Positions 1 through 64,000 of a stretch of 64,000 nt of DNA are shown here, piece by piece (the first letter of the stretch is position 1; each line of letters starts with the position of its first letter). Both the position numbers and the translations under genes were made by a program. The notes under the pieces were generated by a model. That model searched no databases and was not told the origin of the DNA. It saw only the letters and a list, made by a program, of their open reading frames with translations. The stretch is from Candidatus Omnitrophota bacterium (GTDB taxonomy: Bacteria > Omnitrophota > Omnitrophia > Omnitrophales > Aquincolibacteriaceae): NCBI GenBank assembly GCA_016196545.1, contig JACPXM010000036.1, positions 483 to 64,482 on the forward strand, given 5' to 3'.

Positions 1-566
1 GCCAGAAAACTTTCCACTTGTCCCCGCGGCCGCGCCGGTGCGCCCTCCACAATCGCAACGTATTCCTTTTGAAATTGGTTCCAGTGTTCCTGAAGCCACA
101 ACTTTACTTTTTCCGTTTTCGCAAAGACCAGAAGCCCGGAAACATCCCGGTCCAGGCGATGCACCACAAAAACCCTTTTTTGATATTCCGGGCGCCTCGT
201 ATTTTGAGCCGCCTTTTTATTCAAATAATCGTTGACGGCAAAAATTGCGGTTTCGCGCTGGATTTTATCGGTGGCAATCGTAAGCAGGCCGGCTGGTTTG
301 TTGATAACGAGTAACGTCTCGTCCTCAAAAATAATTTCAAGGTGGAATTGAAGCGCGGAAGTCGTGGCCCGTGCCACGGAAGTATCGAGCATAAGTTCAT
401 CTCCGGGCCGCAGCTGAAAATTAAATTGCGTGGTAATTCTGTGATTGACGGAAATACAGCCGTGCTTCAAATGCTGTTTCAGGCGGGTTCGCTTGATGTC
501 CGGCAGGGCGGCCATCAAAAAATCCAGTAGTTCCGCAACCTTTTCAATTCTAATGATCTTTTTCAC
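1..566 (-). CDS. RluA-family pseudouridine synthase, N-terminal part (C-terminus lies left of the window)
   Basis: Absent from the ORF track because it runs off the window edge. My minus-strand translation from GTG 566 reads VKKIIRIEKVAELLDFLMAALPDIKRTRLKQHL (S4-like N-terminus), then LLVINKPAGLLT and VVHRLDRDVSGLLVFAKT (HRLD catalytic-Asp motif of RluA-type synthases). The start is uncertain: GTG 566 or ATG 515. Confidence 0.8.
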   Translation of the reverse strand, partial: MKKIIRIEKVAELLDFLMAALPDIKRTRLKQHLKHGCISVNHRITTQFNFQLRPGDELMLDTSVARATTSALQFHLEIIFEDETLLVINKPAGLLTIATDKIQRETAIFAVNDYLNKKAAQNTRRPEYQKRVFVVHRLDRDVSGLLVFAKTEKVKLWLQEHWNQFQKEYVAIVEGAPARPRGQVESFL

Positions 567-642
567 AGACCTCTATATAGCACAGCCGGTGATTCATTTA
601 AAGATATGCTTCAAACTTGTGTCGAAGGAAGCCAATTAATGC

Positions 643-1003
643 GTGATTCACGACAGGGCCTGTCACGGGAACATCCCATCCGTGCTCGGAGGATTCCTGC
701 GCGCGGATGGGAGCCCTGTTCCCGTGCCACCCCTCGTGAATCACTTTTAATTTAAGGAGTCGATCGTGCCACAAGCCTCTCGCAGCCTTCGCCAAAAAAA
801 AGCGCGGGTGGCGCCGGGTTTTCTGTAAGGGAGAGGAGAAAAGCCCTTTCCCAAAAGCCACACTCCGTGGTGACTCCAGGCATCCGCAAAGCCGAGGGTT
901 GCCGGTGAACAGAACCAAACAATCCCGGATGGCTTGGACAATACTGAGTGCCTTTGCTTGGAAAAACCAACTGCTCCATGGGAAAGGGCTTTTCGACGAC
1001 TCC
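643..1003. ncRNA. Unassigned GC-rich structured noncoding region; candidate ncRNA(s) or MITE-like palindromic DNA, strand unresolved
   Basis: No credible ORF; the track ORFs here overlap each other in all frames. Rod 1 (643-744): GTGATTCACGA/TCGTGAATCAC, CACGGGAACA/TGTTCCCGTG and TCCCATCCG/CGGATGGGA are nested around a 21-nt loop. Rod 2: perfect 15-bp pairing of GAAAAGCCCTTTCCC (838-852) with GGGAAAGGGCTTTTC (980-994), enclosing further nested pairings (CATCCG/CGGATG, CCAC/GTGG). GGAGTCG (756-762) pairs with CGACTCC (997-1003). The region looks visibly more GC-rich than its flanks. Confidence 0.35.
794..814 (-). terminator. Intrinsic-terminator-like hairpin plus U-run (minus strand) inside the structured region
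   Basis: The minus strand reads GCGC-CACCC-GCGC followed by TTTTTTTT. The stem is only 4 bp, so this is weak. Confidence 0.3.
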
Positions 1004-1060
1004 CTGGGAAAACTCGGCGACGGGTCCCGCGCGATTATCGCTAGAGAGCGCTGTATCCCC

Positions 1061-1089
1061 TTGACACATATTCTTTATATTGGCATACT
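1061..1089 (+). promoter_or_regulatory. Candidate sigma-70 promoter for hisI-trp operon
   Basis: TTGACA (1061-1066), a 17-nt spacer, then CATACT (1084-1089). It lies about 30 nt upstream of the hisI RBS AAAGGAG. Confidence 0.4.
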
Positions 1090-1117
1090 CGAACGCTTAA
1101 ACCCAAAGGAGTTAGGA

Positions 1118-1495
1118 ATGATACCGTTTAAAACTAACGATAAAGGTCTCATTGCCTGTATCATTCAAGACGTAGATTCCGGTGAAGTTTTAATGCTGGC
1201 CTATATGGACAAAACTGCGATTGAACGCACCTTGAAGGAAAAAAAGACCGTTTTTTATTCGCGATCAAGGAATAAATACTGGGTAAAAGGCGAGGAATCG
1301 GGGCATATTCAGGAAGTGAAATCCGTATTCACCGACTGCGACCAGGACACTATTTTGATCAAGGTGAAGCAAACCGGCGGGGCCTGCCATTTGGGCTACC
1401 GCACCTGTTTTGTTCATGAATTGAATGAAGCCGGGGATGTCGCAAGAATCACGCAGGAAAAGGTATTTGATCCCGATAAAACCTATAAAAAATAA
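1118..1495 (+). CDS. hisI: Phosphoribosyl-AMP cyclohydrolase (monofunctional HisI)
   Basis: Internal ATG of track ORF 899..1495, preceded by AAAGGAG. The sequence [39 protein letters not shown]...[17 protein letters not shown]...[11 protein letters not shown]...[12 protein letters not shown] is typical of HisI. The 5' extension of the track ORF lies in the structured noncoding region. Confidence 0.9.
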
Positions 1496-1502
1496 CAAAC
1501 CT

Positions 1503-1541
1503 TACCGGTTCCAGGTTGCCGCCGGCAACCTGGAACCGGTA
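1503..1541. repeat. 39-nt perfect palindrome, copy 1 (REP-like element / bidirectional terminator hairpin)
   Basis: TACCGGTTCCAGGTTGCC-GCC-GGCAACCTGGAACCGGTA, an 18-bp stem, between the hisI stop and the trpE start. Confidence 0.85.
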
Positions 1542-1553
1542 GAATTATAAACG

Positions 1554-2987
1554 ATGCAAATTATTCCTGACTATTCAATATTTAAAAAACTTGGCCGCAA
1601 AGGGAATCTCGCGGCTGTCATGGCCCAAATCCCAGCGGACCTTGAAACGCCGGTTTCGGCCTTTTTGAAGCTGGCCTCAGCGCTTCCTCATGCCTTCCTC
1701 TTGGAGTCCGCGGAGCAGCAGGAGCGCATTGGCCGCTTTTCGATTATTGGCCTGAGGCCTCGAAAGGTGATCACGGCGGATTTTTCCTCAAAGGATTTTC
1801 TAGCCTCGCTGAAAACGCTGCTTCAAGGCTTGCAGCTCGCCAACGCTGAGGATGTTCCGGGATTTTCCGGAGGTCTGGTCGGATTCATGAGCTATGAAAG
1901 GGTGCGGGAATTTGAAACGATTCATCTGAAATCCAAAAATGGCCCGCGAATTCCCGAGGGCATTTTTCACCTTTCCCAGGAGCTCGTGATTTTTGACCAT
2001 TTTCAAAAAAGTCTTTTCCTCGTCGATATCGTAGATATTTCCCGAGGGGCCTCACGAAGCGTTTACCGCAAGGCCTTGCGGCGAATCCGTCATCGGATTC
2101 ACGCCTTGAATCAGCCGCTGAAAATCAAGCCCAAAAAGAGCCATCCTCCTCGAAGCGTACATCCTCATTCGAATATTCAGCCTTCAAAATTTTATGAAAA
2201 AGTAAAAAAGATCAAAACCTACATCCGCGCGGGGGATTGCATCCAAGTGGTATTATCCCAGCGTTTCGCGCTTCCTTTGATTCAAGATGATTTTCAAATT
2301 TACCGCGCGCTGCGCTCGATTAATCCCTCGCCCTACATGTTTTATTTTCGCTCAGGAAAAATTCGCCTGATTGGTTCCTCGCCCGAAATGCTCGTCAAAA
2401 AGACGGGTCGCCTGGCCGAGGTCAGGCCCATTGCGGGTACGCGACCCCGCGGAGCGGACGAGGCCGAAGATATTTGCCTTGAAGAAAGTCTTAAGAAATC
2501 ACCCAAAGAAATGGCAGAACATTTAATGCTCGTCGATCTGGGCCGCAACGATCTGGGCAGGGTCTGTGAATTTAGCTCCGTAAAGGTCAAAGACTTCGCG
2601 CGTGTGGAACGTTATTCCCATGTCATGCATTTAGTCACGGACGTGATTGGCAAACTGAAGTTGCATCACGACGCCTTTGATTTGCTGAAGGCCGCCTTCC
2701 CGGCCGGCACGGTCACCGGCGCTCCGAAAATCCGCGCGATGCAAATTATCGATGAGCTTGAAACTCAGGCCCGTGGTCCTTATGCAGGGTCCCTCGGCTA
2801 TTTCGGCTTTAACGGCGATATGGATATGTGCCTCACGATACGCACGCTTTTTACCGACGGAAAAAAATTTTATTTGCAGGCCGGCGCGGGGATTGTGAAA
2901 GATTCTGACCCCAAACGGGAGTTTCAGGAAACGGTGAATAAAGCAAAGGCACTGATCAAAGCGATTGAGATAAAAGATCAATTCTAA
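1554..2987 (+). CDS. trpE: Anthranilate synthase component I
   Basis: 477 aa. Chorismate-binding motifs LVDLGRNDLGRV, GAPKIRAMQIIDELE and RGPYAGSLGYF. Followed by trpG, trpD, trpC and trpF. Confidence 0.92.
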   Translation: MQIIPDYSIFKKLGRKGNLAAVMAQIPADLETPVSAFLKLASALPHAFLLESAEQQERIGRFSIIGLRPRKVITADFSSKDFLASLKTLLQGLQLANAEDVPGFSGGLVGFMSYERVREFETIHLKSKNGPRIPEGIFHLSQELVIFDHFQKSLFLVDIVDISRGASRSVYRKALRRIRHRIHALNQPLKIKPKKSHPPRSVHPHSNIQPSKFYEKVKKIKTYIRAGDCIQVVLSQRFALPLIQDDFQIYRALRSINPSPYMFYFRSGKIRLIGSSPEMLVKKTGRLAEVRPIAGTRPRGADEAEDICLEESLKKSPKEMAEHLMLVDLGRNDLGRVCEFSSVKVKDFARVERYSHVMHLVTDVIGKLKLHHDAFDLLKAAFPAGTVTGAPKIRAMQIIDELETQARGPYAGSLGYFGFNGDMDMCLTIRTLFTDGKKFYLQAGAGIVKDSDPKREFQETVNKAKALIKAIEIKDQF

Positions 2988-3003
2988 CCCAAAAGGTACC
3001 AGG

Positions 3004-3042
3004 TACCGGTTCCAGGTTGCCGGCGGCAACCTGGAACCGGTA
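3004..3042. repeat. 39-nt palindrome, copy 2 (inverted relative to copy 1)
   Basis: TACCGGTTCCAGGTTGCC-GGC-GGCAACCTGGAACCGGTA. The arms are identical to copy 1 and the central triplet is GGC instead of GCC, meaning the opposite orientation. Flanked by extra GGTACC-containing imperfect repeats and a downstream T-run (GTTGTTTTTTGG), between trpE and trpG. Confidence 0.85.
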
Positions 3043-3082
3043 GAAGGACCGGGTACCGAGGGGTTGTTTTTTGGAGTGAGCG

Positions 3083-3652
3083 ATGTTACTCGTCATTGAT
3101 AATTACGATTCCTTTACCTACAACCTGGTCCAATACCTCGGGGAGCTCGACGCAAAGCCGATTGTCTTCCGCAACGATGAAATTTCAATCGCGAAAATTA
3201 AACGCTTAAAACCCCGCCAAATCGTGATTTCTCCCGGGCCTTGCACGCCGCTTGAAGCCGGGATTTCTAACGATGTGATTTCCGCATTCAGCGGCAAAAC
3301 ACCCCTCCTGGGTGTTTGTCTGGGCCATCAATGCATCGGCCATGTGTTTGGCGGAAAGGTCATCCGTGCCAAGCGTATTATGCACGGGAAAGTATCCTCC
3401 ATTTATCACAAAGGAAAGGAGATTTTTAAAGGGCTCTCCAATCCTTTTACCGCGACGCGATATCACTCGCTTTTAGTGGAAAAAAAATCCCTTCCTCCTG
3501 CCCTGGAAATCACAGCCTGGACCCGGGATCAGGAAATTATGGGCTTACGCCACAAAAAATATCCGGTTTGGGGTGTGCAATTTCATCCGGAGTCGGTTTT
3601 GACGGTGGAAGGCAAAAAACTGCTGAAAAATTTTCTGAAATTAACCCAATGA
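3083..3652 (+). CDS. trpG: Anthranilate synthase component II (glutamine amidotransferase)
   Basis: 189 aa. GVCLGHQ catalytic Cys motif and an FHPES His/Glu motif. Confidence 0.92.
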
Positions 3653-3665
3653 CGAACCGAAAAAA

Positions 3666-4700
3666 ATGAAAATTGAACCCTCCTTAAGCAATCTTATTCA
3701 AGGCCGCACCTTGCCGGAAGGCGAGGCCTATTCTCTTTTTCTGGAAATTTTTAAGGGGCACATTCCGGAGGCCGCCGTAAAGGCTATTTTGCTTCTCCTG
3801 GGCGCCAAAGGCGAAAGCTCCACGGAATTAAGCGGCTGCCTGAAGGCCTTGAGGGAGCTTGAAAAGCCCGAAAAACTTTCATGGCCAAAAGTGATTGACA
3901 CCTGCGGTACGGGAGGGGACGCAAAGGCGAGCGCCAATATCTCCACCCTCTCGGCCTTTGTGATCGCCGGCGCCGGCGCTCAAGTGGCCAAGCACGGGAA
4001 TCGTTCGATTTCCTCAAAATGCGGAAGCTCGGATTTGATGGAAGCCCTGGGTATTCGTCTGGATGCCCCTGCCACTCAAATGAAAAAAGCGATTCGCGAA
4101 TGCGGACTCGGCTATTTTCATGCGCCGTATTATCATCCGGTTTTTTCAAGGATGCAGCCGCTGCGTAAAAAACTCAAAACCCGCACACTTTTTAATATGC
4201 TGGGACCTTTGGCCAATCCCTACAAATTAAAGTATCAGATGATCGGCGTTTCACGGGCCGAATGGGTGCCTCTATTCGCCGAAGTCTTACGAAAAAATAA
4301 AATTCAAAGCGGCCTTGTGATTCACAGCCGGGATGGCATGGATGAAATATCCAGTGAAGTCCCAACCCAGGCGGCGTGGGTAAAGCAGGGGAGGATTCGT
4401 GCGGAATGGATAAAACCTAAGGCTATCCTTCATCCTGAGGCGAAGCCGAAGAATCTCAGGAGGACCCTAAAAATCAATAGCATCGCTAAAAATAAACAGA
4501 TCGCGTTAGCGGTTTTGCAAAACAAACTTTACGGTCCTATTCGCGATACCGTCTTAATCAACGCCGCTGCCGGCCTTGTCACGCTGGGAAAAGTAAAAAA
4601 TCTCAAGGAAGGGCTTCGAAGGGCCGATCAATCGCTTGTTTCGGGAAGGGCCTACCGCGTTTATCGGGAGCTGAAAAGGATTTCGCGTCAAAAATCATGA
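3666..4700 (+). CDS. trpD: Anthranilate phosphoribosyltransferase
   Basis: 344 aa. Motifs CGTGGDAKASANIST and KHGNRS. Confidence 0.92.
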   Translation: MKIEPSLSNLIQGRTLPEGEAYSLFLEIFKGHIPEAAVKAILLLLGAKGESSTELSGCLKALRELEKPEKLSWPKVIDTCGTGGDAKASANISTLSAFVIAGAGAQVAKHGNRSISSKCGSSDLMEALGIRLDAPATQMKKAIRECGLGYFHAPYYHPVFSRMQPLRKKLKTRTLFNMLGPLANPYKLKYQMIGVSRAEWVPLFAEVLRKNKIQSGLVIHSRDGMDEISSEVPTQAAWVKQGRIRAEWIKPKAILHPEAKPKNLRRTLKINSIAKNKQIALAVLQNKLYGPIRDTVLINAAAGLVTLGKVKNLKEGLRRADQSLVSGRAYRVYRELKRISRQKS

Positions 4701-5521
4701 TTTTGAATGACATTTTAATTCAGAAAAAAAAGGACCTGGAAGAACTCAAGCGGCGCTTTCCCCTGCATCGCTTGCGCGAGGCCTGTTCCCATCATCCCTT
4801 ATCGGGCTTGCGCTCTTTTCAGAAAGCGATTAGCGGCACCCGCAAATTGAATTTAATCTGTGAAATTAAAAAGGCCTCGCCCTCAGAGGGAATTTTGAGA
4901 GAAGACTTTCAACCCCTGCGGCTTGCCGGAATCTTGGAATACGGGGGAGCCGCCGCCCTTTCGGTTTTGACCGAGCCTCACTTTTTCAAAGGCAGGCCTT
5001 CTTATTTAAAAACGATTCGTCAAGTCACCACGATCCCGATTTTAAGAAAGGATTTTATCCTGGAAACTTATCAGCTTTATGAAAGCGCGCTCTTGGAAGC
5101 CGATGCCTATCTTTTAATTGCTTCGATTTTAACCGAATCCGAGCTTCAAGAGCTCTTGCGGCTCGGCCGCGAGCTTCATATGGATGCCTTGGTCGAGGTG
5201 CACGCCGAAGAAGACCTTAAAAAAGCAATCGGAGTCGGTGCTACCCTGATTGGGATCAATAACCGCGACCTTCGCAATCTCAGTGTGGATCCTCACCGTG
5301 CCAAAAGATTAATTCCTTACGTCCCAAAAGGTGTTACGATTGTTGTGGAAAGCGGCCTCGGCCGTCGAGAGGATCTTATGGAATACAAAAGTATGGGGGT
5401 CAGCGCCTTTTTAATCGGTACCTCCTTGATGAAGGCGCCGGAGCCCTTGGAAAAACTTGCCGAGCTTTTCGGCGAAGATCGCAAATGGAAAAAGGCAGGA
5501 GCTTCCTATGACCAAGGTTAA
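4697..5521 (+). CDS. trpC: Indole-3-glycerol phosphate synthase
   Basis: 274 aa. Motifs ICEIKKASPS and GINNRDL. 4-nt overlap with the trpD stop. Confidence 0.9.
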   Translation: MILNDILIQKKKDLEELKRRFPLHRLREACSHHPLSGLRSFQKAISGTRKLNLICEIKKASPSEGILREDFQPLRLAGILEYGGAAALSVLTEPHFFKGRPSYLKTIRQVTTIPILRKDFILETYQLYESALLEADAYLLIASILTESELQELLRLGRELHMDALVEVHAEEDLKKAIGVGATLIGINNRDLRNLSVDPHRAKRLIPYVPKGVTIVVESGLGRREDLMEYKSMGVSAFLIGTSLMKAPEPLEKLAELFGEDRKWKKAGASYDQG

Positions 5522-6164
5522 GATTTGCGGCAACACACGTCCTGAAGATGTCAAACTTGCGGTTTCTCTTGGGGCCGATTATGTCGGATTTATTTTTGCG
5601 GAAAGCAAACGAAAAATTGATATCCCCCGCGCCCAGGAAATGATGAAGGCCGTCCCGGGATTTAAGAATTTTGTCGGCGTCTTCTTCAATCAGCCGAAAG
5701 TGGAAGTCAAAAAAATCGCCGAGGAGCTTGATCTTCGCTGGCTTCAATTCCACGGAGAAGAGACCGCGCGCTATTGCAAGTTCTTTGTGGAAAAAGGATA
5801 CTCGGTGATTAAGACCTTCCGCATTCGCGATACCATGAGCCACAAACGACTGGATGAATATGATGTCTCGGCCATTATGTTTGACACCTTTGACAAAGAC
5901 ATGAAAGGAGGGACGGGAAAGACTTTTGATTGGAACTTGATTGAAGACCGACCCTACGTTCATGAAAAACTTTTTCTTTCCGGCGGCTTGAATCCGGATA
6001 ATGTTCGCGAGGCCATCCTTAAAGTCCGCCCTTTTGCGGTTGATATTTCCAGTGGTGTTGAAGCCGCCCCCGGCCAAAAAGACCCGGAACTTTTAAAAAC
6101 CTTTATTCAAATCGCCAAAGAGAGTCTCCCGGCCCATGCCTCTAAAGGATCCGTTCGTTCATAA
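5508..6164 (+). CDS. trpF: Phosphoribosylanthranilate isomerase
   Basis: Internal ATG (MTKVKICGNT) of track ORF 5457..6164, preceded by GGCAGGAG. It overlaps the trpC end by 14 nt. Confidence 0.88.
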   Translation: MTKVKICGNTRPEDVKLAVSLGADYVGFIFAESKRKIDIPRAQEMMKAVPGFKNFVGVFFNQPKVEVKKIAEELDLRWLQFHGEETARYCKFFVEKGYSVIKTFRIRDTMSHKRLDEYDVSAIMFDTFDKDMKGGTGKTFDWNLIEDRPYVHEKLFLSGGLNPDNVREAILKVRPFAVDISSGVEAAPGQKDPELLKTFIQIAKESLPAHASKGSVRS

Positions 6165-7308
6165 ACTCCTGAAGCGTTTTGACAAGGTGGATCAGTCAAC
6201 GCTCAAACAATGCCTCAGTAGCCTCTCTGAAGAGAACGCTCTTTATCTGGAAATTTTAAACCGTTTGCAGGAGGGCGTGATTTTGGCCGACGAGGACGGA
6301 GTGGTGCGCCTTTTAAATGACGAGGCGGCCCTGTGGCTTGGAATTCAGGACCCGGCAAAGCCGATGAATCTCCTGAAGGATTTGGGGGATTCCGAGGTTG
6401 CAGATTTTGTACGCGAACACTGGCGCCGCAGTGAGCGCCTGACGGCCAATTTTAAAGTCCTCTCTCCCCGCGAGACGTGGTTTCGCGTTTTTGTGATTCC
6501 GCTTCAGAGTCCAAAACCCAAAGTCCTCCTCTTGTTTGTGAATCTTGGCGAAAGTCCCGAAGAAAAAATTGCCGTGGGCCGTGAAGAAGCGGTGCAAGCC
6601 CTCTTAAGTCTCGCTGCGGGAGTGGCCCACGAAATCGGAAACCCCTTAAATTCCATCGGCATTCATTTACAGCTCCTTAAAAAGCAGCTCCATTCCCCCA
6701 AGGAATTCAGCAAGGCCAATGGACTCAAGACCGTTCAAGTGCTGGAATCAGAAACCCAGCGACTGGATAAAATTATTCGTAATTTTCTCAAGGCGACGCG
6801 CAAGCCGCCCCTTCGATTCCGCACCGAAGATATCCATGAAATCCTTGATGAAGCCCTCGAGGTGCTCAAGCCCGAGTTTGCCCAGCGAAAAATCAAGGTA
6901 GAATACCGCAAGGACCCGGAGCTGCCGCATTTTTTGATGGACCGGTTGCGCCTCTATCAGGCCTTTATGAATTTGATGAAAAATGCGATTGAGGCCATGC
7001 CCCGGGCAGGCACGCTCAAGATTTCAGTTTCGCACAAAGAAAAAATAGCCGTGCTAAGATTTCAAGACCAGGGGCTGGGAATCACGGAAAAAGATCTGCC
7101 TCATATTTTTGAGGCTTATTACACCACCAAAGAAGAAGGCTCCGGCCTCGGCCTCGCCTTTGTCTTAAGCGCTGTTCGCGAGCACGGCGGACGCATTGAA
7201 GTCGTAAGCAAGGCGAAAAAAGGCACCACGTTTGTGCTCCTGCTTCCCATCCGCCAGCCGCGGCTTCAGCTTCCGCAGTACAAATCAAAGGAAGGAAAAT
7301 CCGAATGA
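6136..7308 (+). CDS. Sensor histidine kinase (cytoplasmic, PAS-like N-terminus, NtrB-like)
   Basis: 390 aa. H-box AHEIGNPLNSI, N-box MNLMKNAIEA and G-box GSGLGLA. No obvious TM segment. Confidence 0.88.
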   Translation: MPLKDPFVHKLLKRFDKVDQSTLKQCLSSLSEENALYLEILNRLQEGVILADEDGVVRLLNDEAALWLGIQDPAKPMNLLKDLGDSEVADFVREHWRRSERLTANFKVLSPRETWFRVFVIPLQSPKPKVLLLFVNLGESPEEKIAVGREEAVQALLSLAAGVAHEIGNPLNSIGIHLQLLKKQLHSPKEFSKANGLKTVQVLESETQRLDKIIRNFLKATRKPPLRFRTEDIHEILDEALEVLKPEFAQRKIKVEYRKDPELPHFLMDRLRLYQAFMNLMKNAIEAMPRAGTLKISVSHKEKIAVLRFQDQGLGITEKDLPHIFEAYYTTKEEGSGLGLAFVLSAVREHGGRIEVVSKAKKGTTFVLLLPIRQPRLQLPQYKSKEGKSE

Positions 7309-8681
7309 ATCTTCACGCCTCCATTCTTGTTGTCGATGACGAAAAAAATACCCGGGAAGGCATGAAGCAATACCTGGAATCGGGGGACTATGACGTGATG
7401 ACGGCCGCCGACGGCCGAGAGGGTTGGGAAATCTTTCTCAAGGAAAGCCCCGACCTTGTACTGGCTGACATTCGCATGCCCTCGCTCGGCGGCGTGGAGC
7501 TTCTTGAAAAAATTAAAAATCAGAATCCTAAAATACCGGTTATTTTAATGACGGCGTATGGGTCCGTGGAAGATGCCGTGAAGGCCATTAAGAAAGGGGC
7601 CTTTTATTATTTGACCAAGCCGGTTCATATGGAAGAGCTGGATTATTTGGTGAAAAAGGCGCTTTCAAGCCGCCAGCTCGAGGAAGAAAATCAGGAGCTG
7701 CGCCAGGCGCTTTTTCAGGAAAAATTTGAGCGCGGGGACATTCTTGGGAATTCCCAGAAGGTCCGGGAATTACTTGAAACCGTGGATAAAATTGCAAAAT
7801 CAAATGCGGCCGTTCTTATCGAAGGGGAAAGCGGCACCGGAAAAGAGTTAATTGCGCACCGCATTCATGCCTTGAGTGAGCGCAGCGGAAGGCCGTTTGT
7901 GGCGGTCCATTGCGCCGCGCTTACCGAAACGCTTTTACCCAGCGAGCTTTTCGGCCACGAGCGCGGGGCCTTTACCGGTGCCAGCGAACGTAAGATCGGA
8001 CGTTTCGAACGGGCGAATCAGGGGACTCTTTTTCTGGACGAAGTCGGGGAGATTTCGCAGGAAACCCAGGTCAAGTTGCTGCGCGTGCTTCAGGAAGGCG
8101 AATTTGAGCGCGTGGGCGGCGTCAAGACCCTTAAAGTGGACGTCCGCCTTATTTGCGCGACGAACAAGAATCTGATTCAGGAGGTGAAGGCCGGACGATT
8201 CCGGGAAGACCTGTATTACCGCATCAACGTTATTTATTTGAAGGTCCCGCCGCTTCGCGAAAGAAAAGAGGACATTTCGATTTTAGTGGATTCATTTATC
8301 CCGTCCCTTTCCCAGGCGAATCACAAAAAAATCGTGGGGATCGATACGCAAGCCCTCCACGCCTTAATCCAATATGACTGGCCGGGCAATGTCCGGGAGC
8401 TCAAAAATATCATCGAGCGAATGGTGGTTTTAAGCACGGACTCAAAACTTCATCTTCCCAATGTTCCTGAGGATATTCGGCAAGGCTCCAGCGGCGCCAG
8501 CCCGAATTTCGCCGTTTCAAGTCCTCTTTTTTCGTCCCCGCCCTCCTCCCTCAATGAAATGGAAAAAGAAATGATTAAAAATACTCTTTTCCAAGTTAAA
8601 GGCAATAAATCCAGAGCCGCCAAAAAATTGGGAATTTCCCGCCGCACACTCTACCGCAAATTGACGGAATATAACCTCTAA
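7305..8681 (+). CDS. Sigma-54-dependent response regulator (NtrC family)
   Basis: 458 aa. REC domain (DIRMP), AAA+ domain with GESGTGKE and the GAFTGA loop (ELFGHERGAFTGA), and a C-terminal Fis-type HTH (AAKKLGISRRTLYRKL). Confidence 0.93.
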   Translation: MNLHASILVVDDEKNTREGMKQYLESGDYDVMTAADGREGWEIFLKESPDLVLADIRMPSLGGVELLEKIKNQNPKIPVILMTAYGSVEDAVKAIKKGAFYYLTKPVHMEELDYLVKKALSSRQLEEENQELRQALFQEKFERGDILGNSQKVRELLETVDKIAKSNAAVLIEGESGTGKELIAHRIHALSERSGRPFVAVHCAALTETLLPSELFGHERGAFTGASERKIGRFERANQGTLFLDEVGEISQETQVKLLRVLQEGEFERVGGVKTLKVDVRLICATNKNLIQEVKAGRFREDLYYRINVIYLKVPPLRERKEDISILVDSFIPSLSQANHKKIVGIDTQALHALIQYDWPGNVRELKNIIERMVVLSTDSKLHLPNVPEDIRQGSSGASPNFAVSSPLFSSPPSSLNEMEKEMIKNTLFQVKGNKSRAAKKLGISRRTLYRKLTEYNL

Positions 8682-8684
8682 AAC

Positions 8685-8707
8685 CAAAAGGAACCTGGAA
8701 CCTTTTG
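8685..8707 (+). terminator. Hairpin after the NtrC-type gene
   Basis: CAAAAGG-AACCTGGAA-CCTTTTG. The loop shares AACCTGGAACC with the palindrome family. No long T-run. Confidence 0.3.
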
Positions 8708-8854
8708 CATCTCTGTGAGTCAAAGGGATACACGAATGCCCTTATTCCGCTTAGGGGATACTGGCATGAATATTGATCAACTAGTGGTAGAAATGATTCT
8801 GAGTCACTCTGAATGCAAGACTCGGGATGACAAATAGACGATAAGGAGATCAAC

Positions 8855-10783
8855 ATGGCAAAAGTATTAGGAATTGATTTAGGCACTACGAATTCATGTA
8901 TGGCCATTATGGAGGGTGGGGAACCCAAAGTTATCCCCAACAAAGAAGGAAACCGAACCACTCCCTCCGTAGTAGGGTTCACGAAAACCGCAGAGCGCAT
9001 TGTGGGCCAGGCTGCCAAGCGCCAGGCCATTACCAATCCTGAAAATACCGTTTTCAGTGCCAAACGATTCATCGGACGCCGCTTTGAAGAGGTGCAGCAG
9101 GAAAGCAAGCTTGTTCCCTTCAAAACAAAGTCCGGAAAGCATGGAGAGGCCGCAATTCATATCCCCGCGGAAAGCCGGGATTATACGCCGCCTGAAATTT
9201 CGGCGATGGTGCTTCAAAAACTGAGAGCCGATGCCGAGGCCTATTTGGGTGAACCCATCAAACAAGCCGTCATTACGGTGCCCGCCTACTTTAACGATTC
9301 CCAGCGTCAGGCCACCAAAGACGCGGGACAAATCGCGGGCTTGGAAGTGCTACGCATTATTAACGAACCCACGGCGGCCTCACTGGCTTATGGCCTCGAC
9401 AAGAAAAAAGACGAGACCATTGCGGTTTATGACCTTGGGGGCGGGACCTTCGACGTCTCCATTCTCGAAATTGGTGAAGGCGTCTTTGAAGTGAAGGCCA
9501 CCAACGGGGACACGCATCTTGGCGGCGATGACTTCGATCATAAAATCATTGAATGGCTGATTGCGGAATTCAAAAAAACCGAGGGCGTGGACTTAGGTAA
9601 AGACCGCATGGCCCTCCAGCGCTTGAAGGAAGGCGCGGAAAAAGCCAAATGCGAGCTATCAACTTCACAAACCACGGAAATTAATCTTCCGTTTATCACG
9701 GCGGATGCCTCGGGCCCCAAACATCTCTTGATTACACTGACGCGCGCCAAACTGGAACAGCTCGTGAGCGATTTAGTCCAGCGCACGGTTCAGCCTTGTG
9801 TGAACGCCTTGCGGGATGCCGGCCTCAAAGCCGAAGACATTGATGAAGTGATTCTTGTCGGCGGCCAAACCCGCATGCCGGCCGTGGTTGAAAGGGTAAA
9901 AAAACTTTTTGGCAAAGACCCGCATCAGGGGGTCAACCCCGATGAAGTTGTCGCGGTTGGCGCGGCGATTCAAGGCGGAGTTTTAAAAGGGGAGGTTAAG
10001 GACATTTTGCTCCTGGATGTTACGCCCCTCTCGCTCGGCATTGAAACGCTGGGCGGTGTTATGACCAAGCTCATTGAGCGTAATACCACGATTCCGACCA
10101 AAAAATCTGAAATTTTTTCGACGGCCGCGGACAATCAAACGGCCGTGACCGTCAAGGTACTGCAGGGTGAGCGCGAGATGGCCGTGGACAATCGCGTGCT
10201 GGGGCTCTTCAATCTGGAAGGCATTCCGCCGGCGCCGCGGGGAATGCCACAAATCGAAGTTAGTTTCGATATCGACGCCAATGGCATTGTCCATGTTTCC
10301 GCCAAAGACTTGGGTACGGGCAAGGAACAAAAAATCCGCATCGAATCTTCTTCGGGTCTTTCCAAGGAAGAAGTCGACAAGCTGGTTACGGAGGCCCAAT
10401 CTCACGCCGAGGACGATAAGAAAAAACATGAGGTTATTACCGCCCGTAATCAGCTCGATAATCTTATTTATGCTACCGAAAAAAGCCTGAGCGAACACGG
10501 AGATAAAATATCGAGTGAAGAAAAAGGCCGCGTGGAACAGGCCCTCAAGGAAGCCAAGGAAGCACTGAAGTCCGAGAACGCCTTAGAGCTCCAGCAGGCC
10601 ACACAAAAACTGACAACGGCGTCGCATACCATTGCTCAAAAAGTTTATGAAGAAGCGGCCAAAAAGGCCCAGCCCAAGGCGGGCGGCGCCAAAGAAGATC
10701 CGAAGGCCGGCGCCAAAGATGAGTCGGTGGTGGACGCCGACTATGAAGTCGTGGACGAAGACGAAAAAGGCAAGGCGAAATAA
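8855..10783 (+). CDS. dnaK: Molecular chaperone DnaK (Hsp70)
   Basis: 642 aa. Motifs [17 protein letters not shown] and [20 protein letters not shown]. No adjacent grpE or dnaJ. Confidence 0.97.
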
Positions 10784-10791
10784 CAAGGGAT

Positions 10792-10819
10792 CCTCCCACA
10801 CACCCGGTGTGTGGGAGGG
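10792..10819 (+). terminator. dnaK 3' hairpin
   Basis: CCTCCCACACAC-CCGG-GTGTGTGGGAGG, a 12-bp perfect stem, 9 nt after the stop. It lacks a clear U-run. Confidence 0.5.
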
Positions 10820-10926
10820 AGTTAGCTCGATAAAGACCCTTTTGGTTTTGTTGTACTTTCATTTAAAGTTTGATATCGTATGGCTTCCCAATTTCCTAAT
10901 CTCTCATAACTAAAGGAGTCTGCTTT

Positions 10927-11916
10927 ATGGATCAATCCATTCAAGTCATTAATCAAAAAGTAAAAGATGCCAGCTCTGTCACAGCCGATCTTATGAGAGA
11001 AATCGGCAAGGTGATCGTTGGTCAGCAATATCTCGTGGAGCGTCTCCTTATTGCGCTTTTGGCCGACGGCCATATCTTAATTGAGGGCGTGCCGGGATTG
11101 GCGAAAACCCTTTCGGTTCGCACGCTTTCCCGGGCGGTACACACAAAATTTCAGAGAATTCAATTTACCCCGGATCTTTTGCCCGCGGATTTGATCGGTA
11201 CCCTGGTTTATAGCCCCAAAGATGGAAATTTCTCCACCAAAAAAGGTCCGATCTTTGCCAATATCATTCTCGCCGATGAAATTAACCGCGCGCCCTCCAA
11301 GGTGCAAAGCGCGCTTTTAGAGGCCATGCAGGAGCGCCAGGTAACCCTTGGAGAAAATACCTTTCCGCTCCCGGTTCCATTTCTTGTGTTGGCCACACAA
11401 AACCCCATTGAACAGGAGGGGACCTACCCTTTGCCGGAAGCGCAGGTGGACCGGTTTATGCTGAAGCTCATTGTCACTTATCCGAATAAAAAAGAGGAAA
11501 AGGAAATCCTGGAGCGCATGTCCATCAACCGGGAAATTGAGATCAAACCCGTGCTGGATCCCGAGAAAATCCTGAAACTGCGCGAAATCGTGAATCAAAT
11601 TTATGTGGACGAAAAGGTCAAGGATTATATCCTTGATCTTGTCTTCGCCACGCGCGATCCGGCCTCTTACCGGCTCGAAACTTTAAAACCCCTCATTGCT
11701 TACGGCGCCTCGCCTCGTGCCAGCATTATGCTGACTGTGGCCAGCAAGGCGCACGCCTTCTTAAGGGGCCGCGGTTATGTCACTCCGGACGATGTGAAGC
11801 AGATCGGCTTGGATGTGCTCCGCCACCGCTTGCTTGTGACCTATGAAGCGGAAGCGGAAGAAATGACCTCTGAGCACGTGGTCAAAAAGATCTTCGATCA
11901 AATCGAAGTGCCATGA
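10927..11916 (+). CDS. moxR: MoxR-family AAA+ ATPase
   Basis: 329 aa. Walker A GVPGLAKT and Walker B ILADEINRAP. Followed by DUF58 and vWA genes. Confidence 0.92.
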   Translation: MDQSIQVINQKVKDASSVTADLMREIGKVIVGQQYLVERLLIALLADGHILIEGVPGLAKTLSVRTLSRAVHTKFQRIQFTPDLLPADLIGTLVYSPKDGNFSTKKGPIFANIILADEINRAPSKVQSALLEAMQERQVTLGENTFPLPVPFLVLATQNPIEQEGTYPLPEAQVDRFMLKLIVTYPNKKEEKEILERMSINREIEIKPVLDPEKILKLREIVNQIYVDEKVKDYILDLVFATRDPASYRLETLKPLIAYGASPRASIMLTVASKAHAFLRGRGYVTPDDVKQIGLDVLRHRLLVTYEAEAEEMTSEHVVKKIFDQIEVP

Positions 11917-11992
11917 GTACGTAACTTACAGAACAAATGAATGTAAGTTACGCTGCGAATGGCATCCTGAGCGAAGTCGAAGGATCCCTACC

Positions 11993-12868
11993 ATGATCCC
12001 GAAGGAAATCCTCAAAAAGGTACGCCGTATCGAAATCCGCACGACACGCCTCGTCAATGACCTCTTTGGCGGAGAATACGAGTCCGTTTTCAAAGGCCAG
12101 GGCATTGAATTCGCAGATGTGCGCGAATACGTGGCCGGCGATGATATCCGCACCATTGACTGGAATGTCACTGCCCGCTCGCAGCACCCCTTCGTCAAAA
12201 AATTTGTGGAAGAACGCGAGCTCAATGTCATTTTTGCCGTGGATATGTCAGGCTCGCAATTTTTCGGCTCCGGCGAACGCCTGAAATCCGAGGTCGCGGC
12301 CGAAATTACGGCCTTGTTGGCCTTTTCCGCGGTCAAAAATAATGACAAAACCGGCCTTCTCATTTCCACCGATGAGGTTGAAAAATACGTCCCGGTCAAA
12401 AAGGGGAGGATGCACGTGTTGCGTGTCGTCCGCGAGATCCTTTACTATAAACCCCGGCGAAAAAAAACCAGACTTGCCTCGGCCCTCGAATACCTTCACC
12501 GCTTTCTGACGCGGACTTCTGTGATTTTTTTGATCTCTGATTTCCTGGATGACGGTTTTGAAAAATCACTAAAGGTCTTGAGCCGCCGCCACGACGTGAT
12601 TGCGATTCATTTAAAAGACCGGCGGGAGAATCAATTTCCCAATGTGGGTCTTGCGGAATTTGAGGACCCGGAGACCGGGGAAGTCCGTTTTATCGATACC
12701 TCCTCGGCTAAAGTCCGCGAATTTTTTTCCGCCCAGTCTGCCCAACGGGAAATAAAATCAGACCGGCTCTTTAAATCCCTCGGCGTGGATCGGGTGGTGA
12801 TTTCCGCGGAGGGCTCTTATGTGGAGCCCCTTATGAAATTTTTCAAAATCCGGGAAAAACGGCTATGA
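11993..12868 (+). CDS. DUF58 protein (MoxR-associated, vWA-like)
   Basis: 291 aa. Signature REYVAGDDIRTIDWNVTARS. Confidence 0.85.
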   Translation: MIPKEILKKVRRIEIRTTRLVNDLFGGEYESVFKGQGIEFADVREYVAGDDIRTIDWNVTARSQHPFVKKFVEERELNVIFAVDMSGSQFFGSGERLKSEVAAEITALLAFSAVKNNDKTGLLISTDEVEKYVPVKKGRMHVLRVVREILYYKPRRKKTRLASALEYLHRFLTRTSVIFLISDFLDDGFEKSLKVLSRRHDVIAIHLKDRRENQFPNVGLAEFEDPETGEVRFIDTSSAKVREFFSAQSAQREIKSDRLFKSLGVDRVVISAEGSYVEPLMKFFKIREKRL

Positions 12869-13821
12869 AAAGCATGGCAAAATACAAAAAGGTACCTGGT
12901 TCCTTTGGGTTTTTTTTGTTTTTGATCCTTTCTCTGTCTGCCTTCGCTCAGGAAGGGGAGAAGATCCAGGTGAAAGCCGAAATTGACCACGCATTTATCA
13001 CGATCGGGGATCCCGTGGTTTACACGCTGACGGCCACGCACGATGCGGAACTTGAAATCCTTTCCGGTTTTGTGGCTCCCGCCGCAGACGTCTTAAAAAT
13101 CAAAAAGGTCGAGGATGTTCATAAGAAACTCTCTTCGGGGAAAAAGATTACGGGCCGGCGCTTTATCTTGACGAGTTACCAACTGGGAGAATTTATTCTC
13201 GAACCCGTTAAAATTGAATATCGTAATAAGGATGGAGCCTTGGGAAGCGCCGAAACAAACCGGCTCTATCTGACGGTTCATAGTGTCGCCGAAGGCGAGG
13301 AAAAATACGACATTCGCGGCATCAAATCGGTTTTAGACTTGAAAAACGAGTGGGTCTGGCTTTTCTGGATCTTGATGCTTGGGATTCTCGCGGGGGGGGG
13401 ATTTTTTATCTATGAGAAATATTTTAAACCTAAGGCCTTGGCCGCCCCCTCCGAGGCTCCTCCCATGAGCCTGGAAGAACAAACGATTCACGCCCTTCAC
13501 GCCCTTTTTGATTCGGATCTTCTAAAAAGGGGGAAATATAAAGAATATTATTTGAGGCTTTCTGAAATCTTGAGAACCTATTTTGAAAAGCGGTATCAAA
13601 TCCTTGCCATTGAATCCACCACGTATGAAATCATGCGTTCCTTAATCGAGAAGGATTTAGACAAAAATTTAAGCGAAAGGATTTCTGTGGTTTTGGAAGC
13701 CGCCGATTTGGCCAAGTTTGCCAAATGGAAACCCGAACCCACGCGTGTCCTCGAAATCAATAAAATGGCCGTCAAATTAGTGGAAGACTGCCGAGCCAAG
13801 GAGCTGGCCGGTGGAATTTAG
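12865..13821 (+). CDS. Membrane protein of the Bat-like operon (signal peptide, beta-rich ectodomain, one TM, helical C-terminus; BatD/DUF4381-like)
   Basis: 318 aa. N-terminal signal FLFLILSLSAFAQ and a mid-protein TM segment WVWLFWILMLGILAGGGFFIY. Its position between DUF58 and batA matches Bat operons. Confidence 0.5.
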   Translation: MKSMAKYKKVPGSFGFFLFLILSLSAFAQEGEKIQVKAEIDHAFITIGDPVVYTLTATHDAELEILSGFVAPAADVLKIKKVEDVHKKLSSGKKITGRRFILTSYQLGEFILEPVKIEYRNKDGALGSAETNRLYLTVHSVAEGEEKYDIRGIKSVLDLKNEWVWLFWILMLGILAGGGFFIYEKYFKPKALAAPSEAPPMSLEEQTIHALHALFDSDLLKRGKYKEYYLRLSEILRTYFEKRYQILAIESTTYEIMRSLIEKDLDKNLSERISVVLEAADLAKFAKWKPEPTRVLEINKMAVKLVEDCRAKELAGGI

Positions 13822-14791
13822 ACATCCCTGGGTACTGCTTTTGCTTTTGTTTCTTCCGCTGGTGGGGTGGCTGATGAAGCGCCGTCAAACATCGCCGCTT
13901 TCTTTTTCGCTCACCTCGGCCTTTCCCAACGCTGTACCCTCGTTTCGGATTTTGCTTTATGAAGGGCTTCTCTTTTGGCGGCTCGGGGTCTTGGCGCTTT
14001 TTATCGTGGCCTTGGCGCGACCTCAAAGCGTTGCGGCTGAGCGCGAGTTTCAAACCAAGGGCGTTGACATTATCATCTCCATGGATATCTCAGGCTCCAT
14101 GCTGGCGGAGGATTTTAAACCGGAAAACCGAATGCTCGTAGCCAAGCAGGAGGCTATTCGCTTTATTCAGTCGCGGCAAAATGACCGTATCGGACTGGTT
14201 GTCTTTGCGAAAAAGGCCTTCACACAATGCCCGCTTACCCTGGATTATGATGTCCTGACACGGCTGACCCAGGATGTGCAAATCGGAATGATTGCCGACG
14301 GTACGGCCATCGGCATGGGCCTGGCGACGGCCGTCAACCGCCTTCGTGACAGCGATGCCAAAAGCAAGGTCATCATTCTCATTACCGACGGCTCAAACAA
14401 TTCCGGCAATATTGATCCCATTACCGCCGCGGAGCTTGCGAAGACCTTTAACATGAAAGTTTATGCCATTTGTATCGGCAGGGGAGGCCTCGTCCCTTTT
14501 CCCGTGAATGACCCTCTCTTCGGCAAGCGCTATGTGCAGGCCGATGTTGAAATCGACGAGCTGACCTTAAAACGCATTGCCGATATTACCGGCGGTCTTT
14601 TTTTTCGCGCCCGCGATCCCCAGTCGCTGACTCAAATTTATGACCGCATCAATGAACTTGAAAAAACCGAAGTTAAGGTTAAGGAATACCGGACTTATGA
14701 GGAACTCTTTGCGCTGTTCCTTTTGCCCGCGCTTTTGGCTCTGCTTTTTGAAGTGCTCCTTTCCAAGACATATCTTCTCAAGGTGCCTTGA
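13811..14791 (+). CDS. batA: vWA-domain membrane protein BatA
   Basis: 326 aa. N-terminal TMs and a MIDAS motif DISGSM...TDGSNN. Confidence 0.85.
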   Translation: MEFRHPWVLLLLLFLPLVGWLMKRRQTSPLSFSLTSAFPNAVPSFRILLYEGLLFWRLGVLALFIVALARPQSVAAEREFQTKGVDIIISMDISGSMLAEDFKPENRMLVAKQEAIRFIQSRQNDRIGLVVFAKKAFTQCPLTLDYDVLTRLTQDVQIGMIADGTAIGMGLATAVNRLRDSDAKSKVIILITDGSNNSGNIDPITAAELAKTFNMKVYAICIGRGGLVPFPVNDPLFGKRYVQADVEIDELTLKRIADITGGLFFRARDPQSLTQIYDRINELEKTEVKVKEYRTYEELFALFLLPALLALLFEVLLSKTYLLKVP

Positions 14792-16740
14792 TGCAATTTT
14801 ATGCCTCCGAATCCCTGCTTTATTTATTCCTTTTACCGGTGATTTTATTTTTATTCTGGGTTGCCGGCCGAGGGCGCAGGCGAAGGCTTGAAAGGATCGG
14901 CTATGGGCCGACGCTGTCCTCAAAATTAATGCCGGCGGTGAATCCCTCCCAGTTTAAAATCAAGGCCTTTTATCTGGCAGCGGCGGTTTTCTTTTGCGTC
15001 CTGGCGTTGGCGCGGCCGCAATGGGGAGAAGAAAAGCGGAAAATCGAACGCAAAGGCATCGATGTCATTTTTCTTCTGGACACTTCCCTCAGCATGCTGG
15101 CGGAGGACATCAAACCGAACCGGCTTGAAAAGTCAAAACTGGAAATCAAAAGCATGCTTCGTGAACTCAAAGGGGACCGCGTCGGCATTATCGCCTTTGC
15201 CGGAAGCGGCTTCCTCCAGGCACCTTTGACGCTCGATTATTCCGCCTTTTTGCTTTTTCTTGACGCCATTAAAACCGGCTATATCCCGGATCCCGGGACA
15301 TCCCTTGCAAGGGCCCTTGAACTTACGCTCAATGCCTTTCCCAAAGAAAATCTCAAACATAAGGCCGTGGTCGTGTTCTCGGACGGCGAAGACCACGAAG
15401 GGGGAGTGGAGCCGGTCTTAGAACAAATCAAAAAAGCGGGTATTCGAGTCTATACCCTAGGCGTTGGAACCGCCAAGGGGGATCCCATCCCGCTCAAAGA
15501 TGAGCGGGGACGCAAAACCGGATTTAAAAAGGATACAGGCGGCCAAATCGTCATTACCCGGTTGAATCAACCCTTGCTTGAAAAGGTCGCGCAGGAAACC
15601 GGAGGCCTTTATCTTCCCAGCACGCCGGGGGAGAAAGAATTGGGTTTGCTCCTTAAGCACATGGAAAGTCTCGGCAAAAAACAGATTCAGGAAAAACTGA
15701 TCACTGAAAAGGAAAATCATTATCAGATTTTTCTGGCCTTTGCCCTGATTTTTTTGATCCTGGAATCCTTTGTTCCCTCCCGGCGCAAAATGCCCGTTCC
15801 TCCCGCCGTCCTCTTGCTCTTTTTGATAACAAACTCAGGCTTCCTAGATTCTCCGAAAAGTCTCACCGACAAAGGCAACAAAGATTATAAAGAAAAAAAA
15901 TATCAATCTGCGCTGAAAGATTACCGCGAGGCCCAGGTCAAAAAACCGGAGGACCCCACGATTCGCTACAATCTCGCCAATGCCCTGTATCAAACCGAAA
16001 GTTATCAGGAAGCAAAAACAGAGCTTGAAAAGTCCATCGCCCAGGCCAAGGACCCGAAGCTCAAGGCCCAGGCGTATTATAATTATGGAAATACGCAATA
16101 CCGCCTCGGAAATTTTGACGAGGCGATTGAGGCCTATGAAAAGGCGCTGGAAATCGACTCCAAGGACGTGGACGCAAAATACAATCTAGAATTCCTGCAA
16201 AAGAAAAAAAGTATGTTTGAGAAGAAAAATGAGGACAAAAAACAGGATCAAAAAGAGAAGCAACAACAGCCACAGCAACAAGATCAACAGCAACAAGATC
16301 AGCAGCAACAACAAGAACAACAACAGCAGCAGCAAAATCAAGAGCAGCAAAAAGACTCCCAGGATCAGGAATCCGAGGGCTCTGAAGAAAAAGAACAAAA
16401 GGGCGAAGAGGAAAAGGAAGACTCTCAGCAAAAAGAAGAAGAACAAAACAAAAAAGATCAGGAAAAACAATCAAACGAGCCCGGCCAGGAGGAGCAGGAT
16501 CGGCCTCAGGAAGAAGAGCCGAAACAGCAAGATCCAAAAGACCGGGGCCAGGATCAACCTCGACCCGATCAGGGTGATCAGGAACAAAAGGCCGGCCGCA
16601 AGCCTCTCCAGGGCCAAATGAGTATGCAGAATGCGCTTCAGCTTTTAGATGCCTTGAAGGAATCCGAAAGGGAGCTTCAGGATTTAAGAAAACCTCCGCC
16701 GCCTCCCCAGGGCACGCCCCAAGTTGCCAGGGATTGGTAG
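14788..16740 (+). CDS. batB: vWA plus TPR protein (BatB/BatC-like fusion) with a roughly 150-aa Q/E/K-rich tail
   Basis: 650 aa. MIDAS motif LDTSLSM...SDGEDH, TPR repeats (AQAYYNYGNTQYRLGNFDEAIEAYEKALEID), then a low-complexity run QQQPQQQDQQQQDQQQQQEQQQQQNQEQQ. Confidence 0.85.
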   Translation: MMQFYASESLLYLFLLPVILFLFWVAGRGRRRRLERIGYGPTLSSKLMPAVNPSQFKIKAFYLAAAVFFCVLALARPQWGEEKRKIERKGIDVIFLLDTSLSMLAEDIKPNRLEKSKLEIKSMLRELKGDRVGIIAFAGSGFLQAPLTLDYSAFLLFLDAIKTGYIPDPGTSLARALELTLNAFPKENLKHKAVVVFSDGEDHEGGVEPVLEQIKKAGIRVYTLGVGTAKGDPIPLKDERGRKTGFKKDTGGQIVITRLNQPLLEKVAQETGGLYLPSTPGEKELGLLLKHMESLGKKQIQEKLITEKENHYQIFLAFALIFLILESFVPSRRKMPVPPAVLLLFLITNSGFLDSPKSLTDKGNKDYKEKKYQSALKDYREAQVKKPEDPTIRYNLANALYQTESYQEAKTELEKSIAQAKDPKLKAQAYYNYGNTQYRLGNFDEAIEAYEKALEIDSKDVDAKYNLEFLQKKKSMFEKKNEDKKQDQKEKQQQPQQQDQQQQDQQQQQEQQQQQQNQEQQKDSQDQESEGSEEKEQKGEEEKEDSQQKEEEQNKKDQEKQSNEPGQEEQDRPQEEEPKQQDPKDRGQDQPRPDQGDQEQKAGRKPLQGQMSMQNALQLLDALKESERELQDLRKPPPPPQGTPQVARDW

Positions 16741-16759
16741 CCTCAGAAAGGAAATCAAA

Positions 16760-17209
16760 ATGCCGCTTTTAGAAAAAATTGAAGGGGATTTGACCCAGGC
16801 TATGAAGGCCAGGGACGCGCTTAAGACGTCGACCCTAAGGCTTCTCAAAGCCTCTTTATCCAACGAGGCCATAAAAAAAAAGAAAGACAAGCTGGAAGAA
16901 CCTGAAGTCGTAGAAATCATTCAAAGGCAGGTGAAACAGCGCCGGGAGAGTATAGAAATCTTTGATAAAGGCGGCCGCAAAGAGCTTGCCGACAAGGAGC
17001 GCAGCGAATTGGCCATTCTTCAGTCCTATTTGCCAACCCAGATGCCGGATGAGGAATTGAGGACGCTGATTCAAAAATGCATTCAATCCCTCGGCATCAA
17101 GACAAAAGCGGAAATGGGGCGCCTCATGAAGGAGCTTATGCCGCAAGTCAAAGGCAAGGCCGACGGCAAAAAGGTGCAGGAAATCGCCTCCTCGCTACTA
17201 AGTGCGTAG
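16760..17209 (+). CDS. yqeY: GatB/YqeY-domain protein
   Basis: Internal ATG (MPLLEKIEGDLTQAMKARD) of track ORF 16724..17209, with RBS GAAAGGAAA. Confidence 0.85.
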   Translation: MPLLEKIEGDLTQAMKARDALKTSTLRLLKASLSNEAIKKKKDKLEEPEVVEIIQRQVKQRRESIEIFDKGGRKELADKERSELAILQSYLPTQMPDEELRTLIQKCIQSLGIKTKAEMGRLMKELMPQVKGKADGKKVQEIASSLLSA

Positions 17210-17270
17210 TCAAGATTGAAATTAGGGGTTTCAATTTCAATCTGCACAGTACCGCAAAACTAACAAAACA

Positions 17271-17311
17271 CTACCGGTTCCAGGTTACCATCGACAACCT
17301 GGAACCGGTAG
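17271..17311. repeat. Palindrome family, copy 3 (variant loop)
   Basis: CTACCGGTTCCAGGTT-ACCATCGAC-AACCTGGAACCGGTAG, a 16-bp stem whose arms are identical to copies 1 and 2. It lies in the convergent gap after yqeY. Confidence 0.85.
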
Positions 17312-17320
17312 ATTAAGGGA

Positions 17321-17348
17321 AGTTTACATAAGATGCATTATAGGACAT
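17321..17348 (-). other. dif: Candidate dif site (XerC/XerD chromosome dimer resolution)
   Basis: The minus strand reads ATGTCCTATAA-TGCATC-TTATGTAAACT. The right arm matches the B. subtilis dif XerD arm at 11/11 positions. The left arm matches ACTTCCTAGAA at 8/11. The site lies in the only convergent intergenic gap of the window. Confidence 0.6.
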
Positions 17349-17368
17349 TTGAGAGTCAGGAAAATCAG

Positions 17369-17875
17369 CTAATTTGCCTGCCTGCGCCAGGCCCTGGGAA
17401 TTAAATCGCGCTTCAAATGACTGACACGGTCAAAGAAAAGGACGCCGCTCATATGGTCCATTTCATGTTGAATGCAGATGGCTTCAAGCCCCTCTGCCTT
17501 ATAGGTTTGTGTACGTCGGCTCATGTCCTGATAACGAATCACAATCTCATCGTATCGAATTAAGCTCCCCGTATAATCCGGCAGGCTCATGCATCCTTCA
17601 CGGCTATTTCTTTCGCGCTTTGCATCAAGAATGGCGGGATTGATCAAAATCAGCCTTTTGGCTCCCGGAACTCGGCTTGAAATATCAACAAGGGCCACCC
17701 TTTTTAAAACCCCAATTTGAGCCGCAGCAATTCCAATTCCATGCCTTTGGGATTCCATAACCTTCGAGAGACCCTTTATCAGGCGATTCAGGGTTTCGTC
17801 AAAATGAGTCACTTCGATACTTTTCTGTCTTAAGACAGGGTCGGGAAAAACACGAATGGAAGGCAAAACCGACAT
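17369..17875 (-). CDS. def: Peptide deformylase
   Basis: Motifs GIGIAAAQIG, EGCMSLP and HEMDH. Start taken at the internal ATG (MSVLPSIRVFPDP), 4 nt after the upstream gene ends. Confidence 0.93.
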   Translation of the reverse strand: MSVLPSIRVFPDPVLRQKSIEVTHFDETLNRLIKGLSKVMESQRHGIGIAAAQIGVLKRVALVDISSRVPGAKRLILINPAILDAKRERNSREGCMSLPDYTGSLIRYDEIVIRYQDMSRRTQTYKAEGLEAICIQHEMDHMSGVLFFDRVSHLKRDLIPRAWRRQAN

Positions 17876-17879
17876 AGGG

Positions 17880-18434
17880 TTAAAACAGTATCGCTTCCAC
17901 CGGTGCCAGGGATAGGTCCATTTTGAGGCCTGTTGCAAGCTTTCTTAACTTTGACTCCAGGCGGGTCAAAGGAATTCTTTTGGGGATGTCAATTTCAAAA
18001 TTGGAGGCATAAACTGCTTTTTTGCCCTCTCCCAGGATGCGGGAGTTTAAATCAGTGATGTTGATACCGTTTTGAGCAAGCAAACGGCTGATAGGATAAA
18101 TGATTCCGGTGCGGTCCGGGCCGATTACATTTAACATACAGGATTGCGAAGTTCGGGAATGCCTTTCTCCGCGCTTGAGCCGGCGGCGAAGGGGTTGCCA
18201 ATCAAGATGAAGGGACCAAGGCTTTACGGCGGTTTGAATCCCCTTTGCTACGGCCTTAAAATCCCTTTGCCCGGGAATTGCCACGATGAGCATCATCGCA
18301 AATTCACCTTCCAGAATTGTCATACTGATATCTTCTAAATTAATGTCAAATCGAAAAAGAACCCCTGTAACCTTGGCAATGATGCCCGGTCGATCCTTGC
18401 CCGTAACCGATAAAAGATAATGTTGAGAGCTCAC
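17880..18434 (-). CDS. Tandem ACT-domain protein (GcvR-like)
   Basis: 184 aa. Two repeats of the type LSVTGKDRPGIIAKVTGVL and LNVIGPDRTGIIYPISRLL. Confidence 0.8.
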   Translation of the reverse strand: MSSQHYLLSVTGKDRPGIIAKVTGVLFRFDINLEDISMTILEGEFAMMLIVAIPGQRDFKAVAKGIQTAVKPWSLHLDWQPLRRRLKRGERHSRTSQSCMLNVIGPDRTGIIYPISRLLAQNGINITDLNSRILGEGKKAVYASNFEIDIPKRIPLTRLESKLRKLATGLKMDLSLAPVEAILF

Positions 18435-18457
18435 GGTCAGGAAAAATGAAGTTTCGG

Positions 18458-19021
18458 CTAATTGCCGCCTGAAACACCGGCTGAAAGGGCATTGCCTTCA
18501 ACGGGTTCCATGCGCTTAATTTGTTGATCTTGTTCCCCAAGAGGCTCCTGGGGAAAATCGGCATCCGAGATTTCCATGGGAGGTTCTTCGATAACTTCGG
18601 GTTCTTCGACAGACGCTTTGGGGAAACGGTGGTATCTCACCATTTCGCCGCGGGCATAAACATAACCGTCCGGAAAACTCCCGGAATCCGGATCAGGCCA
18701 GTACTCGACATTAACGACTTTGTCAGCGCCGTAGCTCTTGCTGGCCACCTCTGCCAATTCGGCACGCAGAGTTCTTTTGTAATGATCTCCGCGGGAAGGG
18801 GTTTTAGCGAAAGTCAATGTCGCGACCTCAATCCCCGTAAAAAGAATCCCCCCCGGAGTTACGTAAGGAGCCTTTTGTTTGATTTCAAGGGTTCCCAAGG
18901 ATTGATAGGGCAACACGCCCTCAGAGCCTTCAATGGCCCGCACGCGCTCGGTGCGAATACATGCCGAAAGGCTGCTCATTACGACCCATAATGCCAAAAA
19001 ATTGACCCAAAAACGCTTCAT
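18458..19021 (-). CDS. Hypothetical lipoprotein
   Basis: 187 aa. Lipobox-like signal LALWVVMSSLSAC and an acidic C-terminal tail. Confidence 0.6.
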   Translation of the reverse strand: MKRFWVNFLALWVVMSSLSACIRTERVRAIEGSEGVLPYQSLGTLEIKQKAPYVTPGGILFTGIEVATLTFAKTPSRGDHYKRTLRAELAEVASKSYGADKVVNVEYWPDPDSGSFPDGYVYARGEMVRYHRFPKASVEEPEVIEEPPMEISDADFPQEPLGEQDQQIKRMEPVEGNALSAGVSGGN

Positions 19022-19076
19022 AATCCCCTCCTAGGGAAAACCCTCATACATTAATAAGCTCATCGGGAAAAAAAAA

Positions 19077-20408
19077 TTAAACTTTAGGAGGACTTTCAAG
19101 CCTCCCACGGACCCAGCGAAGTGCCTCTTCTTGACTCTTAAACTTTCCTTCAAGTTGCAGCTCATAAATTTCTTCCAAAAGCGGCTTCATGGCAGGCCCC
19201 GGCTTCATCCCCAAAGCGATCAGATCATTTCCGTTCACAAGGGGTTTGGGCTTGAGATCCTCATGGGCGAATTCCACAAGCTTTTTTTTGAGAAATTCGT
19301 AATGATCCAGCATGCCATGGCTGGATTGGCAGTCCACTTTATGAAGCTCAAGCTCTTCTTGAAAATTCGGCCGCGAGACAAATTGTTTCAACTTTCCTGA
19401 GCGCATGCGCTGCACATCGGCAAACTTCATATGATTCGCCACGCTTTCGCAAATCGAATCCGTTTCTTGATTTGAAAACCGAAGGCGCTTTAAAATTTCC
19501 CGGGCCATGGCGGCTCCCAAGGGGGCATGTTCGTAAAAGGTGATTTTCCCTTCCCGCACCGCAAAGGTTTTAGGTTTGCCGACGTCATGAAGTAAGGCGC
19601 TCAGGGCTAAGGTCGCGCTGGGGTGCTGAAGGCGATCTAAGAGCATTTTTGTATGAATGAATACATCTCCCTCGGGATGAAAATCCGGCTGCTGTTGGAC
19701 CCCTTTCATGGCCTCAATTTCGGGCAAAACCTCTTTCATGAGTCCGGATTCAGATAAAAGCAAAAACCCATTTCCGGCTCCCGGTCGTGTGAAAATTTTA
19801 ACGAGTTCCTCACGAATGCGCTCCGGACTTACCTGGGTGATTTTGGCCGCATGAGCCTTAAGGGACTTCCAGGTTTTTTCTTCAATCTCAAAGCCCAAAT
19901 TTGCGGAAAACCGAATGGCCCTCAATAATCTCAGCTTATCTTCCTCAAACCTTTCCTCAGGATGACCGATGGCTCGGATGACCTTTCGTTGGATATCCTC
20001 CTGGCCTCCGACAAAATCAACGACTTTCCGGGCGAAGGGATCGTAAAAAAGGCCATTGACCGTAAAATCACGCCGGCGGGCATCCTCTTCGGGCCTTGAA
20101 AATATCACCTTTGAGGGATGCCGTCCGTCCAAATACGCAGCCTCGCTGCGAAAAGTTGCCACTTCGAAAGGGATCCCCTCTTCGACTACAATCATGACGC
20201 CGAATTGGCGCCCGACCGGGACCACTTTGGGGAAAATTTTTTCTACGATATCCGGCGTCGCCGTGGTGGCAATATCAAAATCATGGGCTTCACGATTCAT
20301 GATCTGGTCGCGCACACAGCCCCCGGCAAAATAAGCGGTGTGTCCGTTTTGGTGAAGCCGTTCGGCAATGGAAGTGGCGATGCGGGCCCGTCCCTGCGTC
20401 AGGTTCAT
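19077..20408 (-). CDS. cca: CCA-adding tRNA nucleotidyltransferase with HD domain
   Basis: 443 aa. Motifs GGCVRD and RRRDFTVNG in the head domain, and an HD domain (HDVGK). Confidence 0.85.
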   Translation of the reverse strand: MNLTQGRARIATSIAERLHQNGHTAYFAGGCVRDQIMNREAHDFDIATTATPDIVEKIFPKVVPVGRQFGVMIVVEEGIPFEVATFRSEAAYLDGRHPSKVIFSRPEEDARRRDFTVNGLFYDPFARKVVDFVGGQEDIQRKVIRAIGHPEERFEEDKLRLLRAIRFSANLGFEIEEKTWKSLKAHAAKITQVSPERIREELVKIFTRPGAGNGFLLLSESGLMKEVLPEIEAMKGVQQQPDFHPEGDVFIHTKMLLDRLQHPSATLALSALLHDVGKPKTFAVREGKITFYEHAPLGAAMAREILKRLRFSNQETDSICESVANHMKFADVQRMRSGKLKQFVSRPNFQEELELHKVDCQSSHGMLDHYEFLKKKLVEFAHEDLKPKPLVNGNDLIALGMKPGPAMKPLLEEIYELQLEGKFKSQEEALRWVRGRLESPPKV

Positions 20409-21661
20409 GGCGGTGAGGGTGCAACCGAGGGCGGGGTTTCAAAGCGAAGCCTTTCCACAAAAATAAATCCCAGAATCCCAAGGACCCCCGTGCAAATAAT
20501 CAGGGTATGAAGCCCGATGAGAACATAGATTTTCCCGCCTAAAAACCCAAACAAAATTTGCCCCAGGTTAAAAACGCTCATCAACACGGCGAAAAGAGAT
20601 CCCTCCACCTGCGTATGATGCGTCAAAATCGCCGAAGAAGACATGATCGGAAGCAGCGTCAGACAGCCCATGACGCCCCCGATGAAAATCAAAAGAAAGG
20701 CGCTGGTGGTATCGCGGATCAAAAGGGTTGAAAAAATGTTGATCGAGTTAAGCAAGATGGCCCAACGCAGCGTAATTTTTGGAGAAATATGGCGAAGCCA
20801 GCGAAAATAGATGAGGCTTCCGACAAGCGCGCCAAACCATCCGAGGCTTGAAAGGGTTCCTAAGAAGGTCTCGTTGAAATTGAGAGTTTCTTTCATGAAA
20901 AAGAAAAAGGGAATGCCAAACGATGAAGCGATGGAAGCGCAGATTAAGATGGCCAGAAACCAGCGGATATTATGGCTCAGGATAAGCTTAAAACAGCGTT
21001 CAAAAGGCGTCCAAACGGATTGAAACGGGCTGCGTTCCATTCTCTTTTCATGGATAAAAAAGGCTCCCCCCAAAACAAACAAGGGAAGTGTCATCGTCAG
21101 TAAAAACACGTGCTTGGGATCCCAGTGGGCGGCAAGCCAGCCGCCGATAAATCCGCTGATAATGGATCCGAGGCTGCGCGAACCCCAGGCGATGCTCTGA
21201 TAAATGGAGCTTGTGGTTTGGGTGGAATGCTCCACGATAAGGCCGTCGGTAATTACGTCGGTGGCTGCAAATCCGAAATTGATGCCCAAAAGGGAAATCA
21301 TAATCCATGATTTCTCCGAGGGAAGAAGAACAAGGGAAAGCCATCCCGTAGCCGCAATAAAAGAACACAAAATAAGATAGGATTTTCTGCGGTATCCAAA
21401 CAGAGGGATACAGTCGGAAAACAAACCATACGTGATTTTGAAAACCCAGGGAAGGGCCGCCAGAGAGGAAATCATCGTAATGTCTGAGATGCTCCACTCA
21501 AGCTTTCTTAAAAAAAGAGGGAGGGCGATTCCTGAAATTCCCAAGGAGCCCTGAATGAAATAAACAATCGCGGCAAGAAACGCGACTTTATGAACGTGCT
21601 TAGCCAAAAAAATCTCTCGCCTTTTTGTGGCCGACGGCGGAAGTGTAGTCCGTATGGTCAA
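20405..21661 (-). CDS. MFS transporter (folate/biopterin-transporter-like)
   Basis: 418 aa with about 12 hydrophobic segments. The ATG at 21661 overlaps the upstream gene by 62 nt. An alternative TTG at 21607 (LAKHVHKV) would give an 8-nt overlap. Confidence 0.75.
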   Translation of the reverse strand: MTIRTTLPPSATKRREIFLAKHVHKVAFLAAIVYFIQGSLGISGIALPLFLRKLEWSISDITMISSLAALPWVFKITYGLFSDCIPLFGYRRKSYLILCSFIAATGWLSLVLLPSEKSWIMISLLGINFGFAATDVITDGLIVEHSTQTTSSIYQSIAWGSRSLGSIISGFIGGWLAAHWDPKHVFLLTMTLPLFVLGGAFFIHEKRMERSPFQSVWTPFERCFKLILSHNIRWFLAILICASIASSFGIPFFFFMKETLNFNETFLGTLSSLGWFGALVGSLIYFRWLRHISPKITLRWAILLNSINIFSTLLIRDTTSAFLLIFIGGVMGCLTLLPIMSSSAILTHHTQVEGSLFAVLMSVFNLGQILFGFLGGKIYVLIGLHTLIICTGVLGILGFIFVERLRFETPPSVAPSPP

Positions 21662-21920
21662 TCATGATCAGGTCCGGTCGCTTTTCCTGAATTCGGCGGG
21701 CGAACTGAAACCTCTCGCCAGGATGGCTGTCGAGCCTGCGGCTGGCAATATATTTGAAAGGGGTCCCGCATTGCGGGCAGCTCGCCGCCTTTAAATAATC
21801 AATGCCGAGCTCGCGGCATTTTGCGCAATCCCCGCTAAGATCTCCGGCAATCACAAGATGCTCTTTGACCTCGTCTAAGTCATAAACTTTAAAGGTTCTT
21901 AGATATTCTCGTGCCATCAA
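21600..21920 (-). CDS. Small zinc-ribbon protein, function unknown
   Basis: 106 aa. Motif CAKC...CPQC. Tightly packed, 2 nt after the upstream gene. Confidence 0.6.
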   Translation of the reverse strand: MMAREYLRTFKVYDLDEVKEHLVIAGDLSGDCAKCRELGIDYLKAASCPQCGTPFKYIASRRLDSHPGERFQFARRIQEKRPDLIMIDHTDYTSAVGHKKARDFFG

Positions 21921-21922
21921 AT

Positions 21923-22309
21923 TCAGACCTTGTAAACCGCATCCCCTTCCCGGACTCTGGATTTGACACGAATGCCTGCTTCTGCGCCCCGGCCGGCCTT
22001 GGGAACCGACACATGATCGATCTGAAGGGATTCCAGCGTTTCCTCAAAATCCGTGGTGTGTCCCTTAAAATAAAGCCTGTCCCCTATTTTGATTTGTCCT
22101 GCCTCAACTTTAACGGCCGCCGCCTGAACATGGTCAAAATAATGCGTGACGTGTCCTACAAGGGTTCCCTTGATTTTAGGAGCGGCCGCGAGCTTTTTCT
22201 TCTTTGCCTTGGCGGGCGCCTTCTTACGAACCCCCTTTTTTTTTGCCGCTTTTTTCTTAGGGCTTTTTTTGGGTTTTGATTTTTTGGACTTTGCAGATTT
22301 TTTAGGCAT
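21923..22309 (-). CDS. Lysine-rich (histone-H1-like tail) protein with EF-Tu-domain-2-like beta-barrel
   Basis: 128 aa. N-terminal MPKKSAKSKKSKPKKSPKKKAAKKKGVRKKAPAKAKKKK, then GHVTHYFDHVQAAAVKVEAGQIKIGDRLYFKG. Confidence 0.65.
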   Translation of the reverse strand: MPKKSAKSKKSKPKKSPKKKAAKKKGVRKKAPAKAKKKKLAAAPKIKGTLVGHVTHYFDHVQAAAVKVEAGQIKIGDRLYFKGHTTDFEETLESLQIDHVSVPKAGRGAEAGIRVKSRVREGDAVYKV

Positions 22310-22323
22310 GCGAAACTCCTGGG

Positions 22324-23415
22324 TTAGAGGCTTAAGAGTTTTGGGGATTGGGGTTCTATTTCAGGAACTTCAACAGAGTCCTTGCCCCCGGAGAGTGAAG
22401 CAATCCTATGCTGCATTTTATCGAAACGCTTCAACACCTTTTCATAAGCCGAGGAGGCATTGGTTAAATGGGAACCCACTTTTTCCATTTCTGCCGAGCA
22501 TTTCGCAAAGTCTGTCTCCAATTGCCTTAAACTCTCAAGGATGATAAGCGCGGATTCTTCTATTTTGAGACCTCTCAAGCCGCGGACGATCGCTTGCAAG
22601 TAGGCGTAAAAGCTATTGGGCGAGACCGGCAATATCTTTTTTCGCAGGGCATAGGCCGAAAGACTTTCTGCATCCGAATCTTCCTTTAAAATAATTTCAT
22701 AGTAGATATTTTCTGAGGGGATATACATCAGAGCAAAATCAAAGGTGCCCTCCTCCGGAAGAATATATTTTTCAGCAATGGAATCGATATGTTTTTTAAC
22801 CGCCTGAATAAATTCTTTGCGGCACTGTTTTTCTTCCTCCGGGGTGGCGGCATTCAAAATTCTTTTAAAGCTCTCGTAAGGGACCTTGGCGTCCACAGGG
22901 ATCTTTCCTTCCTTGGTATGGATCACGGCATCGACTCTGGAACCGTTGCGGAAGGAATATTGCAGCTCGTAGTGCTCCGCGGGAAGAACTTGTTTTAAGA
23001 GTTCAGAGAGCCAAAATTCCCCCATTCCGCCCTTCCACTTGGGGGATTTCAGCAGATGTTCCAGCGAGGAGATTTCTTTTCCCATGTCCATCATGGATTG
23101 GGCCGCTTGCTGAAGTTTCCCAAGTCGGTGTTCTACCTGACCTATCGTTTCGCGGTAACTTTTGTCAGAGTCCATGATAAAGCGCGTATTCTGGTCAAGT
23201 TGATGATTCATTTGTTGCGCGAGCCGAAGCACTTGATCGGTAAGGGAGCTCTGTAAATCGCGAAACTCTTTTTGGAGCTGTGACAAAACAGGGGCAAACT
23301 CGGAGGCGATCGATTGAGCGGGTGCTTTCCGGGCCGCCTGCCACAGGATATAGGCAAGGGCCAAAAAAATCATCAAGAAACCCATCAGCAGCACTAAAAC
23401 AAACGTGTCCGTCAT
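22324..23415 (-). CDS. rmuC: DNA recombination protein RmuC
   Basis: 363 aa. N-terminal TM, a coiled coil, and the nuclease-like core RVDAVIHTKEGKIPVDAKVPYESF. Confidence 0.85.
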   Translation of the reverse strand: MTDTFVLVLLMGFLMIFLALAYILWQAARKAPAQSIASEFAPVLSQLQKEFRDLQSSLTDQVLRLAQQMNHQLDQNTRFIMDSDKSYRETIGQVEHRLGKLQQAAQSMMDMGKEISSLEHLLKSPKWKGGMGEFWLSELLKQVLPAEHYELQYSFRNGSRVDAVIHTKEGKIPVDAKVPYESFKRILNAATPEEEKQCRKEFIQAVKKHIDSIAEKYILPEEGTFDFALMYIPSENIYYEIILKEDSDAESLSAYALRKKILPVSPNSFYAYLQAIVRGLRGLKIEESALIILESLRQLETDFAKCSAEMEKVGSHLTNASSAYEKVLKRFDKMQHRIASLSGGKDSVEVPEIEPQSPKLLSL

Positions 23416-23446
23416 GTCTGCCGCGTATTATACACTGAGCCGCAAG

Positions 23447-24937
23447 TCATTTCACAAAGGTAATTTGAATATCTTCTTGATGAAGATGAGCATCCCCCGT
23501 GATTTGGATGCGGCTGTTGGTGGATCGCTCTAAATCTTTGAGCGCCCGCTTCTCTTGATTGAGGAGACGCTCATAAGCCTCCGTATTGACCATGACATTG
23601 ACAATGCGGCCTTTGGTGTGTCCCAGGGACTTTCGTAGCTCCCGAATGGTTTGAATGGCCATCGTCGTCGCGGATTTAACCATGCCTTTGCCTTCGCAGT
23701 ACTTGCAGGTGTTGTAAACTGCGCTTTCAAGCGACTTACGGACCCTCTGGCGTGTCATCTCCACAAGCCCGAGTTCGGACATTTGGAGGATATTGGTTTT
23801 GGCACGGTCTCTTTTGACGGCCTCTTTAAAGGCACGGAAGAGATTTCTTCGGTGCTCCCCTCTTTCCATATCAATAAAATCAATCACGATAATACCGCCG
23901 ACGTCCCGAAGCCGAAGCTGGCGCGCGACCTCAAGGCAGGCCTCCATATTGGTTTTATACACCGTTTCTTCCAAATTGCGATTGCCTGTGAATTTCCCGG
24001 TGTTGACGTCAATGGCCACAAGCCCTTCGGTTTGTTCGATGACAATATAGCCGCCCGATTTCAAATAAACATTTTTCTGAAAGGTCCTTTCGATCTCTTT
24101 CTCGATATTGTATTTTTCAAACAGTGGCGCCCGCTCTTCGTAAAAGGAAACATCGATTTTCTGGCCCGGCAGATAGGTGGTGATAAATTTTTGTATTTTG
24201 CGGTAAACCTCTTTGTTGTCGGTCACCATTTTATCCGTATCTTCGTTAAAGTGGTCGCGGATAATGCGCTCCACCAAATCGAGCTCGGAATGAATAAGAC
24301 TCGGGGCCTTTTGTTGCGAGATATTCGCGTGGATTCGTTTCCACAGCCTCAATAAATAGCGGATATCTCTTGTAAATTCCTTCTCGCTTTTGCCTTCGGC
24401 CATGGTTCGGACAATGAAACCAATCCCCTTGGGGATATCCAAATTCTGGAAAATACCTCGAATCCTTTCTCTTTCCTCTCTCTGATCAACGCGGCGTGAA
24501 ATCCTCACCTTTTCCTCACCGGGCATCATGACGAGATAGCGCGCCGGAAGTGAGAAATGGGTCGTCAAACGGGGGCCTTTATTGCCCAAGGGCTCCTTGA
24601 CGACTTGAACCACGACTTCCTGCCCTACCTTTAAGACATCTTCGATTTGCTTAAAACGGTCCCTCTTAGGGGCCTCCGAGTCTTCATATTCGGCTTCGCT
24701 ATCAAAGGGAGAACGCAAGGCATCCAGCACATAAAGAAATCCGTCTTTTTTGGTGCCTAAGTCCACAAAGGCAGCGCCCATGCCGGGGATCACCGTTTTG
24801 ACTTTACCTTTGTAAATATTTCCGAATATTTTTTCAGCCGAGGTCCGTTCAATATAAAACTCTTCGAGTCGCCCATCCTCCAGGATGGCCACTTGCTTTT
24901 CATTCGCATCCACACTAATTAATATGTCACGCTTCAT
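23447..24937 (-). CDS. rng: Ribonuclease G (RNase E/G family)
   Basis: 496 aa. S1 domain GNIYKGKVKTVIPGMGAAFVDLG and catalytic region IVIDFIDM. Confidence 0.92.
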   Translation of the reverse strand: MKRDILISVDANEKQVAILEDGRLEEFYIERTSAEKIFGNIYKGKVKTVIPGMGAAFVDLGTKKDGFLYVLDALRSPFDSEAEYEDSEAPKRDRFKQIEDVLKVGQEVVVQVVKEPLGNKGPRLTTHFSLPARYLVMMPGEEKVRISRRVDQREERERIRGIFQNLDIPKGIGFIVRTMAEGKSEKEFTRDIRYLLRLWKRIHANISQQKAPSLIHSELDLVERIIRDHFNEDTDKMVTDNKEVYRKIQKFITTYLPGQKIDVSFYEERAPLFEKYNIEKEIERTFQKNVYLKSGGYIVIEQTEGLVAIDVNTGKFTGNRNLEETVYKTNMEACLEVARQLRLRDVGGIIVIDFIDMERGEHRRNLFRAFKEAVKRDRAKTNILQMSELGLVEMTRQRVRKSLESAVYNTCKYCEGKGMVKSATTMAIQTIRELRKSLGHTKGRIVNVMVNTEAYERLLNQEKRALKDLERSTNSRIQITGDAHLHQEDIQITFVK

Positions 24938-24999
24938 AGACAGTCCTTTCTTGAAGTTCTTTCGCAGAAGGAAGGGAAACCTACTATCGGAGATTCAAC

Positions 25000-26625
25000 T
25001 TACGATTGACGAGCTGCATCAGGATTGGCTTCAGGAGTTACGGGCGATGGCATAGATTCCATTGGCTCGGATGAATCCTCCTCTTGAGCGGCTGTCATGG
25101 GTGGTGTCGGTTTAACTTTTCCGGCGGGCTGCACTGAGGGTTTTTTGGCCGCTGGTTTAGCCGGCCGTTTTGCCTCATCTTTTTTGTCAGCCCTCTCTCC
25201 CGTTGGTTGTCCTTCTGTGTCAACCATGGTTACGGTAATAAAAAAGAGCGTTTCAACTTTCGCGTTTGCGGAGCCTTCCTCCTGCCGCTTCGCCCTGAAG
25301 ATTTTACCAATGATAGGGATATCCCCAAAGTAAGGTACCTTATCCTCAGAAACCTGGTAATTATCGGTTAAAAGTCCTCCAATAGCAATAGTTTCTCCGC
25401 TGCGGATTAAAACCTGAGTTGTCGCCACCGTGACGTCAAAGCTGGGTGCAATAAAGTCGCCGAAATCCACGTCTTCTCCCCGGGAGCTAACTTCCGGCTT
25501 AAGGTCCACCAAAATTTCCTCCTGAGAGTTAATATGAGGTGTTACATTCAGTACCACACCGACATCCCGATACGAAAAGCCGGTGACTTCGACACTTCCG
25601 GTAGTTTCATTTCGCTCAAAGGTAGGGATTGGAATTTGTTCACCCACCTGAACCTTGGCAGTTTGATTATTCAAAACCACAATGCGGGGATTGGAGATAA
25701 TTTTGGTATCCGTACGGCTTCTGAGAAATTGGATGACCGAGCTGAAGGTGCTGAAATCCAGAGTCCCCAGGTCAAAGGTATCGCTTCCCGCGGCAATCGT
25801 TCCAGCCGGAAAAGGAATGGCCCGACCATCGGATGTGTTAGGGGTTCCTTCATCTCCCACGATCACCGGGAAAAATTGCCGCAAGGTCTTATTTCTCTTG
25901 CCCTCTCCCTCTTGAGATCCTCCCTTTGTCGCATTCCCCGTGTCCGAAATAAAAGGAAAAGTGGTGGGCCGGGATGTCCCTGAGAGACTTGCCTCCAAAT
26001 TCCAGTCAATCCCCATATTTTCAGAAACACCCACGTCCGTACGAATGACTTTGGAATCGATAAAGGCTTGCGGGGTGATTTGATCCAGTTTTTTGATAAT
26101 TTCGCTAATCCGGTAAAGATTCGTCGGAATATCCGTAATCACGATGGTATTGGTTCGATCGGCTGTTTTGATTCTTCCCCTTTCGGTCAGCATATCCTGA
26201 ACAGCCGCTTGAATTTCCGGGGCCTTTGTGTAATTTAAAATGTAGGTGTTTGTCACCACGGGCTCCTGAGCCATTTTTTCCCGAGTGGTTACACGAATAA
26301 TGTTTCCGTCGCGCTCATAGACATAATCGTAGGTTCGGAGCACAACATCCAAGGCCTTTTCCCAGGGCACGTTTTCCAAGCGAATCGTGACCGTCCCCTG
26401 AACTTCGGGACCGGCAACGATATTCACGTTTGATTTTAAGCTCATGACCCTTAACACTGTGTTAATGTCGGCTTCTTTAAAATCCAGCGTAATATTGCCT
26501 TCCCCCGAAGCTGCTGTAGCCGAGGGGCTTACCGCGTCCGCATAGGCAGAATTGCTTGGATAAGTCGCCAGAAACATCAACACCGAAACTGAGAAAAACC
26601 ACAAACTAGATTTTTTTGGTTTCAT
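25000..26625 (-). CDS. pilQ: Type IV pilus secretin PilQ
   Basis: 541 aa. Signal peptide, secretin core VPYFGDIPIIGKIFR, and a K/P/A-rich C-terminal extension. Confidence 0.9.
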   Translation of the reverse strand: MKPKKSSLWFFSVSVLMFLATYPSNSAYADAVSPSATAASGEGNITLDFKEADINTVLRVMSLKSNVNIVAGPEVQGTVTIRLENVPWEKALDVVLRTYDYVYERDGNIIRVTTREKMAQEPVVTNTYILNYTKAPEIQAAVQDMLTERGRIKTADRTNTIVITDIPTNLYRISEIIKKLDQITPQAFIDSKVIRTDVGVSENMGIDWNLEASLSGTSRPTTFPFISDTGNATKGGSQEGEGKRNKTLRQFFPVIVGDEGTPNTSDGRAIPFPAGTIAAGSDTFDLGTLDFSTFSSVIQFLRSRTDTKIISNPRIVVLNNQTAKVQVGEQIPIPTFERNETTGSVEVTGFSYRDVGVVLNVTPHINSQEEILVDLKPEVSSRGEDVDFGDFIAPSFDVTVATTQVLIRSGETIAIGGLLTDNYQVSEDKVPYFGDIPIIGKIFRAKRQEEGSANAKVETLFFITVTMVDTEGQPTGERADKKDEAKRPAKPAAKKPSVQPAGKVKPTPPMTAAQEEDSSEPMESMPSPVTPEANPDAARQS

Positions 26626-27010
26626 CCTTACCCTGTTCCTTTGCTGTTTCTTGTGGGAGAATTTCCTCTCTTAACCAGAGCTCCTTTTTCTCATCGTTCT
26701 GCGACAAAATGACCCGGTCTTTAAAAATCGATATAATTTTAGCTTCCTTCACGGAATCACCCTGCTTGTAAAAGTCTCCGTTAATTAATACTAAAGAGCC
26801 TTTACGGGGATCAAAGATGATTCCTTCTACTTTCAAATCCGAGGGGTTAAACCCTTGAACCACCATCCCCTCTTTTGTAATTAAAGGCTGAAAGGGGTCG
26901 CGGCGCCCACCGCTGAGGTAACGAATCTCTTCGGGATAAGCATAAGGAGGGATAAAAAGTTCGATGAGAACCATGAGGACGGCGCCCAGAAAAATGAGTC
27001 TATTGAGCAT
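26606..27010 (-). CDS. pilP: PilP-like pilus assembly protein
   Basis: Internal ATG (MLNRLIFLGAVLMVL) of track ORF 26606..27118. RDPF motif (GGRRDPFQPL). Positioned between pilO and pilQ. Confidence 0.7.
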   Translation of the reverse strand: MLNRLIFLGAVLMVLIELFIPPYAYPEEIRYLSGGRRDPFQPLITKEGMVVQGFNPSDLKVEGIIFDPRKGSLVLINGDFYKQGDSVKEAKIISIFKDRVILSQNDEKKELWLREEILPQETAKEQGKDETKKI

Positions 27011-27608
27011 TGGCTCCCTTTGCCGAAACCGCGGTGAGTGACACATGGGCCGTATGTTTTTTGGGTAAATCATCATTGGGAAGGATTTTAACCCTCTGAA
27101 TTTGTAGGAGCTTCGCATTGGATTCTAAATTTGAAATAAATGCGCCGACTTCGTGATAGCCCCCTTCGACGGTAAAATCGTATAAATTTACCGAGTATTG
27201 TTCGTCAAAAGGTTTGGGGAATGCGGTCTCATAGACCTTGGGCACTGCCGAGATGATTCCCACATTGCTCTCCTTGGCAAGTTTGGAGACATGCCCTAAA
27301 AGTAAAGATGCCTCCTCCGGACTGAAAAGCCTCTCTTTAGCCCCCTTGATGAGGGAATCATAATCCTCTTTATTGCGAAGCCAGGTTGCCCGTTTTTCGC
27401 TTAAATTTCCCAGAGTTTTCATCTGCTCTTTGGTGCTTTTAATTTTTCCGCGAATTTCAAGGCGCGTCACCCAGGCTGGCCAGAAAATAAAAAATAGAAA
27501 CGCCGCGCTTACTGCCGTGATAACGGCGATCTTAATCCAGGTTTGTTTATCGACCTTCTTAATCAAATCTATAATGTCGTTTGAGGTCCATTGCTGAAGA
27601 GGCTTCAT
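27000..27608 (-). CDS. pilO: PilO
   Basis: 202 aa. One TM, a coiled coil and a ferredoxin-like C-terminus. Gene order pilM, pilN, pilO, pilP, pilQ. Confidence 0.8.
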   Translation of the reverse strand: MKPLQQWTSNDIIDLIKKVDKQTWIKIAVITAVSAAFLFFIFWPAWVTRLEIRGKIKSTKEQMKTLGNLSEKRATWLRNKEDYDSLIKGAKERLFSPEEASLLLGHVSKLAKESNVGIISAVPKVYETAFPKPFDEQYSVNLYDFTVEGGYHEVGAFISNLESNAKLLQIQRVKILPNDDLPKKHTAHVSLTAVSAKGANAQ

Positions 27609-28183
27609 GCTTTTTTTTGACCCCAGTCAAAGTTAGCTACGAATTGAGTGAGTTCGATTTTATCCGTGGTTTGTCTTGTCGTGGTGAGATTTAAGCGGGC
27701 GTCGGGAATTTTTTCTTTGACTTTCTGAATATAGGCCTCGACTTGTTCAATGCTGGAGCTGCTCTTGGCGCGCGGAGGCAGCACAAGTCCCTTGATCAAC
27801 ATGCTTCCTCCTCCTTCCAGCCGGTCCACGCGAACTTCCGTGAGCCAGCTTGAGTCCGGTAAAAATTCGCTGACCCAGGATAATAAACTTGTCGTGTAAC
27901 GCTTCGTGATAACAAATTTCTCCATAAACTCTTTTTCCTGTTTCAAAATTCCTTCGACCTGGGCTTGAAGCTGATTGAGTTCTTGAAATTGGGGCTGGAC
28001 CCGATCCCAGTCTTTGGAGAGCTTACCCCACTGCGCGGCTGCGATGAAATAGTCCACAAACAAGCCCAGGGTGATAAAAAATAAAAGCACCCCTCCCAGA
28101 ATGGCATATTGAAGATAAGGCAGCTTAAGCTCGGTTTTTAGTTTGACACGGAATTCTTCGGGCAAAAGGTTAACGGCAATCAT
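27605..28183 (-). CDS. pilN: PilN
   Basis: 192 aa. N-terminal MIAVNLLPEEFR motif followed by a TM. Confidence 0.85.
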   Translation of the reverse strand: MIAVNLLPEEFRVKLKTELKLPYLQYAILGGVLLFFITLGLFVDYFIAAAQWGKLSKDWDRVQPQFQELNQLQAQVEGILKQEKEFMEKFVITKRYTTSLLSWVSEFLPDSSWLTEVRVDRLEGGGSMLIKGLVLPPRAKSSSSIEQVEAYIQKVKEKIPDARLNLTTTRQTTDKIELTQFVANFDWGQKKA

Positions 28184-29310
28184 AAATCACGCAAGGCCAA
28201 TCCCAGGGCGACGGTCAAGAGCCCCTGATTTTTTTTGAAAAGCTCCAAATCCAGTCCTTCCACGGTTTTAACCTTTCCCAAAACATCCAGCGTTTCCACA
28301 GGGATTTGCAAATCTTTGGTGAGGGCGTCAATGACCACCGGATGATACCCTCCCCCCCCTGCGAGAAATAACTTCGTGATAGGCGTCGCGCCGTGCACTT
28401 GGTCTAAATAATAATCCAAGGACACTTTTAAGTCCGAAACCAGATTTCCCAGGGCTTCCTTTAAAACTTCTTGTGCCTCCGGTGTGGGGACACGGTCCAC
28501 CTCCATTTGCTCCATGGCGGCCTGATCGGTTAAACCGAGTTTGCGCTTTAAGCGTTTGATGACATCCATCCCTCCAAAAGAAAGATCACGGATAAAACGA
28601 GGATTCCCTCCCTGGGCGACACTTAAAGTTGAAATATCCGTTCCGATATCCAAAATGCCAATGGCGGAAGCCATGACATCAGGATAACAAAACTCAATCG
28701 CATTCAAAAAGGCGAGGGCATCGGCATCAATCAGTTCGACTTCCAACCCTGCGCTTTGAAAGGTTTGAATCAAGGGGTAGACCTCATCGCGCTTCACTCC
28801 GACAATTAAGACATTCATCATGGGACCCGAGGGCCCTTGAATGTTATCTTCGATAACGACGAAATCTAAAACCACCTCGTTATATTTGAAGGGAATGTAT
28901 TTTTCAGCCTCGAAGGTAATGGCACCTCTCAAATCCTCGGGCTTCATTTTGGGAAATTGAACGAATCGGATAACGACCCCCTGCCCCTTCACCGAGAGCC
29001 GAACTTTAGGAGTCACAAACTTTCCCGCCGCAAAGCACTCTTTGAGAATTTCCACCACTTTATCATTTTCCTTGGGGCGGGAGACTTTGTGAAATCGAGT
29101 GACCGTGATTTCATTTTGAAGTTTTTCGATTTCAAGAAATGCGATTTTTGAACGCCCAAAATCACAGGCCAGCCTCACGCTGGGAGCTAAATTGACCTCG
29201 GGTTTTACAGAGGTCTTGGTAAGCCGGGATTTTAAATCCTGTAAGGCGGCAAGCGAAGCCTGCGTAATGGGCGAAATAACACCTTGGATTTGAGGGAGTA
29301 TATCCTTCAT
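28180..29310 (-). CDS. pilM: PilM (actin-like ATPase fold)
   Basis: 376 aa. ILDIGTDISTLSV and FLAGGGG motifs. 4-nt overlap with pilN. Confidence 0.85.
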   Translation of the reverse strand: MKDILPQIQGVISPITQASLAALQDLKSRLTKTSVKPEVNLAPSVRLACDFGRSKIAFLEIEKLQNEITVTRFHKVSRPKENDKVVEILKECFAAGKFVTPKVRLSVKGQGVVIRFVQFPKMKPEDLRGAITFEAEKYIPFKYNEVVLDFVVIEDNIQGPSGPMMNVLIVGVKRDEVYPLIQTFQSAGLEVELIDADALAFLNAIEFCYPDVMASAIGILDIGTDISTLSVAQGGNPRFIRDLSFGGMDVIKRLKRKLGLTDQAAMEQMEVDRVPTPEAQEVLKEALGNLVSDLKVSLDYYLDQVHGATPITKLFLAGGGGYHPVVIDALTKDLQIPVETLDVLGKVKTVEGLDLELFKKNQGLLTVALGLALRDL

Positions 29311-29378
29311 GGGTCTCTAGTTTGTGATAGCGATAATATCGGCGAATTCAGGAGATAATGAAGGGGGGAATTTGAAAT

Positions 29379-29413
29379 AAAAAAACCCACCCCGTCCTTG
29401 CGGACAGGGTGGG
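29379..29413 (-). terminator. Intrinsic terminator after pilA
   Basis: The minus strand reads CCCACCCTGTCC-GCAA-GGACGGGGTGGG followed by TTTTTTTATTT. The single non-Watson-Crick position is a G-U pair only on the minus-strand RNA. Confidence 0.8.
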
Positions 29414-29436
29414 TTGAAAGACGAAAAGAAACCCGA

Positions 29437-29880
29437 CTATTTAATCGGAGTTCCCGTGCATCCCGTTGACGGGCAGGCACCACCGACATAAACAACGCCG
29501 GTATGATCCACGCCATAGTTGTTGCTGGCATCTGAAGTCGATGCCGCAGTTGCCATCATACCAAAGGTATTGCTGGCATTCGCATAGGCGAGGTTAAACC
29601 CGTGTTTGGGGTTGGTTGCCCAAGAAGCATCCAAATACGGGGGCGTTGCACCGGTCAATGTGGCAATGGTTGCCGCATAAGCCGGAGTGGACTGCGCCGC
29701 ACGATAGCTCTCATTGGCAGAGCTAAACGCGCGAAGGTCCGTCTTCATCGCACCTTCATTGGCATTCATTCTGGCGCGCAGAAGATTGGGAATGGCAATA
29801 GCGGCCAAGAGCCCAATAATCGCGACCACAATCATTATTTCAACGAGCGTGAAACCGCGTTGATTTAGTTTAATGAACAT
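29437..29880 (-). CDS. pilA: Type IV major pilin
   Basis: 147 aa. Prepilin leader and N-methylation site MFIKLNQRG/FTLVEIMIVVAIIGLLAAIAIPN. Confidence 0.93.
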   Translation of the reverse strand: MFIKLNQRGFTLVEIMIVVAIIGLLAAIAIPNLLRARMNANEGAMKTDLRAFSSANESYRAAQSTPAYAATIATLTGATPPYLDASWATNPKHGFNLAYANASNTFGMMATAASTSDASNNYGVDHTGVVYVGGACPSTGCTGTPIK

Positions 29881-30034
29881 CCTACACCTCCATGGTATTG
29901 TCGCGGCTAACTACAATTGAAGTATAACCCTAGTTTTGGACATCGGCAAATTCCAGGGAAACTAAATTTAATATTTCCAGTCTTGAAGTAGACTTTTCCA
30001 ATCCTTTAATAAACTTTCATTTCCTCTTTGAGGC

Positions 30035-31264
30035 TTAAGATACAACGGAGGAAAGGGTCAAGATCGGCAAAAACATTGCAATCACAATACCCCCGATAAC
30101 CACCCCCAAAAAGGCAATAATCAAAGGTTCAATCAAAGAGGTCAACCCTTCCACCGCCGAGTCCACTTCGGCATCATAAAAATCCGCGATTTTCATCAGC
30201 ATCTCTTCCAATTCTCCAGTCTCTTCCCCGATCGCAATCATACGGACCACCATCGAGGGAAAAACGGCGCTTTTCCCCAGAGGTCCGGAAATCCCCTCCC
30301 CTTTCTTCACCGATTCCATGAGGGCCATAATCACGAGTTCCATGCGCCGGTTTCCGCTTGTCTTGGATACAATTTCTAGCGAGGAGAGAAGGGGAACACC
30401 GCTTCGCACAAGCGTCGCAAAGGTCCGAGAAAATTTACTCACGGCGACCTTCATCATAATGGGACCAAAGACCGCGATTTTAATTTTAAGCGAATCCCAC
30501 CAAAGCTTCCCCGTGGGCGTTCGGGTAAATTGAACAAAACCAAAAATCCCGGCCCCGATTCCGCCCAAAACCAGATACCATTGCGCCGCCACAAAACGGC
30601 TAACATCAATTAAAATTTGAGTGGGTGCGGGAAGCTCGGCATTTAAGCCCTCAAAAATCTCGGCAAACTTGGGAATCACAAAGGCCATCATGCCAAACGT
30701 AATCAGAAACGCGAGTACCGTGACGCTGGCCGGATACATCATGGCCGATTTGACTTTCTTTTGAAGTGCGCTTGACTTTTCCAAATAGCTGGCGACGCGG
30801 TCCAGGATTTCTTCCAGTGCGCCGCTCTGTTCCCCCGCCCTTACCATATTAATGAAGAGAGAGGAAAATATTTTTTGATGTTTTTCCATGGCATCTGAAA
30901 AACTTTTTCCGCCTTGGACCTCCTGGTGCATGGTCCTCAAAACGACGCGGAATTTTTCCTTTTCCACCTGCTCCGAGAGAATGTCGAGGGCCTGAATCAA
31001 AGGAATGCCCGCACCCACCAGCGTGGCCATTTGCCGTGAAAAAACCACGAGGTCATCCAGCTTAATCCCGCCGGATTTTCCAACATTTTTGGCTGGCCCT
31101 TTGGACACACTGAAGGTCTTTTGTTTTTTGACCTCATTGATGCGGATAATCATGAGACCCTGGGAACGCAGCGTGTTGACAAGTGTCCCGACATCCGGAG
31201 CTTCTTGGATTCCGGTTTGATCTTTTCCGCCTTTATCTTTCACGAGATATTCAAAAGAGGGCAT
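30035..31264 (-). CDS. pilC: PilC (GspF-family platform protein)
   Basis: 409 aa. Duplicated GspF domain and three TM segments. Confidence 0.92.
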   Translation of the reverse strand: MPSFEYLVKDKGGKDQTGIQEAPDVGTLVNTLRSQGLMIIRINEVKKQKTFSVSKGPAKNVGKSGGIKLDDLVVFSRQMATLVGAGIPLIQALDILSEQVEKEKFRVVLRTMHQEVQGGKSFSDAMEKHQKIFSSLFINMVRAGEQSGALEEILDRVASYLEKSSALQKKVKSAMMYPASVTVLAFLITFGMMAFVIPKFAEIFEGLNAELPAPTQILIDVSRFVAAQWYLVLGGIGAGIFGFVQFTRTPTGKLWWDSLKIKIAVFGPIMMKVAVSKFSRTFATLVRSGVPLLSSLEIVSKTSGNRRMELVIMALMESVKKGEGISGPLGKSAVFPSMVVRMIAIGEETGELEEMLMKIADFYDAEVDSAVEGLTSLIEPLIIAFLGVVIGGIVIAMFLPILTLSSVVS

Positions 31265-31267
31265 CCT

Positions 31268-32983
31268 TTACTCCTGCGAGCTGACTCGAAGGACTTCTTC
31301 GAGCGTCGTTAATCCGTTTTTAAAAATTCCAAAGGCATTTTGAAACAACGTTTCCATTCCCTTTTTAACGGCCACTTCATGGAGGACATCGCTGGATTTC
31401 TTTTGCAAAACCAAATCCCGTATTTCGGGATCCATTTTTAGAACTTCAATGGTTCCCATCCGGCCGTAATAGCCCGATTGATTGCATTTCGCACACCCTT
31501 TGCCGCGAAAACTTTGCACGTCTTTTAAATCTTCCGGTTTTAACCCGCAGCGGCGCAGAACATCTTCCGGGACAGGATAGGGTTCTTTGCAATACTGGCA
31601 GATTTTCCGCATGAGGCGCTGGGCCGCAACGCAAATCACCGAAGACGCAATCAAAAAGGGCTCCACGCCCATATCAATGAGTCGCGTCATGGCGCCTGCG
31701 GCACTATTGGTGTGAAGCGTGCTGAAAACGAGATGACCCGTTAATGCGGCCTTGACGCCGATATCGGCAGTTTCTCCGTCACGGATTTCCCCCACCAGCA
31801 CGATATCCGGGCTTTGTCGCAAAAGGGAGCGAAGCCCGCTGGCAAACGTGAGACCGACCTCGGCATTTACCTGGGTTTGAGTGATGCCCTCGACTTGATA
31901 TTCCACCGGGTCTTCGACCGTCATAATATTACGGTCAATCGTATTCAGCGTGTTCAGGATCGTGTAAAGCGTGGTCGATTTTCCGCTTCCTGTGGGTCCG
32001 GTCACCAAAATCATGCCGTAGGGATTTTTAATGGCCTCGGCAAAGACGGAAGTGGGCTTTTCGGAAAACCCCAATTTATCAAGCCCGGATTTAAGCCCGC
32101 CTTTATCCAGTACGCGCAAAACGATTTTTTCTCCATAATAAATGGGAAGGATGGAGACGCGAAAATCAATTTCCCGGTCCCGCACTTTGACGCGGAAGCG
32201 TCCGTCCTGCGGAATGCGTTTTTCGGTGATATTGAGGGTCGACATGATTTTAACGCGCGCGCAAAGGGAGGGATACATATCCCGGCTATGGGAAAAGGCT
32301 TCCTTGAGGGAGCCGTCAATACGGTAGCGCACTCTGAAATTTCTTTCATAGGGTTCAAAGTGAATGTCGGAGGCTCGGGAACGAATGGCTTCGTCCAATA
32401 TCAAATTGACCATGCGCACCACGGGGGCATCTTCGGCCCCCTCTCCCTGCTTTTGATTCAAGGCATCCGAAAAATCGTCTTTCTCCTTAACGATTTCAAG
32501 GCCCTCGTCATCCATACCTTCCAGCATTTTCTCCAAATTCCCAGCGTCCCCATAATAATTTTCCACAAGCGTCGCAAGGGTTTTGGGGGATGCAAGAACA
32601 AAGACAACGTCACATTTGGTAATTTCTTTTAAATCATCTCGCATCAAAATATCGAAGGGCGTGGAAGTTGCAAGGGTTATGAGTTTTCCGATTTTTGCCA
32701 AAGGCAGAATTTGATATTTTTCCGTCAGCTTCTTGGGGACAAGCGTCAGGATTTCCTTGGGGATGCGAAGGGAATTGAGATTCAACAGGGGCATTTGCAG
32801 CTTGTCGCTTAAGAATTCGCTAACTTCTTCTTCTTTAATCAATTCTTTTTCAACCAAAAGCTGAAAGATTGATTTTTTTTCTGAGCGCGCTTGTGCTTGA
32901 AGGACCTTGAGCTCCTTGGCATCAATTTTTCTTTCCTCGGCGAGCTCGTGGGCAAGCGATTCTTTGGTGACAGCGATTTTCAT
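31268..32983 (-). CDS. pilB: PilB/GspE-class assembly ATPase, copy 1
   Basis: 571 aa. T2SSE_N-like N-terminus, Walker A GPTGSGKST, and a tetracysteine motif CQYC...CAKC. Confidence 0.92.
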   Translation of the reverse strand: MKIAVTKESLAHELAEERKIDAKELKVLQAQARSEKKSIFQLLVEKELIKEEEVSEFLSDKLQMPLLNLNSLRIPKEILTLVPKKLTEKYQILPLAKIGKLITLATSTPFDILMRDDLKEITKCDVVFVLASPKTLATLVENYYGDAGNLEKMLEGMDDEGLEIVKEKDDFSDALNQKQGEGAEDAPVVRMVNLILDEAIRSRASDIHFEPYERNFRVRYRIDGSLKEAFSHSRDMYPSLCARVKIMSTLNITEKRIPQDGRFRVKVRDREIDFRVSILPIYYGEKIVLRVLDKGGLKSGLDKLGFSEKPTSVFAEAIKNPYGMILVTGPTGSGKSTTLYTILNTLNTIDRNIMTVEDPVEYQVEGITQTQVNAEVGLTFASGLRSLLRQSPDIVLVGEIRDGETADIGVKAALTGHLVFSTLHTNSAAGAMTRLIDMGVEPFLIASSVICVAAQRLMRKICQYCKEPYPVPEDVLRRCGLKPEDLKDVQSFRGKGCAKCNQSGYYGRMGTIEVLKMDPEIRDLVLQKKSSDVLHEVAVKKGMETLFQNAFGIFKNGLTTLEEVLRVSSQE

Positions 32984-34782
32984 GCGGCCTTGGCTCCTGT
33001 CTTTTCCGGCTTTTTAAGCGGCTTCACTTCCCCTTTATCCAACCCTTGGTCTTCGCTGGTTACGCGGAATACTTCTTCCAAACTCGTATCCCCGGCCCCG
33101 GCCTTCTTTAATGCACACTCCCTCAAAGTCGTCATTCCGGAGCGATGCGCCTGGGACTTGATGGTTTCTGCGGATTTTCCATCCATAATTAATTCCCTGA
33201 CTTCGGGAGTGATTTGAAGAATTTCGGTAATGACACTTCGGCCCTTATAGCCGGACTGCCGGCATTCATTGCACCCTTTCCCTTGATAAAAGGTCGTGCC
33301 AAAAACTGCGGGATCGACTCCCATTTTGACCAAGACTTGTTTGTCCATTTCTTCAGGATGTTTGCATCGCGGGCACACCCGGCGGACAAGCCTCTGGGCG
33401 GAAATCATTAAAACCGTGGATGCGATTAAAAAGGGCTCAAGGCCCATATTGACCATGCGGGTTACGGAACTGGCTGCATCATTGGTATGCAAGGTACTCA
33501 AAACCAAATGCCCCGTCATGGCGGCCTTGACGGCAATGTCCAGTGTCTCCAAATCCCGGATTTCCCCCACCAGGCAAATATCAGGATCCTGGCGGAGAAT
33601 GGAGCGCAGCGCCAAGGGGAAAGTCAGTCCAAAGTTTTCCTTGATGTTGACTTGATTGATCCCAAAAATTTGATATTCCACCGGATCTTCGACGGTGGTG
33701 ATATTGACTGTGGGTTTGTCTAAATATTTGAGAACGGAATAAAGTGTTGTGGTTTTTCCGCTGCCCGTCGGGCCCGTCACTAAAATCATGCCGTGAGGAT
33801 GACGAGCCGAATCCTTGATAATTTGTTGTTCGGTCTCATTAAATCCCAGTTTTGAAATATCATGGCTTTGGGATTTGGTGTCCAAAATTCGAAGACAGAC
33901 TTTTTCTCCGAACGTGGTTGGCAAAATAGAAACGCGCATGTCCACTTCACGTTCCCCCACTTTGACCTTAAAGCGGCCGTCCTGCGGAATGCGGTGCTCG
34001 GCAATGTCCAGTTCGCTCATGACCTTGATTCTTGAAACAATGGCCGGGCCATGCATTTTTGGAGGGCGAATAATTTCTTCCAATAAGCCGTCCACACGAA
34101 CGCGCACTCGAACGAAACGCTCCCACGGCTCAATAAAGATATCGCTCGCCTTGCGTCGAATCCCTTCCATAAGCATGGTATTGACGAGTTTAATGATGGG
34201 AGTTTCAAAGGCCACCTTCATCAGTTCGGAGGTCTGAGCGCCTTTGTCCGCCTCTTGTTCGGTCTCAATCATTTTGACGATTTCATCTAATTCCTGGGCT
34301 TGGTGCTCCTCCTGCTGCGCACCATTTTCTGCCGTTGCGGCGCCGGCATTGTAATATTTCGCAATATATTTTTTGATCGTCCCATAAGGCGCCACGGAGG
34401 TTTTAATGCGAAGTCCGGTAATAGCCCTGATTTCGTCCAGGGCCTTTAGATTCAAAGGATTGGCAAATGCAATGGTTAAAGAATTTTCAAAGCGGCTGAT
34501 GGGAAGAACGGTATATTTTTCTGCCATGTTTTTGGGAATGACATCCAAGACCTTTTGATCGAGGGCAAAGACGGCCAAATTGACCGCGGTATAACCCATT
34601 TGATGGGTTAAAATGCTCGCGATTTTCTTGTCATCCGCTTTACCCAAACGAAAAAAAATATCCAGGAGAGGGTCTTTCGTTTTTTCCTGATCTTTCAAGG
34701 CCTCGTTCATCTGGTCTAAGGTGACGACGCCTTCACGAAGCAGGATATCCTTCAAATCATTTCGTGAGGATTCTTGAGCCAT
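32980..34782 (-). CDS. PilB/GspE-class assembly ATPase, copy 2
   Basis: 600 aa. Walker A GPTGSGKTT and CPRC...CNEC. The N-terminus carries a degenerate MshEN-like motif (DLKDILLREGVVTLDQMNEALKDQ). Confidence 0.9.
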   Translation of the reverse strand: MAQESSRNDLKDILLREGVVTLDQMNEALKDQEKTKDPLLDIFFRLGKADDKKIASILTHQMGYTAVNLAVFALDQKVLDVIPKNMAEKYTVLPISRFENSLTIAFANPLNLKALDEIRAITGLRIKTSVAPYGTIKKYIAKYYNAGAATAENGAQQEEHQAQELDEIVKMIETEQEADKGAQTSELMKVAFETPIIKLVNTMLMEGIRRKASDIFIEPWERFVRVRVRVDGLLEEIIRPPKMHGPAIVSRIKVMSELDIAEHRIPQDGRFKVKVGEREVDMRVSILPTTFGEKVCLRILDTKSQSHDISKLGFNETEQQIIKDSARHPHGMILVTGPTGSGKTTTLYSVLKYLDKPTVNITTVEDPVEYQIFGINQVNIKENFGLTFPLALRSILRQDPDICLVGEIRDLETLDIAVKAAMTGHLVLSTLHTNDAASSVTRMVNMGLEPFLIASTVLMISAQRLVRRVCPRCKHPEEMDKQVLVKMGVDPAVFGTTFYQGKGCNECRQSGYKGRSVITEILQITPEVRELIMDGKSAETIKSQAHRSGMTTLRECALKKAGAGDTSLEEVFRVTSEDQGLDKGEVKPLKKPEKTGAKAA

Positions 34783-34783
34783 C

Positions 34784-35245
34784 TTAACTTGCTTTCTTTA
34801 TTTTTTGGGCCTTGCTGTAAACCAGATCGAGCATATTCAAAATTTCCGTTGGCGTTGAGATAAATAATTGCGGTTTCAATGAAATTCCCTTCGTCAATTC
34901 TTCGACGGCCGTGTCATTGAGCGGGTCCGCCGTCGCGATAAAAACACGCTTTTCATCCTGATCCAAGACAAGCAGCATGGATTTCTTACAAAGTTGTTCA
35001 TCATAAGTTGCGGCGATTTCCATATTGACCGAATAATTGGCTACGGGAATATAGGGAACTTGAAGCTGTTTGCCCAATTCGGCAATAAGACCTTCTTCAC
35101 TCATATGGCCCAGACGAATCAAAATCTGACCGATGAGCCCCCCTTCCTTTTTTTGGTGATCAAGGGCTTCTTGAAGCATTTCCCGAGTAATGAGACCGTC
35201 TTCAACAAGGAGCTCGCCGAGGCGTTTTTTGGATCTTTCTCTCAT
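34784..35245 (-). CDS. Stand-alone T2SSE_N/MshEN-domain protein (candidate c-di-GMP receptor)
   Basis: 153 aa. RLGELLVEDGLITREMLQEALDHQ fits the MshEN motif RLGxxLLxxGLLxxxxLxxALxxQ. After 5 residues a second, near-complete motif follows (LIGQILIRLGHMSEEGLIAELGKQ). No ATPase domain. The gene ends 1 nt before the start of PilB copy 2. Confidence 0.75.
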   Translation of the reverse strand: MRERSKKRLGELLVEDGLITREMLQEALDHQKKEGGLIGQILIRLGHMSEEGLIAELGKQLQVPYIPVANYSVNMEIAATYDEQLCKKSMLLVLDQDEKRVFIATADPLNDTAVEELTKGISLKPQLFISTPTEILNMLDLVYSKAQKIKKAS

Positions 35246-35387
35246 AACACAAGAAGTATAACTCCTATAAATTACAATTTCAAATTAGCGGGAGATCGTT
35301 GTTGAGTATAATTATGATATTAACGTTATAAATTGATAGTTTTTTTTATATCCATAAAAGCTTTGATTGGAACAAGTTGCGTGATGC

Positions 35388-36140
35388 TTAGAAGTACTTC
35401 TGGAGAGGACAATCGTGGCAGAGAGGATTGTGGGGTTTGCAGAAATTTTTACCCACCGCCACGATTTGGGCGTGGAAATCGTTGAAGAGACCCAGACGAC
35501 GGGGAAGTGAATTTTCAAACGCGGATTGCCAGACTTTGTAATCCTGACTCAGCGATAACCGTTTGGGCGAGCTTTGCGTTTGAACCGTCAGACGATGCCT
35601 TGAAAAAATTCGCTTCGTATAAGCGTCGATGACAAAAAATGGCTTTTCCAAGGCATAGAGAAGAATGGAATCCGCCGTTTCCGGACCAATGCCATTCACG
35701 GCTAAAAGTTTTTGGTGAAGTTTGAGGCCCGTCTCTTTTCTCATTCGTCGAATGTTTCCACCGTATTCTCGGAAAAGAAAATGAATAAAATATTTTAATC
35801 GTTTTGCCTTTACATTGAAATATCCCGCCGGCTGAATCAGCGCGGCAAGCCTTTCCACGGAAATGGAATCAAGCCCGCGAGGGGTTAAAACCCTTTCCTG
35901 CTTTAAATTTTTAATGGCCTTTTCCACATTCGTCCAGGCCGTATTTTGAGTCAAAATGGCGCCCACCATCACTTCAAACGGTGAGTCGCCAGGCCACCAA
36001 TCTTGAGGACCAAAATAATTTGAAAGCGTTTTATAGACGTCTCCTAAGCGAGACGCTTTAAGAATGCGTTGCGATTTATGCCAGCGAAAATCTTTGAACT
36101 TCTTCATAAAGCGATCCTTCCGGCCCTCGATGACTTTCAA
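35388..36140 (-). CDS. Endonuclease III-like HhH-GPD base-excision repair protein
   Basis: 250 aa. Motifs GAILTQNTAW and LLAVNGIGPETADSILLYA (HhH), plus C-terminal Cys ligands CKPHNPLCHDCPL. Alternative start at ATG 36107. Confidence 0.8.
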   Translation of the reverse strand: MKVIEGRKDRFMKKFKDFRWHKSQRILKASRLGDVYKTLSNYFGPQDWWPGDSPFEVMVGAILTQNTAWTNVEKAIKNLKQERVLTPRGLDSISVERLAALIQPAGYFNVKAKRLKYFIHFLFREYGGNIRRMRKETGLKLHQKLLAVNGIGPETADSILLYALEKPFFVIDAYTKRIFSRHRLTVQTQSSPKRLSLSQDYKVWQSAFENSLPRRLGLFNDFHAQIVAVGKNFCKPHNPLCHDCPLQKYF

Positions 36141-36651
36141 AGAGGATTAAATGATGAAAAGATTTTGAACGGGTCTTTTCAAGACGAAGGGATTTGAGTC
36201 CTTCCGAAATCGAAGGATCAACGCGAGGGCATCGTGCTAAAGTGGCGTGAGGAACAAACGGTCTTTTTTCGATTTCGAATCCTCGGGTCTCGAGCGCTTG
36301 AGAGATATTTTTTTGAAGTTGCGTCAAGCGTTCCGTTTCACCTCCCAGTCCGAGCCATAGGACCCGCGGTTTCAAGGTATTGGGAAAACAGCCAAGGTTT
36401 TCAAGGTTCAGGTTAAAAGCCGGAAAGGGTTCGCTACAAGATTGAATCAAGGATTCAAGAGCGGGGATTTTTTCTGAATCGGTATTCCCAAAAAAATGAA
36501 GCGTTACGTGCACCCCTGCGGGACGTACCCATTTAACCTGAGGAAGTCGCTTACGGCACTGATCCAAAAGGAGTGTGATTTCATCGCGGAAAATATCTAG
36601 AGGGAGCGCTAGAAAAAGGCGTTTTTGAGCCTTTATTTGAGATGACGCCAT
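36076..36651 (-). CDS. thpR: RNA 2',3'-cyclic phosphodiesterase (2H family)
   Basis: 191 aa. Two HxTx motifs: HVTLHF and HATLAR. Confidence 0.88.
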   Translation of the reverse strand: MASSQIKAQKRLFLALPLDIFRDEITLLLDQCRKRLPQVKWVRPAGVHVTLHFFGNTDSEKIPALESLIQSCSEPFPAFNLNLENLGCFPNTLKPRVLWLGLGGETERLTQLQKNISQALETRGFEIEKRPFVPHATLARCPRVDPSISEGLKSLRLEKTRSKSFHHLILFESHRGPEGSLYEEVQRFSLA

Positions 36652-37871
36652 AAATATTCAAGCGCCTTTCGGGCTGAGCGCATTTGAACCATTTTACGGT
36701 CTCCGGGAAAATGATGACGCCAGGTCCTTCGAAATTTTTCTGAGGCAAGCCCGATATAGACCAGTCCCACGGGTTTTCGTTTGGATCCCCCGCTGGGGCC
36801 GGCAATGCCTGTAATCGAGATTCCAAAATCCGCTTTCATTTTCCTGCGAATCCCTTCGGCCATGCCCAAGGCAATCGTGGCCGATACCGCTCCGGCTTTG
36901 AGAATTTGTGCGTGCGCCACCTCAAGGACGTCCTCCTTCACGGAATTGGCGTACGCCGTAATCGAGCCTTTGAAATAGTCACTTGCTCCCGGATGGGAGG
37001 TCAGCAAATACGACAGAAGTCCTCCACTCGAGCTTTCCGCGACCGCAAGGGTTTTCCTCCGCTTCTTGAGCATTTCACCGACGGACTCCGCAAGGTCTCC
37101 TTCGGATTCTCGATACAAATACCCGCCGAGCCTCAGGCGGATTTTCCGCTTGAGCCTTTCTATAATTTTCCCCGTTTCCGCCTTCAGGCGCAAGGTTACG
37201 TGATTGGGCTCCGGATAGATTCCGAATTCAAAAGACTCCGAAAAGAAATCCCGGCCTAGTTTTTTCATGACCTCCGGCTCGGAGATGCCGGTCAAGGCCG
37301 CGGTCAGGGAATATTTGGGTCTTGTGGCTGGGAATTTCCGTATCAATAAAGGTCGGACCAATTCCCGGAACATTTTTTCCAATTCATAGGGAACACCAGG
37401 GAGTGCGATCAAAAGACGCCTGGGACTTTTCTCGAAAATAAAAAATCCCAAAGCGACACCGTGACGGTTAAAAAGAGGCACTGCGATTTCCGGAAAATGG
37501 GCTTCGATTTTAACGAGCGAAGGGGCTTTTTTGTGATAACGCCGGTAAAGGCGTTTGATCATTTGGTATTGTCTTGCAGAAAAGCGAAGGGGCGAATGAA
37601 AAAATTTTGCAAGGGCCTGCCTCGTTAAATCATCGGGGGTTGGGCCTAGCCCTCCGCTTACGAGAACCAATTCCGAGCGGTCCCATGCCACGCTCAGGGC
37701 ATCTATTATTTCTTTTTGATGATCCTGGCAAGCACTTTGATGCTTGACTTCAAAGCCGAGCGTGGTCAGTTCACGGCCCAGAAAAAGAGTATTGGTATTG
37801 AGTGTATTTCCCTGAAGAAGCTCATTGCCAACGGTCAAAAGCTCGGCAACGGGATGGGTAGAATGTGTCAT
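36633..37871 (-). CDS. cinA: CinA-family protein (MoCF-binding plus nicotinamide-nucleotide amidase domains)
   Basis: 412 aa. N-terminal ELLTVGNELLQGNTLNTN and C-terminal AVAESSSGGLL. Confidence 0.88.
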   Translation of the reverse strand: MTHSTHPVAELLTVGNELLQGNTLNTNTLFLGRELTTLGFEVKHQSACQDHQKEIIDALSVAWDRSELVLVSGGLGPTPDDLTRQALAKFFHSPLRFSARQYQMIKRLYRRYHKKAPSLVKIEAHFPEIAVPLFNRHGVALGFFIFEKSPRRLLIALPGVPYELEKMFRELVRPLLIRKFPATRPKYSLTAALTGISEPEVMKKLGRDFFSESFEFGIYPEPNHVTLRLKAETGKIIERLKRKIRLRLGGYLYRESEGDLAESVGEMLKKRRKTLAVAESSSGGLLSYLLTSHPGASDYFKGSITAYANSVKEDVLEVAHAQILKAGAVSATIALGMAEGIRRKMKADFGISITGIAGPSGGSKRKPVGLVYIGLASEKFRRTWRHHFPGDRKMVQMRSARKALEYLWRHLK

Positions 37872-37881
37872 GTCGGCGGAC

Positions 37882-38904
37882 TTAGTGTAAATAAGTTTGA
37901 AGAAAATAGAGAATCATCCAGGAATAAACCCCCGCGCCTAAATCATCCATCATAATGCCCCAATATCCCGGAAGCTTCTCGAATTGCTTTAGAGGAAAAG
38001 GCTTAATTACGTCGAAACATCGAAAAAGCAAGAATCCAAAAAGGAGGCTGGGTGCATTCAAAGGAAGTCCCCAAAAGGTGACAAGAATCCCGCAGACTTC
38101 ATCCACCACCACATAAAGCGGGTCATGCTCTTTTTTTAAATCAAGCCGATTCACCGCGAAATATCCCGCTATGGAAACCAAAAGGAAGACCCCTCCGTAA
38201 AGCCAGCCGTTCCACGCACTTAAAAGGACCAGCCCCACACCCGCCAAACTTCCCAGCGTTCCGGGTAAATAGGGAATCAATCCCACGCCAAAGGCGCTCA
38301 CATATTTTGCAAAAAAGACGCTTTTAAAATTTTCCCGATTGGAATAAAGAAAGCTCATGCCGGATAGAAGGGTCAGTGCCGTCATCGCATAAAGCAAAAT
38401 CCGTATCCCTAAGATTCCAAGATCCTGAAAGCGGCCTGCCGCTTCAAAATGCAGACTCAGCAAATAAACGAAGCACCCACAAATAAAAACGCATTGAAGT
38501 CCCATTTTCCATTTGCCCATTTTTTCGGCCGGGGCATGGGCCCCCTCAAGCGCCCACCCGATACGGCAAAAGGTAATAACAAGTTCACGGACAAAAATGG
38601 GGACGAGCCACCCTCGCGAATAAAATCCGAGGTCCGAGAAGACGGCAAGAGGGATAAGGATGAGAAATTTGTCCATCGTGGGATCTAAAATCATTCCCGC
38701 AGCGCTTACCAGATTATGTTTACGCGCCAAATATCCGTCGGCGTAATCCGTGAGCATTCCGATCAAAAACAGGACAAAGGCCAGACTCTGAAATAGGAAG
38801 GAGGAGGAAAACAAGAGAAAAGGAAGCACGCAGGCCATAAGACCGCGCAGGAGGGTGAGCCCAAGAGGGCCAAAAATTTGACGGCGGTTAAAACTCGCCC
38901 ACAA
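37882..38904 (-). CDS. Fusion of CDP-alcohol phosphatidyltransferase (PgsA-like) and phosphatidylglycerophosphatase A (PgpA)
   Basis: 340 aa. The N-terminal half has the exact motif DYADGYLARKHNLVSAAGMILDPTMD (Dx2DGx2ARx8Gx3Dx3D). The C-terminal half has PgpA signatures LPGTLGSLAG, VVDEVCG and FRCFDVIKPFP...GIMMDDLGAGVYS. Confidence 0.85.
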   Translation of the reverse strand: MWASFNRRQIFGPLGLTLLRGLMACVLPFLLFSSSFLFQSLAFVLFLIGMLTDYADGYLARKHNLVSAAGMILDPTMDKFLILIPLAVFSDLGFYSRGWLVPIFVRELVITFCRIGWALEGAHAPAEKMGKWKMGLQCVFICGCFVYLLSLHFEAAGRFQDLGILGIRILLYAMTALTLLSGMSFLYSNRENFKSVFFAKYVSAFGVGLIPYLPGTLGSLAGVGLVLLSAWNGWLYGGVFLLVSIAGYFAVNRLDLKKEHDPLYVVVDEVCGILVTFWGLPLNAPSLLFGFLLFRCFDVIKPFPLKQFEKLPGYWGIMMDDLGAGVYSWMILYFLQTYLH

Positions 38905-40249
38905 GGTCGTATTCCCGCGTTGAGGTGATGGTAACCGGATAAAATTGACCGATTTGAAGGGATTTTGAGGAGTTCACAAAAACATTTCCGTCGACTTCGG
39001 GGGCATCCATATACGACCTTCCTATCCAACCCTCCCCTTTTTTTTCGCTTTTTTCTTCGATCAAAACCTTGAATGTCTTCCTCAAAAGGGATTGATTGTT
39101 CCTTAAGGAAATCTCCTGCTGAAGTTGCATGGCTTGATTCCATCTTTCTTCCTTGATCTTTTCAGGAATTTGATCCGGCAATCGACCCGCTGCGGAGCCT
39201 TCCTCCTGGGAATATTGGAAAATTCCGAGCCGCTCAAAGCGTATTTCTTTCATGAATTCCAGGAGTTCGTTGAAATCCTCCTGAGTCTCCCCAGGAAAAC
39301 CCACGATAAAAGTCGTGCGGATAGCAAGGTCTGGGACGACCGAGCGAAATTCTCTTAACAAATCGAGCGTCCGCCGTTTCGTAATCCCCCGCTTCATCGC
39401 TTGGAGCATGCGATCGCTCGCATGTTGAAGCGGCATATCCAGGTAATGACAGATTTTAGAACTGGATTGAATTACTTCCATTAAATCACGCGTCACGCAG
39501 GCCGGGTAGGCATAAAGGAGCCGAATCCATTCCGGGCCCTTGATTTTATCCAATTCCTTTAGAAGTTCCGGCAAGAGAAATTTCCCTTCCGTGTCGCGTC
39601 CAAAATAAGTTGTGTCCTGTCCCGTGAGAATTAATTCCTTAGCTCCTTCGTCGGCCAGCCTCTGGGCTTCCTTCAGGACATCGGAAATTGTTCGCGAGCG
39701 ATGTTTTCCACGAAATCTTGGAATCACACAAAAGGTGCAAATATGATCACAGCCCTCTGAAATTTTTAAATACCGGTAATGTCCCGGGGTCAGGGCCACG
39801 CGCGTTTCTAGGGACGTAGAAAGATAGCCGGGCCGTCCCACGGAAAATACGCGGCTTCCCTCGCTTACGCGGTCGACAATTTCAGGAATCTTGGCATATT
39901 CGCCGGAACCGATGAAGGCGTCAACCTCACCGAGTTCGGCCTGCAAGGCCTTCGGGAAACGCTGGACCAGGCATCCCATGACGATCACGCCGCGAATTTG
40001 CTTTTCCTTTTTCAATTCCACAAGCTCAAGAATACGGTCTATAGATTCCTGTTGAGCGTCCTGAATAAAGGCGCAAGTATTGAGGAGCGCTACGTCGCAG
40101 TCCGCCACGGAAGGCACCAGCTTGTATTTGACGCGATTAAGCTTGCCCAGAATGACTTCGCTGTCGACAAGTGTCTTAGGGCATCCCAGAGACATCATGC
40201 CGATACGAACAGGCTTGGGCTTTGTTGCTACATTCAGAGTTTTAGGCAT
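38888..40249 (-). CDS. rimO: Ribosomal protein S12 methylthiotransferase RimO
   Basis: 453 aa. Motif SLGCPKTLVDSE, radical-SAM CDHICTFC, and a TRAM C-terminus. Confidence 0.88.
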   Translation of the reverse strand: MPKTLNVATKPKPVRIGMMSLGCPKTLVDSEVILGKLNRVKYKLVPSVADCDVALLNTCAFIQDAQQESIDRILELVELKKEKQIRGVIVMGCLVQRFPKALQAELGEVDAFIGSGEYAKIPEIVDRVSEGSRVFSVGRPGYLSTSLETRVALTPGHYRYLKISEGCDHICTFCVIPRFRGKHRSRTISDVLKEAQRLADEGAKELILTGQDTTYFGRDTEGKFLLPELLKELDKIKGPEWIRLLYAYPACVTRDLMEVIQSSSKICHYLDMPLQHASDRMLQAMKRGITKRRTLDLLREFRSVVPDLAIRTTFIVGFPGETQEDFNELLEFMKEIRFERLGIFQYSQEEGSAAGRLPDQIPEKIKEERWNQAMQLQQEISLRNNQSLLRKTFKVLIEEKSEKKGEGWIGRSYMDAPEVDGNVFVNSSKSLQIGQFYPVTITSTREYDLVGEF

Positions 40250-40318
40250 AAAGTAAAGCTTAGATGAACCTGTGGTTCTTCAAAGCTGAGCCGCGAAAGC
40301 GGACCCAGCGTAGAAGAA

Positions 40319-40392
40319 CGCCCGGGACGGGACTTGAACCCGCAACTCCCAGATCGACAATCTGGTACTCTAACCAATTGAGCTACCCGGGC
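40319..40392 (-). tRNA. tRNA-Asp (GTC)
   Basis: Manual cloverleaf: acceptor GCCCGGG/CCCGGGC, anticodon arm CCAGA-TTGTCGA-TCTGG, T arm GCGGG-TTCAAGT-CCCGT, discriminator G. 3' CCA is not encoded. Confidence 0.93.
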
Positions 40393-40424
40393 TTATAGAA
40401 TGGTCAAGTAATACAGAAGCGGCT

Positions 40425-40452
40425 ATTCTAACGAATTTGATTGGAAAATCAA
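40425..40452 (-). promoter_or_regulatory. Candidate sigma-70 promoter for tRNA-Asp
   Basis: The minus strand reads TTGATT, a 16-nt spacer, then TAGAAT, ending about 32 nt upstream of the tRNA 5' end. Confidence 0.35.
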
Positions 40453-40571
40453 TGAAAGTCTGGATCCCGGGTGTGCAGGCGGCGAGTATAAAAAGCTTGT
40501 ATACACCGGGTGTGGGGGTGGTGGGACTGTATCAACGGGTAAGCGCTCCTGGTACCTTAAGACTATGGGGT

Positions 40572-41126
40572 TTAAAAGCTAATCTTCAATTGCTTGATAT
40601 AACGCTGAAGGCGTTTTTGGGCAATCCCAAGCAAAAGAGCAGCCTTGGGAAGATTGAAATGCGTTTTCGCCAGGGCCTTGATAATCACCTTGCGAGTTAC
40701 GGTCGTACGGATATCGTAAAGATTAAACCCTTTAACGACCAAAGAAACGGCCTCTTTTTCATCGGAAATCATTTGGTCAAGCGCCGTCAAAAGTGCGGTT
40801 TCCGTGAAGGGTTTTCGCAGCACCTCGCTGGCCCCGCTTTTTAGAAGGGCCGGGACATCCACATGAGGGGCGCCTGAGCAAACTAGAATCGGCAATTCAG
40901 CGTATTTGCCCCGAATCATCAAAAGTAAGTCCTCCCCATCCAGACCGGGCATGAGGATATCCAGGATCACGCAATCGGGATGCAGTTCTTGAATCGTCAA
41001 AAGGGCCTTCGTAGGATCGGAGCAGCCGCGGATGCGAAAACCGGCCTCCTGAAGCGTATCCTCCGTGGATTCTAAAAAATCGATGTCATCATCGATGAGA
41101 AGCACTGTTTTTTTGGGTTCCTTCAT
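40572..41126 (-). CDS. Response regulator, REC plus Fis-type HTH, no AAA+ domain
   Basis: 184 aa. Motifs LLIDDDIDF, DILMPGLDG and a C-terminal AALLLGIAQKRLQRYIKQL. Confidence 0.85.
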   Translation of the reverse strand: MKEPKKTVLLIDDDIDFLESTEDTLQEAGFRIRGCSDPTKALLTIQELHPDCVILDILMPGLDGEDLLLMIRGKYAELPILVCSGAPHVDVPALLKSGASEVLRKPFTETALLTALDQMISDEKEAVSLVVKGFNLYDIRTTVTRKVIIKALAKTHFNLPKAALLLGIAQKRLQRYIKQLKISF

Positions 41127-41165
41127 CGTTTAAAATTTACCCTTAGAATTTCAGAAATGCAAGAG

Positions 41166-41242
41166 TGGTGGGCGTTTCAGGACTCGAACCTGAGACCCTC
41201 TCCTTGTAAGGGAGATGCTCTAACCAGCTGAGCTAAACGCCC
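41166..41242 (-). tRNA. tRNA-Val (TAC)
   Basis: Manual cloverleaf: acceptor GGGCGTT/AACGCCC, anticodon arm TCTCC-CTTACAA-GGAGA, T arm TCAGG-TTCGAGT-CCTGA, with ACCA encoded. Confidence 0.93.
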
Positions 41243-41246
41243 GGAA

Positions 41247-42296
41247 TCAAAGATGGTTTAAGGCATCGATTAAAAGCTTGAGACGAGCAAAATGCCGGCG
41301 GTTAAAATGTAAAACAAGCCGGATGAGGTGATGCGTATGCGGTTCATTGTCTTCTTCTTCAAAAGGTTTTTCCCACTGGCTGATTTTTCCTGTCGACAAG
41401 ATGGGAGCAAATCGGCGGTTGATCGTGCGGAGCTGGGAAGCCGTTAACTTTCTTTTAATTCGGATAATCAAATTTTGGTGAATATAACGCATCGAATGAT
41501 AATTTTTATAAAATCGCGCGATCACGCGTGCAGCATCCTCGGCATCATGCGTGAAATGAATCAGATCCATGTCCTCGTGATCAATCATTTTTCGTATTGC
41601 GAGATGTTCCACCAAATATTCCCGCCAGGCACTCCAATATTGACTTTGGGGAGGGTCGATACAGATAATTGGACGGGGTGTTGCCTTGCCGGTTTGAACT
41701 AGCGTCAGCGTCTCAAAACCTTCATCGTGTGTGCCGAATCCTCCCGGAAAAAGGACGGTTGCGTCGGACTCCCTCACAAAAATTAATTTGCGGGTGAAAA
41801 AATATTTAAAATTAATGAGCTTGCTGTCATTCGCAATGACGGGATTGGCTTCTTGCTCAAACGGCAGGCGGATATTGACCCCAAAACTATGGGTTCTGCC
41901 TGCCCCTTCATTTCCCGCGTTCATAATGCCGGAAGAGGCCCCTGTGATGACCATCCATCCTTTGCGCACCATGGAGGTTGCAAATTTTTTTGCAAGTTGA
42001 TAATCGGCGTTTTTTCGCGGGGTGCGAGCCGATCCGAAGATCGCAACCTTGCGGATATGGCGATAAGGACCAAACACATTGAACGCGTAGCGCAGCTCCT
42101 TCATGGCTGCGTTCATAAGCTTCATATCGCCGCGTTCGACGCCATCGAATCCCAGTCTTATCGCTGTTACCATCATCTCACGCATGACATCCCGCTCCGA
42201 AAAATGCCCGGTTGCGGAATCCATGAGGCGTTCAATCTGCTCCTCAAGGAGAGGATTTCCCGTGCTATAGATTTTTCGAGGATAAGGTTTTTCCAT
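41247..42296 (-). CDS. LOG-family / PpnN-like nucleotide 5'-monophosphate nucleosidase
   Basis: 349 aa. Motifs GASSGIMNAGNEG and PGGFGTHDE. Confidence 0.8.
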   Translation of the reverse strand: MEKPYPRKIYSTGNPLLEEQIERLMDSATGHFSERDVMREMMVTAIRLGFDGVERGDMKLMNAAMKELRYAFNVFGPYRHIRKVAIFGSARTPRKNADYQLAKKFATSMVRKGWMVITGASSGIMNAGNEGAGRTHSFGVNIRLPFEQEANPVIANDSKLINFKYFFTRKLIFVRESDATVLFPGGFGTHDEGFETLTLVQTGKATPRPIICIDPPQSQYWSAWREYLVEHLAIRKMIDHEDMDLIHFTHDAEDAARVIARFYKNYHSMRYIHQNLIIRIKRKLTASQLRTINRRFAPILSTGKISQWEKPFEEEDNEPHTHHLIRLVLHFNRRHFARLKLLIDALNHL

Positions 42297-42301
42297 TTAT
42301 T

Positions 42302-42970
42302 TTATTCGACTTTCAACTGGAGGATTAAATCCCCCTCGTGATGACAATGGGGGCATAATTTCCCTTGGCGTGTCAGCCTTAATTTTTGACCGCTTTTACT
42401 GCGCGCAGGAATTTTAACGGAAAGAGTTTTACCGCCGGGGATTCGAAGGGTTGCTTGTCCCCCCTTTTCCGCCTTTTCTTTTGAGATCTTTAAATTAATC
42501 ACAAGGTCAACGTCGAGAGCACTCGGTTCAGGATAATCTTCATCCTCGCTTCCGGCGGTGTAAGCTTGCGTCCATCTCCGGCGAGAAGCGCCCGCCCCGA
42601 GAAAATCCTCAAAAATATCGCCAAAATTCGCATAATTTCCTGTGGCATGAAACGTTGTTCCTCCCCGGCCTTGCGACGAAGAAAAATGACGGAGGAAATC
42701 CTCGAAATCAAATCCCTGGGCATCGGCGAAATTGCCAGCGCTGCCTCCGAAACGGCGCATTTGGTCATAGTGGCCACGGCGCTTTTCATCGCCCAAAACA
42801 TAATAGGCCTGCGAAACTTCCTTGAATTTGGCCTCCGCTTGCTTCAGATTCGCGGGATTTTTATCCGGGTGATATTTTATGGCCAGTTTGCGATAGGCCT
42901 TTTTGATCTCCTCAGGGGTGGCCCTTTCGGAAAGTCCAAGAGTTTGATAATAGTCCTTTTGAGCAACCAT
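42302..42970 (-). CDS. J-domain protein (short DnaJ/CbpA-like)
   Basis: 222 aa. J domain DYYQTLGL...[13 protein letters not shown]. No Zn-finger repeats. Confidence 0.85.
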
Positions 42971-42981
42971 GGAGAGCAGGT

Positions 42982-43299
42982 TTACCGCTTCTTAAATTCT
43001 TCCGGATGACGAAAATTAATCTCGAGCCGGCAATTTAAGGCATAGGCAATTCGGATTAAAAGACTGACATCAAAAACGAGGAGCTTTTTGGTCTCAAGCT
43101 GCTCGACGAAATTTTCATTTTCACCGATGCGCAGGCCAAGGTCTTTGCGGGACAAACCGGCCTTGAGGCGCAGCTCGATAATTCGCTCGACAATTTTTAA
43201 TTTTTCTAACTCTTCCTCAAAATCTACGTTTTTAAGAAAAGGTCCGAAAAGTTCTTCCGGTAAATCACTATTCGACTTGTTTGCATTTTCTTTTCCCAT
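42982..43299 (-). CDS. Small helix-turn-helix (XRE-like) protein
   Basis: 105 aa. [27 protein letters not shown] resembles an HTH_3 domain. Confidence 0.55.
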
Positions 43300-43315
43300 A
43301 GTGCTCCTCGTTTTG

Positions 43316-43474
43316 TTTCATTGATGAATTACTTCTGCAAAGGGAGGTGGCGGTTTCGCCCCCGTCAGTAACTTTGGGTATCCGCCTCCAGTAAAATCTC
43401 AGCTCTGGAGGGGCATTATACCAAAAAACTTCCGCTCTCGCTAAGAAACCTTCACGAATCCGATCCTGAGGGTC
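43316..43474 (-). pseudogene. Relic A: internal fragment of a large-serine-recombinase gene (C-terminal region)
   Basis: The minus-strand translation DPQDRIREGFLARAEVFWYNAPPELRFYWRRIPKVTDGGETATSLCRSNSSMK aligns with residues NPQDRIRMREAFLAKCEVFCYNGRTEVRFSWRRVPKLAEGSDTGHLHHFSVNSSFK of the intact recombinase at 55425..57272. No start codon, truncated at both ends. Confidence 0.8.
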
Positions 43475-43505
43475 TCGAAAAGGAAAAACTCGGGATGTTT
43501 AGTGT

Positions 43506-44228
43506 TCAAGAAAGTCTAAGCGCAAACTCAGACGTTTTGGTTTCACCTTCCGCCACCGTTATTTCAGCCGTCTGTGTCCCCAGTTTTTCGTGCCAAACCT
43601 CGATAGTGTAAGTCCCCGCCGGCAAATCTTTGATTTGAAAGCTGCCGTCGTCTCCGGTCACTGCATAAAATGGATGATCGAGCACATGAACATAAGAGGC
43701 CATCCAAAAGTGGACATCACAGCGCATTTTGATACCTATCTCCGGTTGCGCAAAGGTTTTGGCGGTCGTCATATCCTGTAGGGGCTGGGCGATGTTGAAC
43801 GGTTTTTCGACCTTGGATTCCGAGCGTACATTATGAAGGAGTGGATCGCTATTTCTAAAAATGACCTTTTGCCCGATCCGCGCGACGACCGCATGCGGTT
43901 CGAACATACATCCCTTTTGGTTAATCTCAACCGCTTCGCCAGGAGTGGGGGCCGTTGATGCCGGAGCGCCTTCTTTAATATAAACCAGAGCCCACTTGAC
44001 GGTTTGGTTCGGGTTGACCACCAAATCCTCTGTGACCGGCATCTTGTCACCGTGCATCACTGCGCATTGCTTTTCCGCGCCGAAGTTGAGCGGTTTGGGG
44101 GCCGGGACCTCCCCTTCAAAAATAACTTTGCCGTTAATTACGGCCGCTTGAACTGTAAGAGGCCCAACACAGCTCAATCCACACACAAGGAGCGCAAAAC
44201 CGATGTTCTTCAGTGGACTTGATCTCAT
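43506..44228 (-). CDS. Secreted cupredoxin-like protein with type-1 Cu ligand pattern plus carboxypeptidase-regulatory-like beta-sandwich
   Basis: 240 aa. Signal peptide, then ...FRNSDPLLHNV...KMRCDVHFWM (His...Cys-x2-His-x2-Met, amicyanin-like spacing). The C-terminal DGSFQIKDLPAGTYTIEVWHEKLG is typical of CarboxypepD_reg-like domains. Last gene of the nos cluster. Confidence 0.65.
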   Translation of the reverse strand: MRSSPLKNIGFALLVCGLSCVGPLTVQAAVINGKVIFEGEVPAPKPLNFGAEKQCAVMHGDKMPVTEDLVVNPNQTVKWALVYIKEGAPASTAPTPGEAVEINQKGCMFEPHAVVARIGQKVIFRNSDPLLHNVRSESKVEKPFNIAQPLQDMTTAKTFAQPEIGIKMRCDVHFWMASYVHVLDHPFYAVTGDDGSFQIKDLPAGTYTIEVWHEKLGTQTAEITVAEGETKTSEFALRLS

Positions 44229-44229
44229 T

Positions 44230-44703
44230 TCAATCCTCCCTTTTTAATTGATTCTGATTAGTTAAATTTAACAGTTCATTCCAAGCAACCAAGCGGCCTG
44301 TTTTCTCTTTGGCAAATTCCTGCGCTGCGAGATCGGACACAAAAGCCACAAAGCCATATCCCATCGGTGTCACAAGATCCGGAGAATAAACAAATAGCGC
44401 CTTTTCCCTTGCGATCCATCCCCCGCCGCTTGCATCCCGCACCCAGGAGCGAATTAAGCTCATGTTTTGATCTTTTTCGTAAACGGCGAGGCAGCCGATG
44501 TCGTCGAATTTTAGGAAATGACCGTCGTCTGTCACTGCGGCCGAGACAAACCGTTCCTCCTCAATGATCATCCGGCACTGCACGCAGAAATCGCGGCCGT
44601 AAGCTATCTTTGGCGGTTTGGTTAAATCGCGTTCTCCGCAGCCGGCAAGTGAGAAAACTGCCAAAAACACCAAGAGAATACCGCAAATTTTCAATCGGCG
44701 CAT
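44230..44703 (-). CDS. nosL: NosL copper chaperone lipoprotein
   Basis: 157 aa. Lipobox LSLAGC and CVQCRM motif. Confidence 0.85.
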   Translation of the reverse strand: MRRLKICGILLVFLAVFSLAGCGERDLTKPPKIAYGRDFCVQCRMIIEEERFVSAAVTDDGHFLKFDDIGCLAVYEKDQNMSLIRSWVRDASGGGWIAREKALFVYSPDLVTPMGYGFVAFVSDLAAQEFAKEKTGRLVAWNELLNLTNQNQLKRED

Positions 44704-45521
44704 CGGCGTCTAAAAAAAAGAAGCGCAGCACTTAAGGCTGTCAGTGTCCAAAAACACAGGACTCCTCCTAGAACCACCGCCAACCAAGGCCCAAAAACAT
44801 CCGACGCGTAAAGTCCCGCGGCGCCAAAAGATTCGATGCTTTTTTGCAGCGCTCCAATCACGGCCAATTTAAAAGACTGCGCCGGGTTAATCATGACAAG
44901 CCAAAAAAGTTCGGGAGGCGAAAGCCTCAGGACAATCGCTGTTCCCATGAGTCCCAAATCGCTTAAGAAAATAAAAGTGAACCAAAGGAAAAGCGCTGCC
45001 CCTACCGCCGTTGCTTGACGACGAGCGAAGACGGACGTGAGGAAACCCAAACTCAAAAAAGATAATCCTAGGAGCATGGTAAAGGCAACTAAATAAAGAT
45101 AATCGCTAATTTCTTGTGTGCCTGCAAAACGGGCGATGACAAGTGCGCTGGCGCCGAAACCTAAAAGAATCGTGGAAAGAAGAGCCAGGGCTGAGCCTAG
45201 GTATTTACCCAGAAATACTTCACCCGCGGTTACGGGCTGTGCCAATAGCGTAACCAGTGTTCCCTGCTCGCGCTCACCTGCAATGCTCATGGCACCCAAA
45301 AGCAAACCCATTAGAGGCACAATCAGGAGAACAAGATTTAAGAGACTCGCAGCCGTTCTGCCGAATCCGGATATCCCAAGCGAGCCCAGTCCTGCAAGGC
45401 CGAGAAGACTTAGGGAAACAGATAAAAGTGCGAAAAGAATCGAGACGACAATGAACCAGCGATTACGCCGCGCATCCCGCATTTCTTTGAAGGATAAGAG
45501 CCGTACGGCATTGAAATTCAA
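44691..45521 (-). CDS. nosY: NosY ABC-2 permease
   Basis: 276 aa with six hydrophobic segments. Positioned after nosF. Confidence 0.85.
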   Translation of the reverse strand: MNFNAVRLLSFKEMRDARRNRWFIVVSILFALLSVSLSLLGLAGLGSLGISGFGRTAASLLNLVLLIVPLMGLLLGAMSIAGEREQGTLVTLLAQPVTAGEVFLGKYLGSALALLSTILLGFGASALVIARFAGTQEISDYLYLVAFTMLLGLSFLSLGFLTSVFARRQATAVGAALFLWFTFIFLSDLGLMGTAIVLRLSPPELFWLVMINPAQSFKLAVIGALQKSIESFGAAGLYASDVFGPWLAVVLGGVLCFWTLTALSAALLFFRRRCAD

Positions 45522-46210
45522 TGTGTCCTCCTGGCGAGGTGCGGTCGAACCGAATCCGGCTGCCCCTCGGCTTTGATGACACCATTTTCCAGAATGAGGA
45601 CGCGGTCAGCATTTTTTCTTACTTCGGATGCGCGATGGGTGCAGAACACTAGCGTTTTGCCCGCGAGTCTAAGTCGATCCAGGGCGAGATTGAATTCGTG
45701 GCGGGTGTGTGCGTCAAGATTGCTGGTGGGTTCATCGAGAAAAAAAAGCGGCGGATCGGAAAGAAGTGCGATGATCAGAGCCAGCTTCTGTTTCATTCCA
45801 CCGGAGAGATTTTGTACCATCTGATGACGCGACGCTGACAGCTCCCATTCCTTTAAAAGTTTTTCCACACGCTCTCGCGCAACGCTACGAAGCTGAGCGT
45901 AAAAAGACACGGTTTCCCACACACTTTGATCTTGGTGCAAACGGATCTCCTGCGGGATATAACCGATCAAGGCGCGCGCCTCCCGGCCTTTACGCTTGAC
46001 ATTAAAGCCGTCCACTTCGACGGTCCCTTCAAACTGAATGATTCCCAAAAGACACCGCAAAAGCGTAGTTTTTCCGGCCCCGTTAGGGCCCCAAAGCGCA
46101 ACGGCTTCGCCCCGTTGCACCTCCAGGTCAACGCTTGAAAGTGCCTGAACTTTTTTGTAACGCTTACTCACTCCCGTGACCCGTATGAGCGGGCAAACCC
46201 TTTTGTCCAT
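45518..46210 (-). CDS. nosF: NosF ABC ATPase
   Basis: Walker A GPNGAGKTT, signature LSGGMKQ, Walker B LFFLDEP. Start taken at the internal ATG (MDKRV), 2 nt after the nosD stop. The track ORF extends to 46285. Confidence 0.88.
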   Translation of the reverse strand: MDKRVCPLIRVTGVSKRYKKVQALSSVDLEVQRGEAVALWGPNGAGKTTLLRCLLGIIQFEGTVEVDGFNVKRKGREARALIGYIPQEIRLHQDQSVWETVSFYAQLRSVARERVEKLLKEWELSASRHQMVQNLSGGMKQKLALIIALLSDPPLFFLDEPTSNLDAHTRHEFNLALDRLRLAGKTLVFCTHRASEVRKNADRVLILENGVIKAEGQPDSVRPHLARRTH

Positions 46211-46212
46211 CT

Positions 46213-47580
46213 TTAAAACCGATCCGAATTCTTTTTTAAGAAAGCGGCGAGCGGTAAAAAAAACAGGAACGACAGCACCCACCACGATGCGGGGCGAGGA
46301 GCGCTTTTGTTTGTGCGTATTCTGCCGGCCGGACGCATGAGCGGCCGCGGGTCTTCAAATTTAGGCGTCGGAGCAAATATCGGAAAAACCGCGGCCGCAA
46401 GGTCAATGGCTTGAGCCGAAGGACTTCCCAAAAAAATCTTAAGTTCATGAAAACGATCGGTCAAAAGCTCGAAGAATCGCATGGGTTTATAAGGGATATC
46501 ACCGATTCCATCGCGATCCGCGTCATATCCTCGATAGTTGCTCCAATAATTTCCCGTCCAGTCGTTGACCGTTTGGATGCTTGAGCCGTCCAGGAGCGTT
46601 TGCTCCACATTGTCGAGCACATAATTTCCTTCAAACTTATTTCGCACAGCGGTCGGCAAAAGATTAAAGCCGATATGATTATGCGCAATCACGTTTCTGC
46701 GACAAATCATGGCTTCACAGCCGTCCAGATAAAATCCGATTCGGTTGGAGGTAACAATATTTTCTTCAATCACCGCGTTCTTCATATCTTTAAATCCGAT
46801 TCCGAAACCGCTGGGGCCACGATTGTTCGCTACAATGTTGCCCCGTAACTTTAGTGCCTCGCTGTACATTAAATAGGCGCCCACAGAATTGTCAACGAAG
46901 CGGTTATTGACCACCTCCGCGTTACGGCAGTACATGAAATGAATGCCGTAGCGGCCTTGACGAAAATCATTGTCGCGCAACGTCATATCTTTTGAGTACC
47001 ACAGCACGACATCGCGACCACGTTCGGTACGGTTGTTTTCGATCACAACGCCGTCGCTGAACCAGACGCGGATGAGATCCCCACGCCGCGGAGTATCCAG
47101 CGCCTTGCCTTTGAAGGAATTTCCTCTGAGGACACCGCCCGGTGCCCGGCTCAGATAAACACCGAACAGCACATCCTCAAAACGGTTGTTCTCGATAAGC
47201 GGCCTGGCACCCGTTGCCAAAAGCCCCGAATTTTCGGACGCCAGAAGATCTCCAGAGTTCCTAATCACAAAACCGCGCATTACAACATCCGGGGCTTTAA
47301 TTGTGACGACGGTTCCTTTTCCCCCTCCGTCGATAACAGGCTCGCCCTGGCCCTCAAGCCGTACCGATTTTGTGATCATGAGAGGACCCGCGTAAAGGCC
47401 TTTTGTAACGAGGATGGTGTCACCCTCGGCAGCCTTTTCCAACGCCGCCGCAATCGTTGCATAAGCCGATGGGCTCACCGTTAAACTCTGAGCGTACCCC
47501 TCGTGAAGGAAACGCACGCTTGTCAGGATAAGAATAAGCGCCATACAAGGGATAACTTTTTTATTTATGGGAAGCCCCAC
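46213..47580 (-). CDS. nosD: NosD periplasmic beta-helix protein
   Basis: 455 aa. Signal peptide and repeated parallel-beta-helix units (NNRFEDVLFGVYL, NDFRQGRYGIHFMY, NRFVDNSVGAYLMY). Confidence 0.88.
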   Translation of the reverse strand: MGLPINKKVIPCMALILILTSVRFLHEGYAQSLTVSPSAYATIAAALEKAAEGDTILVTKGLYAGPLMITKSVRLEGQGEPVIDGGGKGTVVTIKAPDVVMRGFVIRNSGDLLASENSGLLATGARPLIENNRFEDVLFGVYLSRAPGGVLRGNSFKGKALDTPRRGDLIRVWFSDGVVIENNRTERGRDVVLWYSKDMTLRDNDFRQGRYGIHFMYCRNAEVVNNRFVDNSVGAYLMYSEALKLRGNIVANNRGPSGFGIGFKDMKNAVIEENIVTSNRIGFYLDGCEAMICRRNVIAHNHIGFNLLPTAVRNKFEGNYVLDNVEQTLLDGSSIQTVNDWTGNYWSNYRGYDADRDGIGDIPYKPMRFFELLTDRFHELKIFLGSPSAQAIDLAAAVFPIFAPTPKFEDPRPLMRPAGRIRTNKSAPRPASWWVLSFLFFLPLAAFLKKNSDRF

Positions 47581-48136
47581 TTTTAAAAAAACGCAAGGCG
47601 ATCACGGTTAAGGAAAGGAAGGCGGAGAGCATGCTTAGGCCGTGGCCAAGGCCGAAATTGGCGTCGGCATGAAACTGCGCAATCTTTCCCTGACCTAAAA
47701 GCGGGGGGACAAAAGGTTTTACTGAGGAACTCAACGCCGCGTGAGGATTTAGATGCAAACCAAAATCCCTCAGCCACAGATAGAGATCGACAGCAAAAAC
47801 TGCGGGTAGAACGATCGCTGGAAGGATGAAAAGCAGAGAAAACTTCCCTCGATTTAAAATCGCCAGCATCAAACAAACAACGATCACTGCGATGCCGGGC
47901 AGGGCGAATTTCTTTTCCAGCTTTGCGGCCTCTCCAAGGGGTCGCATGCCGATATAGTGATTGAGATTGTCAATCTCGCCGACATCACCCGTGACATGGT
48001 TCAAATAAACTTGGACGTGAAGTCCCTTGGGATACTGCGGTGCTTTGACCGTCAGATACCAGTAAGGAAAAAAAATTGATGAAAATACTGCTGCTGCGGC
48101 AGCCAGCAGCAGTATTTTCGCGATTCTCTCTTTCAT
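47561..48136 (-). CDS. Four-TM membrane protein between nosZ and nosD (NosB-like position)
   Basis: 191 aa with hydrophobic segments. The call rests on gene position in clade II-type nos clusters, not on a recognised motif. Confidence 0.5.
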   Translation of the reverse strand: MKERIAKILLLAAAAAVFSSIFFPYWYLTVKAPQYPKGLHVQVYLNHVTGDVGEIDNLNHYIGMRPLGEAAKLEKKFALPGIAVIVVCLMLAILNRGKFSLLFILPAIVLPAVFAVDLYLWLRDFGLHLNPHAALSSSVKPFVPPLLGQGKIAQFHADANFGLGHGLSMLSAFLSLTVIALRFFKSGASHK

Positions 48137-48138
48137 AG

Positions 48139-50157
48139 TTACTTCTTAGGCTTAACCATTAGATAACCGGCCATCTCCAAGTGCAGCGCTGAGCAGAATT
48201 CCAGACAATAATACGGGTACACACCTGGCTTATCGGCCGTGAATTCTATCGTGACGGTCTCGCCGGGCTCTATGCTGGCGGCGATGTTATAGCCGGCAAT
48301 CGAAAAACCGTGCGTCGCATCAATCGTTCGCTCAAGATTAGTGATATGCATCGTCACATGCTGGCCCTGCTTAATCTCGATGTGCTCAGGGTCAAAATGA
48401 CTGCGGATCACAGGCATGTAAACTTCGACGTTGTCGCCGTCGCGAACTATTTTGCCCTCCATAACCGCTTTGTCGCTCTTGGACTGAGTGAGAGTATTCC
48501 ATCCGACCTCAGGGTAGACATCCCAGGTCTTTAATTTATCCGCCTTGATGATCTGCGCATAGTGCGGTTCGCCCGAGCCCATCGGCATGTCATAAAGCAC
48601 CTTTAGAGTGTCACCGGTCTTCCCAATATCCACCAACTGAAGATTTTGCGGCAAGAGCGGCCCTAATTTCGAAAAACGATCCACAGACCATTTGTTGAGC
48701 GCGACCAAATACTTGCCTTCGGGATTCACCGTATCACCCCCGGTTGTGGCTAAATGCCCTATATTGAACTGAACGGGAACCTTGCCAACCAGCGTCCAAG
48801 GTTTCTCAGGCGCTTGGAATTTGTCATCGCCGAGCGTCCAGCGCGCGACAGCACTTTCGAGAAATAAACTTGTGTAGGCATAACCTTGATTGTCAAATTG
48901 AGTGTGAAGAGGTCCAAGGCCCAATTCCACCTGGGCTTCCATGGCCGCGTCGAAGCGAATGATCGGCACGCCGTACTCGTCGTTGCCCTCAAAGTCTTTA
49001 GCCTCGATGGCTTTGAGCATTTTATCAAAACTATAAATCGTCACATGCGGATCAAGTTTCCCTGCCACCACCATGAATTTGCCGCTCGGAGTGACATCCA
49101 CACCGTGAGGGCTTTTGGGCTCAGGAATGAAAAAGAGCACGCCTTCGTCAATGGCGGTCTTGAGGGAAATCAGTTTAAAGCCGTTTTTGGTCTCAAATTT
49201 GCTAGCTGCGATCAGCGCCTCGGCTTTTTTCCAATTGAAGACATGGAGATAATCCATGTCGCGCTGAGCGGTACCTGCTTCAAAAGGCGGGTTTCCCTTT
49301 TCGATACCGCCGGTGGCCATTTCAGTGTTAAAGGAATTCATAAAAACCCAGCCCTCACTCGGGCCTTTACCGGCATCGGCCAAATCCTGCCAATAGGGAG
49401 GAAGCTCGATCGCGAAAGAGTTTTCGATATCGATACGCCCTTGTTGGCGGTCGAATTTCCAGAAAGTCGCTAGTCCCCGATATTTTTCTTTGTATTGGGA
49501 AATAGGCGCGTACTCTCCGCCCAGGGGTTCGGCGTACTGTGCACCTTCGATAATATATTCGGTATTCGGCGTCACGAAACAGCCGCCGTGATCATTGTGC
49601 ATTAGCGTTCCATCCGCGAATTGTTTGGTTTCGAAATCTCTCAGATCAATGACAGCGATACGGCCATGCGACTTGTCGCCAATGAAAAGGAATTGTCCGT
49701 CATAGTCACCGTTTGTTTCGCTCAAAGCCGGGTGATGAGTGTCGGCCCATCCTACCTTCTGACTATCGCCGCCAATCGGCGCATTCATGAGCGGAGTTTC
49801 TTTCACACCAAAACCATATCCTTGCCAGGATTCAGCCTCAAAAACTGCGATGGTACGCAAAAGCCGCATCGACGGTAGGCCGATCACAAACATTTGACCG
49901 CTGTGTCCGCCGGAAGCGAACATCATATAGTCGTCATACTGGCCGCTGGGGACGAAGGTTGAAACGGCACCGAGAATGTCGTCTGGCTTAAGCCCTCTTT
50001 CATGGATGACTTTGGCAGCATCGGCTGGCAGTTTTGTCTGAAGCCCGGCCGCGGGGGATTGGGGTTCATCTGCCGCAAAACCGACGGAAACGGGCATCAT
50101 TAATAATGCAATTGTTAATAATAAAAAATCCGTGCATTGCAGGCACCCTTTATTCAT
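48139..50157 (-). CDS. nosZ: Nitrous oxide reductase NosZ, Sec-type signal (clade II-like), no cytochrome c extension
   Basis: 672 aa. The N-terminus lacks a twin-arginine. DTHHP CuZ histidines (WADTHHPAL). CuA site HGF...CLEFCSALHLEM at the C-terminus. Confidence 0.93.
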   Translation of the reverse strand: MNKGCLQCTDFLLLTIALLMMPVSVGFAADEPQSPAAGLQTKLPADAAKVIHERGLKPDDILGAVSTFVPSGQYDDYMMFASGGHSGQMFVIGLPSMRLLRTIAVFEAESWQGYGFGVKETPLMNAPIGGDSQKVGWADTHHPALSETNGDYDGQFLFIGDKSHGRIAVIDLRDFETKQFADGTLMHNDHGGCFVTPNTEYIIEGAQYAEPLGGEYAPISQYKEKYRGLATFWKFDRQQGRIDIENSFAIELPPYWQDLADAGKGPSEGWVFMNSFNTEMATGGIEKGNPPFEAGTAQRDMDYLHVFNWKKAEALIAASKFETKNGFKLISLKTAIDEGVLFFIPEPKSPHGVDVTPSGKFMVVAGKLDPHVTIYSFDKMLKAIEAKDFEGNDEYGVPIIRFDAAMEAQVELGLGPLHTQFDNQGYAYTSLFLESAVARWTLGDDKFQAPEKPWTLVGKVPVQFNIGHLATTGGDTVNPEGKYLVALNKWSVDRFSKLGPLLPQNLQLVDIGKTGDTLKVLYDMPMGSGEPHYAQIIKADKLKTWDVYPEVGWNTLTQSKSDKAVMEGKIVRDGDNVEVYMPVIRSHFDPEHIEIKQGQHVTMHITNLERTIDATHGFSIAGYNIAASIEPGETVTIEFTADKPGVYPYYCLEFCSALHLEMAGYLMVKPKK

Positions 50158-50310
50158 GATTTTGTCTCCTTTTTTTGTTTATAGTGTTTTTATTGTCGTC
50201 CACATCGGGTGACGAGTGCAGTAATTATTTTTATTGCACTTGGATTACATTCCAAGTATAGCATTGGAGATTTTAGAGTGCCTGAGAAGAGATGCGAGCG
50301 GGAACCGTGA

Positions 50311-50673
50311 TTAGAGCAGTTGAAACAACAACACTTTTTTTAGGTAATCGAAATCTATCGGCTTAGTAATGTAATCCGCCGCTCCTGCCGCAAAAGCGCG
50401 TTTGCCTTCTTCGTTATCATGTAGGGCGGTTACCATGACAACAGGAATACTTTTATCCAATTCCTTAATCTGCTTTAAAACGTCAATGCCGTCTTCTTTC
50501 CCAAGTAAAATATCCAATAAAATCAGGTCGGGCTTCGCCATTTTAATTTTTGATAGAGCCTCTTTACCTGTTAAGGAAGTTTCAACTTCGTAAGTCGTTA
50601 AAGACGTCCGTAAGATTTTCAAGACCTGTTCCTCATCATCCACAATTAAAATACGTTTCTTGTCAGGATTCAT
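50311..50673 (-). CDS. Single-domain CheY-like response regulator
   Basis: 120 aa. Motifs ILIVDDEE, LILLDILL and MVTA...K. Confidence 0.88.
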   Translation of the reverse strand: MNPDKKRILIVDDEEQVLKILRTSLTTYEVETSLTGKEALSKIKMAKPDLILLDILLGKEDGIDVLKQIKELDKSIPVVMVTALHDNEEGKRAFAAGAADYITKPIDFDYLKKVLLFQLL

Positions 50674-50779
50674 CGGCTTCTCTTTGGTTTTTAAAGTTTC
50701 GCATAAATTGCTCTGGCTCCGCCGTTAATTTCAAAATCTCATTTTCATCTAAGCAACGCTCCACGTGGAGATTGATGTC

Positions 50780-51610
50780 CTACACTAACTCGATAAGCAT
50801 TCCGTCAGGAGCGGGGCGGCCATCATGGTTCACAAGAATTTGGAGGGTAGGCCGCATAAAGGCAGTTTTTGTGACTTTCACCACTTTTCCGATGGCTTTT
50901 GTATTCAGTTGAACATACGTTCCAAGCGGAAAAAGCGAAACCACAGTAAGCAATGTTTTAAGAGGACGGCGATTAAAGCGTTGTTTTGAATCAACCGTTT
51001 CTTTGATCGCTGCATGAGGCAACATGGCATTTCGATAAGGTCGTGGATGGGATAATGCCTCATAGACATCGGCGACATGAATGACAGAAGCCAATTCATT
51101 GATTCCCTTTTCCTTCAAATGAGATGGATACCCCATACCATCGTCGTCCTCATGATGCTGCAAAATGGCATCTCTCACGCTTGAATCAATATCTTGTAAC
51201 TGATCAATGATTTCAGCCCCATGAACAGAATGCTTTTCCAGTTCCTCGCGTTCTTTTTTTGAGAATTTCACAGGACTGTTGACCAAATCAAACATCTTTA
51301 CCATACCAATATCGTGAAGCAGGGTTGCGACCGCAAGTATTTCGAGCTTTTCGCTTTCATAACCCAAATCTTGACCGATCAAAGAAGTCAAGATGACGCA
51401 ATTTACCGAATGAGCGAGAAGAAAATTATTAGGGGTAGAACGGATGCTGTATTGAAGAAAATCATCGGGACTCTGTAAGGTGTTCTGCATCAACAAATTC
51501 GCATAATCTCGAACCTCAGCGAAGATCAGATTTTCATTGCGCTTGACCTGATCAAATATCCTTTCGGCAAGATGCAGTCCTTGCGTATAAATCTCCAAAG
51601 TTCGAGTCAT
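50780..51610 (-). CDS. HD-GYP domain protein (c-di-GMP phosphodiesterase family)
   Basis: 276 aa. Motifs LLHDIGM and [11 protein letters not shown]. Confidence 0.88.
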
Positions 51611-54438
51611 GAATTTTTATCCAAAGCACTTCGCACATGTCCTGCCAAATCCATTGGCGCAAAAGGTTTCTGAACAAAATGAATGTTTGGGTCGAGTTTT
51701 TCTTGTTGGTCGATAGCGCTATCGGTATAACCCGACATAAAAACAATCTTAATCACAGGACGAATTTTTTTCACTTGATCGGCCAACTCTTTGCCCCCCA
51801 TCACAGGCATAATCACATCCGTTAAAAGAAGATGAAACTCCGTGTCAGGATGAGATTCTACAAACTTTAACGCATCGCTGCCATTGGCGGCTTCAAAAAT
51901 TCTATATCCTTGAGTCTTTAAGATTCGCACGGCAAGTTCCCGCACAAGCGGTTCATCTTCCACGATAAGGATGGTTTCGCTGCCTTTTTGAGTAACAGGC
52001 GCAACATCCTCCGCTACCCTTGATACTTTCTCTCTGACAATCGGCAGATGAAGATGAAACGTGGTTCCTTGTCCTAAAACGCTGCTAAAAGAAATGTGTC
52101 CTTTATTTTGTTTGATGACACCGAAACTCGTCGCAAGTCCCAAACCGCTACCTTTCGCTTTGTCTATGGTTGTATAAAAAGGTTCAAAGATATGCCTTTT
52201 TGTCTCTTCTTCCATCCCTATTCCTGTATCCGTGATTGAAATCAGGGCATATTCGCCAGGCTCAACATCTGGAAATTGCGCCTGAAATTTGCCGTCTAAA
52301 ACTACGTTCTCGGTTTTTACTGTAATTTTTCCACCCTGCGGCATCGCGTCCCTTGCGTTAACAAGAAGATTGATCAAAACTTGCTCAATTTGATGTTCGT
52401 CCACTTTTACAGTTCCCAATTCAGGCGAAAGCTGAGATTCAATCGTAATCGTTTCCCCAATGAGACGCTTGACCATCTTATCGAGATTGATAATCACTTC
52501 ATTCAAATTAACAATCATAGGCCGCATCATTTGCCGTCGTGAAAAACCAAGCAGTTGCGTTGTTAAGGATTGGGCGCGCTTTCCTGCTTTCAGAATTTCT
52601 TCAAAGTCATTACGGATGGCGTCATTCTGAGCTAAGGTTTGCACTCTCATCTCGGCATACCCGTTAATGACTGTTAGTAAATTATTAAAGTCATGCGCGA
52701 TTCCGCCCGCCAATTTGCCCACCGATTCCATTTTTTGTGATTGAAGGTATTGCGCCTCTAAACGTTTGCGATCGGTAATGTCCCGTATGGCCGCGGTTAC
52801 TAAGGTGCCGTCCGCGGATTCAAAGGGACTCAAACTGATTTCAACTTGAAATTCGCTTCCGTCCTTGCGAAGCGCCCACAGTTCCATCCCTGCCCCCATT
52901 GGGCGAGTATGAGGTTCTACGAAGAAGCTAGTGCGATGTTGGGGGTGATGATGGCGAAAGCGCTCAGGAATCAAAATTTCCACTTTTTGGCCCAACAACT
53001 CTTGTCGCGAATAACCAAAAAGTTGCTCCGTTTGAGAATTAACCAAAGTAATATCACCTTTTTGATCGACGATAACCATTGCATCGGGGGCGGATTCTAG
53101 GAGGCTGCGGAACTTTTCTTCCTCATTACGTATTATTTCATCCGCCTGCTTGCGTTCACTAATGTCACGGATAATCGCGGTGAAGAACCTTTTTTGATCT
53201 ATCGTCCATGAGGCAAGTGATAGGTCGATGGGAAATTCGACCCCATCTTTTCTTAATCCTACAAGTTCAAGGGTCTGACCAATCAATTTTGAAATACCTG
53301 TTGTTGTAATGCGCTTAATGCCCTCTGAGTGTGCATTTCGGAAACGTTCAGGCATAATAACTGTTAATGGCTGACCCATCATCTTTTTTGCAGCATGGCC
53401 GAATAATTTCTCGGCTTGGGGATTCCAATAGCGGATAATTCCCGTCTGATCGGCTGAGATAATAGCATCTTGTGCAGTTTCTACGACGGCTCGAAATTCC
53501 TCATTTAATTTTGAAAACTCTTTGGTTCGTTCCTCAATCTTTTTTTCTAATTCTTGGTTTACCGATATCAACTCCTGTTCAGCTTCCCAACGCTTGCTGT
53601 CTAATGTTGAAATCAAAGTTGCGCTTCTCCAGACGAGAACACTAATCACAGCACTACACATGAGAGTCAATATTGCGATGCCAAAATTAGTATCGTAGTA
53701 ACCCGCCCTTTGTCCCATTAGAGGAAGCCATCCAAGAATAACTATCAAACAGGGTATCCAGGGCAAGAGACGCCGTAGCATGATGCCTCCCAAACCATCG
53801 GCGCTGAGACGTGTCATCAATCCGTCAGAAGGTCTGCCAAAGAAGATACCGAGGCTTAAAATAAAAAAATTGATCGCTGTGTGAAAGGCTACTGAAACAT
53901 AGGGAGTTAAATGATAAAGACTCTCAACTCCATAAAAGTAACCTATCACGGCGACCCACGATGAACAGAAGAGCAAAAGGGCAAACATTTGGTGGATGAC
54001 CGCACGTTTGGACTGAAAAAAAATCAACGATGCCCCCGTCAATAAAAAATTGAAAGCAGTTGCAGGCGCCATACGGCCAGGATAAGAAATATCCTTATCG
54101 CTTCCTACAATTAGAGCCTGATCTATTCCGAAATTTAATCCGAATAGATATTCCATCAATGTTAATGCGCCTAGAGTCAATACGAAGGCTGCCAAAATCT
54201 TTGCTGCCCATTGAATATGGGTTCGTGAAGAACTCTCTTGCTGCAAAAATAAAGAAAGTCCTGCAAAAATGAACCCCATCGCGGCATTAACTTTCATGGT
54301 GGCCCAAATCGGAAGAATGCTTTTCAAAAATTCAACGTCAAAAAACCAACCGATAAGCACAAGGATGCCACTCCCCATGACCATGAGGCTTGCACTTTTA
54401 GAGACCGCTTTAAATCGCAAAACCATGTCTTTTCCCAA
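51607..54438 (-). CDS. Hybrid sensor histidine kinase (multi-TM sensor, 2 PAS, HisKA, HATPase, REC)
   Basis: 943 aa. About 8 N-terminal TM segments, PAS repeats, H-box [12 protein letters not shown]-box GSGLGLA, and a C-terminal REC ([13 protein letters not shown]). Confidence 0.9.
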
Positions 54439-54676
54439 TATATTTCTCCTTCCTGCTCATAAATGTATCGGCGCTTGTCTCATAATTTGCAGCTACATGT
54501 TTAAGGCCATGCTGATAGCTTGTTAAGCTCGGTCATGTTATGGGCTATTCGGGAGATAACGGTGCCTAACGCCTCAGTTTTTCACGAGTAAGGGAAAAGG
54601 GATACCTGGGATTTTATCGCATATACGGGAGGCCGTAGCGTGCCAGAGCGGAGGAGCCGTGCGGGGAATTAAATGC

Positions 54677-54863
54677 TCAGGAGGTGTAAGCCGGTTCGGA
54701 CGGTAAAGCAGGAATGTAATCGGTAGAAATTAAGACAAGTCGAGAGTCTTTATACTCATAGCTCTCAACTTCCAGAGGCTCGTTCTCGAACAACTGGTTT
54801 ACAATGAAAGTGGTGGAGGTGGGCGGTTTCGCCCCCGTCCGTATCTTTAGGAATCCGAAAATT
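54677..54863 (-). pseudogene. Relic B: frameshifted 3' end of a large-serine-recombinase gene
   Basis: The minus-strand translation reads NFRIPKDTDGGETAHLHHF. After a +1 shift it continues IVNQLFENEPLEVESYEYKDSRLVLISTDYIPALPSEPAYTS-stop. This aligns with RRVPKLAEGSDTGHLHHFSVNSSFKDEDLELERYVYENSQLILIERGQDA-stop of the intact recombinase. Homology ends abruptly at about 54863. Confidence 0.8.
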
Positions 54864-54908
54864 GGACCGTCAATTTTTTGCCCACGAATAACCTTCCTCC
54901 GAGCCGGA

Positions 54909-55163
54909 TCATGATTTTATTTGAGTTTCTAACTTCTCATAGAGCGACTCAGGGGCAACGTCAGCGCCATTGGGCCAAGAAATCGTTCCCCCTTCGATAC
55001 GTGCGGAAGAAAAGACTTTTTTGTCTTTGAGCGAAGAAAATATTCCGGATCTGCTTAGATACGAGGAGAAATCGATTTCACCCTTCATCCCATCATCGAA
55101 TTCGATATAGTAAATATATCCATCAAGATATCGAATCATTTTGACATCGTTTAATTGCCACAT
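54909..55163 (-). CDS. DUF2442 protein
   Basis: 84 aa. YIEFDDGMKGEIDFS...GGTISWPNGADVAPESLY is the typical DUF2442 pattern. Confidence 0.85.
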   Translation of the reverse strand: MWQLNDVKMIRYLDGYIYYIEFDDGMKGEIDFSSYLSRSGIFSSLKDKKVFSSARIEGGTISWPNGADVAPESLYEKLETQIKS

Positions 55164-55171
55164 AAGTCACC

Positions 55172-55432
55172 TCATTCCAAAGGCGTGATTTTCCTGATCT
55201 CTTTGTCCTTGCGCGCCAGCTCCCAATCCTCCGCCAACTCAGCTTGATGCAGATCAACCCATTCCCGCACAAGTCTCAAAGCCGTCCTCGACCCAAGATC
55301 ACCCATAAGAATGTTACCATGAAAATCTATCTTTGCTTGCTTGCCGCTGAACTCGGCATGAAAATGCGGGGGATTATGATCGTCGTAAAACATGCGAATA
55401 ATGATACCGAAGAATCGAGAAATTTCAGGCAT
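55172..55432 (-). CDS. DUF4160 protein
   Basis: MPEISRFFGIIIRMFYDDHNPPHFHAEF is the typical DUF4160 N-terminus. The ATG at 55432 overlaps the recombinase stop in ATGCCTGA. The track ORF starts 5 codons earlier. Confidence 0.85.
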   Translation of the reverse strand: MPEISRFFGIIIRMFYDDHNPPHFHAEFSGKQAKIDFHGNILMGDLGSRTALRLVREWVDLHQAELAEDWELARKDKEIRKITPLE

Positions 55433-57272
55433 CTTGACCTCGTTCAATCAAAATAAGTTGAGAATTTTCGTACACATATCTTTCGAGTTCTAAGTCCTCA
55501 TCCTTAAATGATGAGTTTACCGAAAAGTGGTGGAGGTGGCCGGTGTCGCTCCCCTCCGCAAGTTTAGGAACCCTTCGCCATGAGAACCTGACCTCTGTTC
55601 GGCCATTATAACAAAAGACTTCGCACTTGGCTAAGAAAGCTTCGCGCATGCGAATCCGATCTTGTGGGTTACCAATCACCACAACCTTTTGCGCCTCTGC
55701 CAGCCTTTCAAGAAATTGGCCCACTTCGGTGTCGATATTGACAGCGACCGTGGTGTGTCCGGTTGCGATCAATCCGTCCCGCTGAGCTTCCAACGTTTTC
55801 TGTCGACCCTTTAACTCTGTGACTTTATCTTCAGGTAAAGGCGTCTCAAATTTGGTGTATGCAAGGATCATGCGATCGATCTCTTTGGTAACCGACCTAA
55901 GTTCTTTTTCAATTTGCGCAAGCCGATCCGGTTTTGCGTCAAGGAAGCGGCGCATTTTTCGCTCAAGCAATTCCTTTACCTTCTCAGGCCGTATGAGATG
56001 TTGAATCCGATCCAAAATCCCATTCATAACCCTTTGATTAATAGCGTCCTGCTTCATCATCAGATTCTTGGTATCTCTGGCATGAGTCCCTTTATGTTTA
56101 TCACCTGAACATCGATAAAATTCATCAAACACGGTTTCGCCCGTGGTTTTAATAATACGCGCATATCGATGGCCATGAAAGCGGTTTCCACAAAAGCAGA
56201 CGAGCGCTCCGGCCATCAGATATTTCGTTCCGTTCATTCTTTTCCACTTTTTGCTCGAATATGATTGGAAGCGGCCTTGAACAGCGTCAAAAACTTCAGG
56301 CGAGATAATCTGCGGCACCTTTCCTTCGATCACAATCCATTCTTCTTTCGGCTTTATGCGGTCAATGAAAAATTCTAAGTCCGCACGATCAATACCCCGG
56401 TCTTTATTTTTGCGAAAAGAAGCTGTCTCGGTTCTTAACTTGCCTATTTTTACTGTTCCTTGCCCTTGCATTTGCCAGTCAAAGCAATCGACCCTCGCTC
56501 GTTTATTCCATCGAGTAACTCCCTTATAGACCGGATTCCTCAAAATTGCCCGCACCGTATAGCACGACCATCGACCGTCAGGGTTTCGATTGTGAGCGCT
56601 GTTTCTTTTCCGGGCATTCTCGCCGGATGGAATGCCTTGCTGATTAAGCCAGATCGCTATACTCTTATGTCCCCACCCCTTCAGCGACAGATCGAATATT
56701 ATTCGCACCACTTTTGCCTCCGGTTCGTAAATAATCAGCCATGTGCAATCGCTTGCATCTTTCGTTTTTCGAAACCCATAAGGCGTTACGCCGCCGACCC
56801 AACACCCCATTCTTGCTTTTCGCATCATTCCCTGAACGACTTTGCGTGCAAGTTCTCTGGAATAATCTGCTGCCATTTGACGAGCAACTGATTTATAAAT
56901 TTCGTCTGCAGAGCTCCCGTCATTTTTCAGATTTGTGAAATGAAGCTCTATTCCGAGGTCATCAAGCAAAACTTCATACCTCATCGCTTCTTTAACATCG
57001 CGCATGAAGCGATCATATTCGCCAAAAATAATCATTTGAAAGGGGCATGAAGGCGATTGCGCATCCTTCACCATTTGATGAAATACGCTTCGTTTTCTAA
57101 TCGACTTGCCACTAACAGGTTCTTCATATCGTTTAACAATTTGTGCCGGGTGCCTCCGGGCATAATCCAGAATTTCAAATTGCTGGCGCTCAAAGGAACC
57201 CTCCTGACGTTCGCAACCGTTTTCATCCTTGCCCGAAGTTGACTTACGAAGGTATACACCGGCGTTCTTCAT
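55425..57272 (-). CDS. Large serine recombinase (integrase)
   Basis: 615 aa. Catalytic N-terminus GVYLRKSTSG...RQ, a recombinase domain, a zinc-ribbon-like CFCGNRFHGHRY...YRCSGDKHKG, and a long coiled coil. Confidence 0.92.
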   Translation of the reverse strand: MKNAGVYLRKSTSGKDENGCERQEGSFERQQFEILDYARRHPAQIVKRYEEPVSGKSIRKRSVFHQMVKDAQSPSCPFQMIIFGEYDRFMRDVKEAMRYEVLLDDLGIELHFTNLKNDGSSADEIYKSVARQMAADYSRELARKVVQGMMRKARMGCWVGGVTPYGFRKTKDASDCTWLIIYEPEAKVVRIIFDLSLKGWGHKSIAIWLNQQGIPSGENARKRNSAHNRNPDGRWSCYTVRAILRNPVYKGVTRWNKRARVDCFDWQMQGQGTVKIGKLRTETASFRKNKDRGIDRADLEFFIDRIKPKEEWIVIEGKVPQIISPEVFDAVQGRFQSYSSKKWKRMNGTKYLMAGALVCFCGNRFHGHRYARIIKTTGETVFDEFYRCSGDKHKGTHARDTKNLMMKQDAINQRVMNGILDRIQHLIRPEKVKELLERKMRRFLDAKPDRLAQIEKELRSVTKEIDRMILAYTKFETPLPEDKVTELKGRQKTLEAQRDGLIATGHTTVAVNIDTEVGQFLERLAEAQKVVVIGNPQDRIRMREAFLAKCEVFCYNGRTEVRFSWRRVPKLAEGSDTGHLHHFSVNSSFKDEDLELERYVYENSQLILIERGQDA

Positions 57273-57276
57273 TTTT

Positions 57277-57603
57277 TTAGTTCCTTACCCCTTTCTCCGA
57301 CAGCCATAAGACAAATAAACTGTCAGCAACAATTTCTTCGACGGCTTCAGCTATACCTGACGGAATTTCTTCCTCGACTTCAACATGGGTAAAATCAATT
57401 TCGGGAAGCCGGGCCTTCCGGCGCCGATACGGCCCTACAATGACGATATCAAGTTGAACCCATTCCGTTACGACTACATCATCGAACAAAACCGAATTTC
57501 CAAATTCGCAATGGATCTGAAGAATCTCGGTGAACAACCCCACGGACTCTTCAAGATTTTTTGCATTGTCATTGACATTAGCATCATTATTTTCTCTCAG
57601 CAA
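57277..57603 (-). CDS. Hypothetical acidic protein (element cargo)
   Basis: 108 aa. No motif recognised. 4 nt upstream of the recombinase start. Confidence 0.5.
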   Translation of the reverse strand: MLRENNDANVNDNAKNLEESVGLFTEILQIHCEFGNSVLFDDVVVTEWVQLDIVIVGPYRRRKARLPEIDFTHVEVEEEIPSGIAEAVEEIVADSLFVLWLSEKGVRN

Positions 57604-57648
57604 CCCAGCCTCCTTTCCTGTAAGCGAATTTCTTTACCTTGCGGATAA

Positions 57649-58239
57649 TTATCGAGCTTTGGCTGCCATGTGCTGCCTATTTCTAGCCGCCACAAGCTTG
57701 TCGCGATCGTACGCAGTTCGCATCGATCTGCGTACCCTCCCCTTCATCATACGTTCCTTCCTCGCCGCTTTTTCACATTCCTGCATGAGTTGAATGATGC
57801 TTATCATCATTTTGAAAACCATTTTCCCGGTGGCTGTTGTAGTATCCATCTGCTCTTTCACAAAACATAGATTCACGCCATGTGATTCAAATTCACGGAT
57901 TATTTCCATCCCGAACTTTGAACCCCTACTCAATCTGTCGAAACCAGCAATGAGTATTGTTGAAACGTTCCCGCCTTCAACTTCCAATCTCAGCCTCTTA
58001 AGCTCAGACCGATCAGAAACCATCCCAGAAGCCGGTGCATCAAAGAAGATGTTCTCTTTCTGCAATTCGGGAAGATTCCTTATACGGAGCCATTCATTGG
58101 CTTGCGCGACTTGCGTTTCACATGAGGCATTGCCCTTCCCTTGCTCCGCGACTGCGCTCCTACCGTAAAACACAACCTTTCCATACCCGCTTCTTTTTGA
58201 TTTGTGATTTGTCTTACGTCTTTTTGTGGTTGTTTTCAT
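57649..58239 (-). CDS. Resolvase-domain protein with displaced nucleophile serine, no C-terminal HTH
   Basis: 196 aa. Resolvase core features DAPASG, AGFDRLSR and ATGKMVFKMM are present. The N-terminal motif is YGRSAVAEQ instead of Y-x-R-x-S-T-x-x-Q. Confidence 0.7.
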   Translation of the reverse strand: MKTTTKRRKTNHKSKRSGYGKVVFYGRSAVAEQGKGNASCETQVAQANEWLRIRNLPELQKENIFFDAPASGMVSDRSELKRLRLEVEGGNVSTILIAGFDRLSRGSKFGMEIIREFESHGVNLCFVKEQMDTTTATGKMVFKMMISIIQLMQECEKAARKERMMKGRVRRSMRTAYDRDKLVAARNRQHMAAKAR

Positions 58240-58302
58240 TTTTAAAACCCTCCCGATTTTATTATTCGATTTGAATCCTCTGTTAATTCATCCGAAATTT
58301 CC

Positions 58303-58605
58303 TCACTCGTTTTCTGAAAAATAATCAAAGCAAGCTGAATGCCCCATGATTTCTCCAAGCAAATCTTCGAATATTTTTTTCTTTTCCACGGGCAATGACA
58401 GAAGATATTCGATTCTGAACTTCTTCGCAGGCCGGGGTCCGTCCACGGTACCAAAATTTTCACGCAGAAAACTCTCAAGCCGGAACGTCAGCTCCTCAAT
58501 GATTTCTGTGGATACATTTAGATTCAGGTGTTCGCCCTTCGGATTCACTTCGGAATAAAAATTGAACTCGTCCGAATGGTTCAACATCAAAGTTGTCTCG
58601 TCCAT
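58303..58605 (-). CDS. Hypothetical protein (element cargo)
   Basis: Start taken at the internal ATG (MDETTLML) to avoid a 32-nt overlap with the helicase. No motif recognised. Confidence 0.45.
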   Translation of the reverse strand: MDETTLMLNHSDEFNFYSEVNPKGEHLNLNVSTEIIEELTFRLESFLRENFGTVDGPRPAKKFRIEYLLSLPVEKKKIFEDLLGEIMGHSACFDYFSENE

Positions 58606-58624
58606 AAGCTTGTCCTTTCCTTGG

Positions 58625-59923
58625 TTATGTGTTGATCGGAATAAACAGATCCGCAACCCGATGAATCCGTTTATCGAAAATGATATCCCTAAAACCGACG
58701 GGGCGTTTCAAAACAAGACCTTCAAATGAGCGGCATCGGCTCAGAGCAACGTAGGTCTGTCCATGAGCAAACGCACCGCCATCCAAATCCACAATGGCTT
58801 TATCCAGACTCAAACCCTGGGATTTGTGAATCGTGATCGCCCAGCCAAGCCGAACAGGAAATTGTTCAAATGTGCCAATGACTTCGGGAACAATTCCTTT
58901 AATCCCATCATGTCTGTATCCGTTTTTTTCCCACTTCACCGGCTGCACGTCATAAATGCCATGATCAATTCGCACCTTCATTCCGTTCGATGCCAACTCA
59001 ACCACCTCCCCGATATTTCCATTTACCCAGCGCTTATCAGGGTCATTTTTAACCATAAGAACCTGGGCGCCAACCCTTAGCCGCAGTTGTTCGTCTGCCG
59101 GATGCGAACGCCAATCGTATTCACCGGTGACGGTTGCTTGATAAAGAAATTCTTTTCCTGGTAACTTTGCAAGGCGGGCATGATTCACTGCGTTTGCAGC
59201 AGCATTGGTGGGTGTAAGTCTCAGATACTCCTTCGCCACTTCGGCAAGCTCCGAATTAACCCGTGAGTTCAGCAATCGCAAATCGGCCTCATTGATGCTG
59301 TTGTTTCTGATCTTGTTCAGCAAAGCCATAAACTGCGGGTCTTTTTGTCGATAATTTTTTGTCAGCATGAACGAATAACAACGCATCTCTTTAAGCACGT
59401 TGGCACTAAAGAAAAATTCAGAGGCGTAGAGTTCTGAATAATGCTCCGCCAATTCTTTTTCCAGCACCGGAGGCAATTGGTAAAGGTCTCCAATCATAAC
59501 AACCTGAACACCGCCAAAAGGAGTATCGAAACGCTCTCTGTTCAGCCGCAATGCGTAATCAACTCCGTCGAGAAGGTCGGGCCTAACCATGGAAATTTCG
59601 TCGATGACGAGCAGGTCAAGCTTTTCAAAAAGTCCGTTCGCCCAGAGCCGTTTGATATTTTCTTTTTGAATCAGCGCGTGTGGAAATTTAAAGAGACTGT
59701 GTATCGTCTGTCCCTGAATATTGACCGCTGCAATGCCGGTCGGCGTGAGAACGATGAGATTCTTTCTCGTGTTCTGCCGGAGAAATGTAAGGAAGGTAGA
59801 CTTTCCAGAACCCGCTACACCTGAAACATAAACAGATTTTTCAGTCTTCTCAACAATTTCGTAGCATTGCTGAAACTCATCACTTCGCTCAAAATCTACC
59901 GGCAGAACAAGAGGCGAAATCAT
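58625..59923 (-). CDS. Pif1/RecD-like SF1 DNA helicase
   Basis: 432 aa. Walker A GVAGSGKST, Walker B LLVIDEISMV, and motif TIHKSQGLSLD. Confidence 0.88.
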   Translation of the reverse strand: MISPLVLPVDFERSDEFQQCYEIVEKTEKSVYVSGVAGSGKSTFLTFLRQNTRKNLIVLTPTGIAAVNIQGQTIHSLFKFPHALIQKENIKRLWANGLFEKLDLLVIDEISMVRPDLLDGVDYALRLNRERFDTPFGGVQVVMIGDLYQLPPVLEKELAEHYSELYASEFFFSANVLKEMRCYSFMLTKNYRQKDPQFMALLNKIRNNSINEADLRLLNSRVNSELAEVAKEYLRLTPTNAAANAVNHARLAKLPGKEFLYQATVTGEYDWRSHPADEQLRLRVGAQVLMVKNDPDKRWVNGNIGEVVELASNGMKVRIDHGIYDVQPVKWEKNGYRHDGIKGIVPEVIGTFEQFPVRLGWAITIHKSQGLSLDKAIVDLDGGAFAHGQTYVALSRCRSFEGLVLKRPVGFRDIIFDKRIHRVADLFIPINT

Positions 59924-59938
59924 TTTTGGTTCCTTTTC

Positions 59939-60463
59939 TTAAAAAACAAGGTTGTCACTCTGTTCAGGATCAGCCTGTTTAGTTTTGAGTTTGGGTTTAA
60001 TTCCCATTTTCTCCATTTCTTCCTGCTCGTGCCGTGCTATATCCTCATCAAAGCTGTCGAAAGGAGACCCCATCCAGGTAATCCACGGCCCTGTCTGTTT
60101 ACCCGTCTTCTTGTCCGTACGGTACTCAAATATGCAAGCCACCTCACGATCACGAAAAAATTCCGTCCAGTTGACTTCTTCATCATCAGCCAGATTTTTT
60201 TTCTCAAATTCCTGATAAAGTTTTTCCGCACGACTGCCCGGAAACCAATCAATTCCAATGCGGTAAATAGCTTTTTTTGTAAATATCCTCCCATCCGCAC
60301 CCGAACCTTTTATTTCCGGGAATTCAACCTTGATGTCGATACAATTCTTGTAATTCTTCGCCTCGACAACATCGATGACCTTCCCATTTATTTTTTTTCC
60401 TATCTTTTCTGCTGGAATCGGAATCTCCACGTACTTTGCTCTCCTACCGATAATGTCACCCAT
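59939..60463 (-). CDS. Hypothetical protein (element replication module)
   Basis: 174 aa. No motif recognised. An acidic C-terminal tail is reminiscent of ssDNA-binding accessory proteins; this is speculative. Confidence 0.45.
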   Translation of the reverse strand: MGDIIGRRAKYVEIPIPAEKIGKKINGKVIDVVEAKNYKNCIDIKVEFPEIKGSGADGRIFTKKAIYRIGIDWFPGSRAEKLYQEFEKKNLADDEEVNWTEFFRDREVACIFEYRTDKKTGKQTGPWITWMGSPFDSFDEDIARHEQEEMEKMGIKPKLKTKQADPEQSDNLVF

Positions 60464-60535
60464 TTCAATCTCCTTTTTTAGTTAGCTTTCGCTTTATTTA
60501 ACGCACTACGGTTGTTGTTCAGTTTCAAAGTGGAT

Positions 60536-62275
60536 TTACCTGATCCAGTCTGGCTCATCCCCACTCTCATTAAGGGACTCCGAGACAGCGTTATTAGCGT
60601 CAGTAGCGTCAAAAGCCTTGTCGGACATAGGATTGGGACTGACGCTACTCTTAACGCTACCCTCATCGGAAGCGTTAGCCGCAGCAAGCCAATCGGGGTC
60701 ATCTTCTGGAGGGCCCCCGCTACTAACGCTATTTTGCTTAACTTCTTCCAAGCGGATCATCCGATTATCCCCGGTATGTTCGCCGGTAATTATTCTTATG
60801 CCGATCCCCATAAGATTTGTTTTGATCGCGTTAAGACGCCTTGTGAGTATGTGAGCCGCTTTAGGCCAAGACTTGGCCTTCATGTCGATCTTTTCTTCTG
60901 CCGCGACCTTCTCAAGCTCGGTCAGTAAATCCGAAGGACGTCCTTGCCATACGGATTTCCCATCGAAGAAAACCTTAATCGCTGAAGCAACAGGATGATT
61001 TTCAATCGCAATTTTATTTTGATGGCTGATGTTTTCCCGGTAAGCCTTAAAAAATTCATTCCCTTTACCGCCCAAAGCTTCAGCGATGGCAAAGCCCCAT
61101 TTACAAAAATCAGCCATGCGTGGTAATTTTTCGAGCTTGACGCTCGGATAAATTCTCATGGCCGAAGATAACGTGTCGAGCATGCCTCCAAAAATCAATG
61201 GGTGCGCCTGATCAAATTCCGCCCAAAAGTCGGCCTCCTGCTTTCTGTTTTCATCAGGAATGCGCTCCAATGTCAAACAAGTAGTTCTGTCAATCAAATC
61301 TGGCCTAGTCACTGCGGGATTGATTCCGTTGAGGATAATGAATCTGAGGAATTTCAAAATAACTTCATCATCGTCGGTATAAAGTCTCCGCTTTTCAATC
61401 CCACCGCCGCTGACCGCACGGCAAAGGATGTCAGACTGCCATCCCTGCAAGCTGTCCAGATTATCAAGAGCGGGGCAATAATTTTTGTGTAGAAGCAAAG
61501 CCATATCGTCAGGTTTATTGGGGAGGGACAGGAGTTCTGCAACGGCGGGATCTACAAGACGACGAACAACCTTTGTGCTGGTTGATTTGGCGGCCCCGTG
61601 CTCTCCAATAAAAAGGAGAACCGGATGCGGTATGCCGGGGACAAGGGCCGCTACAATCATCACCAACAGCAGGAGCTTATCGCCCTCCTTGGGCAAGTTC
61701 AGGAATTTAAGCACCAAGCGAATATCGCCGCCGCGAACTGGCTCTACCTGCGCTGCGGTATTTGACCCTCGTTGAAAAACATACGGATGGTCTGAAAAAC
61801 GCCAGCCGGATGGAGTGATCTCGATAACCCGCCACTGCTTATCTCCAACATCATAGAGAAAGGCATCGCCCTGTTTGGCAACTCGGAACGACAATTTGTG
61901 ACACAGCCCATCAAATATAGCTTTGCCCTCAAGAACACTCAAAACCGAATTTATGATTTCAGAACTTGGGAGAGTGCGGTACTTTTCATAATATTGACGG
62001 TTCAGCCATCGCCTAACGTTTCGATTCTTCATCCGATAGGTTTCCCAATGGCTGTTAACGGGTATCACTACACAGGGTTGCCCTTCCTCGTCATGAAAAA
62101 AAGGGAGATCACCCGCTGCATCCATGACTTTTTTGGCTGCTCCCGCCTTTTCATCCGATTCTGTATTTTTTTTGTCATCATTACCGGCGTTATTCCGACC
62201 GTTTGATTTTTTCTTCTGCTGAACTTTTACAACTGCAATCGCTTTCTTCCCCTCATTCTTCATCATTCCCTCCAT
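60536..62275 (-). CDS. SF3-helicase-like P-loop NTPase (phage/plasmid primase-helicase type)
   Basis: 579 aa. Walker A GEHGAAKST, Walker B-like CPALDNLD, and motif C-like FIILNGIN. Basic N-terminal and acidic C-terminal tails. Confidence 0.6.
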   Translation of the reverse strand: MEGMMKNEGKKAIAVVKVQQKKKSNGRNNAGNDDKKNTESDEKAGAAKKVMDAAGDLPFFHDEEGQPCVVIPVNSHWETYRMKNRNVRRWLNRQYYEKYRTLPSSEIINSVLSVLEGKAIFDGLCHKLSFRVAKQGDAFLYDVGDKQWRVIEITPSGWRFSDHPYVFQRGSNTAAQVEPVRGGDIRLVLKFLNLPKEGDKLLLLVMIVAALVPGIPHPVLLFIGEHGAAKSTSTKVVRRLVDPAVAELLSLPNKPDDMALLLHKNYCPALDNLDSLQGWQSDILCRAVSGGGIEKRRLYTDDDEVILKFLRFIILNGINPAVTRPDLIDRTTCLTLERIPDENRKQEADFWAEFDQAHPLIFGGMLDTLSSAMRIYPSVKLEKLPRMADFCKWGFAIAEALGGKGNEFFKAYRENISHQNKIAIENHPVASAIKVFFDGKSVWQGRPSDLLTELEKVAAEEKIDMKAKSWPKAAHILTRRLNAIKTNLMGIGIRIITGEHTGDNRMIRLEEVKQNSVSSGGPPEDDPDWLAAANASDEGSVKSSVSPNPMSDKAFDATDANNAVSESLNESGDEPDWIR

Positions 62276-62282
62276 CTACTTC

Positions 62283-62528
62283 TTATCTGTCGTAAATAAA
62301 CTTCTTAACCCGGCGAAATGCATCCAGAACGTCCCGTTCTCTGCATCTCTTGCCGTAAAATTCATTGATGGCCCTTCTCAGTTCAGATGTGTCATCGAAA
62401 AGGAGAAACCATTTCCGCTCACCTTCGGCGGGTTCCCTTCCGACGATTGCAAAGCCCCGTGAATTTAGAAAAGCGGATTCATCAAGATCCTTCACGCGGT
62501 AAAGTGGTTTAGTTCCTGTAGGTTGCAT
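62283..62528 (-). CDS. Small DUF5659-like protein
   Basis: Internal ATG (MQPTGTKPLYRVKDLDESAFLNSRGFAIVGRE...WFLLFDD) of track ORF 62283..62597. Confidence 0.45.
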   Translation of the reverse strand: MQPTGTKPLYRVKDLDESAFLNSRGFAIVGREPAEGERKWFLLFDDTSELRRAINEFYGKRCRERDVLDAFRRVKKFIYDR

Positions 62529-63171
62529 TTCGCGCCTCCTGAAAATATTTCTTCCTGTCAGCAACCGCTTGGTCGAGTTCGTCAAACGTCCGATCAAGCT
62601 CTTCCTCTTTAATCAAGCTCGCGCTGTAAATTTTCGGATTGAAGAATACAATGTCTCGGCGGTGATGAGGTAAGCGATACCGCGACCTTCTTAGACAATC
62701 ATACAAATCGTTTTCTACAGCTTTATGTAACTGCTCCAGATCATCAAGCTCAGCGACACGTTCCTTGCGCTCCTGCGCCTTTTGTTTCAGCCGATTGATT
62801 TCCAGCGGAGAGAAAGAGCGCTGATAAGAAATGCCAATACGGTCGGCCAAGAACGCCACAGCATCATAAAACCTAAGATCGTAACGTTTCTGAACAAACG
62901 TGATTGCGTCTCCACCGACACCACAGGCGTGGCAGTAAAATAGATTTTTTGTGGGACTTACTGAGAGAGACGGGCGATGATCATCATGAAAACAACAACG
63001 GTAAGTATTTTTATGGCGGGTTATTCCGAGTTCCTGTTCAAACAGCGACGCTATCGGAACTTGTTTGATCTGGTCAACAATTTCGCTTTCAATCCAAGGA
63101 TAAAAATTCTTTCGTTGATATGCACTGATCTCTCTCGAAGCTTCTTTGGTGGGATTGGTAATCTCGCTCAT
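62509..63171 (-). CDS. CHC2 (DnaG-type) zinc-finger protein without Toprim/primase catalytic domain
   Basis: 220 aa. YRCCFHDDHRPSLSVSPTKNLFYCHACGVGGDAITFV, followed by a coiled-coil region. Confidence 0.75.
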   Translation of the reverse strand: MSEITNPTKEASREISAYQRKNFYPWIESEIVDQIKQVPIASLFEQELGITRHKNTYRCCFHDDHRPSLSVSPTKNLFYCHACGVGGDAITFVQKRYDLRFYDAVAFLADRIGISYQRSFSPLEINRLKQKAQERKERVAELDDLEQLHKAVENDLYDCLRRSRYRLPHHRRDIVFFNPKIYSASLIKEEELDRTFDELDQAVADRKKYFQEARNATYRN

Positions 63172-63251
63172 CTAGCCTTCTCTCTTTTCTAAGAAAAACT
63201 AGAAAGAGCGTAAGGCCGGATTAGTGACTTAAATAAAGGTCTTTATTTAAC

Positions 63252-63980
63252 CTACTCGGCTTGTTCCTTCGGGAAGATTTTAGGAAGGTCTTCAATGATT
63301 TTCGTAATTTGATCATCCGTCGGCGGGTTAGGATAGTGTTTCTTGAATAATCTACGGATTACTGGCAGCGGAATTTTCCCAGCGATCACATTGCTCCGAA
63401 CCATGTATTGTCTCAGATCTTTAAGCACGGCTTTATATCGAGGGCTGGCATCTCTAATTTTTGATGTCGATGAGCCTGACCCTCTCGTTTCGAGATACAC
63501 ACCTATAAAACGAAGGAAGCTTCTTACGATACTCAACGGATCATCGAGTGAAGGATTCTTGTCTTTTTTGATATCAAAATGAGGATGGAGCACTAATCCC
63601 ATTGACAATTGACAAGCACTATGGTCAATCACGCGCATGTAATCCGACTCAATTTTTCGACCATCCAACAATATTTCTCCCAACAGAAATTTGCGGTGAG
63701 CACTAGCCCATTGCTGGTATGTCCGCGTATTTTTGATGGCCTTGCCCTTGGCATTAGGTATTACAAGATATTTATCCCTTAACCTGGAGTTAAAAGAATC
63801 CGCAGGAAATTTCCGCCATCGTCCTCCGCCATTTTCCAATGCCATCTCGATATCAAATACCGAAAAATTATTACTGGCACGCTTTTTCCCTTTGTGAAAA
63901 CGGAGGCTGAAAGCTTCTAAATTCTCAAAACTGATTATTGTCGCCGCTTCTGCCAATAAGCGAATTTTACCCATAGTCAT
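63252..63980 (-). CDS. Hypothetical protein (element cargo)
   Basis: 242 aa. No motif recognised. Confidence 0.45.
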   Translation of the reverse strand: MTMGKIRLLAEAATIISFENLEAFSLRFHKGKKRASNNFSVFDIEMALENGGGRWRKFPADSFNSRLRDKYLVIPNAKGKAIKNTRTYQQWASAHRKFLLGEILLDGRKIESDYMRVIDHSACQLSMGLVLHPHFDIKKDKNPSLDDPLSIVRSFLRFIGVYLETRGSGSSTSKIRDASPRYKAVLKDLRQYMVRSNVIAGKIPLPVIRRLFKKHYPNPPTDDQITKIIEDLPKIFPKEQAE

Positions 63981-64000
63981 TTTTTTGGATTTTTTCGCCT

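Follow-up and report, generated by a model that had tools for sequence, protein, structure and literature searches.

An undescribed family of rod-shaped structured elements of about 200 nt, most likely RNAs, at the his/trp junction of a few Omnitrophota

REP, REPIN and BIME sequences (RAYT-associated) are extragenic imperfect palindromes that lie at gene ends and whose asymmetric bulges set their orientation; they occur in both orientations and in small clusters, are patchy among relatives and are tied to rearrangements. MITEs are small, non-coding units with inverted-repeat ends that fold into a hairpin over their whole length and show presence/absence polymorphism. Integron attC sites possess a conserved basal stem with extrahelical bases, an unpaired spacer and a variable terminal structure; their structure is kept over their sequence, their folding is strand-specific and they may form arrays. 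Among rod-shaped RNAs, 6S RNA (Rfam RF00013) measures about 200 nt and is built of an irregular helix with internal loops, and in bacterial Y RNA-type or protein-scaffold RNAs the ends pair into a bulged basal stem below a variable apex. These properties recur in an element that is described here from the Omnitrophota, an uncultured and poorly understood phylum; to our knowledge almost none of its non-coding RNA biology has been described.

The element was analysed within a stretch of 64 kb (64,000 nt), referred to in its entirety as the window, in which a gene-free region upstream of hisI had originally been predicted to fold into two long rods. The results point to an undescribed family of structured elements of about 200 nt, most likely RNAs, at the his/trp junction. 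A literature search returned nothing relevant.

Table 1. Coordinates of the features in the window and of the homologues within L041, L089 and L094.
Feature	Position	Strand	Basis
5' part of RluA-family pseudouridine synthase gene	1..566	-	Pfam PF00849 and S4 domain
Rod 1, extended hairpin (core 643-744)	616..775	-	helix search and fold
A8 run (minus-strand T8) directly 5' of rod 2	794..801		terminator-like site search
Rod 2, full family member	802..1032	+ (sense = plus)	folds, homologues, covariation
Basal module, 5' arm: P1 802-808, U809, P2 810-825, loop, P3 828-833	802..833	+	structure-based alignments
Purine-rich internal loop, 5' side AGGA; partner GACGA 995-999	834..837	+	alignment
P4, 5' strand; perfect 16-bp helix with 979-994	838..853	+	helix search
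Variable apical domain	854..978	+	length and branching differ between copies
3' arm: P4 979-994, loop GACGA 995-999, P3 1000-1005, P2 1006-1021 (A1020 opposite G811), GGG bulge 1022-1024, P1 1026-1032	979..1032	+	structure-based alignments
hisI upstream region and promoter, kept	1041..1092	+	promoter search; BLAST; relatives
hisI (PRA-CH), opens the hisI-trpE... operon; right neighbour of the element	1118..1495	+	Pfam PF01502
Homologue in L041	3564-3740	-	fold inspection, arm profiles, covariance model
Homologue in L089	1225-1403	-	close hisI protein, covariance model
Homologue in L094	73-278	+	covariance model

The gap upstream of hisI and its fold

The structured region occupies a gap of 551 nt between two divergent genes. 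On the left this is an rluA-like gene with a GTG start at 566 on the minus strand, whose product is 100% identical to P0001 (297 aa, from a 64,482-nt contig of a Ca. Omnitrophica MAG that the window covers almost completely); on the right it is hisI, which is followed by trpE, trpG and the remaining trp operon (Table 1). The G+C content of the gap region was 55% compared to 48% for the whole window. As originally described, positions 600-1060 were found to be gene-free and strongly structured on both strands (z about -8); none of the ORFs inside 598-1069 had a Pfam match and none was hydrophobic or toxin-like. An independent Logan assembly (L082, run SRR12113416) was 100% identical over window positions 1-1468, which rules out an artefact of assembly. 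The hisI and trpE proteins of the window were not on record in an exact-protein look-up, and the closest relative of the rluA-like gene, which is 65% identical, had other neighbours and an unstructured upstream gap (L083).

Synteny of hisI and trpE is kept in 47 Omnitrophota loci, in which the gene upstream of hisI is usually hisF on the same strand, across a gap of ~100-130 nt. As hisD, hisB, hisH, hisA and hisF were not found anywhere in the 64-kb window, the break in synteny coincides precisely with the structured region. The promoter of hisI, TTGACA (1061) and CATACT (1089) at a spacing of 17 nt, recurred in L041, L089 and L094, the three assemblies that carry homologues of the element. 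Positions 1052-1092 were the sole part of the gap that BLAST found upstream of hisI in ~20 related genomes, and positions 1041-1060 aligned with the sequence after the hisF stop codon in L090, which is free of the element; this upstream region of hisI lies outside the element and sets its right-hand limit. Because the structured region is located upstream of the promoter it is not a long structured leader of hisI, as had been suggested, and in L041 and L089 the element is in addition inverted. A T-box leader was rejected on the same grounds of position and orientation, together with the lack of an Rfam hit and the location of the GGGUGGC motif at the 5' base rather than in a 3' antiterminator. 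One gene call stretches hisI by 63 codons over the rod, and the hisF call of L094 runs into the element.

For the 461-nt region (600-1060) the minimum free energy was -206.9 (plus strand) and -204.7 kcal/mol (minus strand), compared to about -155 to -160 kcal/mol for dinucleotide shuffles (z = -8.0 and -7.4, respectively), and none of 100 shuffles folded as well. When the whole window was scanned, 601-800 was the strongest structural outlier of the minus strand and ranked within the first three for the plus strand. A second structured outlier at 29.3-29.75 kb was rejected as an RNA, being a small pilin gene and its terminator. Both strands fold because nearly all pairs in the rods are Watson-Crick.

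Every helix listed in the original prediction was present in the helix search, including those of rod 1 (643-653/734-744, perfect over 11 bp; 661-673/717-729; 674-685/701-712), but the extents given for both rods were too short (Table 1). The closing helix of rod 2 is perfect as stated and comprises 16 rather than 15 bp, while its proposed extension (756-762/997-1003) is unused in the minimum free energy structure and unsupported by the homologues. The CATCCG/CGGATG helix shared by both rods is real but trivial: overall similarity between rods 1 and 2, and between these and rod A, a second hairpin of L041 and L089, was at chance level. The A8 run and rod 2 together make up a terminator-like site on the minus strand (815-801 plus T8), which exists as reported but at chance frequency (1 such site found, 1.4 expected). 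It is absent beside the homologues: no hairpin with a U-tract adjoins the copies of L041, L089 or L094, an A8-type run marks no fixed end of the element in them, and the single terminator-like match in L041 (3783-3764, minus strand) lies in the spacer upstream of rod B. No known RNA was recognised, in agreement with the original prediction. Rfam 15 was empty at the gathering score and at E ≤ 10 for window positions 450-1250, for L089 and for L041 3400-4100, and ARAGORN reported neither tRNA nor tmRNA.

Anatomy, homologues and covariation

Rod 2 is bounded by terminal inverted repeats (GCGCGGG...CCCGCGC, 802-808/1026-1032) that are followed by imperfectly complementary arms, and the length of the element ranges over 177-231 nt. 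Its base is common to all copies. It starts with P1 of ~7 bp (GCGCGGG/CCCGCGC or covarying variants), then a U opposite U/A, a 3-nt GGG/AGG bulge on the 3' strand and a G-C pair followed by a G·A mismatch; P2 and P3 consist of 13-14 and 6 pairs, respectively. In the adjoining internal loop both arms of the sense strand are rich in purines, and each of the four full copies has (G)AGGA on the 5' side and GA(C/G)GA on the 3' side. P4, of 15-16 bp and cut to 6 bp in L094, is retained in L041 and L089 despite changes on both sides at 6 of its 16 positions; the window helix GAAAAGCCCUUUCCCA/UGGGAAAGGGCUUUUC, for example, corresponds to AAAAUACUUUUCUUA/UAAGAAAAGUAUUUU in L041. The apical domain spans ~64-114 nt across the copies as judged from folds (the interior between the P4 arms of the window is 125 nt); its fold is a short rod in the L041 copy and has three branches in that of L094.

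On its minus strand, rod 1 carries a basal module of the family type, GGGGUGGCAC...GUGACAGG-CCC, that fits 18 of 19 consensus pairs and has the same G·A mismatch and the same AGG bulge. Comparison of the sequences thus suggests that rod 1 is a second family member and that the window holds two, head to head; because its covariance model score is only 17 bits (E 0.03-0.5) this membership is probable and not proven. A small conserved ORF behind a GGAG motif upstream of the copies was considered and discarded, as the frame across GCGGGUGGC differs between copies.

Three further Omnitrophota assemblies have a homologue of rod 2 at the same site, after the hisF stop codon and ahead of the hisI promoter, and four full copies from three lineages are known. 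The unusually large hisF-hisI gap of L041 is as structured as the gap of the window, and the hairpin that was found there by inspection of the fold has the layout of rod 2 with different helix sequences. In 687 kb of sequence, profiles of the arms had no match besides the window and L041 (E of about 1e-14 to 1e-17). L089, reached through a hisI close to that of L041 (98% amino-acid identity), carries a further, different copy, and the fourth copy, in L094, was found by a covariance model of three copies (E = 3e-4). Covariance model R1 scored the homologues at 110, 101 and 30.7 bits, the last being L094; the model with trimmed interior cannot span the 125-nt interior of the window copy, which scores on P4 only (28.5 bits).

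The element was absent at this site in L090 and L091 (92% identity to L041, by hisI), in L092 and L093 (87%) and in other close contigs, as well as from the hisF-hisI junction of ~45 related Omnitrophota and ~490 kb of flanks. As it is missing from most relatives at the same site, the element is either dispensable or mobile. Within the 64-kb window no copy beyond the two rods was detected by BLAST, a repeat finder or the unfiltered covariance model. Pattern scans of viral contigs gave chance matches in coding DNA only, phage and plasmid collections gave no BLASTN match, and a DNA-pattern scan of metagenomes with the two P4 arms gave only a chance match in low-complexity DNA (L081). Discovery of homologues was anchored on hisI, and ~76 kb of carrier genomes were inspected, of which ~12 kb came from the other carriers. 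A different family of REP-like palindromes is also present in the genome of the window, where the 64 kb contain 3 copies of it.

Alignment of the orthologous regions revealed compensatory substitutions. The pair counts are upper estimates, as the sequences are few and the alignments were fitted manually to the structure, which inflates such counts: changes on both sides were observed for 24 of 36 pairs in a five-sequence alignment of the base and for 18 of 50 pairs in a three-copy alignment of the full arms. In the basal alignment 91.3% of cells were paired compared to 70.9% in shuffles and at most 51% in slid registers, and none of 500 shuffles matched the observed pairing; in the full-arm alignment 91.8% of cells were paired against 79% in shuffles. 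By contrast, the model detected the L094 copy independently. The basal arms of the window are 55-70% identical to those of the other lineages, compared to only 44-46% at third-codon positions of hisI, which indicates that the element is under constraint. Between L041 and L089, DNA identity is 89-90% in hisF and hisI, 97.8% in rod A and 94% in the shared 3' arm region. Template switching at quasipalindromes could, without selection, yield some of the changes that appear compensatory.

The strand had been left open in the original prediction, and the present analysis favours the plus strand as the sense strand of rod 2. Among consensus pairs on the sense strand the ratio of G·U to A·C was 7:0, and in each of the four copies the sense strand, as defined by homology, exceeded its complement in stability by 8.7-14.8 kcal/mol, with both strands folding strongly (-50 to -115 kcal/mol). 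A single-stranded-DNA hairpin would fit this strand preference equally. Retention of the AGG bulge, the G·A mismatch and the purine loop on both arms argues for a folded single strand and against double-stranded terminal repeats. The sense strand runs in the direction of hisI in the window and L094 and opposite to it in L041 and L089. Comparison of the copies indicates that the same strand is preferred in each of them and that the element is independent of its orientation to hisI. No conserved promoter or terminator was found on the sense strand beside the copies of the window, L041, L089 and L094.

The two inverted carriers also document turnover. L041 carries a full copy, B, and an orphan 3' arm, X'; in L089 the orphan is a 3' arm of the B type, and X' is the 3' arm of the full copy, B'. 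From these reciprocal remnants it follows that the ancestor had two tandem copies that had already diverged, and the sequences indicate that L041 lost one of them and L089 the other, by deletion at short direct repeats, with one kept intact in each. Co-resident copies (B and B', rods 1 and 2) are strongly diverged and each still forms a good hairpin; as judged from their sequences they are old copies held in shape and not recent transpositions. No direct repeat that would represent a target-site duplication flanks the copies of the window, L041 and L094, and B' of L089 alone has GCAAAA on both sides.

Readings of the element

The structure itself is real, with homologues in three other assemblies, pairs that covary and unpaired motifs that are kept. 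The kept fold with its asymmetric motifs, the strand bias, the intact yet diverged copies and the reciprocal loss favour an autonomous RNA with a partner-binding base. We therefore read rod 2, tentatively, as a novel self-contained structured RNA that probably binds protein, and of the options raised in the original prediction a novel ncRNA is the best supported, given the homologues with compensatory changes. Rod 2 would be one copy of an RNA of ~180-230 nt whose transcript folds into a single long rod. The conserved base (P1, the U/AGG asymmetric loop, the G·A mismatch, P2, P3 and the purine-rich internal loop) would be the functional part, most likely a platform for protein binding, and the apical domain would be free to vary. 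Being autonomous, the unit would tolerate sitting either way round between the his and hisI-trp gene blocks, where it would duplicate in tandem and lose redundant copies. Transcription of the element, the promoter and 3' end that it would use, its function as RNA rather than as single-stranded DNA and the binding of a protein to its base are what we infer from these comparisons.

Much of the same evidence bears on a rival that is unlikely but has to be taken seriously, namely that the rods are selfish, non-autonomous hairpin DNA of the REP/REPIN or MITE kind. Such DNA would be recognised as a folded single strand, for instance by a RAYT or IS200-IS605-type Y1 transposase, and would insert or recombine either way round at a hot spot between the hisF stop codon and the hisI promoter, forming small clusters. 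Stacked MITE-like elements had also been proposed originally, and several traits fit this: two members adjoin in the window, the distribution is patchy even among close relatives (L041 and L089 with the element, L090, L091 and L092 without), both orientations occur at the same site, tandem copies and partial, orphan arms are bounded by microhomologies and synteny in the window breaks exactly at the element. The kept ends of the basal stem around a variable interior resemble terminal inverted repeats plus cargo, the genome has a REP-like family besides, the strand asymmetry is compatible with recognition of single-stranded DNA, and a hisI-anchored search could have missed dispersed copies in the carriers. 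What does not agree with this origin is the lack of target-site duplications and of any further copy in the 64 kb, in the ~490 kb of related loci and in the viral, phage and plasmid collections, as well as the divergence of neighbouring copies in one genome, which are still paired and far from near-identical. In fact, pairing is kept at ~91% through compensatory change while synonymous sites are near saturation, a state in which dead MITEs would have decayed, and a unit of 180-230 nt far exceeds known REP or REPIN units.

Less likely readings assign the rods a role tied to the neighbouring genes or to a known RNA. A cis-acting hairpin of the his/trp transcripts, acting as a 3' UTR or intercistronic stabiliser of hisF, a terminator or an insulator, would account for the constant position between hisF stop codon and hisI promoter, for the L094 copy directly after hisF on the coding strand and for the strong folding of both strands (-50 to -115 kcal/mol), by which either orientation still gives a hairpin; the rod followed by U8 on the minus strand of the window even looks like an intrinsic terminator. 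It is nevertheless improbable, as the window lacks an upstream his gene on which the hairpin could act as stabiliser or terminator, the U-tract belongs to a strand with nothing to terminate and is not conserved, ~45 relatives handle the same junction in ~100 nt without the element, and a generic role leaves the orientation-specific bulges and the GA-rich loop unexplained. Opposite orientations at one site in related lineages, terminal inverted repeats and a position directly upstream of a promoter could also describe an inverton, flipped by a recombinase at the GCGCGGG/CCCGCGC repeats so that the hisI-trp operon varies in phase, and a large serine recombinase is indeed encoded on the contig at 55425-57272. 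We consider this very unlikely: the recombinase is 54 kb away in a seemingly unrelated integrated element, the differences in orientation are between diverged species, no promoter was detected inside the element, and pairing and covariation extend along the whole rod rather than only its ends. Least credible is the 6S-like RNA of the original prediction, a divergent open-promoter mimic that would sequester RNA polymerase. Rod 2 is an irregular rod of ~230 nt with a long closing helix, as such an RNA would be, but neither the window nor L041 or L089 matched an Rfam 6S model at E ≤ 10. The interior (64-114 nt), where the central bubble is expected, varies in size and branching, conservation is confined to the base of the rod, whose basal third contains the conserved loops, and the element is absent here from most relatives and occurs in tandem or partial copies.

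It is possible, and somewhat doubtful, that the element stands for a structured nucleic-acid unit of a new class, autonomous and independent of orientation, either a stable rod RNA that scaffolds or sequesters protein and has a K-turn-like base or a new kind of large single-strand hairpin element that targets one intergenic site. With the same reserve, such a unit would duplicate, invert and be reciprocally lost at the his/trp junction while selection maintains its fold.

Comparison with known systems

Compared to 6S RNA, the element has no covariance model match and no kept central bubble, is conserved at its base, is missing at this site from most relatives and occurs in tandem and partial copies. 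Resemblance to Y RNA-type scaffolds lies in the layout of the rod; no Rfam Y RNA matched, and we know of no rsr (Ro) gene near the element. In K-turn RNAs a regular helix is followed by a 3-nt bulge and then by G·A and A·G pairs, so that one strand reads ...GA-[helix] and the other [helix]-NNN-GA.... Like these, the element has a GA-rich internal loop beside a regular helix with a tandem G·A sequence pattern, and on inspection of the sequences the loop fits the K-turn sequence rule in all four copies, as (G)AGGA before P4 and GA(C/G)GA between P4 and P3. The loop may accordingly form tandem G·A pairs in a K-turn-like or loop-E-like arrangement. If the element is an RNA, a covarying rod of ~200 nt with non-canonical loops and without an Rfam family would constitute a new RNA family, and its conserved base would be a concrete, testable site of protein binding. 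In either case gene callers misread the region, and annotation of the family would correct the models of hisI and of the L094 hisF.

Among DNA elements, integron attC sites differ in their RYYYAAC/GTTRRRY core, which the element lacks, and in length (57-141 nt compared to 177-231 nt); no integrase or cassettes lie near the element, and it occurs in both orientations at one site. From MITEs the element differs in lacking target-site duplications and, within the 64 kb, dispersed copies; compensatory evolution along the whole stem and a purine loop on two arms also set it apart from them. As in REP, REPIN and BIME sequences, palindromes clustered in both orientations with kept asymmetry were found, namely rods 1 (minus) and 2 (plus) and the tandem full and partial copies of L041 and L089. 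The element differs from them in the lack of dispersed copies in 64 kb, in its diverged neighbours, in its long variable apex and in the size of its unit, 180-230 nt compared to about 35-110 nt. If it is hairpin DNA, it would mark a recombination hot spot that broke his-trp synteny in this genome and would extend REP/REPIN-type elements to much larger, strongly site-preferring units.

Gene calls and a second hairpin upstream of hisI

The region around the rod-2-type element is misread by gene callers. In an independent Logan assembly identical to window 1-1468 (L082), hisI was started at an upstream ATG (position 929), which added 63 codons spanning rod 2, unlike the NCBI call, a protein of 125 aa. 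In L094, one of the related Omnitrophota loci that carry a full copy of the element, the hisF frame was stop-free until about 50 codons inside it.

A further hairpin of 134 nt, rod A, separates the family copy from the hisI promoter in two other such loci, L041 and L089. Compared with rod 1 and rod 2, rod A showed no significant similarity to either. The L041 and L089 versions differ at 3 positions only (97.8% identity), as opposed to 89-90% for hisF and hisI, and this level of conservation therefore reflects either strong constraint on the hairpin itself or recent exchange.

Features by location (L041, L089, L090 and L094 are related Omnitrophota loci)
Feature	Location	Strand	Remark
Misread hisI call	window 929-1495 (L082 1-540)		
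hisF reading frame entering element	L094 3-209		
Rod A	L041 3787-3920; L089 1505-1638		134-nt hairpin
hisI-trp promoter region	window 1041-1092; L041 3921-3965; L094 283-324; L090 about 3915-3960		
REP-like palindromes	window 1503-1544, 3004-3045, 17272-17313		
Type IV pilin-like gene	window 29437-29880	minus	147 aa; N-terminal FTLVEIMIVV motif
50-nt repeats	window 43334-43383, 54807-54856, 55524-55573		
Genes at the 50-nt repeats	window 54909-55447 and 55425-57272		

The hisI-trp promoter and its surroundings

Across Omnitrophota the hisI-trp promoter is conserved as TTGACA-17-(C/G)ATA(C/A)T. A palindrome of the TGTGT...ACACA type (for example GGAGTGTGTCCCCTTGACACACTCTCC in L094) encloses the -35 box, which suggests an operator recognised by a dimeric regulator. 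The Logan contigs L095 and L096, each from a different run and with a hisI 89% identical to that of L041, both begin exactly 118 nt upstream of the gene. Within these 118 positions the sequence differs, a terminator-like hairpin is present and the TTGACAC promoter block is absent. This coincident break point could indicate that a repeat or structural variant lies just upstream.

Downstream of the promoter, near-perfect REP-like palindromes of 39-42 nt (TACCGGTTCCAGGTTGCCGNCGGCAACCTGGAACCGGTA) were observed in the window at the hisI-trpE and trpE-trpG junctions and again at 17.27 kb. Spurious ORFs with a common peptide, YRFQVAAGNLEPV, arise from these palindromes. Insertions of 80-180 nt between hisI and trpE were found in some relatives (L029, L035, L037 and L042) and in most relatives there were none.

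Other structured and repeated sequences in the window

An apparent 725-nt gene-free, structured and G+C-rich gap at 29311-30034 was rejected as a candidate, as it contains the pilin-like gene followed by a strong terminator hairpin at about 29385-29415.

The window also holds a second repeat family with a 50-nt unit, the copies of which are 70-84% identical. Two copies lie 717 nt apart, with two short ORFs (84 and 91 aa) between them. At its 3' end, a 615-aa ORF overlaps with one of the copies. Judged by sequence, the repeats and adjoining ORFs resemble the boundary of an integrated mobile element, and the N-terminus of the 615-aa ORF looks like that of a large serine recombinase.

Follow-up and report, generated by a model that had tools for sequence, protein, structure and literature searches.

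A nos gene cluster within a probable tandem array of serine-recombinase elements at the tmRNA gene of an Omnitrophota bacterium

The 64-kb stretch of Candidatus Omnitrophota DNA analysed here (the window) carries three co-oriented copies of the 3′ end of a large-serine-recombinase (LSR) gene, one in an intact gene and two as relics (A and B). All window features given below lie on the minus strand. The intact gene (55425..57272) encodes an LSR of 615 aa, its last 34 codons lying beyond a short core sequence, with matches to the Pfam domains Resolvase (E 1e-16) and Recombinase (E 2e-22). Among solved relatives, the SPbeta LSR is closest to it (E 4e-10); close homologues number 42, beyond which the score falls sharply. 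The AF2 model (mean pLDDT 79) comprises a hairpin at residues 547-566, a disordered core-encoded linker at 572-591 and a beta-hairpin at 594-611.

In a repeat search, the three ends emerged as the top direct-repeat family between 43 and 64 kb, with a 50-nt repeat in which relic B is 84% and relic A 70% identical (ungapped) to the intact copy. Using the 615-aa LSR as query against the window, tblastn matched relic A at 43349-43498 (LSR aa 527-578, 50% identity, E 9e-11) and relic B at 54728-54847 (aa 570-609, E 0.002) and, in another frame, at 54807-54902 (aa 559-583, E 0.03). Pairwise DNA alignment joins A to the intact copy over the segment between aa 527 and the core (~139 columns), and B to the intact copy from ~aa 567 across the tail; A and B share 38 identical positions in 43 columns, with one 1-nt gap. 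The three co-oriented copies noted in a preliminary description of this DNA are thus confirmed by tblastn, DNA alignment and an independent repeat search, and the 24/25 match between A and B that it reported falls inside the 43-column alignment. The contrast it drew between a 96% identical core and 50% identical surroundings does not hold, as it mixes different pairs, the A/B overlap being limited to 43 nt. Moreover, the 24-nt core has no further copy anywhere in the 64 kb, and GGTGGAGGTGG occurs in the window only at 54812 and 55529. The core is hence not a REP; the same description had named a genome-wide REP among the findings that would refute it.

The genes around these copies fall into three blocks, referred to as E3, E2 and E1, and a chromosomal flank. 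Beyond the intact LSR gene, E3 continues past the window end (57277..64000; Pfam, PHROGs). It encodes ORF108 (57277-57603), which has a conserved counterpart immediately 5′ of the LSR gene in the related loci L020 and L024, a small serine recombinase with a catalytic domain only (57649-58239), a Dda/Pif1-like helicase (58625-59923), a 579-aa unknown protein (60536-62275), a DUF5659 protein (62283-62597), a CHC2 primase zinc-ribbon protein (62509-63171) and a 242-aa unknown protein (63252-63980). L020 also has the trio of small resolvase, short ORF and LSR. By analogy with CcrA/B and DsiA/B, the small serine recombinase would probably act together with the LSR in recombination. E2 is a ~0.7 kb remnant. 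Between core I (55528..55539) and core B (54811..54822), both CCACCTCCACCA, it carries a toxin-antitoxin-like pair (54909..55447) of DUF4160 (55172-55447; Pfam E 1e-19) and DUF2442 (54909-55163; Pfam E 1e-14). The 3′-end remnant of its LSR gene (54823..54902) shows DNA homology in the last ~40 nt only, to 54863 (RIPKDTDGGETA), and a weak protein match extends to 54902.

E1 spans 11.5 kb and combines regulatory genes with a nos cluster. Its P′ arm is tail B (54677..54810), where the STS frame encodes TSTTFIVNQLFENEPLEVESYEYKDSRLVLISTDYIP; the DNA of this tail is 78% identical to the first 87 nt of L049. The regulatory part (50311..54438; GC 0.42-0.44) consists of a PAS hybrid histidine kinase (51607-54438), an HD-GYP-type HD protein (50780-51610) and a CheY-like receiver (50311-50673), all identified by Pfam. 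The nos module (43506..50157; Pfam; GC 0.50-0.51) holds nosZ of the Sec-type/clade II (48139-50157), ORF191, nosD, nosF, nosY, nosL and a gene for a CarboxypepD_reg protein (43506-44228). The gene content between A and B agrees with the earlier listing, and there are no mobility genes in this interval besides the relics. Relic A (43351..43498; aa 527-578 equivalent) is followed by core A (43343..43350; CCACCTCC), which is decayed, with a 1-nt deletion before the core and loss of ACCA. The native chromosomal flank (40319..43299) encodes an HTH-like ORF105 (42982-43299), a DnaJ-like protein (42302-42970), a LOG/lysine-decarboxylase-like protein (41247-42296), tRNA-Val (41166-41242) and tRNA-Asp (40319-40392). 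A receiver/Fis-HTH protein is also encoded in this flank.

The core CCACCTCCACCA equals the 3′ end of the Rfam tmRNA consensus, CacCUCCACCA, and the real tmRNA 3′ end in L028. In the LSR ORF of the window it is read as HLHH. The 38 classifiable family proteins use all three of its reading frames (HLH in 12, PPP in 17 and STS in 9), and unless a tail is present, the 2-81 residues beyond it are unrelated. As judged from these sequences, the core is a DNA site and no protein motif, which bears out the earlier proposal of a conserved site rather than coding constraint; the hairpin GGGCG-GTTT-CGCCC then suggested as such a site is not kept across the LSR family. That the copies are decayed duplicates of one gene end, with the core kept for an important peptide and no recombination site involved, is barely credible. 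A and B do resemble the intact C-terminus at the protein level, but the frame analysis already contradicts this explanation, the sequence after the core is unrelated between family members, the core-encoded segment is predicted by AF2 to be disordered, and the core is repeated at tmRNA gene ends.

Aligned junctions reveal an AGTTTAC-like motif 17-18 nt 5′ of the core and a GTAAAC motif 7-8 nt 3′ of it. In every junction, the centre of this dyad is the 5′ edge of the identity block. LSR attP sites are ~50 bp long with a central crossover dinucleotide, and the layout of the junctions fits such a site. The attP would be situated within the 3′ coding end of the integrase gene, with the two motifs as half-sites ~19 bp to each side of the centre and a 12-18 nt core identical to the last tmRNA nucleotides (CC[A/G]CCTCCACCA); attB would be the ssrA 3′ end. 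In the window, the P arm of the E3 att site (55540..55575; TTCCTAAACTTGC) encodes VPKLAEGSDTG. Tail I (55425..55527), the P′ arm from the older E2, is in frame with the LSR, encodes FSVNSSFKDEDLELERYVYENSQLILIERGQDA followed by a stop, and is homologous to the sequence directly 3′ of the tmRNA gene in L004 and L028.

These two loci, a Planctomycetia MAG (L004) and a metagenome contig (L028), are complete examples outside the lineage of the window. Both have the order full tmRNA gene, core, ~100 nt of tail, cargo, LSR, core and host flank. In L004, the tmRNA gene (2618-3004; ARAGORN; Rfam 147 bits) is co-oriented with the LSR and 7 kb upstream of it, and a 12-nt repeat, CCGCCTCCACCA, is present at the tmRNA end and within the LSR end. 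In L028, the tmRNA gene (2755-3152; Rfam 145 bits) comes with an 18-nt repeat, CCCTCCACCTCCACCATT. When the circle junction is reconstructed by joining the LSR and core to the post-tmRNA sequence, the ORF ends in frame with ARLHHIESKPEDMVEECYEYRDCALVPA and a stop in L004 and with APSTSTIPIVNWLEETEVETYRYQNGELVLVTR and a stop in L028; the core frames differ and the conserved tail is the same. Synonymous-only versus amino-acid-changing codon differences in the tail number 6 vs 4, 6 vs 7 and 9 vs 20, and a stop codon directly follows, indicating that the tail is conserved at the protein level. The architecture of L004 and L028 together with the restored in-frame tail supports an attP inside the LSR 3′ coding end with the ssrA 3′ end as attB, and hence the earlier suggestion of a recombination site in the integrase's own coding end.

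Integration, which the LSR would catalyse, is predicted to yield ssrA-core-tail-cargo-LSR-core-host flank, with the tmRNA 3′ end regenerated by the element. The integrated integrase ORF would read through the displaced core into host DNA, thereby losing its conserved ~25-35-residue tail (a predicted beta-hairpin in the window LSR) and gaining an arbitrary end. As read from these junctions, integration thus swaps the integrase C-terminus, and the swap may alter the activity or directionality of the enzyme. A newcomer would enter at the regenerated ssrA end and push older elements downstream. The resulting P arm-core-P′ arm junction between elements would resemble an integrase 3′ end, and the integrase of the newcomer would regain a tail.

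We conclude that three integrative elements of one LSR family are arranged in tandem at the tmRNA gene, ssrA, and, given the observed site architecture, tmRNA identity of the core, in-frame tail and flank synteny, we put the probability of this reading at about 85%. The three "recombinase ends" are junction scars of successive mobile-element insertions at the ssrA end. E3 would be the intact and newest element, from 55.5 kb to beyond 64 kb, with core I as the E3/E2 junction; relic B would be the E2/E1 junction, and relic A, a remnant of the E1 LSR gene, would supply the P arm of the outermost attR next to the native flank. The DnaJ-like and LOG-like genes and tRNA-Val/Asp are directly behind the LSR core in L001, L002 and L054, and behind relic A in the window; the L049 flank is also syntenic, with 72% nucleotide identity to that of the window. 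Relic A thus occupies the position at which a lone element meets this flank in relatives, and core A is putatively the displaced original ssrA 3′ end. It is this position of relic A, together with relic B as an element-element junction, that leads to a three-element array. The +1 frameshift previously assigned to relic B is no mutation; its pre-core part and its tail stem from two elements with differing core frames. Arrays with decayed junctions are also found in L049 and in L024/L025, where there are four cores and the last flank is 84% identical to the L028 attR flank. No tmRNA gene is present within the 64-kb window. It must lie to the right of position 64000, the ssrA end of the array being placed by comparison with relatives. 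The gene was likewise not seen in the Omnitrophota-type loci L001-L003, L031, L037 and L054, where the elements outrun the DNA examined; neither an excised circle nor an empty site was encountered, and IMG/VR contains no family members.

Serial accretion of elements at one locus, as put forward in the preliminary description, is supported by junction B, the outermost scar A and flank synteny. Its further proposal, that newcomers land in or beside the 3′ end of the previous integrase gene as their attB, is very unlikely. Cores I and B do lie in or beside integrase 3′ ends, and the homology of B ends near neighbouring genes; P arm-core-P′ arm junctions, which any such tandem array must produce, account for these inter-element ends. 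The proposal is already contradicted by the complete elements L004 and L028, where a single element has at its far end a full-length tmRNA gene and no integrase fragment, identifying the tmRNA gene 3′ end as the target. Moreover, the core equals the tmRNA 3′ terminus, the integrases in L001, L002 and L054 are next to plain chromosomal flank with no second integrase nearby, and the P-core-P′ junctions are attP-like. As a rule, LSRs do not join one attP site to another.

A system with the att site in the integrase 3′ end was thought to be undescribed. However, the Dehalococcoides ssrA islands with DsiB/DsiA [McMurdie et al. 2011, BMC Genomics 12:287; PMC3146451] are a close precedent, DsiB and the window LSR being likened here by published description. 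These islands form tandem stacks on the downstream side of ssrA, with direct repeats of its 3′ end as boundaries, and pair a large serine recombinase with a ~200-aa serine recombinase with a catalytic domain only. The 3′ end of dsiB always overlaps the att site, with divergent C-termini, and the authors' speculation is that a complete gene exists only in the circular form or where another island adjoins; islands without an integrase are read as cis-mobilizable elements. The cargo also serves anaerobic respiration, rdhA/vcrABC there and nos in the window. In contrast, dsiB adjoins ssrA (attL) on the opposite strand and runs antisense into it, whereas in the window family the LSR gene occupies the distal end (attR), points the same way as ssrA and reads the core in the tmRNA sense. 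Insertion is in the T-loop with a 20-bp repeat in Dehalococcoides, and at the acceptor 3′ strand/terminus with a 12-18 nt repeat in the window family. There, the sequence past the site was considered unlikely to have a coding function; here it is a conserved in-frame tail. Accessory genes (ParB, Mom and tRNA-like there; primase, helicase and ORF108 here) and hosts (Chloroflexota versus Omnitrophota/Planctomycetota) also differ. What is new is therefore the opposite orientation, the different sublocation, a demonstrably coding tail, the nos cargo and the new phyla.

Other systems share single features. According to PMC6070905 (summarising Tojo et al. 1996 and Magrini et al. 1999), Mx8 IntP/IntX has attP within the int coding sequence, and upon integration a recombinant int gene arises whose 3′ end is new and whose product, though altered, remains active; unlike the window LSR, this tailed-phage enzyme belongs to the tyrosine recombinases and targets an attB pair in M. 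xanthus, not ssrA. Archaeal SSV-type "suicidal" integrases, described as exclusive to archaea, also have attP inside int [review PMC8371274], but they are tyrosine recombinases, and their gene is broken into two inactive halves rather than just re-tailed. Tyrosine-integrase t(m)RNA islands (Williams-type; Islander/TIGER) likewise have a target gene regenerated by the element, a displaced 3′ fragment at the far end and tandem arrays at one gene, with tyrosine instead of serine integrases. Serine integrases at t(m)RNA genes account for 14 of 297 predicted cases and were called previously unreported [PMC7192596]. SCCmec CcrA/CcrB and streptococcal ICE CIME accretion (in part as cited in PMC3146451) have in common paired serine recombinases, the 3′ end of an essential single-copy gene as target, and composite tandem arrays including integrase-less att-flanked units; they differ in target (rlmH/orfX or fda) and in having attP outside the recombinase ORF.

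Being located within the element stack, from junction B to scar A, the nos genes are part of an acquired region. In line with the earlier view of nos as cargo of an older element, we infer that they arrived with E1 and were not inserted into the array later. E1 is compositionally composite, as the GC contents given above differ between its nos and regulatory parts. This difference, the lack of mobility genes apart from relics between A and B, and the occurrence of a similar module (nosZ, nosD/nosF, nosY and CarboxypepD_reg) in L052 and L053, within unrelated neighbourhoods and with no LSR, core or tmRNA nearby, would also fit a later entry of nos and/or the kinase, HD-GYP and CheY genes, by homologous recombination or by another element since lost, into an array that is merely a permissive, rapidly changing region. 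We regard such late entry as possible but less likely, since a P′ tail (B) on one side and a P arm with core (A) on the other delimit the interval exactly, as expected for one element, and the cargo of family elements is very diverse, with type I R-M genes in L020, a D5-like primase-helicase in L022 and TrbI/OEP in L054. In the L052/L053 module, Pfam detects NosL in L053 only, and a separate ORF191 was not called. Several named Omnitrophica are among the NosZ homologues, which have 69-89% identity.

The attachment site of the large serine recombinase (LSR; 615 aa, 55425-57272, minus strand) can be located with the help of relatives in which the element is still joined to its target. In L004, a locus from a Planctomycetia MAG, a tmRNA gene (ssrA) is positioned at 2618-3004 (ARAGORN; Rfam 147 bits), 7 kb upstream of the LSR gene and co-oriented with it. 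The end of this tmRNA gene, CCGCCTCCACCA, is repeated (12 nt) within the 3′ end of the LSR gene. The metagenome contig L028 has the same layout, with a tmRNA gene at 2755-3152 (Rfam 145 bits) and an 18-nt repeat. Both loci show the arrangement of elements residing in t(m)RNA genes, i.e., an intact target at one end and a repeat of its 3′ part at the other. When the sequence that follows the tmRNA gene is joined to the LSR gene at the repeat (referred to as the core), as on an excised circle, the reading frame stays open and ends in HIESKPEDMVEECYEYRDCALVPA (L004) or IPIVNWLEETEVETYRYQNGELVLVTR (L028), each followed by a stop codon. A conserved tail motif, (E)xExYxYxxxxLxL(V/I) and then stop, is present in the window LSR, 3′ of the core in relic B (one of the two decayed LSR 3′ ends in the window), in the homologous loci L020, L024, L026, and L049, and in the homologous proteins P0002-4, P0017, and P0028. 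Reconstructed circles are hence in frame with a conserved tail, and integrated forms carry unrelated ends. Together, the in-frame circle junctions, the conserved tail, and the tmRNA-end repeat indicate that attP lies inside the 3′ coding end of the LSR gene and that attB is the 3′ end of ssrA. The preliminary description was right in placing the recombination site in the integrase's own 3′ end. It also took the previous integrase to be the insertion target, which is contradicted by the complete L004 and L028 elements, as these start at the tmRNA gene.

The core, CCACCTCCACC, reads as HLH, PPP, or STS depending on the frame. The LSR homologues align well up to the motif W(R/Y)(R/K)xPxV; about 8 residues past it follows HLH(H), PPP, or STS(T), and beyond this point the ends are unrelated and 2-81 residues long. 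The core site thus explains the variable, odd C-termini annotated for these recombinases. Among 38 classifiable family proteins, the PPP frame is used in 17, the HLH frame in 12, and the STS frame in nine; the L004 circle junction is in the HLH frame, that of L028 in the STS frame, and P0028 carries its tail in the PPP frame. At the DNA level, CC(A/G)CCTCCAC(CA) was confirmed at the core position in five genome loci. Retention of the core in all three frames shows that selection acts on it as DNA. Its sequence matches the consensus 3′ terminus of the Rfam tmRNA model (CacCUCCACCA) exactly and has the G3:U70/A73/CCA signature that marks the alanine-accepting end of tmRNA. At all junctions, the core is preceded at a distance of 17-18 nt by an AGTTTAC-like motif, and its 12 nt are followed 7-8 nt further on by GTAAAC. 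With this spacing, the dyad centre coincides with the 5′ border of the block of attP/attB identity. For an LSR attP, a length of about 50 bp and a crossover at its centre are expected, and the layout of the two motifs agrees with this.

A repetitive extragenic (REP) nature of the core was rejected, since no dispersed copies are present elsewhere in the 64-kb window; the three sites noticed initially rank first among the direct-repeat families of the region. Likewise, the GGGCG-GTTT-CGCCC hairpin, originally viewed as conserved, was discarded as a family feature. It is seen only in relics A and B (the two decayed LSR 3′ ends in the window), and the other members have unrelated sequence there. 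The hairpin may loosely mimic a T-arm, although with its 4-nt loop it is not a tRNA-like T-arm. A scan for promoters and terminators around the junctions gave nothing exceeding shuffled expectation.

The enzyme itself has the features of an LSR. The N-terminal catalytic domain with the catalytic serine is present (PF00239, E 1e-16), and R9, S11, and T12 are invariant in an alignment of 39 family sequences. It is followed by the C-terminal recombinase domain (PF07508, E 2e-22). A zinc ribbon (PF13408) is precomputed for most homologues, C359, C361, and C388 are invariant in the family alignment, and long helices corresponding to a coiled coil are predicted (AlphaFold2) at residues 408-503. The best PDB match is the SPbeta LSR. 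The family comprises about 42 close homologues, after which the scores fall from E-126 to E-18; Dehalococcoides proteins are absent among the 120 matches listed. A viral origin of the family was rejected on the grounds that no member was found in IMG/VR. A second, small serine recombinase (57649-58239, 196 aa; 193 aa in L020) consists of a resolvase domain only. Directly 5′ of the LSR gene, such a catalytic-domain-only recombinase and a conserved ORF of ~95-108 aa were noted (window 57277-58239; L020 8916-10004; L024 9846-9977). The window copy of this ORF, ORF108 (57277-57603), shares 40-55% identity with the L020 and L024 counterparts. The small recombinase is a candidate CcrA/DsiA-like partner and ORF108 a candidate directionality factor.

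Is the gene region beyond the att site translated into something useful? In three comparisons between tails, the numbers of synonymous-only vs replacement codon differences are 6 vs 4, 6 vs 7, and 9 vs 20. The AlphaFold2 model of the window LSR (mean pLDDT 79) has hairpins at 547-566 and 594-611 and a disordered linker at 572-591; the predicted linker is the core-encoded segment, and the predicted second hairpin is the tail. The data show that, in this family, what lies past the att site of the LSR gene is genuinely coding. Integration would swap out the last ~25-35 LSR codons, with the full protein being encoded on the excised circle. In this model, a solitary integrated LSR would be truncated, and a full-length LSR would come only from the excised circle or from a tandem array in which the P′ arm of a neighbor (the part 3′ of its core) supplies the tail. 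It can be speculated, with a probability of roughly 0.3, that this exchangeable C-terminal beta-hairpin works as a built-in switch by which the serine integrase responds to its integration state. The position of the site within the gene would then set directionality or activity, instead of or besides a separate directionality factor, and arrays would re-arm the newest integrase. Arrays could in that case also co-mobilize older cargo such as the nos genes. The family lends itself well, as a clean natural system, to tests of how integration remodels a serine integrase, and is of relevance for genome engineering with LSRs.

The preliminary description knew of no precedent; however, one exists in the Dehalococcoides ssrA islands, which are arranged in tandem downstream of ssrA, are bounded by 20-bp ssrA repeats, encode a ~540-aa serine recombinase (DsiB) and a ~200-aa one (DsiA), and carry respiration genes as cargo (PMC3146451). 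As in these islands, the units described here are tandem, are bounded by repeats of the ssrA 3′ end, and have the 3′ end of the integrase gene over the att site; the module also includes a second, smaller serine recombinase that has no DNA-binding domain, as in the DsiB/DsiA pair. The two systems also differ. Here the LSR gene is distal and co-oriented with ssrA, whereas DsiB is proximal (attL) and antisense. The repeat here is 12-18 nt and covers the acceptor 3′ strand plus ACCA, while the 20-bp repeat in Dehalococcoides is located in the T-loop. Moreover, the accessory genes and host phyla are others, and the conserved tail is demonstrably coding in the present family. Neither ParB nor Mom, both encoded on the Dehalococcoides islands, which also have tRNA-like genes embedded in them, was seen in the visible part of E3, the newest and intact element of the window. 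The authors of the Dehalococcoides study speculated that the gene is completed only by circularization or by an adjacent island (PMC3146451). A coding tail reached from all three core frames turns this into a testable hypothesis of integration-dependent serine-integrase control. An attP inside a gene is also known for Mx8 IntP/IntX (PMC6070905), the archaeal SSV-type integrases (PMC8371274), and the BPs repressor (PMC4557955), but these systems use tyrosine recombinases and the window enzyme is a serine recombinase. In a 2020 survey, serine integrases were at t(m)RNA genes in 14/297 cases, which was called previously unreported and in need of proof (PMC7192596). The elements described here provide sequence-resolved, well-supported cases of an LSR using a tmRNA gene, a use proposed earlier by the 2011 Dehalococcoides study.

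Repeated integration at ssrA would generate the order ssrA-core-tail3-E3-LSR3-core-tail2-E2-(LSR2)-core-tail1-E1-(LSR1)-core-flank, and the window matches this order exactly from E3 onward. The minus strand carries all genes in the 40-64 kb region. Read right to left, as transcribed, they encode a CHC2 primase zinc ribbon, DUF5659, a 579-aa unknown protein, a Dda/Pif1-like helicase, the 196-aa serine recombinase, ORF108, and the 615-aa LSR, followed by DUF4160, DUF2442, and relic B. Next come a PAS hybrid kinase, an HD-GYP-type protein, a CheY-like receiver, nosZ, ORF191, nosD, nosF, nosY, nosL, a CarboxypepD_reg protein, and relic A, and past relic A the HTH-like ORF105, DnaJ-like and LOG-like genes, tRNA-Val, a response regulator, and tRNA-Asp. 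Core I (55528-55539, minus strand) is followed by an in-frame tail (55425-55527). The mini-element E2 (54823-55527, minus strand) contains DUF4160/DUF2442 and ~40 nt of an LSR P arm (the part 5′ of the core). Core B (54811-54822, minus strand) is followed by a tail in another frame (54677-54810), which accounts for what had been read as a "+1 frameshift" in relic B. E1 (43351-54810, minus strand) runs from the kinase to the nos genes plus a 150-nt LSR remnant and ends at core A (43343-50, minus strand), a decayed copy.

The three LSR-end copies are real: with tblastn, the LSR matches relic A over residues 527-578 (50% identity, E 9e-11) and relic B in two frames (residues 570-609, E 0.002, and 559-583, E 0.03). 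Pairwise DNA alignment upheld the homology between the relics: A and B share a stretch of 43 nt and no more, with 38 matches and a single 1-nt gap; the remainder of A lies upstream of the core and the remainder of B downstream. Serial accretion at one locus, as suggested at the outset, is thus borne out as an array of elements with cores. The cores in the window are all displaced ones, and no tmRNA gene is present within the 64 kb. On this reading, ssrA should be found right of 64000, in the same orientation as the LSR gene; its end would be CCACCTCCACCA, and a tail would come next (…GTAAAC…, encoding …E.E.Y.Y….L.L… and a stop).

E2 and E1 are integrase-less units between cores beside an integrase-bearing element, and an analogous unit is present at L049 1-1205. 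In Dehalococcoides, integrase-less islands were read as cis-mobilizable elements (PMC3146451). Two mini-elements, independent of each other, combine a tail with a toxin-antitoxin-like pair and ~40 nt, about one att half-site, of a lost integrase gene; the pairs are DUF4160/DUF2442 in the window (54823-55527) and NTP_transf_2/HepT in L049 (1-1205). That only a half-site of the lost integrase is kept suggests cis-mobilizable units rather than random decay. The visible part of E3 (57649-64000) encodes the primase zinc-ribbon protein, DUF5659, the 579-aa protein, and the helicase, with no capsid or conjugation genes; E3 resembles an integrative element that brings along a replication module of its own. 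Elsewhere in the window, a strong AT-skew peak (0.27-0.31) at 14788-17209 covers a VWA/TPR protein gene (14788-16740) and a yqeY-like gene.

The other end of the array can be placed by synteny. DnaJ-like, LOG-like, and tRNA-Val/Asp genes lie directly 3′ of the core of single-element LSR loci in L001, L002 (47-nt spacer), and L054, and relic A adjoins the same flank. Judged from this conserved order, the flank beyond relic A is chromosomal. In L049, the closest relative, ORF104-DnaJ-LOG align with the window at 72% nucleotide identity, and nos genes are absent. The idea that ORF105 is what remains of a fourth element was dropped, given that the native flank of L049 has a conserved copy (83% amino-acid identity). 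An empty ssrA-flank site was sought via DnaJ homologues and none was found, L049 being syntenic but occupied and L050/L051 not syntenic; no tmRNA was detected in L049-L051. The L049 contig begins exactly at a core and tail that is 78-81% identical to tails B and I, and its mini-element (a membrane ORF plus NTP_transf_2/HepT) terminates in ~40 nt of P arm followed by a decayed core. A contig start at the core (1-87) implies that the core repeat breaks assemblies. The contig from which the window was taken exceeds it by only 482 nt and may likewise end at the ssrA-proximal core. Four cores are present in L024/L025 (322-352, 11736, 11818, and 12404), with the flank past the last one 84% identical to the attR flank of L028. 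Taken with L049, this makes arrays containing decayed junctions a typical trait of the family. The L024 site at 340 was rejected as a tmRNA gene, as only ~31 nt of a tmRNA-like T-arm and no body are present (Rfam 11.6 bits, sub-threshold); the first L024/L025 core may be a displaced piece of another island whose insertion point in ssrA was further 5′. A family element at the DnaJ/LOG flank in L054 (553-3111) carries TrbI and an outer-membrane efflux protein, and on the basis of this cargo some family members may be conjugative.

The nos cluster lies wholly within the array and is therefore in DNA inserted between ssrA and the native flank. The occurrence, in one Omnitrophota genome, of a complete clade II nos cluster within stacked integrative elements is concrete evidence that the capacity for N2O reduction resides in horizontally acquired DNA in this uncultivated phylum. 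The window NosZ is Sec-type; its closest homologues are 83-89% identical, and those with named organisms (69-73%) are mostly from Omnitrophica, and transfer may thus have been within the phylum. Relatives at 79-83% NosZ identity have much the same module (nosZ, nosD/nosF, nosY, and the CarboxypepD_reg protein) in unrelated neighborhoods, with NosL matched by Pfam in L053 alone and no ORF191 equivalent called as a separate gene. Near the module of these relatives there is no LSR, core, or tmRNA, hence no evidence that nos travels with the LSR elsewhere. The interval between cores A and B (43506-54438) is composite, with a GC content of 0.50-0.51 in the nos genes and 0.42-0.44 in the kinase, HD-GYP, and CheY genes, relative to 0.48 in the flank and 0.45 in E3. 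Entry of nos into an already existing array, rather than arrival as original cargo of E1, is conceivable given this composition but somewhat doubtful, the cluster being enclosed by the same two cores as the rest of E1. Within the cluster, a 191-aa ORF (47561-48136) devoid of a Pfam match separates nosZ and nosD. The nosD and nosF genes (45518-47580) overlap by ~70 nt, and their counterpart is called as a single fused product in L052 (869 aa) and L053 (941 aa).

Follow-up and report, generated by a model that had tools for sequence, protein, structure and literature searches.

A blue-copper protein encoded at the end of a clade II nos operon of Omnitrophota, a candidate electron donor to nitrous-oxide reductase

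Gene content of the nos operon

The window analysed here (a stretch of 64,000 nucleotides from an Omnitrophota genome, the source bacterium of which inhabits groundwater) holds, on the minus strand between positions 43506 and 50157, a tight operon of seven genes in the order nosZ-nosB-nosD-nosF-nosY-nosL-CUP. The arrangement proposed by the first-pass annotation (nosZ, a 4-TM protein, nosD, nosF, nosY, nosL and a cupredoxin) was recovered in full, each open reading frame being found on the minus strand where it had been placed.

The leading gene, nosZ (48139..50157, 672 aa), encodes a nitrous-oxide reductase recognised by the Pfam nos_propeller and Cupredoxin_1 models. It reached 838 bits against the Sec-dependent model TIGR04246 (cut-off 625), while its scores for the Tat-type model TIGR04244 (392 bits, cut-off 625) and for the clade III model (190 bits, cut-off 700) fell below threshold, and it is thus classified, by sequence, as a Sec-type clade II enzyme. 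As had been noted before, the signal is not of Tat type (no twin arginine, RR, in the first 35 residues) and no cytochrome c domain is appended, the CuA motif being the last element of the protein. In an alignment of 19 CUP-linked NosZ sequences the CuA ligands (H616, C651, C655, H659 and M662, in the pattern H...C-x3-C-x3-H-x2-M) and nine propeller histidines were invariant. The intergenic leader of nosZ (50158..50310, minus strand) contains the ribosome-binding site AGGAG, and a consensus scan of this leader for promoters performed no better than shuffles.

Two nucleotides separate nosZ from nosB (47561..48136, 191 aa), a polytopic membrane protein and marker of clade II clusters. Although it had no match among the Pfam and NCBIfam models, it carries at residue 58 the stretch LNHYIGM, which is conserved in NosB (PMC9697520). 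The 4-TM protein of the earlier description is thus identified as NosB; the hydropathy scan gave three hydrophobic stretches. The position of nosB directly after nosZ, along with the Sec-type score, bears out the clade II-like character ascribed to the cluster.

The remaining genes are nosD (46213..47580; periplasmic beta-helix maturation protein, TIGR04247 with 398 bits, PF05048), the start codon of which is uncertain (alternative ATG at codon 13); nosF (45518..46285; ABC ATPase, PF00005), for which the ATG at 46210 is the likely true start, giving a 4-nt overlap with the nosD stop; nosY (44691..45521; ABC-2 permease, PF12679), overlapping nosF by 4 nt; nosL (44230..44703; copper chaperone lipoprotein, PF05573, lipobox LAGC); and, after a gap of 1 nt from the nosL stop, CUP (P0001; 43506..44228, 240 aa), a predicted secreted blue-copper protein. 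A sequence scan found CxxCH in none of the seven proteins, and no gene for NosR, NosX, NosG, NosH or NosC lies within the block 43506-50157, in agreement with the original reading. In the source genome (72% complete) we found no NrfD, NapH/NosR-type Fer4_5, cytochrome b or COX1, and no match to PF12801 (NosR/NosH/NapH); considering this completeness, the absence of NosR/NosGH-type modules from the organism is not proven.

Predicted architecture of CUP

CUP starts with a Sec-type signal peptide (residues 1-28, 44145..44228), probably cleaved after VQA; throughout the family alignment the N-terminus is variable and hydrophobic and ends in A-x-A, and this copy has no lipobox. In the AlphaFold2 model (built with a 41-sequence alignment, pLDDT 89.4) a first beta-sandwich strand (residues 29-38, 44115..44144; DSSP) is followed by an insert (residues 39-96, 43941..44114) with a helix bearing C55 and H59, in which residues 81-86 form a probable second sandwich strand. 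Next come the cupredoxin domain (residues 97-184, 43677..43940), which harbours the putative type-1 copper (T1Cu) ligands plus C107 and H112, and the rest of a carboxypeptidase-regulatory-like beta-sandwich (residues 186-240, 43509..43673) with an invariant W212-H213-E214.

Plastocyanin superposes on residues 97-184 with Z 11.4 (rmsd 1.4 Å over 84 residues) and amicyanin on the model with Z 10.9, and Foldseek ranked amicyanin and pseudoazurin high, with a probability of 1.00 for the cupredoxin fold. Carboxypeptidase D domain II aligned with Z 11.3 (rmsd 1.9 Å, 79 residues) across model range 30..240, which means that the transthyretin-like sandwich domain is split by the intervening segment; the corresponding Pfam model, PF13620 (CarboxypepD_reg, 39 bits, cut-off 32.3), covers profile positions 30-81 only. 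In this confident model CUP is a cupredoxin of the plastocyanin/amicyanin type that sits within a carboxypeptidase-regulatory-like beta-sandwich. Both domains claimed at first pass are hence present, although not as an end-to-end fusion, for the sandwich contributes one strand (29-38) before the cupredoxin and its remainder (186-240) behind it.

The ligand pattern initially read from the sequence, HNV followed by Cys-x2-His-x2-Met in amicyanin spacing, was located at residue 132 and at residues 170-176 (C-D-V-H-F-W-M), the predicted ligand codons being H132 (43833-43835), C170 (43719-43721), H173 (43710-43712) and M176 (43701-43703), all on the minus strand. In the model His132 is the first residue of strand 132-137 and Cys170 the last of strand 163-170, while His173 and Met176 occupy the loop ahead of strand 177-183. 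This placement reproduces the canonical cupredoxin layout, in which H-N follows strand 3 and C-x2-H-x2-M lies between strands 7 and 8, and points to a type-1 site. All four residues were invariant in 47/47 relatives from three clades. The same holds for C55, C107 and H213 (47/47 each), while H59 was kept in 45/47 and H112 in 44/47.

At the sequence level the family is elusive: no cupredoxin family appeared among the Pfam or NCBIfam matches of CUP, which would act like the Copper-bind/plastocyanin-azurin proteins but is not a member of these families by sequence, and its profile retrieved weak matches alone from the PDB sequences (5fc9, E 0.016; plastocyanin, E 0.08). Neither PCuAC (PF04314) nor Sco1/SenC (PF02630) matched at E up to 0.01, and neither of the CuA-chaperone motifs H(M)x10Mx21HxM and CxxxC...H occurs in the protein.

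Linkage to nosZ, cytochrome c and CuA oxidases

Among the 48 loci taken from species-representative genomes, 24 showed the order nosZ-B-D-F-Y-L-CUP, complete or cut by contig ends, and two extra loci had CUP beside a nos cluster whose layout was inverted or only partly detected. These CUP-nos loci span at least six phyla (among them Omnitrophota, Planctomycetota, Fervidibacterota/Armatimonadota, Auribacterota and Acidobacteriota), the position of CUP being kept even though identity falls to about 47%. Among 301 sampled genomes of the phylum, NosZ was present in nine, and CUP matches of at least 358 bits came from exactly those nine (the next score being 297 bits), so that the nos-type branch was seen in 0/292 genomes without nosZ. 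In 6/8 of the other NosZ genomes both genes share a contig, with CUP 3.9-5.3 kb downstream, and in 2/8 the two are split by contig ends. Thus the association with nosZ expected of a dedicated partner is borne out, both by co-occurrence in the phylum and by the placement after nosL in several phyla, and in the relatives examined no NosGH/NosC/NosR module adjoins the cluster. As no nosZ was detected in the 65 further genomes sampled from the bacterium's own family, the nos block was probably acquired as a unit; its G+C is about 0.50-0.51, versus 0.42-0.47 upstream of nosZ (50001-64000).

Among the NosZ-bearing Gemmataceae, CUP occurs in 3/5 (about 4.5 kb after nosZ in G301 and G405, the contigs of which are long enough), and the remaining 2/5 have no nos-type CUP and carry instead a monohaem cytochrome c directly before nosZ together with a pentahaem cytochrome. 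The nos clusters of this family hence encode CUP or cytochrome c, not both.

A sister clade of CUP (support 99/99) resides in operons for haem-copper oxidases, the genes of which run dihaem cytochrome c - CUP - CoxB - CoxA - CtaA/B - Sco1. In 17 genomes this cox-type CUP is in frame with CoxB, a single reading frame presenting the T1Cu motif and, ~330 residues further on, the CuA motif, with the blue-copper domain N-terminal to CoxB; in many operons a free CUP is retained beside the fused one. Within a word-limited search for longer relatives (weak evidence) we found no fusion of CUP to NosZ. The source genome itself possesses the nos-type CUP only, with neither COX1 nor a cox-type copy.

Electron donation to NosZ and its alternatives

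We consider it probable that CUP carries electrons in the periplasm by means of a type-1 copper and serves NosZ specifically, taking over from the usual cytochrome c the supply of electrons to the enzyme by which the greenhouse gas N2O is destroyed. Under this scheme CUP would be exported by Sec, would bind one Cu through His132, Cys170, His173 and Met176, would be reduced by a periplasmic or membrane donor, and would pass electrons one at a time to CuA in NosZ. In doing so it would stand in for c-type cytochromes such as NosC1/C2, the fused haem domain of cNosZ, or the Bacteroidota-type cytochrome c before nosZ, with the surrounding beta-sandwich probably acting as a rigid docking or spacing module.

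The first-pass annotation had left a choice between a dedicated donor and a copper-delivery component. The in-frame CoxB fusions of the sister clade and the either/or relation with cytochrome c in Gemmataceae favour the former, and we regard it as unlikely that CUP acts as a chaperone or insertase supplying copper to the CuA of NosZ (and, for its paralogue, of CoxB), complementing NosL, which serves CuZ. Such a role would agree with the start of CUP 1 nt after nosL, with CuA being common to both partner enzymes, with the grouping of cox-type paralogues with the assembly genes Sco1, CtaA and CtaB, and with the adjacency of an Ignavibacteriota homologue to CcoI/CcoS; moreover, the invariant C55 and C107 and the near-invariant H59 and H112 could make a second, exchangeable metal site. 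However, these two histidines are substituted in a few members, and the conserved site is the rigid His-Cys-His-Met of electron-transfer cupredoxins, not the His/Met of PCuAC or the CxxxC-His of Sco (neither PF04314 nor PF02630 being matched). A single-use factor is also unlikely to be permanently joined to its client in 17 genomes, and the cytochrome c that replaces CUP in sister nos clusters fits a redox role, not metal delivery.

Rather improbable, too, is that CUP is not the main shuttle but a tightly bound accessory subunit that stabilises or reductively re-activates NosZ or the oxidase. It would resemble what has been proposed for AcoP with cytochrome oxidase and for NosR (missing from the CUP-nos clusters) with clade I NosZ, AcoP having been found to copurify with and to stabilise cytochrome c oxidase (PMC5982212), and the rigid sandwich and the covalent CoxB fusion suggest a stable complex over a diffusing shuttle. 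Yet a bound T1Cu relay would still be an electron-entry module, overlapping with the donor explanation, and both the free CUP kept beside the fused one and the alternation with monohaem cytochrome c speak against it, the latter arguing for a donor. That CUP has a function unconnected with NosZ and is simply carried along as the terminal gene of a mobile nos island, for which the deviating G+C and the patchy occurrence of nosZ in the family could be adduced, is very improbable and already disfavoured by the perfect co-occurrence (9/9 with nosZ, 0/292 without), the constant position across phyla despite divergence, and the comparable linkage to, and fusion with, another CuA enzyme.

The donor reading has precedents. 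Periplasmic electron donors to clade I NosZ are pseudoazurin and azurin (Paracoccus, Achromobacter), which, like amicyanin and plastocyanin, share with CUP the small type-1 copper fold with His-Cys-His-Met ligands (CUP with the amicyanin C-x2-H-x2-M spacing, Z 10-11.4). They differ in being single-domain proteins that Pfam Copper-bind models recognise and that are not known to be encoded in nos operons, whereas CUP is nested in a sandwich, has a Cys/His-bearing insert, is invisible to the Pfam cupredoxin models and closes a clade II nos operon. Donor modules covalently joined to their enzymes are found in caa3 oxidases (cytochrome c fused to subunit II) and in the cNosZ of Campylobacterota (cytochrome c fused to NosZ), and NirK enzymes exist with tethered cupredoxin or haem domains (PMC8301774). 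CUP::CoxB follows the same logic, but its module is an N-terminal blue-copper domain, and for NosZ CUP stays a separate protein.

AcoP of Acidithiobacillus ferrooxidans is a cupredoxin partner of cytochrome c oxidase, proposed as a link between a dihaem cytochrome and the oxidase (PMC5982212, PMC4059628); its gene shares an operon with those of the entire respiratory pathway, and the protein copurifies with the oxidase and exchanges electrons with the dihaem cytochrome (PMC5982212). The cox-type clade, in which CUP is flanked by coxB and a gene for a dihaem cytochrome c, recalls this arrangement. AcoP, though, has a single domain, is anchored in the membrane and is a green copper protein from an acidophile, with no known linkage to nosZ, while CUP has a sandwich scaffold and a nos-specific branch, and the two are likened by description, AcoP being absent among the listed fold matches. 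The Wolinella-type clade II module NosG/NosH/NosC1/NosC2, as outlined where PMC11409646 and PMC13685413 cite Hein et al. 2017, has the same proposed job of delivering electrons to a Sec-type NosZ, in a cluster that also contains NosB, but combines iron-sulphur and haem proteins and links to menaquinol. CUP would cover the last, soluble step only: no NosG/NosH/NosC part is present in its block, Fer4_5 was not found in the genome, and the quinol or other upstream link is missing.

As to this upstream supply, a speculative and improbable reading is that N2O reduction in this small-genome bacterium is not quinone-wired at all and that electrons enter at the outer membrane, via a porin-cytochrome-like module made up of a heptahaem cytochrome, a barrel-like protein of 691 aa and a monohaem cytochrome, and pass through CUP to NosZ, the extra invariant Cys pair of CUP and its flanking His forming a second functional site. 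If true, CUP would be the hub of a short route by which external donors (a partner cell, minerals) feed N2O respiration.

Organisms with clade II NosZ are thought to be the main biological N2O sink in many soils and waters. Many nos clusters have neither NosGH/NosC nor NosR, and for one widespread type of them (Omnitrophota, Planctomycetota, Fervidibacterota and others) a conserved, cluster-encoded blue-copper donor would provide a testable answer to how electrons reach NosZ, as well as a genomic marker separating copper-wired from haem-wired nos clusters. Considering that at A-type oxidases, too, members of the family seem to take the place of cytochrome c, also in the form of a natural fusion with subunit II, it would be a general CuA-directed donor family.

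Some features sit less easily with a donor. CUP follows nosL in the maturation half of the operon, a placement that also suits an assembly factor; the second conserved set (C55, C107, H59, H112, H213) is superfluous for a simple carrier; and the cupredoxin part goes unrecognised by Pfam and NCBIfam sequence models. In a distant Ignavibacteriota clade, CUP has as neighbours the copper pump CcoI and a cluster for a cbb3 oxidase, where CuA is lacking.

CUP is part of a large unnamed protein family that current domain databases do not recognise, and our literature search found no paper describing it. With a limit of E 1e-30, 2784 representatives were recovered by a profile search, a count that takes in some giant proteins of repeated beta-sandwiches.

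The nos operon and its terminal cupredoxin gene

Seven minus-strand ORFs occupy positions 43506-50157 of the window in the order nosZ, nosB, nosD, nosF, nosY, nosL and CUP (43506-44228; a secreted blue-copper protein of 240 aa), as the first-pass annotation had laid them out, the membrane protein listed there after nosZ being NosB. The encoded NosZ (672 aa) reaches 838 bits with the clade II Sec-type model, above its cut-off of 625, and falls well short of the respective cut-offs with the models for Tat-type and clade III enzymes. Inspection of its sequence revealed neither a twin arginine nor a CxxCH motif, and it ends with the motif of CuA (the copper centre common to NosZ and CoxB), which upholds its earlier description as a non-Tat enzyme without a C-terminal cytochrome c domain. 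NosB, encoded directly after it, is matched by no database model and contains LNHYIGM, a conserved stretch reported for this protein (PMC9697520). NosD, NosF, NosY and the lipoprotein NosL follow, at junctions that range from a 2-nt gap to overlaps, with 1 nt between the nosL stop and the CUP start. Promoter and terminator scans of the window performed no better than shuffles. Within the first 60 nt of nosB, just past nosZ, lies a stem-loop (48081-48119, minus strand; 16-bp stem and T-rich run) that might act as an attenuator between nosZ and the accessory genes by limiting read-through; alternatively, it may simply reflect the coding of an Ala/Leu-rich signal sequence.

The operon is flanked downstream of CUP by a helix-turn-helix gene (105 aa, 42982-43299), and upstream of nosZ by genes for a response regulator, an HD-domain protein and a PAS histidine kinase (50311-54438). 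Related loci carry an Rrf2-family regulator before nosZ and an NnrS-like membrane protein after CUP (L005:173-580 and L005:7531-8766, with equivalents in 7-11 loci).

The window is one contig of a 1.2-Mb assembly (72% complete), and every named relative of its RimO comes from Candidatus Omnitrophota. Its DNA is present in groundwater metagenomes (sequencing runs of one study), whose contigs cover the operon and its flanks at an even depth of about 5x, with one spanning 42901-44440; this makes it less likely that the CUP end is a chimeric join. No bridging piece was found for 50166-50334 among the listed contigs. Given that nosZ was found in none of the 65 other sampled genomes of the family, and that G+C content is higher in the nos block (about 0.50-0.51, 44000-50000) than upstream of nosZ (0.42-0.47, 50001-64000), the operon was probably acquired as a unit, CUP included; composition and distribution suggest an arrival by horizontal transfer.

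Fold and conserved residues of CUP

Sequence libraries detect in CUP the C-terminal CarboxypepD_reg domain only, the cupredoxin part being unseen by Pfam, NCBIfam and PDB sequence searches. We used a model built on a 41-sequence alignment (pLDDT 89.4) and set aside the single-sequence prediction (pLDDT 36.5). In the predicted fold, residues 97-184 match plastocyanin (Z 11.4, rmsd 1.4 Å over 84 residues), as well as amicyanin and pseudoazurin, and carboxypeptidase D domain II aligns within the range 30 to 240 (Z 11.3). The beta-sandwich begins before the cupredoxin, with its first strand at residues 29-38, and so encloses the blue-copper domain instead of carrying it as an appendage; thus, both domains of the previously proposed fusion were recovered, while their end-to-end arrangement had to be abandoned. 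The model places His132 at the opening of one strand, Cys170 at the close of another, and His173 and Met176 in the loop that comes next. The 47 relatives compared, from three clades, all keep these four residues, whose modelled places along the strands agree with the type-1 copper ligand pattern first noticed in the bare sequence.

A second set of conserved residues lies outside this predicted copper site: Cys55, Cys107 and His213 (each 47/47), His59 (45/47) and His112 (44/47), with residues 55, 59, 107 and 112 encoded within 43941-44114 and 43893-43910, and residue 213 at 43590-43592. The cysteine pair and its nearby histidines are more than a simple carrier would explain. Their plainest reading is a putative structural disulphide (Cys55-Cys107); the interesting one is that, together with the histidines, they could form a second metal site. 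A Rieske-like or haem site at Cys55, His59, Cys107 and His112 is unlikely, as Sec export and the residue spacing do not fit it.

The CUP of the window has a plain signal peptide, unlike the nos-type copies (those in nos clusters) of two Gemmataceae loci (L033, L050) and several copies from oxidase operons (L041-L044), in which a lipobox is followed by a long low-complexity linker. By these sequence features, the nos-type and oxidase-operon copies named here are predicted to be membrane-tethered lipoproteins.

A candidate electron donor to CuA

We consider it fairly probable that CUP is a blue-copper donor dedicated to NosZ, whose CuA centre it would supply with electrons in the place of a cytochrome. 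The linkage of the two genes was assessed across prokaryotes, one genome being scanned for each species, and 48 loci were obtained; the order nosZ-B-D-F-Y-L-CUP, whole or cut by a contig end, was found in 24 of them, and in 2 more CUP stands beside a nos cluster that was mapped inverted or partly detected. The CUP-nos loci span Omnitrophota, Planctomycetota, Fervidibacterota/Armatimonadota, Auribacterota and Acidobacteriota. Among the 301 sampled genomes of the phylum, NosZ occurs in 9, and CUP matches of at least 358 bits in exactly the same 9 (next score, 297 bits), so that the co-occurrence on which the first-pass annotation had made its proposal depend is borne out. Of the 8 other NosZ genomes, 6 have both genes on one contig, with CUP 3.9-5.3 kb downstream, and the remaining 2 are broken by contig ends. 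A word-limited search for longer CUP relatives returned no NosZ-CUP fusion.

NosZ was found in 5 of 151 Gemmataceae genomes, 3 of which carry a nos-type CUP (about 4.5 kb past nosZ where the contigs allow, i.e. in G301 and G405). In the other 2 none was found, and both their clusters, which are of another type (L083:4121-7793 and L084:3361-6837; order nosZ-D-F-L-Y, with nosB detected after nosY in the former and not in the latter), have a monohaem cytochrome c gene directly before nosZ and a divergent pentahaem cytochrome beside it. Such an exchange of CUP and cytochrome c within one bacterial family is expected if CUP does the cytochrome's job.

The remaining family members form one clade (support 99/99) in haem-copper oxidase operons, ordered as dihaem cytochrome c, CUP, a short CoxB without haem domain, CoxA, CtaA/CtaB and Sco1. 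Many Omnitrophota genomes encode, after a free CUP, a second protein (about 500 aa) that combines a complete CUP domain with CoxB parts, namely its two helices and its CuA domain (L064:5731-7221, minus strand; L065:3924-5519, plus strand; L066-L082; usually adjoining the free copy). The type-1 copper and CuA motifs share one uninterrupted frame in 17 of 19 fusion frames (17 Omnitrophota genomes), and both domains are periplasmic by topology. The logic is that of the caa3 oxidases, whose subunit II carries a fused cytochrome c domain, and the fusion ties the CUP family to CuA, the one thing that NosZ has in common with CoxB. The window's genome (72% complete) yielded no COX1 and no cox-type CUP. 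In G022 the fusion operon is preceded by genes for a cytochrome b C-terminal-like protein and a 935-aa multihaem cytochrome c. A distant CUP clade from Ignavibacteriota (L048, L049 and L051, about 10001-18541) retains the ligands at 31-35% identity. After its CUP gene come three genes for cytochrome c, then those for the copper pump CcoI, for a small protein in the place of CcoS and for a fused CcoNO cbb3 oxidase, an enzyme that lacks CuA.

Two other roles were weighed against that of donor. That CUP is a chaperone of CuA would accord with its position behind nosL and with the invariant Cys55 and Cys107 and their nearly invariant histidines, which a simple carrier does not need; we regard it as unlikely. 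Still less probable is a bound subunit that keeps the enzyme active, in the manner of AcoP, a cupredoxin that partners cytochrome oxidase and has its gene in the operon of that enzyme (PMC5982212). A complex prediction for NosZ (60-672) and CUP (29-240) scored 0.00, with no control runs alongside, and was counted neither way.

The CUP family is large (2784 representatives at E up to 1e-30 in a profile search, a count that takes in some giant proteins of repeated beta-sandwich domains) and has no name in the ESM Atlas. Pseudoazurin is a known blue-copper donor to clade I NosZ. For clade II, a 2026 review names just NosGH and cytochromes (PMC13685413), and our literature search, made for cupredoxins and for carboxypeptidase-regulatory proteins, met no mention of either in the clade II nos clusters of bacteria.

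Candidate upstream electron route

No NrfD, NapH/NosR-type protein, cytochrome b or COX1 was found in the genome at its 72% completeness. It encodes two Nuo-like complexes, a monohaem cytochrome c (contig C1) and a four-gene multihaem cluster (contig C50:62455-66157, equal to L003:8456-12157) that comprises a 4-TM protein, a heptahaem cytochrome, a 691-aa protein and a 110-aa monohaem protein unseen by Pfam. The 691-aa protein (one N-terminal hydrophobic segment, no family match) looks like an outer-membrane barrel, and the cluster as a whole is reminiscent of a porin-cytochrome conduit. Two relatives (L005 and L006) have a comparable multihaem cluster 6 kb from the nos operon, beside CcsA/ResB in the former. 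Elsewhere in the genome (contig C2:4110-10805, equal to L062:2110-8806), NirB and NirD (NADH nitrite reductase) are encoded beside a molybdopterin oxidoreductase and a fused iron-sulphur/DmsC-like membrane anchor, and hence the organism may also reduce nitrate and nitrite to ammonium.
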